Below, in pieces: positions 1 to 32,000 of a DNA stretch of 32,000 nucleotides. Under the pieces are notes generated by a model that saw nothing but the letters and a program-made list of their open reading frames with translations, had not been told where the DNA came from and ran no database searches. A program made the position numbers and the translations under genes. Origin of the DNA: Candidatus Electrothrix sp. GW3-4 (GTDB taxonomy: Bacteria > Desulfobacterota > Desulfobulbia > Desulfobulbales > Desulfobulbaceae); NCBI RefSeq assembly GCF_037902255.1, contig NZ_CP147990.1:4110001-4142000 (forward strand), written 5' to 3'. The number at the start of each line of letters is the position of its first letter. Position 1 is the first letter of the stretch.

Positions 1-880
1 CGCTCTCGAAATGTTCCCGCCGGAAAAGGCTCTCTAAGAAGAGACTGATATTAGAATGATGCTTTACTATTTCAGAATGATAGAAAAGTAAATCATCACT
101 GAGCTGATCACAACGACTCAAACAGCTCTCACATTGGTAGGAGGCAATATCCAAGTTGGTAGTTTGGCGTATCTCGTCTCGTATCTTTTCAAGCTCTGCT
201 ATCTTTTGACGAAGTTTATTGAAGAGATGCCGGAAATACATATTCGGCACAATCACATTATGCTCAATATCCATCACCAAGGTATTGATGAATTTCAGGT
301 GATCAATATTTTGCAGGGCAATAAGCCGATTATGCAGGTTATAGCCGATCCGGTTTGTGTACTTACTCAGAAAAAAACGATCCTCTGCGGAGAGCTTCTC
401 TAAGGGAAAAACACTGAACATCCCCAGGATACGATTCCTGCTGTATACCTTCTTAGAGGGAGGGCTCTCCTGGCCCCTTTCCAGCCTTGTCTCTAGGGAT
501 AATTTTCTCCCTCCAGCAGGCTTCTTGTTATAAATAGGAACAATATAAAAATTATCACATTGGTACGGTTCTATACTCAGGGCAACATGTTCTGGGGCTA
601 CTTTTTTGGTCTGATAAACTCCCCGGATGCTGTCACAGGCCAAGTAGAGTTCCCTTGTTTCTTCATCCAAGAGATAAAGGGCACTGTCAAGGCCGGTCAT
701 CTCCAGAGGAACAGCAACGCAGATTCGATAAAAATCATCAAGTGAATCGTACTCCTGCGCCAGATCAAAAAAGGCCTTGAGAAAATCATTAAACGCAGAA
801 GTAAAATTATAGCGTTCATAATTTTTTGATTTTTCGCGTATCCGCTGGCAAATTCTTTGAAGATCTGAACAATGCGGCAT
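1..880 (-). CDS. Sensor protein, N-terminal part (GAF-like region followed by a divergent HisKA-like helix); the 3' end lies beyond the left edge of the window
   Basis: This gene is absent from the ORF track because its stop is left of position 1. My own translation of the minus strand starts at ATG (complement of 878-880), with an in-frame TGA 11 codons upstream, and stays open to position 2. It reads MPHCSDLQRICQRIREKSKNYERYNFTSAFNDFLKAFFDLAQEYDSLDDFYRICVAVPLEMTGLDSALYLLDEETRELYLACDS...LGMFSVFPLEKLSAEDRFFLSKYTNRIGYNLHNRLIALQNIDHLKFINTLVMDIEHNVIVPNMYFRHLFNKL...SLFLESLFRREHFES. FINTLVMDIEHNVIVP looks like a divergent H-box (His with Pro at +5). All domain calls are by eye. Confidence 0.5.
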   Translation of the reverse strand, partial: MPHCSDLQRICQRIREKSKNYERYNFTSAFNDFLKAFFDLAQEYDSLDDFYRICVAVPLEMTGLDSALYLLDEETRELYLACDSIRGVYQTKKVAPEHVALSIEPYQCDNFYIVPIYNKKPAGGRKLSLETRLERGQESPPSKKVYSRNRILGMFSVFPLEKLSAEDRFFLSKYTNRIGYNLHNRLIALQNIDHLKFINTLVMDIEHNVIVPNMYFRHLFNKLRQKIAELEKIRDEIRQTTNLDIASYQCESCLSRCDQLSDDLLFYHSEIVKHHSNISLFLESLFRREHFES

Positions 881-997
881 TAGGCTCGCCCTCTGTTTCT
901 GCGACCGTTTTCAAAAGAACGGTCGGGGAAAAAATACATTGTCGGGGACACACCCGTCATAAAAGGACAACGAAGGAGAATACCCCTTCGTTACTTC

Positions 998-1531
998 TTA
1001 CTTTATATCAACCGCCACTTCATCACCCTTCCGATCCTCAGACAGCAGCACATCAACCCGTTCTGATGCATCGGCACGAATACAGACCCCTGTAAAATCC
1101 GGTTGGATGGGGAGTTCACGACCCTGACGATCAACCAAGACAGCCAGCTGAATAGAACGAGGGCGCCCATAATCCATCAACGCATCCATAGCGGCCCGGA
1201 TAGTGCGCCCGGTAAAGATAACGTCATCCACCAGCACAACATCCTTATCCTCAACCGTGAATTCGATATTGGTTTTGCGAACAATGGGATTTTGCGAGAT
1301 CAGGCTCCAATCATCCCGGTACAGGGTGATGTCCAGGCTGGCCATGGGCACCTCGTTATCCTCATGGGCAGTAATCTTTTCATGAAGCCGGGCAGCCATA
1401 AACACTCCGCCCGTATGGATGCCGACGATAGCCAAATTTTCGACGCCTTGATTCCGTTCAAGAATCTCCATGGCCAATCGTTCTATGCTCCGCTCAATAG
1501 CTTCGCTGTTCATAACAATGCGGACGGACAT
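998..1531 (-). CDS. pyrR: Bifunctional pyrimidine regulatory protein / uracil phosphoribosyltransferase PyrR
   Basis: The 179-aa ORF 998..1537 has the PRPP-binding loop VVLVDDVIFTGRTIRAAMDAL and the PyrR-typical N-terminus (IERLAMEILERN...LAIVGIHTGGV). The track start at 1537 is TTG. ATG at 1531 has AGAGG 6 nt upstream and lies 2 nt after the purN stop, so I prefer 1531. Confidence 0.9.
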   Translation of the reverse strand: MSVRIVMNSEAIERSIERLAMEILERNQGVENLAIVGIHTGGVFMAARLHEKITAHEDNEVPMASLDITLYRDDWSLISQNPIVRKTNIEFTVEDKDVVLVDDVIFTGRTIRAAMDALMDYGRPRSIQLAVLVDRQGRELPIQPDFTGVCIRADASERVDVLLSEDRKGDEVAVDIK

Positions 1532-1533
1532 AT

Positions 1534-2109
1534 TCAACCTCTGTTCCAGAAATAGGCAGCACCCTTTTCATCCACCAAATTAATGGCTTCAGGAAAGGCC
1601 TCACACTCTTTGGCAAACACCTTATCTGCAATATCATCAGGTGAATCAGCAGGGGCTAACGAGACACATTTTTGCAGAATAATAGGACCTTCGTCATAGA
1701 CCTCGTTGGCAAAATGAACAGTACAGCCGCTGACAGTACAGCCTCTGGCCTTGACGGCCTCATGGACATGATGACCGTAAAAACCCGGGCCGCAGAAGGA
1801 GGGAATCAGGGAAGGATGAATATTAACAACCCGTTGTTGCAGTTGTTGCGATGGTTCATACAGTTTAAGGTAACCGGCAAGGGTGACAAGGTCAATATCA
1901 TATTCCGCCAGGATCTTATTAATGGCTGCATTATCAGCAGCGTGAAAGGCCGGATAGCCATATTTTTGTGCTTTCTCCAGCCCCAAGGCGTCACCGACAT
2001 TAGAGACAACCACCTGAATCGCTGCCTTCATCGCGCCTGCCTGGATACATTCATGAAAATTATCCAGGGTCCTGCCTGATCCAGACAGCAGTACTGCTAT
2101 CTTTTGCAT
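1534..2109 (-). CDS. purN: Phosphoribosylglycinamide formyltransferase PurN
   Basis: 191 aa. Motifs: IAVLLSGSGRTL, VVSNVGDALGLEKA, LAGYLKL, VNIHPSLIPSFCG, GCTVHFANEVYDEGPIILQ. ATG start with AGGAGA upstream. Confidence 0.92.
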   Translation of the reverse strand: MQKIAVLLSGSGRTLDNFHECIQAGAMKAAIQVVVSNVGDALGLEKAQKYGYPAFHAADNAAINKILAEYDIDLVTLAGYLKLYEPSQQLQQRVVNIHPSLIPSFCGPGFYGHHVHEAVKARGCTVSGCTVHFANEVYDEGPIILQKCVSLAPADSPDDIADKVFAKECEAFPEAINLVDEKGAAYFWNRG

Positions 2110-2189
2110 TCTTTTCTCCTTTACCGCAGAGAGGAAACAGAAAGGGCGGCCCTATAACGGTACCGCCCCTTCCTGTCTTCTTTCTGCCT

Positions 2190-2810
2190 CTATTCCCCGT
2201 CAAAATAGGGGTTTCTCTCCACATCCACTTTCACCAGCCAATCAGCAATGGCAGTATCATAAGACGAGGTCAGCTGAAAGACCTTCACTGCCAGCTTGAA
2301 TCTGGTCTTCAGGGTTGTGTTACCGGTTGCACGAATTTCTGCAAGGACCTGATCATAATCAGCAGGATCAACGATCACGGTTACATCCTGAAAATTTTTG
2401 GCTGACGCCCGCAGCAGGGTCGGCCCGCCGATATCGATATTTTCAATGGCATCGCCAAGGGCACAATTCGGATCAGCTACGGTTTTCTCAAAGGCATAGA
2501 GATTCACGGCCACAATATCAATGGGCTTGATACCGTGCTCTGCACATTGCTGCTGATGATCGGCATTCTCCCGCTGATGAAGAATAGCTCCGTGTACCAG
2601 GGGATGCAGGGTTTTGACCCGTCCATCCAGCATTTCCGGAAAACCGGTGAACTCAGACACGTCAGTCACGTCAATGCCATTGTCCCGCATCTTTTTGGCC
2701 GTTCCGCCAGTGGACAGGATCTCGATGCCCATCTCGGTTAATGCCTTGGCAAAATCTTCAATGCCGGATTTATCGGTCAGGCTGATTAAGGCCCTGGCTG
2801 CTTTGTTCAT
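2190..2810 (-). CDS. Stand-alone IMP cyclohydrolase (MGS-like N-terminal domain of PurH only; no AICAR formyltransferase domain)
   Basis: [18 protein letters not shown]...[50 protein letters not shown] matches the PurH IMPCH domain. The ORF stops about 20 aa after the [11 protein letters not shown] helix, and only 80 nt separate it from purN. The track start at 2828 is TTG. ATG at 2810 ([11 protein letters not shown]) has GAGGAAG upstream. Confidence 0.85.
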
Positions 2811-2893
2811 TTCTTCTTCCTCACTCAAAATAGGTAGTTCTTATTATCTATTTATATTCTAATAATTTTTAAGGCCAGCTCTTCAGGGCTTGC

Positions 2894-2923
2894 CATGTCC
2901 CATCATGTCCCATCATGTCCCAT
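2894..2923. repeat. Three perfect tandem copies of the 10-mer CATGTCCCAT, running into a 7-bp hairpin (TCCCATG 2918-2924 / CATGGGA 2931-2937)
   Basis: Read directly from the sequence: tgc CATGTCCCAT CATGTCCCAT CATGTCCCAT gtaaagacatggga. It lies in the intergenic gap between the hslR stop (2948) and the purH' start. Confidence 0.9.
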
Positions 2924-2947
2924 GTAAAGACATGGGAGACGAATACC

Positions 2948-3352
2948 TCAGTCGTCTTTACGAAGAAACTTCCTGATTTTTCTCCGGTCCCGTTTATCGG
3001 GTCGCCCCTCAGGCCGGGAGGCAGGGGCCTTGACCAAGCGCCTTTGTTCACGGGCCTCCTCACGTTGAGTCCGAGATTCCTCAGTCTCTTCGTACAGGGT
3101 GATAGCCACCTTAGCCGGGCCACGACGGTCGCTCAGCGCCAAGATATTGATCGTATAGATCTCAATGCCCCGTTTGATGCGGAGTTGCTCCCCACCTTGG
3201 ACAATACGAGAAGGTTTCACGCGCTTACCATTGAGATGAACATGGCCGCCACTCACCGCCTTTGAAGCCATTGAACGTGTCTTAAAAAAACGTGCGGCCC
3301 AGAGCCATTTATCAAGGCGGACAGCGATTTCCTGCTTATCTCTGTTTGTCAT
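2948..3352 (-). CDS. hslR: Ribosome-associated heat shock protein Hsp15 (S4 RNA-binding domain)
   Basis: VRLDKWLWAARFFKTRSMASKAVSGGHVHLNGKRVKPS...YEETEESRTQRE...RPDKRDRRKIRKF tracks E. coli Hsp15 end to end. The track start at 3370 is GTG. ATG at 3352 (MTNRDKQEIAVRLDKW) gives the canonical length. Confidence 0.88.
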   Translation of the reverse strand: MTNRDKQEIAVRLDKWLWAARFFKTRSMASKAVSGGHVHLNGKRVKPSRIVQGGEQLRIKRGIEIYTINILALSDRRGPAKVAITLYEETEESRTQREEAREQRRLVKAPASRPEGRPDKRDRRKIRKFLRKDD

Positions 3353-3488
3353 TTTTCCGGTGCTTTTCACCCTCTTTTTGATACGATGACAACTTCATCA
3401 GATAATAGGATTTCTGAAAAAGCGCAAGGGAACTCTATATTCAATTTTGTACGACATGTAAATATTGCCTTATGTTGGTTGAAAAAAT

Positions 3489-4325
3489 ATGGTAATACTG
3501 CTCGCTCGTTGTATCAGCGAGATACTTACTCATAAAGATCCAATCCTGACAGGAACAAAAAATTCCATGAAGTTACATTCCGTCGGCATAAAACATTTTA
3601 CCTGTCCTGTTTCCATTCGAGAACAAAAAGGAAGCGTGCAGCAGACTGTTGCTGAAATCAACCTGCAGGCCTCCCTTCCCCACCGTTTCAAACGGTCCTG
3701 TCTAGAGATATTTACCTGTATTTTGGCTAAGTATCAACAGGATATGCATACGAAAATCTTCCCTGAGCTCCTGACTGAGGTGCAGAACAACCTCCAGGCA
3801 GAAGAGGCGGAAATGGAAATGCAATTTCCCTATTTTATCGCCAAACAGGCCCCGGTAACCGGAACAGAGAGCCTGATGGAGTATGACTGTTCCTTTATCG
3901 GCAGCATTGACCATCAGGAACACCAACTCCTCTTAAAGGTCAGCGTGCCGCTTACCACGCTCTGTCCCTGCTCAAAGGAAATCAGTCAGCAGGGAGCGCA
4001 TAATCAGCGGGCTGAAGTGATCCTGACGGTGCGACCTCTGGGATTCATCTGGTTGGAAGAACTCATCTCTATGGTGGAAAGCTGCGGCTCCTGTGAACTC
4101 TATGCCCTCCTGAAACGACCAGATGAAAAATTTGTCACCGAAGAGGCCTATGCCAATCCCATGTTTGTTGAAGATGTGGTGAGAAAGGTCGCCCAGAAAG
4201 CACAGGACCATAAAACCATAGGCTGGTTTTCGGTCAGTGTGGAGAGCTTTGAGTCCATCCACAAACACAGTGCCTATGCCTATGTCGACAGTAACGATCT
4301 GGACCAGGAATTCGCCAAAGAGTAA
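3489..4325 (+). CDS. folE2: GTP cyclohydrolase I type 2 (FolE2/MptA family)
   Basis: Motifs: VGIKHFTCPVSI, FPYFIAKQAPVTG, SVPLTTLCPCSKEISQQGAHNQRAEV, ELYALLKRPDEKFVTEEAYANPMFVEDVVRKV. The start is uncertain: ATG 3489 or ATG 3567 (MKLHSVGIK, with AGGA 12 nt upstream). Confidence 0.85.
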   Translation: MVILLARCISEILTHKDPILTGTKNSMKLHSVGIKHFTCPVSIREQKGSVQQTVAEINLQASLPHRFKRSCLEIFTCILAKYQQDMHTKIFPELLTEVQNNLQAEEAEMEMQFPYFIAKQAPVTGTESLMEYDCSFIGSIDHQEHQLLLKVSVPLTTLCPCSKEISQQGAHNQRAEVILTVRPLGFIWLEELISMVESCGSCELYALLKRPDEKFVTEEAYANPMFVEDVVRKVAQKAQDHKTIGWFSVSVESFESIHKHSAYAYVDSNDLDQEFAKE

Positions 4326-4382
4326 AAAGGGCAAAAGAGAAGGGCAATCTCCCTCTATCCCAACTTCGCCTCTCCTTCTTGT

Positions 4383-5842
4383 CTACTTTTCAATCCCGCC
4401 GAGGCAGAGATATTTCTGTTCCAGATATTCTTCGATACCGTATTTCGAGCCCTCACGCCCAATACCCGACTCCTTGATGCCGCCAAAGGGAGCAGATTCT
4501 GTTGACATGATACCTGTATTAACTCCAACCATACCGTACTCCAAGGCCTCGGACACACGCCAGCATCGCCCTATGTCCTTGCTGAAAAAATACGAGGCCA
4601 GACCATAAGGCGTATCATTGGCCACGGCAACAGCCTCTTCTTCCGTGGCAAAGGAAAAGAGCGGGGCCACAGGACCAAAGGTCTCCTCATAGGCGATCTG
4701 CATCTCTGTGGTCACATCAAGAAGGATCGTCGGTTCAAAAAGAAGCCGGTTTCCCCTACTCTCTTGCCACCTGATCCGAGACGGGCCCCTTTGCCCAGAG
4801 CATCCTGGATCTGCTGCTCCACTTTTTGGACCGCATTCAGATCGATAAGTGGTCCCTGATTGACCCCTTCATCAAAGCCGTTTCCTACCTTGAGCTGCGC
4901 CTGCACGGCCTGAATCAGCTTTTCTGCAAAGGCATCATATACTCCTTCCTGAACAATAAAACGATTGGCGCAAACGCATGTTTGTCCGGAATTTCGATAC
5001 TTCGAAGCAATGGCATTAGTAACCGCTTCATCTAAATCGGCATCATCAAAAACGATGAACGGAGCGTGCCCACCCAGCTCCAGGGAAATTTTCTTGACCG
5101 TATCTGCGCATTGCCGCATCAACATCTTCCCTATTTCCGTGGAACCGGTAAAACTGAGTTTGCGAACAGTTGGGCTTTCTGTTAATGCCCCGCCGATTGC
5201 GGAGGCCGACCCGGTCAGGACATTAAAGATACCCGGCGGTATTCCTGCCTCCTCGGCAAGCTTGGCCAAGGCCAAGGCGGAAAGAGGGGTCTGACTCGCA
5301 GGTTTCACAATCACCGGGCAACCTGCGGCCAAGGCCGGAGCAGCTTTGCGGGTGATCATAGCAGAAGGAAAATTCCAGGGAGTAATGGCTGCACAGACAC
5401 CGACGGGTTGCTTAAGGACGATGATCCGTTTTCCCGGTTGGGCCATGGGAATAGTGTCCCCGTAGACTCGTTTCGCTTCCTCTGCAAACCATTCCACAAA
5501 ACTGGCTGCGTAGAGGATCTCACCCCGTGATTCTGTCAGCGGCTTGCCCTGCTCGGCGGTCATAATGATGGCTAAATCTTCCTGATGCTCAATAATTAGA
5601 TTATACCAGCGTCGAATGAGCCGCGAACGTTCATGGGCGGTTTTGCTTCGCCATACTGGCCAGGCAGCGTCGGCAGCCTCTATCGCCTGGAAAGTTTCTT
5701 CCCGTCCCAAGGAAGGGACAGAACCGATCAATGCACCATTTGCCGGGTTATGCACGGCAATGCTCTTTTCATCTCCTGAGGAGATCCAATTTCCGTTAAT
5801 AAAACAACGGCTACAAAGCAAGTCTTTATTTTTTAAAATCAT
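4383..5842 (-). pseudogene. gabD: Succinate-semialdehyde / NAD(P)+ aldehyde dehydrogenase (GabD-like), reading frame broken once
   Basis: ORFs 4712..5842 (376 aa) and 4383..4715 (110 aa) together cover a roughly 486-aa ALDH: ITPWNFPSAMITRK, SFTGSTEIGK, LELGGHAPFIVF, SGQTCVCANR, then [11 protein letters not shown]...[24 protein letters not shown]. The break is at GETGFF|LNRRSFLM*. Adding one base to the run at 4737-4741 (A5 on +, T5 in the gene) restores [29 protein letters not shown]. Confidence 0.88.
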
Positions 5843-6041
5843 AGAAACAACTCCAACTTATGAAAAGAAATACAATTTTTTAAACTTCAAAAGTGTCGCC
5901 ACAATGTGTGACCCAAAAAGGCATGTGCTTTTTGCTGGTAAAAAGAAAAATTTATGATAAAGAATCAAAGAGGGGTTCTTATAAGCTATATATTCCCATC
6001 AGCGCGTTTTTCCTTGCGGCAGAAGAATTTTCAAGCCGTTG

Positions 6042-6515
6042 ATGTTCCTGTTGCCCGGACAATTGAAAAACAGCGATTCGTTCAGGGCATTTTCCCGGCA
6101 GGAAAAGATGATCTTAGCAGGACAAACAAAAACACTCGGCAACTGTTTTCCGATAGAAATTACAGCGCAACATGCAGGCTCTGGAAAAGTTATGGCCGGG
6201 CCCCTTCGAGGAAGACTTTTTGATCTTTCAAAAAACGATGCCTGCCTGCTCATGAGTCAGATTATGGATGAGACATATCATCTCTTTTACTCGACCCAGG
6301 AAAACGATCTCCTCTTCCTGAATCTTTTTTTTGACCTGCCTTCGGCTCCTGATGAGCACGTCAAACTCACAGCTCTCCCGCTGTGGTTTAATATTTTTCA
6401 GCAAGGACAAATTCGAAATTTTGTCATGGGTGTTGAGTTCACCAGGAATCTTGAAGAAAAAACAATGAAAGAACTCCTGAAAGGTGTCGGTCGTCGCCAC
6501 AAAAGAATGGTATAA
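6042..6515 (+). CDS. Hypothetical protein, PilZ-like with a degenerate motif
   Basis: ORF 6039..6515 (TTG, then ATG at 6042). It contains RAFSR (RxxxR) and, 41 residues later, DLSKNDA where PilZ domains have D/NxSxxG (Gly replaced by Asp). There is no other recognisable similarity, and the start codon is uncertain (ATG 6108 is also possible). Confidence 0.4.
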   Translation: MFLLPGQLKNSDSFRAFSRQEKMILAGQTKTLGNCFPIEITAQHAGSGKVMAGPLRGRLFDLSKNDACLLMSQIMDETYHLFYSTQENDLLFLNLFFDLPSAPDEHVKLTALPLWFNIFQQGQIRNFVMGVEFTRNLEEKTMKELLKGVGRRHKRMV

Positions 6516-6557
6516 CAAATTTTTACCTCACCCCATCACCTCTTCTCCTCTTCTCCT

Positions 6558-8138
6558 TTACCTATGGTTGTTTTTTCCTTTCTCTAACCCCAGGACACTG
6601 AATGTCTGGACTGAGTATTGTACCCCTTTCAAAACCATCTTGCCCACATCTTTTACCCGAACCTTCTTATCAAGCTGCTTTCGCTTCAGATCCTCAAGGA
6701 CCTTATCGGTGATATAGATCCTGGAGGAAGTCGCTTTTGAGGCCAGGCGCTGCGCAATATTTACCTCGGTTCCAATGACCGTGTAATCCAGGCGTCTGGC
6801 CGAGCCCACATTACCAAGAAACATCTCTCCCCGGGTCACAGCAAAGCCGAGATCAATGGTAGTAAAAAAAGGATCCCTGGCCTGCCAGTCTGCTTTTAGG
6901 TCAGCAAAACGCTCTCGGATAGCAAGGGCGGTCTCTATAGCGGTAAAAGAGGGGTGGTCGAGCTCTATAAGGGCACCAAAGATTGCCAAGACAGCATCGC
7001 CCATAAATTTATCCACCGTGCCCCGGTATTCAAAAATCGTCTCGGTAAAGAGTTGAAAAAACTCGTTGAGAAAATCGCGCAGGACAGCTAAGGGAATCTC
7101 CTGCACCATCCCTGTGAAATTTCGGATATCGGCAAAAAGGACGGTTGCCTCCTTGACTTCACCAAGACCGGTGGTGAGATCGGCATCACTGGCCAGCAGC
7201 ACTTCTGCAACCTCAGGGGCAACATATTGCTCCAGAAGTGCCTGCAGTCTGGCTTCCTGGGCTACCGATTCAAAGGCATATACGTTTTCTATAGCTAACG
7301 CGGCCTGGGTACTGAAGATACCGAGGATTTCAATATCAGAGTCAGCAAAGCGAATATCACCATCAGTATAACTGACATTGAGGACGCCCAAAATCTTATC
7401 TCGGACGATCATGGGAAAGGAAACAGCTGAAACGATCTCTGGTCTTTTCAGCAGGTCAGCAAACCTGGAGTCATTCTGGGTTTCCTGATTCAAGATGACC
7501 GGCGTGCGTTCCTGGAAAACACGACCTGCAATCTTATCACCAGGTTTTATCTTGATCTGATCGATCATCTCCTCAGGAATCCCTCGAGAAGCGGCGATAC
7601 GCAGAACGCCTTCATTCGCATCGTATAGCATCACCGACAGGCTGTCCGCAGCTGTCTGATCGCCAATAACATTGAGCAGGCTTTCCAGGACATCGTGTTG
7701 GCTGGTGGAGGACATGAAATGTTCTCCCAGCCCATAGAGAGGAAGCAGGGCGCGAAGACGGGCATTCTCTTCCCGCAGGGCAGCGGATTCCATGGCCTTG
7801 GCAACCCTTTCCCGTACTTGGTCTGGGTCAAGGGGAGGGGAAAACAGCCCGGCAAAACCGCTCTCCATCGCTGCCGGGCAAAGGCTACCAGCAGATGTTC
7901 TATCCACTATCAAAAAACCGAGCAGACCAGGCCGAGATGCACGCAGGCTATCAAATAGTTCTATCCCGCTTGCCCCTGGCAGCTCCTGAACAACCAAAAC
8001 GACCCTGACCGGTTGATGAATACAGATGTTTAAGGCCTCATACGCGAAGCACCAATCTACATCATATTCATGTAAGATATCAGTCACCTGTTGACAAAGT
8101 TCGGGATCCTCCGCAATCAACAGGATATCCGGCAGCAT
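6558..8138 (-). CDS. Pseudo-receiver / GAF / class III adenylate cyclase
   Basis: 526 aa. The N-terminus has a CheY-like fold (DILLIAEDPEL...VVLVVQELPGASGIELF). The middle is GAF (LSVMLYDANEGVLRIAASRGIPEE...PGDKIAGRVFQERTPV...FPMIVRDKILGVLNVSY). The C-terminus is a cyclase homology domain (VLFADIRNFTG, GTVDKFMGDAVLAIFGA, RRLDYTVIGTEVNIAQRLAS) with the Lys/Asp pair typical of ATP specificity. Confidence 0.88.
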   Translation of the reverse strand: MLPDILLIAEDPELCQQVTDILHEYDVDWCFAYEALNICIHQPVRVVLVVQELPGASGIELFDSLRASRPGLLGFLIVDRTSAGSLCPAAMESGFAGLFSPPLDPDQVRERVAKAMESAALREENARLRALLPLYGLGEHFMSSTSQHDVLESLLNVIGDQTAADSLSVMLYDANEGVLRIAASRGIPEEMIDQIKIKPGDKIAGRVFQERTPVILNQETQNDSRFADLLKRPEIVSAVSFPMIVRDKILGVLNVSYTDGDIRFADSDIEILGIFSTQAALAIENVYAFESVAQEARLQALLEQYVAPEVAEVLLASDADLTTGLGEVKEATVLFADIRNFTGMVQEIPLAVLRDFLNEFFQLFTETIFEYRGTVDKFMGDAVLAIFGALIELDHPSFTAIETALAIRERFADLKADWQARDPFFTTIDLGFAVTRGEMFLGNVGSARRLDYTVIGTEVNIAQRLASKATSSRIYITDKVLEDLKRKQLDKKVRVKDVGKMVLKGVQYSVQTFSVLGLEKGKNNHR

Positions 8139-8331
8139 TATAGTACTCTTAGTGCATTTTTTAGCGGATTGAGAGGCATCGTGGAAACTTATCCCTACGA
8201 CAAACGACCGTTGTCTCTCCTTTCGTTGGCGAAAGCCAATTCTACTAGCATTCTACCATCCACATTCTGACAAGGCAACAGCGGTGATTAATTATTCTTT
8301 TTCAAAAAAAATATTCAGGCGTGTTATCGTC

Positions 8332-8360
8332 TTGACGCTCCCCCATTTTCTGATCATAAT
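8332..8360 (+). promoter_or_regulatory. Sigma70-like promoter candidate for rarA (TTGACG - 17 nt - CATAAT)
   Basis: TTGACG at 8332-8337 and CATAAT at 8355-8360, with a 17-nt spacer. The predicted start site falls about 1-3 nt from ATG 8369. Confidence 0.4.
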
Positions 8361-8368
8361 ATTCATCT

Positions 8369-9805
8369 ATGAATAAAAGCAAGAAGATGGAAAGCCATAA
8401 TTCGACACCGCTAGCCGAGCGCATGCGACCGGTTTCACTGGATAATTTCTCAGGACAACAACACCTTGTCGGCAAGGGGAAGCTACTCCATGAATTAATC
8501 CATAACAGCACCATCCCCTCCTTGCTTCTCTGGGGGCCTCCAGGCTCAGGAAAAACCACCTTGGCCTCTATTGTAGCCCATACCATGCAGGCAGATTTTA
8601 TATTTTTTTCCGCAGTGTTATCTGGGGTAAAAGAACTTAGGAAGATTGTCCAGGAGACGCGAGAAAGAAAGAAAGAGGAAGAAAGGCAAACCATCCTTTT
8701 TGTCGATGAGATTCATCGCTTTAACAAGAGCCAACAGGATGCCTTATTGCCCCATGTGGAAAGCGGTCTCCTGACCTTGATCGGTGCGACAACGGAAAAT
8801 CCCTCTTTTGAGGTCATAGCTCCCCTGCTCTCTCGCTGCCAGATGCTGCTCTTGCACCCCCTTGCCGTGGAAGACATCATCTGCATCCTCATGCGGGCCC
8901 TGGAGGATGAAAACACCGGCCTGGGTGCTTATGGTCTTCAGATGGAAAAAGAGGTTGCCGAGATGATCGCCCAAGCCGCTGATGGTGACTGTCGACGGGC
9001 CCTCAACTATCTTGAAACCGCAGCACTCCTTATCATCAAAGACGAGAATGATACACCACGGACTATCACTCGTGAAACCATTCTTGAGGTGGTACAGGGA
9101 CAGACACTTCGTTATGATCGGGCAGGAGAAGAGCATTACAACCTGATATCAGCCCTCCATAAAAGCCTGCGCGACAGTGATCCAGATGGCGCCTGCTATT
9201 GGTTAGGGCGAATGCTGGTCAGCGGCGAAGACCCGCTCTATATTGCCCGCCGCCTGATTCGTTTTGCCAGTGAGGACATCGGTGTCAGCGATCCAAGGGC
9301 CCTGGAAGTAGCAATAAGTTGCCGTAAGGCCTATGATATGCTCGGTTCACCTGAGGGAGATCTGGCCTTATACCAGGCCACGGTCTATCTTGCGACGGCT
9401 CCAAAAAGCAATGCCTTGTATTTAACGGAAAAAAAGATTAAAGAAGAAATACGTCGCTCCGGCACATTATCTGTGCCCCTCCACCTGCGGAATGCGCCCA
9501 CAGGACTCATGAAGAAAATCGGGTACGGGAAGGGATACCAATACGCTCATGACGCTAAGGATGGCCTCGTCGTTCAGGAACATCTACCGGAACAGCTTGC
9601 AGGAAGACGTTTTTATCAGCCCACGGAGAGAGGATTTGAAGCTGTTATTCATGATCGTTTGACGAAATGGCGAAAGATCCTTCAACAACGGGCAGTACAA
9701 CATCGAAAGAAGAAGACTCAAAAAAGGGCTGACTCTACCAAGGGCGAGGTTATTCGTTTGCTGATGAACTTTTCCTCACCAACAGGAGTCCCCATAGCAA
9801 CCTAA
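8369..9805 (+). CDS. rarA: Replication-associated recombination protein A (AAA+ ATPase RarA/MgsA)
   Basis: PLAERMRPVSLDNFSGQQHLVG...LLLWGPPGSGKTTLA (Walker A), ILFVDEIHRFNKSQQDALLP (Walker B / sensor), MgsA C-terminal domain (YDRAGEEHYNLISALHKSLRDSDPDGACYWLGRML). An alternative start is ATG 8387. There is a basic C-terminal tail of about 40 aa beyond the usual end. Confidence 0.92.
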   Translation: MNKSKKMESHNSTPLAERMRPVSLDNFSGQQHLVGKGKLLHELIHNSTIPSLLLWGPPGSGKTTLASIVAHTMQADFIFFSAVLSGVKELRKIVQETRERKKEEERQTILFVDEIHRFNKSQQDALLPHVESGLLTLIGATTENPSFEVIAPLLSRCQMLLLHPLAVEDIICILMRALEDENTGLGAYGLQMEKEVAEMIAQAADGDCRRALNYLETAALLIIKDENDTPRTITRETILEVVQGQTLRYDRAGEEHYNLISALHKSLRDSDPDGACYWLGRMLVSGEDPLYIARRLIRFASEDIGVSDPRALEVAISCRKAYDMLGSPEGDLALYQATVYLATAPKSNALYLTEKKIKEEIRRSGTLSVPLHLRNAPTGLMKKIGYGKGYQYAHDAKDGLVVQEHLPEQLAGRRFYQPTERGFEAVIHDRLTKWRKILQQRAVQHRKKKTQKRADSTKGEVIRLLMNFSSPTGVPIAT

Positions 9806-9838
9806 GCAATTAACCTAAAAAACATATTTACTGATACC

Positions 9839-11578
9839 ATGAATCTTATTGCTATGCTGTCTCGGAAAAAATACATATTTTCCCATCTTTTTCTGCTGCT
9901 GATTGTGCTGCTGACCCTGGCACCGTCATCTTGGGCAGAAGAGTTTTTACTTTTTTACGGGAATGATGTACGCGGTGAGCTCCAACCCTGTGGTTGAAAG
10001 AGAAAACAACTGGGCGGGCTGTCCAGAAAAGCATTACAGATAACACAACGTGCTGAGCAGGAAAAACTTCCTTTCCTGTTCGTTGATAGCGGTTCTCTGC
10101 TTTTTCAGCATAAAAAGATACAGGCAAAAAAAGAAGCCGCAAAAAAAGTCGAGGCCAACGGTATCGCTGCAGCCATGCAGGCGATGAACTGCCGGGCTGT
10201 CGGTATTGGTGCCCACGATTTGGCTGCTGGTGTCAACTTGTTGAAAGAGCTTCAGGAACGGCATAAAACCGTTTGGCTCTCCATGAATCTGGTTGATCCA
10301 GAAAAAAAGGAGCCTATCTTCACACCATACCTTATGACCAAGGTCGGTGGCTTGAAGATTGCTCTCTTAGGATTGACAGACGACCAGAGGGATCATAATG
10401 GAGAAGGTGAAGAGAAAGGAGGGTATACCATCCTGCCTTGGCAGGATACCCTGCCCAAAATCCTTGCTCAGGTAGGGAAAAAAGTCGATATGACCATTCT
10501 TCTTTCAAGTTATTCCTACCAAATCAATAAAGAAATAGCTGAAACGGTTGACGGCCTTCATATGATTCTGGAATCTGGCCATGCCGCTCCGACCGCAGAA
10601 CCCTATAAAGTTGAAGATACGCTGATTGCCCAAACCGGAACACGAGGGAAATATCTGGGCATGATGCGAATTGACTGGAACGAAGCTGGGCAATGGACCG
10701 ATAAGTCCTTTACTCGCCTACGAACAGAGGAAAATCGCCTGAAGCGCGTAAACCAACAACTTGCCCGCCTGGAAAAACAAAAAGATACGGCGGCATTGGC
10801 CAAAAATACAGGCTACAAAAAATTATCCGCAGAGAAAAAAGAGCTTACTCAAAGTATAAAGGCGTTAAAGCAAAGCAGGGATTCTGCTGCCCCGGAGGAC
10901 GATGGTATGTGTAAATATACCAATCGGTTTGTCCCGTTGAATACCTCCTTACCGGAAGATCCAGAGGTCAAAAAAATTATTGACCGGGCTATTCAACAGG
11001 CAAATGCAATCAACCAACAGCGGATTGCCAAAACAGGTCAGAACGATCCCACAATCACCCTTCAGGACCTAGCGGGTTCACAGAAATGCCAGCAATGTCA
11101 TGCCGCCCAAATGACGGTCTGGCAGGACAGTAACCATGCACAGGCGTGGACTACCCTGGAAAAGAACAATCAGCAGTTTAACGAAGATTGCCTGATCTGT
11201 CACGTCACCTTACCCTTTTATGATACAGACAAGGTAAAGGCTGGTAATCTCCTGTTGATGCTGCCAAAGTCCTTGAAGAATATTGGCTGCGAGGCCTGTC
11301 ACGGGCCAGCTGCAGCACATAGCGCAGGCCAGGGCAAGGTACCTGTTGCCCGGCCAGATGAAAAAATCTGCCTCGGATGCCACACACCCGACCATGACGA
11401 TAATTTCATCTTTACCGAAAAGGCCAAGCGGTTAGGTTGCACGTCATCGGCACAGGCACAAAAACTGGAACAAAAAAAACAGGTGAAGAAGATGGAGGAG
11501 AAAGAAGAATCGACAGCCTCTGAGGCAGCAGATCCTCCTCCGACGATTACTCCTCAGGGGAAAAAAGTAAAAAAATAA
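9839..11578 (+). CDS. Periplasmic 5'-nucleotidase-like / tetrahaem c-type cytochrome; candidate selenoprotein (in-frame TGA at 9995-9997, codon 53)
   Basis: ATG 9839 encodes the signal peptide MNLIAMLSRKKYIFSHLFLLLIVLLTLAPSSWA, then EEFLLFYGNDVRGELQPCG-TGA-KRKQLGGLSRKALQITQRAEQEKLPFLFVDSGSLLF...AAAMQAMNCRAVGIGAHDLAAG. This continues in the same frame into track ORF 10175..11578. Four CxxCH motifs are present (CQQCH 11087-11101, CLICH, CEACH, CLGCH 11369-11383), with a coiled-coil segment between the two domains. The downstream ORF alone has no export signal. Confidence 0.65.
10010..10026 (+). promoter_or_regulatory. SECIS-like hairpin 12 nt downstream of the in-frame UGA
   Basis: CUGGGC (10010-10015) pairs with GUCCAG (10021-10026). 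That is 6 bp including one G-U pair, with a G-rich apical loop GGGCU (10016-10020). The spacer after UGA is AAGAGAAAACAA (12 nt). Confidence 0.45.
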
Positions 11579-11592
11579 GCCAAGTAAAACCA

Positions 11593-11615
11593 TTCCTCCC
11601 CCTCTGGGGGAGGGA
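11593..11615. terminator. Hairpin between the convergent cytochrome and lptC genes (possible bidirectional terminator)
   Basis: TTCCTCCCCC (11593-11602), loop TCT, GGGGGAGGGA (11606-11615): 8 Watson-Crick pairs plus G-U and A-U. It sits 15 nt after the cytochrome stop and 16 nt after the lptC stop. Flanking U-tracts are weak. Confidence 0.5.
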
Positions 11616-11630
11616 AAACTGTAGATTGCT

Positions 11631-12197
11631 CTACAGCACCACCTCGACCCGATTATTGAAATCATAGCCACCAGTCGAGACGTCATAATCCATTCTCCCG
11701 GCCTTGAGATTGAATTTCGGCCCCTTGATCTCAACATCTCCTGGACTGATCAGCATCTTCGTGGTGTCATAATAATGAAGCAGGTCAGAGTACATCTCTT
11801 CATACTGAAGGGGCTTGATAATCACAACATCATCAATCAAGGTAAGATGCTGATCATCCATGTGGTATTTTCCGTTCTTGCTGGTTATGCTGATGGATGA
11901 TTCGTCCTTTTTGTGATACAGGGCATCAACATCAATCATATGGATTTCCCGATCAGTTTCACCGGTCTGGGCCTGTTTGGCCTTAATAGTCCAGGTCTGG
12001 ACGCCTTCAGTGGTAAAGGTAATGAGCACATCGTCCATCACGAAATCCTGCGACTGCTCCTGATAGGCTCGCTCGGCAACCTCATCGTAGCCCCCCCTCG
12101 GCTTGAGAAATTGGGCAGCAGCCCCCTTCCACAAAGGACTGGTGGCAATAATGCCGACAGGGATGACCCAGAGAAGATTTCGATAACTTCCCATCAT
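11631..12197 (-). CDS. lptC: LPS export system protein LptC-like
   Basis: 188 aa with an N-terminal membrane anchor (LLWVIPVGIIATSPLW) followed by a beta-rich body. It sits immediately after kdsC with a 1-nt overlap (TGATG), the conserved kdsA-kdsC-lptC arrangement. The assignment rests mainly on context and size. Confidence 0.6.
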   Translation of the reverse strand: MMGSYRNLLWVIPVGIIATSPLWKGAAAQFLKPRGGYDEVAERAYQEQSQDFVMDDVLITFTTEGVQTWTIKAKQAQTGETDREIHMIDVDALYHKKDESSISITSKNGKYHMDDQHLTLIDDVVIIKPLQYEEMYSDLLHYYDTTKMLISPGDVEIKGPKFNLKAGRMDYDVSTGGYDFNNRVEVVL

Positions 12198-12835
12198 CAG
12201 GTTACTTGCATGTATCTGTTCAGCAGCTGAGAAAGCAGCCCCTTGGCCTCCAGGAGCAGTTCACAGGCCTCACGAACAGCGCCATGCCCTCCATTCCTTT
12301 CCGTGACATAATCAACTTGGCGGCAGACCTCCGCAGCTGCATTGGCCGGGGCAAAGCTACATCCGACCTGCATTAAGACAGGAAGGTCGAGCCAATCATC
12401 GCCCATATAGGCTGTCTGTTCTGGCTGCCAGCCCTGTTGTGCAAGAAGAGCAGCATAGGCATCTCGCTTGTTGCGGCAGTCAGTATACACATGCTCCAAC
12501 TTGAGTTCCTTGGCCCTTCTGGCAACGGCTTCAGAGCTGCGAGCGGTGATGAGCCCCACCGCAATCCCGGCATCGCGAAGGAGGCGCAGGCCGAAACCAT
12601 CCAAGGTATTAAACCCCTTTATCTCTTCAGATGCTCCTGCGTAGAAAAGGGTGCCATCGGTCAGGACACCGTCAACATCCAACAAGAGCACTTCAACCTT
12701 TTTTGCCCGCATCATGGCAGCCCGCCAAGCGTTGCTGCGCAAAATAGGCTGCTCTCGCTTCATAGCCCGTTCACGCAGGGACTGGGTCAGACCACAATCA
12801 GAGTATGTACAGTTGTTCTCTGACACCTTATCCAT
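12197..12835 (-). CDS. kdsC: 3-deoxy-D-manno-octulosonate 8-phosphate phosphatase KdsC (HAD superfamily)
   Basis: [45 protein letters not shown]-like ([17 protein letters not shown]), GGHGAVRE. About 40 extra N-terminal residues overlap the kdsA stop by 8 nt, so an internal Met ([16 protein letters not shown]) could be the true start. Confidence 0.88.
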
Positions 12836-13676
12836 TGGTCACTTTCTGGACCGTTTCCCGGATAGCCAACAGCTGTTCCAGCAGGGCCTCCACCTCATTC
12901 AGGGGGATACTATTGGGTCCGTCGCAGAGGGCCTTGTCCGGGTCAGGATGCACCTCCATAAAGAGACCGTCAATACCAGCAGCTATAGCAGCCCTGCTCA
13001 AAGTCGGGATAAACTCCCGTTGCCCTCCAGAACTCCCGCCCATTCCGCCAGGCAGTTGTACCGAGTGGGTGGCATCAAAAATGACGGGGCAGCCGAGAGA
13101 GCGCATCACAGGCAGGGAGCGCATATCCACCACCAGATTATTATACCCGAAGCTTGCGCCCCGTTCTGTGAGGAGAATCCGATCACAGCCAACAGCGCGC
13201 AGTTTGTCCACAGCGTGCTTCATATCCCAGGGGGAGGCAAACTGCCCTTTTTTCAGATTCACGGTCTTGCCGGTTCTCGCTGCTGCGACCAGGAGATCGG
13301 TCTGACGACAAAGAAAAGCCGGGATCTGAATAATATCCAAGGCGTCTCCGGCAAGATCCATCTGGCTGGTTTCATGAACATCTGACACCACAGGAACGCC
13401 TACTTCCTGGCGAATACGATCAAGCTGACGCAGGCCGTTTCGAAGGCCTGGCCCCCGGAATGAATCCAAGGAGGTACGGTTGGCCTTATCAAAGGAAGCC
13501 TTGAACACATAGGAAATTCCCAGGCGTTCACAGATCTCCTTCATTTCCTTGGCAACCCGCCAGCCCAGCTCACCAGATTCCAAGGCGCAGGGACCAGCCA
13601 GAAGCAGAAGAGGGTGCTCTGGTCCAACAGAAACGCTCTTTCCCCCTGGAAGGGTGCTGATCTCAAAGGATTTCAT
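12828..13676 (-). CDS. kdsA: 2-dehydro-3-deoxyphosphooctonate aldolase KdsA
   Basis: 282 aa: [79 protein letters not shown]. Confidence 0.95.
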
Positions 13677-13729
13677 CGTAACACAAACTCCGGAAAGATA
13701 TTTTCGCTATAAGCCGGTGCAGCTTCAAT

Positions 13730-15376
<1,647 letters not shown>

Positions 15377-15466
15377 ACCTCTATCCTTTATATGCCGATT
15401 TCGGCTTTACGGAAGCAAGGAACCAGCTGCTCCTGTCCCGATTTCGCTCTTATTTTACAGGAGACA

Positions 15467-15495
15467 ACCATACTCCAAACAGCAATGTTTGACAA
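15467..15495 (-). promoter_or_regulatory. Sigma70-like promoter candidate for pyrG (TTGTCA - 17 nt - TATGGT on the minus strand)
   Basis: The complement of 15490-15495 is TTGTCA and the complement of 15467-15472 is TATGGT, with a 17-nt spacer. This predicts a leader of roughly 85 nt before ATG 15376. Confidence 0.4.
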
Positions 15496-15575
15496 CCACA
15501 CCCTGTGGTTTTCGAAGAATACTTTTTTCATACAAGAGTGAAGAGGGAGAACAAGAGGAAGGGGATGAACAAAAA

Positions 15576-15615
15576 AGCAAGGATCTGTTTTTAGGACTAA
15601 AAACAGATCCTTGCT
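15576..15615 (-). terminator. Rho-independent terminator: perfect 19-bp hairpin followed by T6 on the minus strand
   Basis: AGCAAGGATCTGTTTTTAG (15576-15594) is the exact reverse complement of CTAAAAACAGATCCTTGCT (15597-15615). On the minus strand the stem is followed by TTTTTTG (complement of 15569-15575). Confidence 0.8.
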
Positions 15616-15953
15616 GAAAATAAAATCAGAGATCCTCCTTGGGGAAAACCGGGTTTTCCCCAAGGACTCCAACCGTTATCTGTAGATATATGGCCTAGGC
15701 AGAGGACGCACGACGGGTGCATAATATACATGGGGGTATACCCCCTACGATGGTAATACCTGCCGTGATGAAACACATCCCCAAAAATAGAGGCGCCAAC
15801 AGCAACTGCCCCCACTGCTGCCGCTGTATGAACAGTATCCCGATAACGATCAGCCTCTGTATATGTACCATAAGGGCCAGTTCCTGGCCCAACACAAGAT
15901 GTCAACCAAAGGCAGAGGGCCGTACAGACACAAAAAAGTATTATTTTCTTCAT
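15597..15953 (-). CDS. Small lipoprotein with a glycine-zipper-like segment; the 3' end is doubtful
   Basis: MKKIILFCVCTALCLWLTSC has a lipobox L-T-S-C, and AGGAGG lies upstream of ATG 15953. AAAVGAVAVGASIFG is a Gly-zipper-like stretch. The last roughly 40 codons run through both hairpins listed above (see findings). Confidence 0.65.
   Translation of the reverse strand: MKKIILFCVCTALCLWLTSCVGPGTGPYGTYTEADRYRDTVHTAAAVGAVAVGASIFGDVFHHGRYYHRRGYTPMYIMHPSCVLCLGHISTDNGWSPWGKPGFPQGGSLILFSARICF
15636..15666 (-). terminator. Second strong hairpin (14-bp perfect stem) upstream of the terminator
   Basis: TCCTTGGGGAAAAC (15636-15649), loop CGG, GTTTTCCCCAAGGA (15653-15666). Confidence 0.55.
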
Positions 15954-16399
15954 TTGATCCTCCTTGGTGATACACCTCTATCAGTGAATTAGTCTCTTTC
16001 TTCTATATATAGTGTATAGGTACCGGTGCAGTTTTGCAATCAAATTGCAAAAGGCCGGGAGCAGAACAAAGAGGCCTCCTGCTTTTTAGCATATTCAACT
16101 GGTTTTCTGTAACTACTCAGCCCCATATAAAAAACAAAAAAAGCCAGAGTAAAAAACTATGGCAAAGAAATAGAACGCCTCAAACAGAAGTTTGAAAAGC
16201 TTTGCTCAGCAGGGGAGGTATGCGTTGTGATGATTTGGCTCTTCTTTTACCTTCCTTGGGTCAGCCTCATCGCCTGGATGCCAGGAGGTGAAGCAAATTG
16301 CATACGCATCTAATAATGAGGAACCAATAATGATCTCTACAGTCGTAAGTTCTCAACGGTTTATGATCAATTAAAGCTGCCTTTAGTATTTGCGTTGGG

Positions 16400-17851
16400 T
16401 TATGCTGCTTTCCTGGTCCACACGTTTGAATCTCGAAAAATCTTATCCTCAATTTTACCCTTCAAAATCGTGGAGCGGATTTTTCGCATTATTGCACTGG
16501 GAGCGACATTGAGAAAATCACGCATAAGCAAACCGGCAAGAACATTTTTCGTTGTTCGTTCAGAAGGTATTTCCCGTGAACGTGTCTTGAGGAACCCTTC
16601 ATACTGATGCCAAATCTCCGTGGAGAACAGCGTTGCGACCAACTGGAGCAATCCCAAGGTGATTGCACCAATATTCACAAACCCTTCTGTCGCATCCCAG
16701 CATCGTTGAATGGCTTGTAGGTTTTTCGGTTTCGGAGTAATGAGTTCGCTGTTTCTTCTGGGTTTTCTGGAGTGTTTTGGCATCCCTTTTGACCAGAAAT
16801 GACACTGAAATGCATGGATAACATTTTTAAGCATATCGAACATGGTTTCAATTCGTACCCTAAGGCAGTACAGTTCAATTGCTGCCAGTGGGTCCTGTGA
16901 TACGTTGCTACACATAAGCACAATACGACCATGAGATGTTTCGGCAAAAACAAAACGAAGAGTGGTGCGCAAAGGCTGCCACAGTAAATCAAGATGATAC
17001 AGCTTGATCGTTTCAACCTTATTGTAGATACGTGCTTCAACTGTAGCAAAACAACTCTGATGGTCAAAAATCTCCATCAGATGAACTTTTTCACCGTATT
17101 TTGCGTAGCAACCTGATCCCTTATAGTCTTTTGGATCTGCTTGAAAATAAGCGACATAATTCTTTTTTGCCCGGACAATAATTTCCACCAAAGGCTGCTG
17201 AAGAGTCAATGAGTATATCGTTTTGGCTCGGTTAAAAACTGTTTTTGTAGAGAAGAAAGCGTCCAGAACCAATAGAGAAGGCTGGTTCGTCCTCAGTGCA
17301 AAAAATAGAGCCATATCAACCATGCATTCTCCCATAGTTGGTACATTGTCATTGTTTTCTTTCCCCAAATGTTGATATCCTTGATGCATTTGCAACATCA
17401 GCGGCAAAGCGAACATATGGGGAGCAACGCCGGTAACCGCAGCAAGAGCCCCCCAGCATTGCCCACGGAAATAACTGGGCTTACTTTGTGTGTCGCTGTC
17501 CTGATGTAACGTAACAACTCCAGGCATTTTTCGTCCGTCTCGCGAGAGGACAGTATGGTCTCCCAGTGTGACGATACGTCCTTGTGAGGTCATACATAAC
17601 CCACTTGAACTCACAAAGAAGAACCAATGATTCAGTAATTCGTTCAGAGTCCAGGCCGAAGAACGAAAAAAATGATTTAACGTGTGATAGCCCGGTATTT
17701 CTAACAACCAGAAACGGCAGAAAGAACTGACACCGACCATTTCTGTGCTGCCAATAAAACCGAGAACAATCATGACAAAAATAAGCCAGGTTTTGTCACG
17801 GGAAAAAACAGTACGAAAGCTTGTTAACGAGTCATACAAATAGTTGATCAT
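16400..17851 (-). CDS. DDE transposase of IS-A (IS4-type Y(2)R(3)E(6)K signature)
   Basis: 483 aa. Candidate DDE residues are in LGDHTV, LVLDAFF and RIETMF. The motif LYCLRVRIETMFDMLK fits Y-x2-R-x3-E-x6-K, the IS4-family hallmark. Confidence 0.88.
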   Translation of the reverse strand: MINYLYDSLTSFRTVFSRDKTWLIFVMIVLGFIGSTEMVGVSSFCRFWLLEIPGYHTLNHFFRSSAWTLNELLNHWFFFVSSSGLCMTSQGRIVTLGDHTVLSRDGRKMPGVVTLHQDSDTQSKPSYFRGQCWGALAAVTGVAPHMFALPLMLQMHQGYQHLGKENNDNVPTMGECMVDMALFFALRTNQPSLLVLDAFFSTKTVFNRAKTIYSLTLQQPLVEIIVRAKKNYVAYFQADPKDYKGSGCYAKYGEKVHLMEIFDHQSCFATVEARIYNKVETIKLYHLDLLWQPLRTTLRFVFAETSHGRIVLMCSNVSQDPLAAIELYCLRVRIETMFDMLKNVIHAFQCHFWSKGMPKHSRKPRRNSELITPKPKNLQAIQRCWDATEGFVNIGAITLGLLQLVATLFSTEIWHQYEGFLKTRSREIPSERTTKNVLAGLLMRDFLNVAPSAIMRKIRSTILKGKIEDKIFRDSNVWTRKAA

Positions 17852-17896
17852 ATAATCACCGCTTCTTTTTTTGAAGAAGCCTATGATTATATGATC
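17846..17896 (-). promoter_or_regulatory. Nested hairpin covering the IS-A transposase start codon (copy 1)
   Basis: Same sequence as 23721-23771 in copy 2: 13-bp arms GATCATATAATCA / TGATTATATGATC enclose a 7-bp inner stem GCTTCTT / AAGAAGC. The ATG lies inside the distal arm. Confidence 0.6.
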
Positions 17897-18001
17897 GTTT
17901 TACAATCTCAGCAAGTCAGCCGAGAACTTACGACTGTAGAGTAATGATGGGTTCTGTGCAGGAGACAACTCTGCGGGAGAACTCATGAGACAATGAAAAT
18001 C

Positions 18002-19713
18002 TCATCTTCTCATATTCAGTGCTGCTGTTCTCTGGTTTTCAGCATAGGAAAACACACCAGCAACAATCTGCTCGGCAAGTGTCTGTAAATACTTATCAGT
18101 TTTCATCAACTTCGCCTCCTCTGGATTGGTGATAAAGGAAATTTCAGCGAGAATAGCTGGCATTTCCGCACCAATGAGGACGTAGAACGGGGCCTGTTTT
18201 ACGCCGAGATCTTTGACCGGAAACTGTTGTTTCTTCAGACCATCAATCATCTTGAGCTGGATAAACTCGGCCAGCTGAGAGGACTCATTGATCTTCTCGT
18301 TCTGCATCAGCTCTGAAAGAATATCCTGCATCTCGCTCATATTATGGGTAGAGGTGGCATTTTCCAAGGCCGCGACCCGCATGGCTTCTGTATGCGTGGC
18401 CAGGTTCAAATAGAATGTTTCCACCCCTCGAATCGCTTCTTCCGGGTGGGCGTTGACATGGATGGAAAGAAAGAGATCCGCCTCTTTGGTATTGGCAATA
18501 GCTGTTCGCTCTTCAAGGGAAAGAGAAACATCGTCATCTCTGGTAAGAAGCACCTCATAACCATTTTTCTCCTCCAGGATCTTCCTGATCTTTTGGGCTA
18601 CCTTCAAGACAATATCTTTCTCTTTCAGGCCAAATCCGACGGCTCCGGGGTCTTTGCCGCCATGCCCGGGATCTATAACGATTCGCCGTACCCCAAGCCC
18701 AAGCTGCTGAGCCAAGGTCAGATTTTCTCCTGCTGGAGATTTTCTTGCCTTGGCCACCTCAGGAACTGTTTTCCTCATCCGAGGAGTAATAATTTTTTCT
18801 CTCGTTATCTCAGGACGTACTGTTTCCGCCTCAGATTCTCCTTCTTTCTTGGCTTGCACCACCAACGGCTTGATATCCGCTATAATCTGAGGGGCGACCT
18901 TTCTTTTCGGGATCTTCAGCGCCCTACCTCTTCCCCCACGAACATCAACAACCACCCGAAACGGATCTTTGAGATTAAAGACCTTATAGTCAGCAATGGA
19001 TTCTGTATCAAGAGAGACACGCACTGTTGTCGCATCAAGCTGACTCGTATGGATACGCTTCAGGAGCCCATCTTCGATAGCAACGGGCGAGCGATACTTG
19101 GGGGGATGTAGCTCTTTGTAAAGTCAATGAAGAGACGCCGAGGCACTCCGTTCTGCTGGCCAAGCAAATTGGCATGATAGGCAACCGGTTCTGACGACTT
19201 AATAACTACTCGACTGTAGTTATCAGAAGACCAGTACTGAACCGGGAGGACATCAGCGCTGCCGGAAATTTTTTCCAGGTATTTTTTTGTCGTATCAACC
19301 TGCCCTCTCTCTGCACCCTCGTTATTGTTTTGAGCTCCTTGCTGTGCGGCCTTACCTGCCTTCTCTTTACGATCTATCTCAGCAAGAATTTCCTGCTTGT
19401 TTCTCTGCGTTGACTCTACTTTTTTCAACGCAGACAAAACAATCTTTGTCCGGGGAGCTGTTTTGACCTCCTTTACAGGAGGGGCTTCAGGAGCTTGTTG
19501 CGCCTTTTGAAGAACAGGAGGAACTGTTCTTTGCGGAACAGAGCTGACCGAATTCTTCTCCGGCGGAACAACAGTTCCTTTTTCCGCCGTTTTTATCGGT
19601 GCTGCCGATTGAACAGGGTGTGCAGAAGGAGACGGCGTTGATGACGTTGGCGGATTTTCTGCTGACGTTATCGACTCAACCTGTGATGTGCTTATAATCG
19701 GCTTCCGAAGCAC
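18002..19713 (-). pseudogene. amiC: N-acetylmuramoyl-L-alanine amidase (AMIN domain + Amidase_3, AmiC-like), frame broken inside the AMIN domain
   Basis: ORF 19060..19713 ends ...VQYWSSDNYSRVVIKSSEPVAYHANLL...RRLFIDFTKSYIPPSIARPLLSKMGS*. ORF 18002..19024 starts inside the same domain (VRVSLDTESIADYKVFNLKDPFRVVVDVRG) and carries IVIDPGHGGKDPGA...LFLSIHVNAH. Adding one base to the G6 run at 19100-19105 (C6 in the gene) gives the continuous sequence ...SYIPPKYRSPVAIEDGLLKRIHTSQLDATTVRVSLD. Confidence 0.85.
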
Positions 19714-19721
19714 AGGAGGAG

Positions 19722-20405
19722 CTACAGCGGGGCTAACTTCGATTTTTTTGGCTGGGGTGTTGATACTGTTCGGGCAAAACTTGGGGCTGGCGTACTGCTT
19801 GTCTTTTCTTGATAGTCAGGATTCTTCTCCAGGACCTCTATCAATTTCTCCAACTGTCGTTTGACCAACCTCTTTTTGCTGCTGGTCGGATAAGAACGCA
19901 TCAGCCGATCATAATACTGAACAGCCTGTTTGAAATTTCCTCTCTCCTCCTGCTCGATTTGGGCCAAGGCGTAGAGCGCATTATCAGCCTTATTACCTTT
20001 TGGGAAAAAGGTCAAAACATCTTGGTAAAAAGAAACGGCCTTGTCAAGATCGGTAGTAAGAGCAAAGCGATCGTACATCGTACGATACATACGCGCTATG
20101 GTGTACAAACAGGAGGACGCCCTTGTGCTTTTGGGATCTATACGATAGATACGCTGCAACTCGTGGATGCCGGTCAACCATTTTTCACGCTTTACGGCCA
20201 GCGAGGGATTATTGCGCAGCTTATAATAATAATCGCTGGCCTGCTTGTACTGCCACTCCACCGTGTTTTTATAGGAGGAGGACGACGCACCAGTCGCTGC
20301 CGTCGCGATGCCGGGGAGCCCTATCAGAAAGAGCACTACTATCAGCAACCGGAAAAAATGACCGCAGCACTGAAAATTATACGGAGATCGAACGACAACG
20401 AACAT
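19722..20405 (-). CDS. TPR / YbgF(CpoB)-like periplasmic protein with an N-terminal signal anchor; possibly the true N-terminus of the amidase
   Basis: 227 aa: FFRLLIVVLFLIGLPGIATAATG, then helical repeats (AVSFYQDVLTFFPKGNKADNALYALAQIEQEERGNFKQAVQYYDRLMRSYPTS), then a Pro/Ser/Thr-rich tail. It stops 9 nt before the GTG of the amidase fragment. Confidence 0.7.
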   Translation of the reverse strand: MFVVVRSPYNFQCCGHFFRLLIVVLFLIGLPGIATAATGASSSSYKNTVEWQYKQASDYYYKLRNNPSLAVKREKWLTGIHELQRIYRIDPKSTRASSCLYTIARMYRTMYDRFALTTDLDKAVSFYQDVLTFFPKGNKADNALYALAQIEQEERGNFKQAVQYYDRLMRSYPTSSKKRLVKRQLEKLIEVLEKNPDYQEKTSSTPAPSFARTVSTPQPKKSKLAPL

Positions 20406-20790
20406 ACTGACAAAAATAAACAGGGCGTTTAATGGTCGTGAGAAACTGGATGAATAAGGTCAGGTTATAGCTGCCTTATCACGAGGAATGCCTTTTATTG
20501 TCGCTCAATTTCGACGATAACAAACTTTTTAATTATACTCTATTACTCCTAATTGGCAAATAGATTGTGACTTCTTCAGTCATCATGAGCACCGTATTGA
20601 ACAGATGCGCTTTTAGAAAACCTGATATATACTGATCGCTGTCTTTTTCCAAGGGCGATAATATTTCTTTCTTACTTCAACTTTCTCCTCAACAGGGCTT
20701 TCCGCTGTAAGAAGCACATGGACGAACGCCACAAGAAATCGAATTTTTTTTACAAACCTCAGACAACGCCTGCCGCCTGGAGGCCTCAAA

Positions 20791-22413
20791 ATGACCGAAT
20801 TCATCTATCATGACCCGTTTCCCTTAGGCGAGGATCAAACTCCGTACCGATTCCTTGAAGGATCGGGGCAATATGTGAGCACGGACAGCTTTGCCGGTAC
20901 CGAGATACTCAAGGTGGCCCCAGAGGCCCTTAGGGAGGTGGCCCGAACAGCTCTGCATAATGTTTCTTTCTTTCTCCGTCCCGAGCATAACCAACAGGTG
21001 GCCGCTATCCTGGATGATCCTGAGGCCTCGGATAATGACCGGGCTGTGGCCCTGGCCATGCTCCGCAATGCCGAGATCGCCACCAAAGGTGTGTTGCCGC
21101 TCTGTCAGGATACCGGGACCGCCATCGTCATGGCCAAGAAAGGGCAACAGGTCTGGACTGGTTGTAATGATGCGGAACAACTTACAGCGGGTATTTTTTC
21201 CGCCTATACAGAAGAAAACCTGCGCTATTCACAAAACTCGGCCCTGAGTATGTACGAGGAGGTAAACACCAAGAATAACCTACCTGCCCAGATTGATATC
21301 TATGCCGTGCCCGGTGCGACCTACCGTTTCCTCTTTCTCGCCAAAGGAGGAGGCAGTGCCAATAAAAGCTATCTCTATCAGGCAACCAGGGCAATCCTGA
21401 CCCCCGGAGCCCTGCAAGACTTCCTGGTCGAAAAGATGAAAACCTTGGGCACCGCAGCCTGTCCTCCCTATCATATTTCCATTGTCATCGGCGGGACCAG
21501 TGCTGAGGCCAACCTCAAGATCGTCAAACTGGCCAGCACCAAATATTTTGACGCCCTGCCAGTGACAGGCAATGCCCAAGGTCAGGCATATCGAGACACC
21601 GTCCTTGAGCAGGAATTGTTACAAGAGACCTGGAAGCTCGGGATAGGCGCGCAGTTCGGCGGCAAGTATTTTGCCCATGATGTGCGGGTCATTCGCCTGC
21701 CCCGCCACGGTGCCTCCTGCCCCATCGGTCTCGGCGTCTCCTGCTCCGCTGACCGTAACTTAAAGGCCAAGATAGATCGCCAAGGCATATGGGTGGAAGA
21801 GCTGGATTATAGTCCAGGCCGCCTGATCCCCCATGCCTTGCGAGAAAACAAAGACGAACAAGCCGTGCGTATCGATCTGAATCAGCCAATGGCAGAAATT
21901 CTTGCCCAACTTGATCAATTACCTGTGTCTGCACGCCTCCTGTTGAGCGGTCCCATCATCGTAGGCAGGGATATCGCCCATGCCAAATGGAAAGAACTGC
22001 TAGATAGCGGTAAGCCTCTGCCTGATTACCTCCAACAGCACCCGGTCTACTATGCGGGTCCGGCCAAGACCCCACCAGGTATGGCCTCAGGCTCTTTTGG
22101 TCCCACCACAGCCGGACGCATGGATTCCTATGTGGACCTCCTACAAAAAAATAAAGGATCCATGATCATGATCGCCAAGGGCAATCGCTCCCAGCAGGTC
22201 ACTGAGGCCTGCCGAGAAAACGGGGGGTTCTATCTGGGCTCCATTGGCGGGCCAGCAGCCCTGCTGGCTCAGGAGAGCATCTCCAAGGTCCAGTGTATTG
22301 ACTATCCAGAGCTGGGCATGGAGGCGGTCTGGAAGATTGAGGTGAAGGATTTTCCGGCCTTCCTCCTGGTAGACAATAAGGGCAATGATTTTTTTGCCCA
22401 AGAGGTCCGCTGA
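20791..22413 (+). CDS. fumA: Class I (Fe-S) fumarate hydratase, FumA/FumB type
   Basis: 540 aa, collinear by eye with E. coli FumA: [153 protein letters not shown] lies 9 nt upstream. Confidence 0.95.
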
Positions 22414-22582
22414 GAAAAGAGCGTCTTGTGCTCTGGATCTCTTTTCAAGAGAGGCCATATTGTAAGGGATACGTTGTCTTTTAGAGATATCGCTGTTATA
22501 GTAGCGAGCCATACAAAAAAGACTCCATACGGACAATAACTCTATTGCCTCGAACGACTCAACACAAAGAAGGAAAAAAAAG

Positions 22583-23047
22583 ATGGCAAACTATATAGAA
22601 GGAAATCTTCACGGAAAAGGACGTAAAATCGGAATTATTGTTGCCCGTTTTAACTCATTTATTTCCGAAAAGCTGCTGGAAGGAGCTCTGGACACCTTGG
22701 TTCGCTCCGGGGTTAAGGATGAGGATATTGATGTTGCCCGGGTTCCTGGTGCCTTTGAAATCCCCCTTGCTACCCAGAAGATGGCCAAGTCTGGCAAGTA
22801 CGATGCAATTATATGTATTGGTGTAGTGATTCGGGGAGCGACACCACATTTTGATTTCGTTGCCAACGAAGTTGCCAAGGGCAGTGCCCAAGTCATGCTG
22901 GATGCTGGCATTCCGATCCTTTTCGGAGTCCTGACCACCGAGACCATTGAGCAGGCCATTGAGCGGGCTGGAACCAAGGCAGGGAATAAGGGCGCAGATG
23001 TTGCTGTGGCCGCGCTGGAGATGATCAATCTCATGAATCAACTGTAG
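22583..23047 (+). CDS. ribH: 6,7-dimethyl-8-ribityllumazine synthase
   Basis: 154 aa: [75 protein letters not shown]. Confidence 0.95.
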
Positions 23048-23124
23048 GAGCGGGCCGTTGATAACGAAAAAATATTTCCAACAGAACAGGACGACATCTT
23101 CTCTGTCGTCGGTCGTGGCTTGAT

Positions 23125-23547
23125 ATGGGGCTACGAAGAAAATCACGGGAACTGGCCCTGCAATTCTTTTACGGACATGATATCCAGGAACGTCCCTCTG
23201 CTGAAGATATCCTCCATAAGGAACTAGAGGAATTTCGTTCCTCTTTCAAAAGCGATCAAAAAGCCCATCCCTATGCGGAACAGTTGATCAAGGGTATCTG
23301 TGCCCGTCAGCAGGCGATTGATAACGCCCTTGCTGACTGTTCGCACCATTGGCGGGTGGAGCGGATGGCCTTAGTTGACCGCAATATTCTCCGTATTGCC
23401 GCCTATGAGATGCTGTATATCGAAGATGTTCCGGCGACAGTGGCCATCAACGAGGCCTTGGAAATCGCCAAACGCTATGCAGAACCAGAATCAATCAGTT
23501 TCATCAACGGAATTCTGGACAACCTGCAAGGCAAGAAGGCCGGTTGA
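23125..23547 (+). CDS. nusB: Transcription antitermination factor NusB
   Basis: 140 aa: RRKSRELALQFFY, W...ERMALVDRNILRIAAYEMLY..DVPATVAINEALEIAKRY, FINGILD. The conserved ribH-nusB order is present. Confidence 0.93.
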   Translation: MGLRRKSRELALQFFYGHDIQERPSAEDILHKELEEFRSSFKSDQKAHPYAEQLIKGICARQQAIDNALADCSHHWRVERMALVDRNILRIAAYEMLYIEDVPATVAINEALEIAKRYAEPESISFINGILDNLQGKKAG

Positions 23548-23567
23548 CCTCACAGCACAACCGAAAA

Positions 23568-23601
23568 AGGACAGTACCTCTGTGGCGGACTGTCCTTTTT
23601 T
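23568..23601 (+). terminator. Rho-independent terminator after nusB
   Basis: AGGACAGT (23568-23575) pairs with ACTGTCCT (23589-23596) and is followed by a T-run through 23601. Confidence 0.75.
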
Positions 23602-23720
23602 AATACCCTCTCTATTTTTTTTTCTCTTTCCTCAGCAGCTATGAAGGAAAGCATGGGACTGTACCTCGTACCGTCCTCTACAGTCGTAAGTTCTCGGCTG
23701 ACTTGCTGAGATTGTAAAAC

Positions 23721-23771
23721 GATCATATAATCATAGGCTTCTTCAAAAAAAGAAGCGGTGATTATATGATC
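23721..23771 (+). promoter_or_regulatory. IS-A internal promoter candidate plus start-codon-sequestering hairpin (copy 2 coordinates)
   Basis: TTGCTG (23703-23708) - 17 nt - TATAAT (23726-23731). The 13-bp arms are GATCATATAATCA (23721-23733) and TGATTATATGATC (23759-23771). The inner stem is GCTTCTT/AAGAAGC. The transposase ATG at 23766-23768 lies inside the right arm. Confidence 0.5.
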
Positions 23772-24857
23772 AACTATTTGTATGACTCGTTAACAAGCTT
23801 TCGTACTGTTTTTTCCCGTGACAAAACCTGGCTTATTTTTGTCATGATTGTTCTCGGTTTTATTGGCAGCACAGAAATGGTCGGTGTCAGTTCTTTCTGC
23901 CGTTTCTGGTTGTTAGAAATACCGGGCTATCACACGTTAAATCATTTTTTTCGTTCTTCGGCCTGGACTCTGAACGAATTACTGAATCATTGGTTCTTCT
24001 TTGTGAGTTCAAGTGGGTTATGTATGACCTCACAAGGACGTATCGTCACACTGGGAGACCATACTGTCCTCTCGCGAGACGGACGAAAAATGCCTGGAGT
24101 TGTTACGTTACATCAGGACAGCGACACACAAAGTAAGCCCAGTTATTTCCGTGGGCAATGCTGGGGGGCTCTTGCTGCGGTTACCGGCGTTGCTCCCCAT
24201 ATGTTCGCTTTGCCGCTGATGTTGCAAATGCATCAAGGATATCAACATTTGGGGAAAGAAAACAATGACAATGTACCAACTATGGGAGAATGCATGGTTG
24301 ATATGGCTCTATTTTTTGCACTGAGGACGAACCAGCCTTCTCTATTGGTTCTGGACGCTTTCTTCTCTACAAAAACAGTTTTTAACCGAGCCAAAACGAT
24401 ATACTCATTGACTCTTCAGCAGCCTTTGGTGGAAATTATTGTCCGGGCAAAAAAGAATTATGTCGCTTATTTTCAAGCAGATCCAAAAGACTATAAGGGA
24501 TCAGGTTGCTACGCAAAATACGGTGAAAAAGTTCATCTGATGGAGATTTTTGACCATCAGAGTTGTTTTGCTACAGTTGAAGCACGTATCTACAATAAGG
24601 TTGAAACGATCAAGCTGTATCATCTTGATTTACTGTGGCAGCCTTTGCGCACCACTCTTCGTTTTGTTTTTGCCGAAACATCTCATGGTCGTATTGTGCT
24701 TATGTGTAGCAACGTATCACAGGACCCACTGGCAGCAATTGAACTGTACTGCCTTAGGGTACGAATTGAAACCATGTTCGATATGCTTAAAAATGTTATC
24801 CATGCATTTCAGTGTCATTTCTGGTCAAAAGGGAGGCATCCTTCATATCCGGGTTGA
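23766..24857 (+). pseudogene. IS-A transposase, 5' fragment (identical to copy 1 through ...CHFWSKG, then reads into the nested IS)
   Basis: The 363-aa ORF matches residues 1-356 of the 483-aa copy 1 protein. It then diverges (RHPSYPG*) from the insertion point at 24835. Confidence 0.9.
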
Positions 24858-26693
24858 CACTTGTACAGAAAGTTATTCATAAAGTTGCGACAAGCTGCTT
24901 GGTTCAGCTATTATAACGGCAAATAATCCTCAGCCAAATTGAACCAAGATCGCCTTATGTTTTCTCTCGTACCTCAAGTGCCCGTCCCCGATAACGCGAG
25001 CAATATTTTCGGAAATAAATTTCTTCGTCGCCCTGAGTTAGCAACTTTCGATCGACTACAAATCGTTTATGAAGCGTATTGCGCTAAAATTTTCGGTCTA
25101 TGGGGCACGGTAACCGCATTATCGAAATATTACAATGTTTCCAGGACGTTTATCTATGACACCTTGGCGGTTTTCGAGGAAATTGTTGAACTTGCGCTCG
25201 GGCCGCCCGTTCAACCTGCCGATACTGAAAACAAAAGAGAAGCTGTTGAAATGATAGCTTCATTACGACTTGAGGGGAAATGCGGTATCGGATCTATTGT
25301 GGCGATAATGAACCGCATCGGCCTACGCTTCTCATCTCAAGGTACTGTTAGCACATATTTAAATCATATAGGCTCGCTTGTTCCCCCTGAGCTGAGGTTT
25401 GAAGACAATGATTTGCGGGTTGTCTTTCTGAGCGATGAAATATTTTCCGGCGGTGTACCTATTCTAATCACTGTCGATCCGATCAGCTCCGCGATTTTAA
25501 AGATAGAACTCGCCGAAAAACGACGTGCTGAAGAATGGAAAAAGCATTGGATCTGCCTTGAAAATAATGGAATTGAGGCGATTTATCTCGTCACCGATGA
25601 AGGATCCGGGCTGTGCGCGGCTCACGATGAACTTTTTTCGGGTGTCATCATGAGGCAGCCAGACACTTTTCACGCTGTTGCATATCGTCTCGGAAGTCGG
25701 TTGGAACAACTAGAAAAATCGGCTTATAAAGCTATTACGGAGGAGTATAACCGCGAAGGAAAAATTGCTTCTGCACGAACGAAGGCGGTTATCCGCAAAC
25801 GAACCGAACTCTATGAAAAAGCACGCAGCGAAGCGCGGAAGGCCGTGGCGCTGTATGATAACTTTTTTTATCTATACCGATGTATTATCAATGAATTGAA
25901 CCCGTTCTGCTGCGACGGCCAACTGCGGAATCGTCAGCAGGCGGAAGGCAACATTCAGGCAGCTCTTGAGATGATTGAAACTCTCGGCAATGAAAAAATC
26001 AACAAAGCAATCGACGGAATAAAAAATATCCTGCCGAATCTTCTGAATTATTTCGTTGTAGCCCTCGAGGTCAGGGAAGAACTCGAAAAATTGCCGATCA
26101 ATCATAACGCGCTGTCGTCGCTCTGTTCGGCATGGCAGCATCATAAAGCAGTGATCAAAGCAAAAAAGGCGGATCGCCGTAAGAGATGCGCGGACAGAGA
26201 ACAGAGGCATCTTGAATTCGCCGTAGGGTATCTTCAGGAAGATTTTGAAATTATCAAAGATCGTGTATACAACGAGTTGGACACAATTGTACAGAGTTCG
26301 GCCATGGTCGAATGTATCAACTCCGTCATTCGTCCGTATCTGAATACCTCACGGGGACAGGTGAACCAGAACACCTTGAATCTGATCGCATTTTATCATA
26401 ATAACAGGCGATACCGTGCGGGAAAACGAGTCAAGAAAACACCGATGGAGATTTTGACGGGTAAAAAGCAGGAAAAAGACTGGACTGAGCTGCTATTTGA
26501 CCTGATTGAGGAAAAAGACCCTCTATTTTTCTCGGCAGCGGCCTGAAATTATACATCAACGGTTCCTGATCTTCAGTTAAGAAGCCGTTAATCAACTCTG
26601 AGAAAGTGACAGCGGTGATATGTATTGGTGCGTCTTCGCCGCATTGTATTAAAAAAAAGTGTCAACTACTTTTGGGTGGATATGAAGCATGCC
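24835..26693 (+). mobile_element. IS element B (unassigned family), 1859 bp, nested inside the IS-A copy 2 transposase gene
   Basis: Terminal inverted repeats GGCATCCTTCATATCC (24835-24850) and GGATATGAAGCATGCC (26678-26693) match at 15 of 16 positions. The target duplication AAAAGGGA is at 24827-24834 and 26694-26701. The uninterrupted target ...TGGTCAAAAGGGATGCC... is visible in copy 1 (complement of about 16778-16794). Confidence 0.9.
24939..26546 (+). CDS. Transposase of IS-B (DDE-type, family not recognised by eye)
   Basis: 535 aa with a TTG start at 24939 (ATG 6 codons later). There is an N-terminal HTH-like segment (YYNVSRTFIYDTL). Acidic candidates are VFLSDEIF, LVTDEGSG and SSAMVECINSVIRPYL. 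The C-terminus is NLIAFYHNNRRYRAGKRVKKTPMEILTG. Confidence 0.8.
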   Translation: MNQDRLMFSLVPQVPVPDNASNIFGNKFLRRPELATFDRLQIVYEAYCAKIFGLWGTVTALSKYYNVSRTFIYDTLAVFEEIVELALGPPVQPADTENKREAVEMIASLRLEGKCGIGSIVAIMNRIGLRFSSQGTVSTYLNHIGSLVPPELRFEDNDLRVVFLSDEIFSGGVPILITVDPISSAILKIELAEKRRAEEWKKHWICLENNGIEAIYLVTDEGSGLCAAHDELFSGVIMRQPDTFHAVAYRLGSRLEQLEKSAYKAITEEYNREGKIASARTKAVIRKRTELYEKARSEARKAVALYDNFFYLYRCIINELNPFCCDGQLRNRQQAEGNIQAALEMIETLGNEKINKAIDGIKNILPNLLNYFVVALEVREELEKLPINHNALSSLCSAWQHHKAVIKAKKADRRKRCADREQRHLEFAVGYLQEDFEIIKDRVYNELDTIVQSSAMVECINSVIRPYLNTSRGQVNQNTLNLIAFYHNNRRYRAGKRVKKTPMEILTGKKQEKDWTELLFDLIEEKDPLFFSAAA

Positions 26694-27084
26694 AAAAGGG
26701 ATGCCGAAACACTCCAGAAAACCCAGACGAAACAGCGAACTCATTACTCCGAAACCCGAAAACCTGCAAAACATTCAACGATGCTGGGATGCGACAGAAG
26801 GGTTTGTGAATATCGGTGCAATCACCTTGGGATTGCTCCAGTTGATCGCAACGCTATTCTCCACGGAGATTTGGCATCAGTATGAAGGATTCCTCAAGAC
26901 ACGTTCACGGGAAATACCTTCTGAGCGAACAACAAAAAATGTTCTTGCCGGTTTGCTTATGCGTGATTTTCTCAATGTCGCTCCCAGTGCAATAATGCGA
27001 AAAATCCGATCCACGATCTTGAAGGGCAAAATTGAGGATAAGATTTTTCGAGATTCGAACGTGTGGGCCAGGAAAGCAGCATAA
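26694..27084 (+). pseudogene. IS-A transposase, 3' fragment (diverged from copy 1)
   Basis: GMPKHSRKPRRNSELITPKPENLQNIQRCW...VWARKAA corresponds to the last roughly 129 aa of the copy 1 protein, with substitutions K->E, A->N, V->I and T->A. Confidence 0.88.
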
Positions 27085-27191
27085 CCCAACGCAAATATCA
27101 AAGCAGCTTTAATTGATCAGAAACCGTTAAGAACTTGCGACTGTAGAGGTACCGTCTCTCTTACTTTTTCTGAAATACATGCAGCTCGCTG

Positions 27192-27524
27192 TCAGATAGA
27201 ACAGATATTCTTTGTACAGTTCGGTCCTTTTTCCTCTGCTGTTTGCCCTTTCTGTGGTAAATCGCAAGACGTTGGCTTGTCCATAGAGTAGACCAACACT
27301 GTAAACAGATCTTTTTTCTTTTCCGGCAGAATGCGGATCTGAAGATTTGCTGAAAGCGGTTCTTTTCCCAACTCTGCTGCTGTTTTGTTCAGGAGAGTTG
27401 TTCCTACCTGAAATGCCTCTTCAGGAGTATTTCCATATCCTTTAAGGCACACTCCTGTAGCATAAACGGAATTGGCAAGAAAGAGGAAAGAGAAGAGAAA
27501 GAGTGTCGCTACTGAATGCCGCAT
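27192..27524 (-). CDS. Small secreted hypothetical protein (110 aa, 4 Cys)
   Basis: The track ORF runs 27192..27662. The internal ATG at 27524 has GGAGGA 6 nt upstream and opens directly with a signal peptide, MRHSVATLFLFSFLFLANSVYA/TG. I recognise no family. Confidence 0.55.
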   Translation of the reverse strand: MRHSVATLFLFSFLFLANSVYATGVCLKGYGNTPEEAFQVGTTLLNKTAAELGKEPLSANLQIRILPEKKKDLFTVLVYSMDKPTSCDLPQKGQTAEEKGPNCTKNICSI

Positions 27525-27760
27525 TTTTATCCTCCGTAGTGGTATTCCAAAATACTGGATCAAGTTTAAATTATATAATATATGAATAACCTTTATAGGG
27601 ATTTTGTCAACTTCTTTTTCCCTGTGCGCCAACAAAAAAACACACAGAACATCCCATCGCACATCCTACTGTTTCTCCGTTAAATTTATTGAAAATAAAA
27701 ACCATAAAAATTACCCTTAAATAGAGACTGTGGCTATCCAGTAAAACCAAAGGAGAAAAC

Positions 27761-28339
27761 ATGGTACATTTTCGTTTCATGACTTCAAAAGTATTCCTTC
27801 TGGCGACCACATTATGCCTCGGTGGTTGCCTTGGAATGCCCCAATCTGTTATCCCGGTGAAAGAGTTTGAACTGAACAAATATCTTGGCAGATGGTACGA
27901 AATCGCTCGCTTAGATCATTCATTCGAACAAGGACTGGAACAGGTTACTGCAGAATATTCGTTACGAAAAGACGGGGGTGTCACTGTGACCAACCGAGGA
28001 TTTTCAGTAACGAAAAAGACCTGGAAGGAGGCTGTGGGCAAGGCATTCTTTGTTGAGGAACCAAGCACAGGCTACCTCAAGGTTTCCTTCTTCGGCCCTT
28101 TTTACGGCTCTTACGTGATATTTGAGCTAGACAAAGAGAATTATCAATATGCCTTTATCTCGGGACCAGATACCTCCTACCTCTGGCTTCTCGCACGCAC
28201 TCCAGTTGTGGAACAGGAGCTGTTAGATCGCTTTGTTGCCCAGGCCAAAGAACGCGGTTTTCCCACCGAACAAATTAGTTATGTCCCGCAGAGAAAAGAA
28301 GACAAAAAGAGCCTCTCCAACAAAGAAGAGAATCTTTGA
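27761..28339 (+). CDS. blc: Bacterial lipocalin (outer membrane lipoprotein Blc)
   Basis: Lipobox LCLGGC, YLGRWYEIARLDHSFEQG, VTNRGF, GYLKVSFFGPFYGSYVIFELD, YLWLLARTP. AAAGGAGA lies upstream. Confidence 0.9.
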   Translation: MVHFRFMTSKVFLLATTLCLGGCLGMPQSVIPVKEFELNKYLGRWYEIARLDHSFEQGLEQVTAEYSLRKDGGVTVTNRGFSVTKKTWKEAVGKAFFVEEPSTGYLKVSFFGPFYGSYVIFELDKENYQYAFISGPDTSYLWLLARTPVVEQELLDRFVAQAKERGFPTEQISYVPQRKEDKKSLSNKEENL

Positions 28340-28443
28340 TTTACCCAGTTACGTCAGCACAGAGATAGACAGAACCAACGAGTATGGTACACTGATATAA
28401 AAAAATACCTTTGTGAGCCATTAAGGGAGACAGCAAGTAGTCA

Positions 28444-30795
28444 ATGCATAATAAATTAAAAAAGAAAAAAAGTAGTATGGAACTCCTTGCTCCAGCAGGC
28501 AGTTTTCCCGCCTTTGAGGCTGCCCTTGATGCCGGAGCAGATGCAGTGTACGTGGGTGCGCCCGGTTTCAACGCCCGTGCCCTGAGCCGGGATTTCTCCT
28601 TTGCCGAGATAGGCTCCATGATTCGTCAAGCCCACCAGAAGGGGGTTAAGCTCTATATTGCCATGAACAGCTTGGTCAAGGAGACAGAGTTACCTGCGGC
28701 TCTTGAGGCCCTTTCTTGTTTTGAGGCCTTGCGCCCTGATGCCCTGATCATCCAGGACTTGGGCTTACTCTACCTTGCCCGAACCTGGTTTCCAGATCTG
28801 CCCCTGCATGCCTCCACCCTGATGTCGGTCCATAATTCCCTGGCTGCAGAGGAGTTCACCAGACTGGGATTTGAACGGGTGGTGCTGGCCCGTGAGCTGA
28901 CCATTGAGGAAATCGCAGCGATTCATCAAAAAACCGGCGCTGAGCTGGAGATCTTTATTCACGGGGCCATGTGTTTTAGTTATTCCGGACTCTGTCTCTT
29001 CTCCAGCCTACACGGCGGCAAATCAAGCCTGCGCGGTCAATGCGTTCAGCCCTGTCGCCGCCATTATTCCTGGCAACGCCCAGGTAAACAGGGGGGGAGC
29101 CCCTCTCTCACAAAAGGAAAAAGAAAACAGAAGAGCGGCTCACCAGTAGGCTACCTTTTTTCGATGAACGATCTTTGCGGCATCGACATGCTCCCTGCAA
29201 TGCGGGATGCTGGAGTCAGCTGCCTCAAGATCGAAGGACGATTGAAGAGTGCCCAATACGTGGCAAACACCGTGGCGGCCTACCGAATGGCCCTGGACTC
29301 CTTGGACAAACCAGATGCCGTCCAGGAAAAGGTACTACGGGAGGCCCATAGGCTCCTTGATGAAGCGATGGGCAGAAAACGGTCCAGCGGTTATCTGCTC
29401 TCGAAAAAACCTCCTGAGGCAATAACCCCCTCCCAATCCGGCAATAGCGGCAGGATGCTCGGTCGAATTAAAGGGGTGCAGCGAGAACAAACCCGAGACG
29501 GTAAGAAGAGGTTAACTTTCCACATCCTTCTCGCCGCCCAAGTCAGCGAGGGAGATCGCCTCCGACTTCATGATGAACAGAGCGGCAATCGCTTCAGCTT
29601 TACCCTGCGCTCTTTACAGATCGGGGGACAGCACCGGAAAACCGGACACGCAGGCCAGAAAGCGCTGCTTTCCCTGGTCATTGGGAGAAAAGAACATATA
29701 GAACGCCATTTCCAAGGCACCCTCTTCAAGGTGGATGTGGGCTCCCGGATTACCGCCGAACGGAGCGGACGCAAACGAAGACAACAGCTCTCCAGCCGTA
29801 AGGTTTTCCCAGACAAGGCAAAGATTGAGGACATCCTTACCCAATTAACCTGGAAACGAGGTCCGGTTGCTCTCAAAATCTCCGGTAAAGGGCGGGAGAA
29901 AGGTAAAGGTGGCGGTCGTCGTCCTGTAAGAAAAGAACCGCCTTGGTGGGTAGCAGTGGCTAAGCTCAGTGATCTTCGTCAGCGGATGCCGATACGCCCT
30001 GCCCGTTTCCTGGTCCCGTTCAATCAGGAAAATATGCAGCAACTGGATAACGTTGCAGATAAAATACGGAAATACAGCTCTCGAATCCTCTGGTGCCTCC
30101 CTCCTGTCCTTCATGAAGAAGACCTCAATTGGGTCGGACAGGAGATCAGAAAACTGGGCGAAAAGGGCTATAGCCGTTTCGCCTTGGGCCATTGCTCACA
30201 ATACAGGCTCTTTTTCCCCCTTCTTGAGGAGCAAAAAAATTATCCGCTGGAATTGTACGGGAACTATACCCTGAACCTGCTCAACTCGGCGGCGCTCCAG
30301 GCAGCGGCCCATCTTGGTTATCAGGGAGCGCTCTTTTCCCTTGAAAGCGAAGGAGAGAACCTTGCCTCTGCCCTCCATCATTATTCTCGACAAAGCAATA
30401 GAGGAGCGCGGCGAAATGAGGGTATGGATCTACCGCCTAAAATACAGATAGGTGTCTATGCCTATGGTTATCCTCCTCTGTTCACGGCCCGACTGGACAG
30501 CACTCATTTTCGCTATCATCAATCTCTTGTCAGCCCGCAGGAAGAATACTTCACCTTGCAGCACCATGATGGTTTGACAACAGCCCGCGCTACCCTGCCC
30601 TTTTCCCTGCTCAACCAACGGCAGCAACTGGCAAGCATGGGCGTTGACTTTCTCCTGCTCGACCTGAGCAGCGGTGCAATCAGTCGGGAGGCAGCAACAC
30701 TGAGTAACCTCTTGAACCAAGGAGAGCCCAGGCGGACAGGGAAGGGCAAACAGCCTGCTGTCATGCAGGGTAATTTTGACGGAGTTTTGGTGTGA
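28444..30795 (+). CDS. Peptidase U32 family protein, long tandem form (N-terminal U32 domain with a CX6CX15CX3C motif plus a second U32-like half)
   Basis: ELLAPAGSFPAFEAALDAGADAVYVG, LYIAMN, IHGAMCFSYSGLCLFSSLHGGKSSLRGQCVQPCRRHY (28972-29055), LKIEGRLKS. The C-terminal roughly 260 aa again look like a U32 barrel (ILWCLPPVLHEEDL...FALGHCSQ...LNLLNS...FSLESE). An alternative start is ATG 28477 (MELLAPAG). Confidence 0.85.
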   Translation: MHNKLKKKKSSMELLAPAGSFPAFEAALDAGADAVYVGAPGFNARALSRDFSFAEIGSMIRQAHQKGVKLYIAMNSLVKETELPAALEALSCFEALRPDALIIQDLGLLYLARTWFPDLPLHASTLMSVHNSLAAEEFTRLGFERVVLARELTIEEIAAIHQKTGAELEIFIHGAMCFSYSGLCLFSSLHGGKSSLRGQCVQPCRRHYSWQRPGKQGGSPSLTKGKRKQKSGSPVGYLFSMNDLCGIDMLPAMRDAGVSCLKIEGRLKSAQYVANTVAAYRMALDSLDKPDAVQEKVLREAHRLLDEAMGRKRSSGYLLSKKPPEAITPSQSGNSGRMLGRIKGVQREQTRDGKKRLTFHILLAAQVSEGDRLRLHDEQSGNRFSFTLRSLQIGGQHRKTGHAGQKALLSLVIGRKEHIERHFQGTLFKVDVGSRITAERSGRKRRQQLSSRKVFPDKAKIEDILTQLTWKRGPVALKISGKGREKGKGGGRRPVRKEPPWWVAVAKLSDLRQRMPIRPARFLVPFNQENMQQLDNVADKIRKYSSRILWCLPPVLHEEDLNWVGQEIRKLGEKGYSRFALGHCSQYRLFFPLLEEQKNYPLELYGNYTLNLLNSAALQAAAHLGYQGALFSLESEGENLASALHHYSRQSNRGARRNEGMDLPPKIQIGVYAYGYPPLFTARLDSTHFRYHQSLVSPQEEYFTLQHHDGLTTARATLPFSLLNQRQQLASMGVDFLLLDLSSGAISREAATLSNLLNQGEPRRTGKGKQPAVMQGNFDGVLV

Positions 30796-30989
30796 GGAGG
30801 ATATGAAGGAAGAACCTCTTGGAGCGAGGTCCTGTTAGCGAGTTATCAGAAGGGAGAGATACACTATATTACTGTGATAAGCAGGATCAATCCTATCGGT
30901 TATGGAGAGTCCTCCCTTGAAACCGGGGCGACAGACGGTATTTTTTACCTGCTATTCACCCCATAAAAGGTAGCAGAGAGAACAGCGCA

Positions 30990-32000
30990 ATGAAAACATG
31001 TCCAAAATGCAGACAAAAAACCGATGCTGAACAATGCCCTTCCTGTGATCTTGTTTTTGCGGACTATGAACGGGAAAAAATGGAAAAAACCGGGGGGGTG
31101 TATCAGCTCATCAGTGCCGGTGAGCTGCTGAAAGCAAAGGAACTGGCAGAAAAACTCTCCTCAGAATTCCCGGATAGCAGAACGGACTTTATTCTTCTTA
31201 TCTCAAATATTAATCGTGATCTCAATATTGCGGAAAAATATCGGCAGGCCAAGGAATTTTTTGATAAAGGAGAGCATAAGCAAACAGCCCTCCTGCTGAG
31301 AAATATCAAGGCGTTTGATCCTGGTTTAGAGGAAAAGGTCATTGCCCTGCGCCAAAAGGCAAAGCAAGAGGGAGAATATAGCGGCCGCTTCCAAAAGGCG
31401 GTCGATCTCTATGAAAAGAGATGGTACGGCGAGGCAAGAATAGCCTTTCTCAAACTCCAAAAACATCATCCAGATGATGAAAACATTACCAACTATATTC
31501 AAAAAATAGACCGAATCAAAAAAAGTCTGCTTGATGAGGTTATTGAGATCCTAGGAGAAAACAGCTTTCAACTGGCGCAGGAACGATTTAGCAAGTTGGT
31601 TGCAATCTTTCCTGATGCAGAGGAGGAGTATGCTGCAATAACAAAGACCCTTAACCATAAAAAAGAGATTAACAGCCAGATCCTTGATGCTGCAGAAGTT
31701 GCGCGAAAAAAAGGACGACTCTTAGAGGCCAAGGTGTTGTATACCTTTCTCTACCTGCAAAATCACGAGCTTCATCCCCAATTACGTCCTTATATCAGAG
31801 AAATCGGGGATGAAGCCTTGGTCAGTCTTGCTGAGTGTGCGCAGTATAATCTTCTTGACCTTAACGAAACAGGCCTTGAGGTGAAAGAGGATGGCCTCTT
31901 AGAGCGGGTGATAACAGAGCGGCAAATCACAGATAAACGATATACCGGTGAAAGATACGTTCCTCTGAGCTCGGTGGATATCTGCACAGAACCGCTGGCA
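30990..32000 (+). CDS. Zinc-ribbon plus helical-repeat (TPR-like) hypothetical protein; the 3' end lies beyond the right edge
   Basis: This gene is absent from the ORF track because there is no stop in the window. My translation from ATG 30990 is open for 337 codons: MKTCPKCRQKTDAEQCPSCDLVFADYEREK... (CxxC-x10-CxxC), then repeated amphipathic helices (YRQAKEFFDKGEHKQTALLL, FQKAVDLYEKRWYGEARIAFLKLQKHHPDD, GRLLEAKVLYTFLY). Confidence 0.6.
   Translation, partial: MKTCPKCRQKTDAEQCPSCDLVFADYEREKMEKTGGVYQLISAGELLKAKELAEKLSSEFPDSRTDFILLISNINRDLNIAEKYRQAKEFFDKGEHKQTALLLRNIKAFDPGLEEKVIALRQKAKQEGEYSGRFQKAVDLYEKRWYGEARIAFLKLQKHHPDDENITNYIQKIDRIKKSLLDEVIEILGENSFQLAQERFSKLVAIFPDAEEEYAAITKTLNHKKEINSQILDAAEVARKKGRLLEAKVLYTFLYLQNHELHPQLRPYIREIGDEALVSLAECAQYNLLDLNETGLEVKEDGLLERVITERQITDKRYTGERYVPLSSVDICTEPLA

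Follow-up and report, generated by a model that had tools for sequence, protein, structure and literature searches.

A single in-frame TGA at positions 9995-9997 of the DNA analysed here, a 32,000-nucleotide stretch from Candidatus Electrothrix sp. GW3-4 (the window), is with high probability a selenocysteine (Sec) codon, and positions 9839-11578 then constitute a single gene coding for an exported protein of the catalogued UshA-like PCGU family. We base this assignment on a Sec/Cys column shared with relatives, a covarying hairpin, coding evolution on both sides of the TGA, and an independent assembly. The proposal of the sequence-only reading, namely, that Sec joins a signal peptide and a 5'-nucleotidase-like domain to a tetrahaem cytochrome, is well supported. 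Its additional claim of a candidate new selenoprotein, with no 5'-nucleotidase-like cytochrome among the described families, has to be withdrawn. In a family scan with Sec53 written as C, the protein matched the NCBIfam equivalog model NF041198 ('UshA_like_PCGU, UshA-like (seleno)protein') with 604.3 bits against a cutoff of 275 (E = 1.7e-181), residues 16-525 aligning to model positions 4-518 of 519, haem domain included. In addition to this score, it carries the Pro-Cys-Gly-Sec/Cys motif and the four C-terminal CxxCH motifs by which the family is recognised. Zhang and Gladyshev published the family in 2008 as 'COG0737, UshA-like', with the motif CxU, and counted, in the GOS metagenomes, 76 sequences with Sec and 92 with Cys (PMC2398784). 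It was listed later as 'UshA-like protein' in a 2022 review (PMC9312934) and as 'UshA-like protein, NF041198, CxU' in a 2026 review (PMC13188914). The protein is a plain member of a selenoprotein family catalogued since 2008, and not a new one. A functional study of the UshA-like PCGU family was not found in the literature, and it goes unmentioned in the papers on the Sargasso Sea (2005) and the Olavius symbionts (2007).

With regard to the gene itself, the frame running on the plus strand from ATG 9839 to TAA 11576-11578 comprises 579 codons plus the stop, and its sole internal stop is the TGA at codon 53, located as originally described between a signal peptide and a tetrahaem ORF devoid of one. 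The codons preceding it read CCC TGT GGT, so that Cys51 and Gly52 stand directly before the TGA, and the Cys51-Gly52-Sec53 codons (TGT GGT TGA, 9989-9997) lie within an invariant P-C-G-U/C motif. A mechanical ORF list places the gene start at ATG 10175, giving a product of 467 residues that begins MQAMNCRAVGIG...; inspection confirmed that it harbours four CxxCH motifs and has no hydrophobic leader or export signal. An alternative start for the full-length gene is ATG 9854 (Met6), and no clear Shine-Dalgarno sequence was seen before either ATG 9839 or ATG 9854. Residues 1-33 (9839-9937) are predicted, by inspection of the sequence, to form a Sec-type signal peptide, with R9, K10 and K11 as the n-region, LFLLLIVLLTL as the h-region and PSSWA as the c-region. 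Cleavage after SWA, at the SWA/EE site, would leave a mature protein starting EEFLLFYGN..., with EEFLLFYGNDVR as its N-terminal peptide. An equivalent leader precedes the TGA or Cys codon in all orthologues checked. Just beyond the gene, a GC-rich palindrome (11594-11618, no strand assigned) sits between the convergent ushA-like and lptC genes and may act as a bidirectional terminator; this call is a minus-strand terminator-like match to consensus only.

A protein search returned 113 relatives, mostly from Desulfobulbia and many of them from Candidatus Electrothrix. Almost all of these are missing the N-terminus, which is what gene callers stopping at the conserved TGA would produce. The full-length orthologues (P0027, P0030, P0032 from Ca. 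Electronema, P0036 and P0099) carry a Cys, have an N-terminal signal peptide and read ...FLLFYSND.HGETEPCGC...QLGGL..., the Cys aligning with the TGA; they start upstream of the equivalent of Met 10175 and not there with a signal peptide of their own. For the comparison of DNA, 80 genomic loci were retrieved; a recognisable motif was present in 71, giving 72 sequences with the window. The column of codon 53, the inspection of which the sequence-only reading had proposed, is TGA in 46 and TGC or TGT (Cys) in 25 of the 71 relatives, and no other codon occurs (TGA in 47 of 72 with the window included). The residues G46, P50, C51, G52, U/C53, G59 and G60 do not vary among the 72 sequences. Among the carriers of TGA are E. 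laxa (L001), many Desulfobulbia and MAGs titled Enterobacterales, Cognaticolwellia, proteobacteria, Myxococcota and Verrucomicrobiia, while members of the Cys group include Electronema, Scalindua and Myxococcales. Sister genomes thus show either TGA or a Cys codon, and the TGA, hairpin and ORF are kept together in three genomes of the Electrothrix lineage. Such an alternation of TGA and Cys codons is what comparative analysis normally shows for a Sec/Cys pair.

The two flanks of the TGA were compared by counting, per codon position, how the window differs from E. laxa. On the 5' side, 52 codons differ at 9, 2 and 15 sites in positions 1, 2 and 3, respectively; on the 3' side, 59 codons differ at 10, 7 and 14. 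By comparison, about 63% of sites differ in the DNA before the ATG when aligned ungapped in a fixed register, a value near the level of unrelated sequence. Judged from these substitution patterns, both flanks evolve as coding sequence. TGA also serves as the stop codon of 9 of the 18 other genes in the window; the recoding is therefore site-specific, and a reassigned codon is excluded.

Immediately 3' of the codon lies a SECIS-type hairpin of 17 nt (10010-10026, plus strand), CUGGGC-GGGCU-GUCCAG, consisting of a 6-bp stem and a 5-nt loop, and embedded in the L-G-G-L-S-R codons. It begins 12 nt past the UGA and spans +16 to +32 counted from the U of UGA. Its assignment is based on the fold, pair counts in a fixed register, covariation and the register of the E. 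coli fdhF element. Whole-segment folding energies are uninformative: for the 66-nt segment the minimum free energy is not exceptional (z = -0.45), and Sec and Cys sequences score alike owing to GC differences. For this reason, the test was based instead on covariation and on counting pairs 16:32 to 21:27 in a fixed register (U of UGA = 1). All six pairs form in 33 of 47 TGA sequences as against one of the 25 with Cys (Mann-Whitney p = 8.6e-11, the sequences being phylogenetically clustered). Among sequences encoding an identical LGGL, the full stem is found in 31 of 36 with TGA and in none of 9 with Cys; it is thus the choice of codons, rather than the encoded peptide, that keeps the stem. A GGUCU loop shows the same preference (41/47 versus 3/25). 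With the 47 TGA sequences aligned, pairing extends to 93.8% of cells, compared with 26-61% in controls with a slid 3' partner. Compensatory changes are seen at two pairs, one switching from C-G to U-A (13 sequences) and the other from U-A to G-C (three sequences), and the covariation score of these 47 related sequences was reached by 0 of 500 shuffles. Since the Sec and Cys groups are each phylogenetically clustered, the p-values and covariation figures overstate independence; the TGA/Cys contrast and the compensatory changes hold irrespective of this kinship problem.

The hairpin has the features of a bacterial SECIS, that is, a stem-loop just 3' of the UGA with a conserved apical G, and its loop starts with GG, though it reads GGGCU instead of the family consensus GGUCU, position 24 being G and not U. 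The same GGGCU loop occurs in the closest relatives (L001 and L031) and in two further loci (L015 and L076); it is a lineage variant conserved together with an intact ORF, and represents a minor caveat. An Rfam scan of 9800-10300 (E <= 10) gave chance matches only, with no SECIS model among them.

Whether the TGA is genuine sequence is a fair question, as the window does carry errors. An independent Logan assembly (L081, run SRR28154588), which encodes the exact downstream protein P0001, aligns to window positions 179-16364 (16.2 kb) with 99.96% identity. Compared with it, the window lacks one homopolymer base at each of five places (4737, 8157, 8304, 9720 and 15732), deletions that split or shift other genes, and shows one substitution (2214); the other breaks in the window are indeed homopolymer indels, as had been noted at the outset. 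An aldehyde dehydrogenase gene, for instance, is split in the window by one such error and intact in the Logan assembly. These errors lend some weight to the view that the TGA arose as an error of sequencing or assembly, or else by a recent nonsense mutation marking a pseudogene. However, the two assemblies do not differ at any position within 9839-11578, and both have the TGA. Furthermore, a TGA is present at the same column in 46 other genomes from several phyla, and the ORF 3' of it is intact and conserved. An error or pseudogene is thus effectively refuted, and we attach a negligible probability to it.

A genuine TGA could also be an ordinary stop, with two products: a 52-residue peptide, or nothing, ending at 9995, and a cytochrome starting downstream, either at Met 10175 or at a CTG/TTG within LGGLSRK as in public Electrothrix entries. 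The ORF list start at 10175 agrees with this arrangement, as do the database proteins of close relatives (PGAP-named P0005 and P0091), which begin MGGLSRK... or further downstream, but such shortened entries are the usual output of automatic callers at any Sec codon. The downstream products would lack a signal peptide despite their four CxxCH motifs, and the 5'-nucleotidase-like domain would be interrupted within the first of its beta-alpha units. Coding selection on the segment 5' of the TGA, the continuity of Cys orthologues across the site, and the conservation of a downstream hairpin specific to TGA genes likewise argue against it, and we consider two separate products highly unlikely. If the UGA is read through, the amino acid might still be inserted by a route other than Sec, by near-cognate decoding as Trp or Cys or by reassignment of UGA. 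Such decoding gains something from the fact that the Sec machinery of the host genome is inferred and not observed directly, and from the departure of the hairpin loop from consensus at position 24. Nevertheless, with TGA being an ordinary stop of half of the other window genes (9/18), a column that alternates with Cys codons only and never with Trp or Gly, and a hairpin fitting the SelB-type SECIS register, it appears extremely unlikely. Sec insertion remains our reading of codon 53.

Regarding the machinery, selA, selB, selC and selD are all absent from the 32-kb window, which contains no tRNA either, and ARAGORN, run on the window and on all fetched loci, detected no tRNA-Sec. Few bacteria are as rich in selenoproteins as the Thermodesulfobacteriota (PMC13188914). 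Given this richness of the phylum, and because the TGA, hairpin and ORF are conserved in the three Electrothrix-lineage genomes, the Sec machinery is very likely present in this organism. A literature search on Sec machinery or selenoproteins in cable bacteria yielded nothing relevant. The gene neighbourhood shows housekeeping synteny only: clustering of the 80 loci placed rarA upstream in 28 of them and, downstream in 17, a pyrophosphatase recognised by eye as probably of family II, and no operon partner hinting at a pathway appeared among them. In the window, too, the neighbours of the UshA-like gene are housekeeping genes.

The N-terminal domain (approximately residues 36-290, 9944-10708) was delineated by phmmer, an AF2 model, Foldseek and ligand columns. 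In phmmer, residues 38-249 align to the T. thermophilus 5'-nucleotidase 2z1a, NDVRGELQPCGU being paired with NDTHAHLEPVEL, which bears out the resemblance to 5'-nucleotidases perceived on both sides of the TGA; other matches were SoxB, UshA, cytochrome c554 (1bvb) and 6i5b. The AF2 model, computed for the closest full-length Cys orthologue (P0027; pLDDT 90.3, pTM 0.85), retrieved CD73, UshA and 2z1a as top Foldseek matches (E ~1e-17, TM ~0.46), and the domain is accordingly predicted to adopt a calcineurin-like fold. Its metal motifs are degenerate. In the window protein, DxH is replaced by DVR, DAGD (in the 2z1a alignment) by DSGS, GNHE by GAHD and SH by SS, so that it does not possess the dimetal ligands and catalytic His of 5'-nucleotidases. 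Across the family, the columns for Asp and His of motif I vary, as do those for the GNHE residues Asn and catalytic His and for the later His ligands; the replacement of the GD aspartate (DAGD to DSGS) refers to the window protein, in which alone this column was checked. The window protein does not match Pfam Metallophos (PF00149) or 5_nucleotid_C (PF02872), and its family scores are far under the cutoffs for UshA (34 bits versus 600) and SoxB (62 versus 550).

In place of the C-terminal nucleotide-binding domain, the protein has a helical linker followed by a c554-like tetrahaem module. The linker, with a small beta element (approximately residues 291-410, 10709-11068), was mapped approximately by homology from the P0027 model, in which helices extend over residues 287-311, 322-343 and 370-391, and a strand over 353-361. 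The C-terminal cytochrome domain (11069-11413) is supported by PF13435 (47 bits against a gathering score of 20.8, residues 416-489), PF14522, PF09699, the phmmer matches and its four CxxCH motifs at 11087-11101, 11189-11203, 11288-11302 and 11369-11383, all of these features being on the plus strand. Exactly four CxxCH are present in 68 of the 70 family members longer than 400 residues.

From these elements, a mechanism can be sketched. In this marine cable bacterium, belonging to the Candidatus Electrothrix-like Desulfobulbia, the UGA at 9995-9997 is with high probability recoded to Sec. The hairpin at 10010-10026, whose G-rich apical loop stands at the distance seen in fdhF, may recruit SelB with Sec-tRNA(Sec). 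The product would be exported via its predicted signal peptide and probably receives its four c-type haems in the periplasm. The invariant Pro-Cys-Gly-Sec loop, which directly follows the first of the former metal-binding motifs, may then run a periplasmic redox reaction, as its Cys/Sec centre suggests, and exchange electrons via the fused tetrahaem domain. Because the dimetal ligands are lost and the PCGU loop is invariant, periplasmic redox chemistry at the Cys/Sec centre seems more likely to be the function than phosphoester hydrolysis. A working metallophosphoesterase, either a nucleotidase or a SoxB-like thiosulfohydrolase, in which the Cys/Sec tunes or ligates the metal site, would account for the fold and motif order of 5'-nucleotidases, for SoxB being the best non-family NCBIfam match, and for the many hosts that are sulfur-cycling Desulfobulbia. 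Yet the variable ligand and catalytic columns, the DSGS of the window protein, the lack of Metallophos and 5_nucleotid_C matches, the UshA and SoxB scores, and the replacement of the C-terminal substrate domain by a cytochrome all speak against hydrolysis, and we regard such an enzyme as unlikely. As for the redox alternative, we can tentatively propose, with somewhat less than even confidence, that PCGU proteins constitute a hitherto uncharacterised class of oxidoreductases of the periplasm, with a Cys-Gly-Sec centre, for redox or for chalcogen/metal binding, seated on a dead nucleotidase scaffold and connected to four haems. If true, they could supply electrons to the periplasmic pool of sulfur-cycling Desulfobulbia, cable bacteria among them, or withdraw electrons from it, and the switch between Sec in marine Electrothrix and Cys in freshwater Electronema would reflect selenium supply.

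The practical value of these results lies in annotation repair, and nothing new is established on selenoprotein families. Gene callers shorten the gene, and PGAP-named Electrothrix entries (e.g., P0005) start just after the UGA; they currently describe a signal-less cytochrome that could not mature, whereas restoring the Sec codon gives the correct exported protein of 579 residues. What emerges is a widespread Sec/Cys family in which the nucleotidase ligands are lost while the PCGU loop and four haems are kept, and which may offer a tractable target for those seeking a new redox activity in the periplasm of cable bacteria and related organisms.

Compared with known systems, the window protein shares with the NF041198 family the P-C-G-U motif, the domain order with a tetrahaem C-terminus and the Sec/Cys alternation. 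The Electrothrix clade departs from it in the SECIS loop (GGGCU instead of GGUCU) and in a longer Lys/Glu-rich C-terminal tail, and in nothing else of substance; its public entries are, in addition, shortened to after the UGA, with Sec unannotated. NF049981, the UshA-like selenoprotein family 2, likewise combines a 5'-nucleotidase-like scaffold with a Sec near the N-terminus, but its motif is CxxU, its model of 262 positions is, judged from this length, too short to span a cytochrome domain, and the window protein, scoring 39.6 bits against a cutoff of 140, is not a member. The SECIS of E. coli fdhF is also a hairpin inside coding sequence immediately 3' of the UGA, and its apical loop GGUCU occupies +22 to +26, the same register as the consensus loop of the family. 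By contrast, the stem of the window hairpin is short, with 6 bp and no mismatch; both the bulged U and the extended lower helix of fdhF are missing, and there is a G at +24 where E. coli fdhF has a U. In the fdhF element, G23 and U24 count as SelB determinants. UshA, CD73, the T. thermophilus 5'-nucleotidases and SoxB share with the window protein the N-terminal fold, the order of motifs I-III and, as predicted for it, a periplasmic or extracytoplasmic location. UshA, CD73 and the T. thermophilus enzymes are dimetal calcineurin-like phosphoesterases; the metal-ligand and catalytic residues are not conserved in the window protein. Finally, cytochrome c554 of Nitrosomonas has in common with it the PF13435 domain, the four CxxCH motifs and the phmmer match 1bvb, but whereas c554 is a free-standing carrier, the tetrahaem module described here is C-terminal and fused to an enzyme-like domain.

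At the column following the invariant Pro-Cys-Gly of this family, the cable bacteria carry two different residues. Sec is encoded in the Electrothrix lineage (TGA at 9995 in the window, at 3157 in the E. laxa locus L001 and at 3166 in locus L031), whereas Ca. Electronema has Cys, encoded by TGC or TGT, at the same column (position 3133 in locus L002 and 3145 in L004). The Electrothrix lineage is marine, and Ca. Electronema is found in freshwater. In Electronema aureum (L002), a relic of the SECIS-type hairpin is retained, with five of the six pairs and the loop GGTCT, which suggests that a Sec-to-Cys switch occurred recently.

Sec is also present in a second clade, characterised by the motif PCGU-PK(N/R/H)P-x-GGL and composed of loci L035-L041, L046, L054, L055, L068, L071, L072 and L075. 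The corresponding MAGs are titled Enterobacterales, Cognaticolwellia, proteobacteria, Deltaproteobacteria and Myxococcota, and a gene of about 530 residues is kept upstream in 12 loci (e.g., 1402-2994 in L046).

With regard to public annotation, three related proteins, P0005 (Ca. Electrothrix aestuarii), P0091 and P0089, are named "UshA-like (seleno)protein" by NCBI, and start at MGGLSRK... or later, directly downstream of the UGA. In these genomes the family name is given, but the Sec codon and the signal peptide are left without annotation.

Comparison with the independent Logan assembly L081 revealed that the window is short of one base in A, T or G homopolymers at 4737, 8157, 8304, 9720 and 15732, and differs by a substitution at 2214. 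The deletion at 4737 cuts an aldehyde/succinate-semialdehyde dehydrogenase on the minus strand into two ORFs (4712-5842 and 4383-4715), this enzyme being whole in L081 (486 residues), and, owing to the one at 9720, RarA has a shifted C-terminus (478 residues in the window versus 448 in L081). The window has the appearance of a long-read assembly that was not polished.

Downstream of the ushA-like gene, a GC-rich, terminator-like palindrome (CCTCCCCCTCTGGGGGAGG, 11594-11618) lies between this gene and the convergent lptC, and may function bidirectionally. Further on, two copies of an IS701-family transposase (16780-17941 and 23676-24837; 1162 nt, 100% complementary) are present in inverted orientation, and the approximately 5.7 kb separating them harbour amiC-like, ybgF-like, fumA, ribH and nusB genes. 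Contig L081, built from short reads, stops at window position 16364, just 5' of the first copy, as expected since the IS copy is a repeat.

The loop of the SECIS-type hairpin (10010-10026 in the window) is GGGCU in the window, L001, L031, L015 and L076, in place of GGUCU, the consensus of the family. Counting from the U of the UGA as +1, the genes with a GGGCU loop carry a G at +24, whereas the SECIS of E. coli fdhF has a U at this position.

Follow-up and report, generated by a model that had tools for sequence, protein, structure and literature searches.

A probable SECIS element written within a conserved peptide motif of a UshA-like selenoprotein gene from a marine cable bacterium

The SECIS element of the Escherichia coli fdhF gene lies in coding sequence directly 3' of an in-frame UGA, and the determinants by which E. 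coli SelB recognizes it are a bulged U17 and the loop dinucleotide G23-U24 (PMC8659212). These requirements belong to E. coli SelB and do not hold for every bacterial SECIS element; what is generally expected is a hairpin whose stem has 6-8 bp and whose loop carries a conserved G some 20 nt past the UGA (PMC4605307). The SECIS of Moorella thermoacetica fdhA has been crystallized with the winged-helix domains of SelB (PDB 1WSU and 2UWM, cited in PMC4605307). On the protein side, the UshA-like (COG0737) CxU family has stood on selenoprotein lists since the GOS survey (PMC2398784) and is also included in later catalogues (PMC9312934, PMC13188914), and the accessible portions of these three reports were found to hold no description of its SECIS. 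A literature search for selenoproteins of cable bacteria or of Electrothrix gave nothing relevant. Here, we work out the SECIS anatomy of the UshA-like family around a gene of Candidatus Electrothrix sp. GW3-4.

The stretch of DNA analyzed, referred to below as the window, is 32,000 nucleotides long (contig NZ_CP147990.1, positions 4,110,001 to 4,142,000), and all coordinates are counted from its first letter. The features of the gene and of the hairpin that follows its in-frame UGA are these:

9839 to 11578, + strand: read-through gene for a predicted UshA-like selenoprotein, 579 codons, a single TGA in frame and TAA as the stop (from the translation and the NF041198 match).
9839 to 9937, + strand: putative signal peptide MNLIAMLSRKKYIFSHLFLLLIVLLTLAPSSWA, with a basic n-region, a hydrophobic core and an S-W-A site, read from the translation by eye.
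9995 to 9997, + strand: in-frame UGA, codon 53 of the frame from the ATG at 9839, in the motif P-C-G-U.
9998 to 10009, + strand: spacer AAGAGAAAACAA from the UGA to the hairpin, 12 nt, codons K R K Q.
10010 to 10015, + strand: 5' arm CUGGGC, Leu-Gly codons (MFE fold and orthologue alignment).
10016 to 10020, + strand: apical loop GGGCU, positions 22-26 from the U of the UGA, the presumed SelB contact (orthologue comparison).
10021 to 10026, + strand: 3' arm GUCCAG, within the Leu-Ser-Arg codons CUG UCC AGA (codon conservation).
11084 to 11401, + strand: multihaem cytochrome c domain at the C terminus; its four CxxCH motifs are CQQCH, CLICH, CEACH and CLGCH (PF13435, PF14522).

When the frame is read through, its product matches the NCBIfam model NF041198 (UshA_like_PCGU) at 604.3 bits (E = 1.7e-181; the curated cut-off is 275), and the alignment forms one stretch across the TGA that joins residues 16-525 to profile positions 4-518 of 519. 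Around this codon the product is ELQPCG*KRKQLGGLSRKA, a CxU (P-C-G-U) motif in which the asterisk is the TGA at 9995. Toward the C terminus, PF13435 matches residues 416-489 (E = 5e-12) and PF14522 residues 480-521. The window gene is a full-length member of the family, with PCG-U and a C-terminal cytochrome domain, and shows no material difference from the family at the protein level. Its nearest relatives are Candidatus Electrothrix and other Desulfobulbaceae, and homologues that NCBI names "UshA-like (seleno)protein" come from Ca. Electrothrix aestuarii, Electronema and Desulfobulbaceae. The putative signal peptide agrees with the c-type haem domain, which requires export; lying upstream of the TGA, it would serve the product only upon read-through of that codon.

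Related loci fall into two forms at the aligned codon. This codon is TGA in 67 of them (17 from genomes and 50 from metagenomes, the latter scanned with a query built from four sequences), so that the Sec form, with the window, totals 68 TGA-bearing genes. It is a Cys codon, TGC or TGT, in 57 others (46 of PCGC type, 10 from metagenomes and the single locus L141). The orthologue of Electronema sp. JM, for instance, has TGC at the Sec position and 3/6 of the hairpin pairs. A neighbor-joining (NJ) tree of the family, which is rough, suggests a pattern of single origin plus reversion; it includes a Cys form (L111) that lies inside the Sec clade and whose 3' arm has decayed. Genome-wide reassignment of UGA was also considered and was rejected, because TGA is the ordinary stop of at least seven other open reading frames of the window.

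A preliminary description of the window had reported, after this TGA, a 12-nt spacer and a 6-bp stem with one G-U pair closing a GGGCU loop, and every element of that report proved exact, including its coordinates. The hairpin is the 17-mer CUGGGCGGGCUGUCCAG, and its stem pairs are, in order, C-G, U-A, G-C, G-C, G-U and C-G. Folding, proposed in the same description as a check, returned exactly the 10010-10026 hairpin in both the MFE and the centroid structures of 9995-10060 and 9980-10045, with pair probabilities of at least 0.96 in the window (mean 0.96-0.99 over three folding contexts). Single-sequence thermodynamics cannot tell this hairpin from chance, however, and on its own it is weak evidence, much as the preliminary description had said in calling the hairpin only supportive. 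Compared with dinucleotide shuffles the hairpin shows no excess stability (z about -0.5, with values of -0.45 and -0.64), and some hairpin of at least 6 bp at a spacing of 9-15 nt follows 114 of the 1245 TGA triplets of the window (9%), the exact geometry seen here following only 0.5% of them. The significance of the hairpin comes from comparison with orthologues. No Rfam family reached its gathering threshold anywhere in the window, a result that is uninformative about the hairpin. A covariance model of the element finds a single site in the window, at 60 bits with a runner-up at 11.8 bits, and no further copy either there or in the flanks of 80 loci.

How the hairpin compares with described elements depends on the rule that is applied. 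It agrees with the general bacterial rule (PMC4605307), having a stem of 6 bp and, as nt 19 and 20 past the UGA, the loop residues G22 and G23. Of the E. coli-type determinants (PMC8659212), G23 is present in the window, whereas U24 and the bulged U17 are absent. The fdhF 47-mer used for comparison was verified by 100% identity in 5413 E. coli records, and the likeness to fdhF in spacing and loop noted in the preliminary description is accurate when judged by this sequence and by the rules of PMC8659212. Both elements have a 17-nt upper stem-loop, at nt 15-31 in fdhF and nt 16-32 here, both start their apical loop at position 22, and the GGUCUG at positions 22-27 of fdhF is, in sequence and in register, the consensus of most orthologues of the window gene. 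The two differ in several respects: the spacer is 12 nt here and 11 nt in fdhF; the stem here is a perfect 6 bp, with no counterpart of the bulged U17; the loop has 5 nt closed by C-G rather than 4 nt closed by A-U; and position 24, U in fdhF, is G or A in the window and its nearest relatives. Further, fdhF has a lower helix back to the UGA that is absent from the window folds because of A-rich flanks, and that is present in some members of a second clade (for example, L034).

Across the TGA-bearing genes the spacer is 12 nt in 68/68, with a freely varying sequence, and the 17-nt hairpin YUGGGC-GGNCU-GYCCAR stands at that register in 67/68, counts that are not independent events because the Sec sequences are related to each other. 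This bears out the expectation, raised at the outset, that TGA-bearing orthologues should keep the hairpin even where their amino acids drift. The genome set of Sec forms (the window and 17 loci) keeps a mean of 5.7/6 pairs at -7.35 kcal/mol, against 3.1/6 pairs and +1.6 kcal/mol for the Cys-codon rows of the same table. Over 54 distinct sequences, 99.1% of the hairpin cells are paired, compared with 21-55% in slid registers. Amino-acid changes within the motif (L to R, S to P, R to K) leave the hairpin in place by way of compensatory or wobble changes; C-G has become U-A in four sequences, U-A has become G-C in one and G-U has become G-C in six, and true double compensatory changes are few (2/6 pairs). 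In longer folding contexts the predicted probability of this short stem drops below 0.5 in about 44% of orthologues, owing to competing local pairings, for instance where CAG is the preceding Gln codon. Ensemble pair probabilities are noisy across orthologues (median 0.55 in contexts of 62-120 nt), and the case therefore rests on codon and covariation evidence instead.

Within the loop, G22 and G23 are invariant in 54/54 aligned sequences. The loop reads GGUCU in 55 of the 68 TGA-bearing genes, GGGCU in 11 (the window among them) and GGACU in 2; GGCCU is found in none of the 68 and occurs only in Cys forms. Position 24 is U in 47 of the 56 distinct Sec sequences, which are of Desulfobulbales type, G in seven and A in two; C never stands there, although elsewhere Gly is most often encoded by GGC. 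This position is G in the window and in its near relatives, and independent changes have occurred at it several times. None of the orthologues has a bulged U, and U17 is paired with A31. The Moorella thermoacetica fdhA SECIS has a regular, bulge-free stem with C-G closure and a GGUCU pentaloop, which is the commonest loop here, on a stem longer than the present one. This likeness serves as a lead rather than a test.

The stem sits wholly inside the codons of a motif that is conserved throughout the family, Cys forms included, and it could accordingly be a mere by-product of conserved LGGLSR, that is, of self-complementary codons in the GG-L-x-R motif of a 5'-nucleotidase-like fold, with no function as RNA. 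Codon usage alone does bring a few GC-rich Cys forms with GGLPRR to 5-6 pairs (six in L068, five in L062 and L070). Against this stands the comparison of genes that encode the same peptide: ten metagenome Cys loci (TGC/TGT) with the identical QLGGLSR[KR]A form 3-5 pairs, whereas 50/50 metagenome TGA loci form 6/6. The Cys loci have fewer pairs because they use different synonymous codons, with Ser as TCG or TCA, Arg as CGN and Leu as CTT. Codon entropy across the 56 distinct Sec orthologues lies at 0-0.76 bits for L5, G6, G7, L8, S9 and R10; the same genes have 19 further columns that are four- or sixfold degenerate and conserved to the same degree, and there it lies at 1.13-2.13 bits. The 5' arm has GGC in 56/56 and Leu only as CTG or TTG, and the 3' arm has CTG in 56/56, TCC in 53/53 and Arg only as AGA or AGG. 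The compensating base changes that accompany amino-acid changes in the motif, and the exclusion of the commonest Gly codon from loop position 24 of Sec forms, likewise speak against a by-product. We regard this explanation as extremely unlikely, and it is contradicted already by the Cys loci and the codon entropies. By these comparisons the hairpin is under RNA-level purifying selection only in UGA-bearing genes, and because the LGGLSR codons contain it entirely, its 17 nt are under protein and RNA constraint together.

A selected RNA structure might still act without SelB: it could, for example, hold up the ribosome as a pause or roadblock and so slow termination at the UGA, or it could serve mRNA stability. 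Such a role would accord with the modest stability of the hairpin (-7.3 kcal/mol) and with the lack of a bulged U17 and, in the window, of U24, two features on which E. coli SelB depends (PMC8659212). We nevertheless consider it very unlikely, given that selection is strictly tied to the presence of the UGA, that the 12-nt spacing is fixed, that the loop G22 G23 N24 C25 U26 is near-invariant with C24 excluded, neither of which a mere roadblock needs, and that the loop matches the SelB-binding loop of fdhF in both sequence and register. Least credible to us is that the TGA is a true stop, leaving either a pseudogene or a 52-aa peptide and a 467-aa protein from the ATG at 10175, with the hairpin irrelevant to both. 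The gene callers behind public databases make the same split: all Sec-type database relatives found are truncated at the TGA, with coverage of at most 91%, and one database protein (P0001, 467 aa) is 100% identical to the product of 10175-11578. The family profile, however, aligns without a break across the TGA, and the sixty codons from the TGA to the ATG at 10175 encode the conserved motifs LGGLSRKA and FVDSGSLLF and are free of stops in 67/67 TGA-bearing related loci. In addition, the putative signal peptide that the haem domain needs lies upstream of the TGA, and the 57 related loci with Cys at this position also argue against a stop.

The explanation that we favor, and hold to be very probable on the comparative evidence, is that 10010-10026 is the SECIS of the gene at 9839-11578, which would encode a periplasmic UshA-like/multihaem-cytochrome selenoprotein of a marine cable bacterium. 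The SECIS compatibility proposed in the preliminary description thereby gains support from conservation in orthologues, from the contrast with Cys forms and from the frozen codons. One reading frame holds a single UGA that aligns with the conserved Cys of homologues (PCG-U vs. PCG-C), and the hairpin, with its 6 bp and 5-nt loop, begins 12 nt past it. By analogy with the SelB paradigm of E. coli and Moorella, a UGA in the A site would leave the 12-nt spacer filling the mRNA channel and the hairpin at the channel entrance, where the C-terminal winged-helix domains of SelB would bind the loop at G22/G23, about 20 nt after the UGA. The SelB-GTP-Sec-tRNA(Sec) complex tethered in this way would out-compete release factor 2, selenocysteine would be inserted at 9995, and translation would then proceed through the phosphoesterase-like and cytochrome domains. 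Comparison of 20 window open reading frames with NCBIfam found no selA, selB, selC or selD in the 32-kb window, and ARAGORN found neither a tRNA-Sec nor any other tRNA there. We infer that the organism is Sec-competent from the conserved UGA and from its lineage; Deltaproteobacteria, the class that traditionally holds Desulfobulbaceae, are described as selenoprotein-rich (PMC9312934).

Two further readings concern the loop and its history. In the cable-bacterium (Electrothrix-type) copies of the element, position 24 is G or A and no U is bulged; the SelB of Desulfobulbales could read a loop code different from the textbook GpU plus bulge, namely G22/G23 and C25-U26 with only C24 excluded. Further, the 17-mer CUGGGCGGUCUGUCCAG occurs unchanged in Desulfobulbaceae and in genes of Gammaproteobacteria or Myxococcota, although the encoded proteins are only about 25% identical; a possible reason is a single ancient origin of Sec, with later reversions to Cys in which the hairpin was free to decay. 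Taken jointly, we rate these two readings as rather unlikely.

The element is almost certainly, as far as sequence comparison can tell, a bacterial SECIS of an already catalogued selenoprotein family, and the known picture of the bacterial Sec insertion mechanism is unchanged by it. Annotation must treat 9839-11578 as a single selenoprotein gene, where automatic gene callers split it at the TGA. The comparison also offers a clean natural demonstration of a SECIS written entirely within a conserved peptide motif: the peptide stays the same, and its codons are frozen into a hairpin behind a UGA and free behind a Cys codon. For cable bacteria, the gene draws attention to a Sec-containing periplasmic protein in which a phosphoesterase-like domain is fused to a tetrahaem cytochrome, with the Sec form in marine Electrothrix-type genomes and Cys in the orthologue of freshwater Electronema.

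The gene runs from an ATG at 9839 to a TAA at 11576-11578, and its sole in-frame TGA lies at 9995-9997 (codon 53). If that TGA were a true stop, the locus would be a split gene. This interpretation is contradicted by the 579-residue read-through product, which matches NCBIfam NF041198 (UshA_like_PCGU, “UshA-like (seleno)protein”; E 1.7e-181; score 604 bits, cut-off 275 bits) in one unbroken stretch across the TGA; by a frame that is conserved, with no other stop, in 67/67 related TGA loci; and by the position, upstream of the TGA, of a putative signal peptide in the translated N-terminus. The C-terminus carries a multihaem cytochrome c domain (PF13435 and PF14522, four CxxCH motifs). The nearest proteins in a collection of 5.8 billion sequences are from Candidatus Electrothrix, Electronema, and other Desulfobulbaceae, and every Sec-type entry there covers at most 91% of the query, indicating that gene callers cut these proteins at the TGA. 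No fewer than seven other window ORFs end at TGA as an ordinary stop, so UGA is not reassigned in this organism and the UGA at 9995-9997 needs a local signal. This family, with its CxU motif, has been catalogued as a selenoprotein family since the GOS survey (PMC2398784) and also appears in recent catalogues (PMC9312934; PMC13188914).

The gene stands alone, with rarA (8369-9805, + strand) on one side and an lptC-kdsC-kdsA-pyrG cluster on the opposite strand on the other; none of selA, selB, selC, and selD occurs within the 32-kb window. Elsewhere in the window, a frameshift interrupts a succinate-semialdehyde/aldehyde dehydrogenase gene (4330-5842, - strand): the ORF at 4712-5842 corresponds to profile positions 1-368 of 482 and the remainder, to GGIEK*, is in another frame. 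The locus is a pseudogene, unless the frameshift arose in sequencing. A 212-aa purH-like ORF (2190-2828, - strand) matches the bifunctional PurH profile (510 residues) just at positions 3-197 and may encode the N-terminal domain on its own or be truncated. Two copies of an IS701-family transposase element (16783-17941 and 23676-24834; 1159 bp, 100% identical, inverted orientation), with ORFs of 483 aa in the first and 363 aa in the second, are separated by ~6 kb containing amiC-like, fumA, and ribH genes; the arrangement could be that of a composite transposon or could stem from assembly.

The hairpin proposed as a SECIS element follows the UGA directly:

9998-10009, + strand: spacer AAGAGAAAACAA, 12 nt between TGA and hairpin
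10010-10015, + strand: 5' arm CTGGGC, forming six pairs with the 3' arm, one of them G-U
10016-10020, + strand: loop GGGCT
10021-10026, + strand: 3' arm GTCCAG

The bases and positions in the preliminary description all agree with the window sequence. In two contexts the RNAfold MFE and centroid structures are exactly the hairpin at 10010-10026, and its mean pair probability in the window is 0.96-0.99. Taken as a single sequence, it has no significance: z-scores relative to dinucleotide shuffles are -0.45 and -0.64, and some hairpin of at least 6 bp at 9-15 nt spacing follows 9% of the 1245 TGA triplets in the window, although this exact geometry follows just 0.5%. The preliminary description likewise called the hairpin alone only supportive. 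A covariance model search of the window found no second element of the same type. The MFE fold of 9980-10045 also contains a small predicted upstream hairpin (CUCCAACC...GGUUGAAAGAG, 9980-10002), the 3' arm of which takes in two bases of the UGA, U and G.

Stronger constraints are provided by related loci, of which a one-genome-per-species scan and a metagenome scan yielded 140, plus one locus for the Electronema protein. The codon aligned with 9995-9997 is TGA in 67 of them (68 genes with the window), comprising Desulfobulbales orthologues, a distant second clade (Myxococcota, Oligoflexia, and gammaproteobacterial MAGs), and one Acidobacteriota MAG, and is TGC or TGT in 57. This is the classical signature of a Sec/Cys pair. 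The spacer is exactly 12 nt in 68/68 TGA-bearing genes, and YUGGGC-GGNCU-GYCCAR occurs in the same register in all of them except the Acidobacteriota gene. TGA members of the genome set (the window and 17 loci) average 5.7/6 pairs at -7.35 kcal/mol; the Cys-codon rows average 3.1/6 pairs at +1.6 kcal/mol. Counted over 54 distinct sequences, paired cells make up 99.1%, compared with 21-55% in slid registers, and pairing persists through changes at 16-32 (C-G to U-A, four sequences), 17-31 (U-A to G-C, one), and 20-28 (G-U to G-C, six; positions count from the U of UGA). Base changes accompany Leu to Arg, Ser to Pro, and Arg to Lys, so the hairpin is kept where amino acids drift, which is the check that the preliminary description had proposed. 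The exceptional Acidobacteriota gene (L077, 2065-2130) has TGA at the PCG-U codon, is surrounded by Cys forms in the NJ tree, and forms only 4/6 pairs in register; it has instead a GC-rich 9-bp hairpin with the loop ~28 nt after the UGA. Here Cys may have changed to Sec independently, with a separate SECIS.

Two features of the flanking bases were also observed. In orthologues with CAG as the Gln codon preceding the hairpin (e.g., L087, L109, and L114), ensemble prediction ranks the in-register hairpin below an alternative in which (G)CAG at nt 12-15 apparently pairs with CUG(U) at nt 25-28; free variation between A and G at position 15 argues that this alternative is not selected. The Gly codon 5' of the UGA (window 9992-9994) is GGC in 49/56 Sec orthologues, with an entropy of 0.69 bits versus ~1.8 bits at other conserved Gly residues, hinting that codon choice or base context directly upstream of the UGA is constrained.

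A conserved hairpin inside a coding region could be a by-product of the peptide LGGLSR. Metagenome loci were retrieved by peptide pattern, and their codons were thus not selected for. All 60 encode QLGGLSR[KR]A, and the 50 with TGA use CTG or TTG, GGC, GGN, CTG, TCC, and AGR, giving 6/6 pairs in every case, whereas the 10 with a Cys codon form 3-5 pairs, with TCG/TCA for Ser, CGN for Arg, CTT for Leu, and GGC for the loop Gly. Across 56 distinct Sec orthologues, with proteins down to ~30% identity, codon entropy is 0-0.76 bits at the six hairpin codons (GGC 56/56, CTG 56/56, TCC 53/53) versus 1.13-2.13 bits at 19 other equally conserved four- or sixfold-degenerate residues of the same genes. 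Some Cys-codon relatives keep a closely similar motif, LGGL(S/A)R, while synonymous changes have removed their hairpin. In a rough NJ tree, L111 (1492-1540) is nested in the Sec clade and L130-L136 form its sister group, all with a decayed 3' arm; the orthologue of the freshwater cable bacterium Electronema sp. JM (L141:1130-1165) has TGC and 3/6 pairs. Several of L111, L130, L132-L136, and L141 have C at loop position 24, and the pattern in this group suggests that Sec reverted to Cys and that the SECIS then decayed. A few GC-rich GGLPRR Cys forms (L068, L062, and L070) do reach 5-6 pairs by codon usage; the motif is hairpin-prone, which may have eased SECIS evolution at this site. A coding by-product is contradicted by the codon patterns of the metagenome loci and of the 56 Sec orthologues. 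A SelB-independent pause element would leave unexplained both the invariant loop and a match to E. coli fdhF in sequence and register.

For that comparison, the 47-mer after the fdhF UGA proved 100% identical in the fdhF of 5413 E. coli records. By the published rules, the E. coli upper stem-loop is 17 nt long (nt 15-31), lies 11 nt from the UGA, and has U17 bulged out and G23/U24 in the loop (PMC8659212); bacterial elements in general have a stem of 6-8 bp and, ~20 nt downstream of the UGA, a conserved G in the loop (PMC4605307). The present element, at nt 16-32 with a 6-bp stem and invariant G22 and G23, follows the general rule, and G22 G23 U24 C25 U26 G27 of fdhF equal the orthologue consensus at the same six positions. 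Unlike fdhF, it has no bulged U, its five-base loop is closed by C-G, the window shows no lower helix, and position 24, G in the window, is variable (U 47, G 7, A 2 of 56 sequences). C occurs there in 0/56 Sec sequences, even though, outside this site, these genes use GGC more than any other Gly codon. The Moorella thermoacetica SECIS crystallized with SelB reportedly also has a regular stem, with a GGUCU cap.

What the alignments present is one gene in which a Sec/Cys-paired UGA is followed by a hairpin with UGA-dependent conservation, fixed spacing, and a near-invariant G-rich loop. By analogy, the loop would bind the C-terminal winged-helix domains of SelB once the ribosome reaches the UGA, and SelB would then bring Sec-tRNA(Sec) to complete the P-C-G-U motif. 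The selenoprotein family is already known and annotated, a SECIS 3' of its UGA is expected, and the predicted element follows general bacterial SECIS rules. Modestly new are the natural experiment of hairpin decay in Cys forms encoding the same peptide, and the finding that the cable-bacterium lineage tolerates G or A as loop base 24 and lacks a bulge, which may indicate that SelB reads the signal somewhat differently there.
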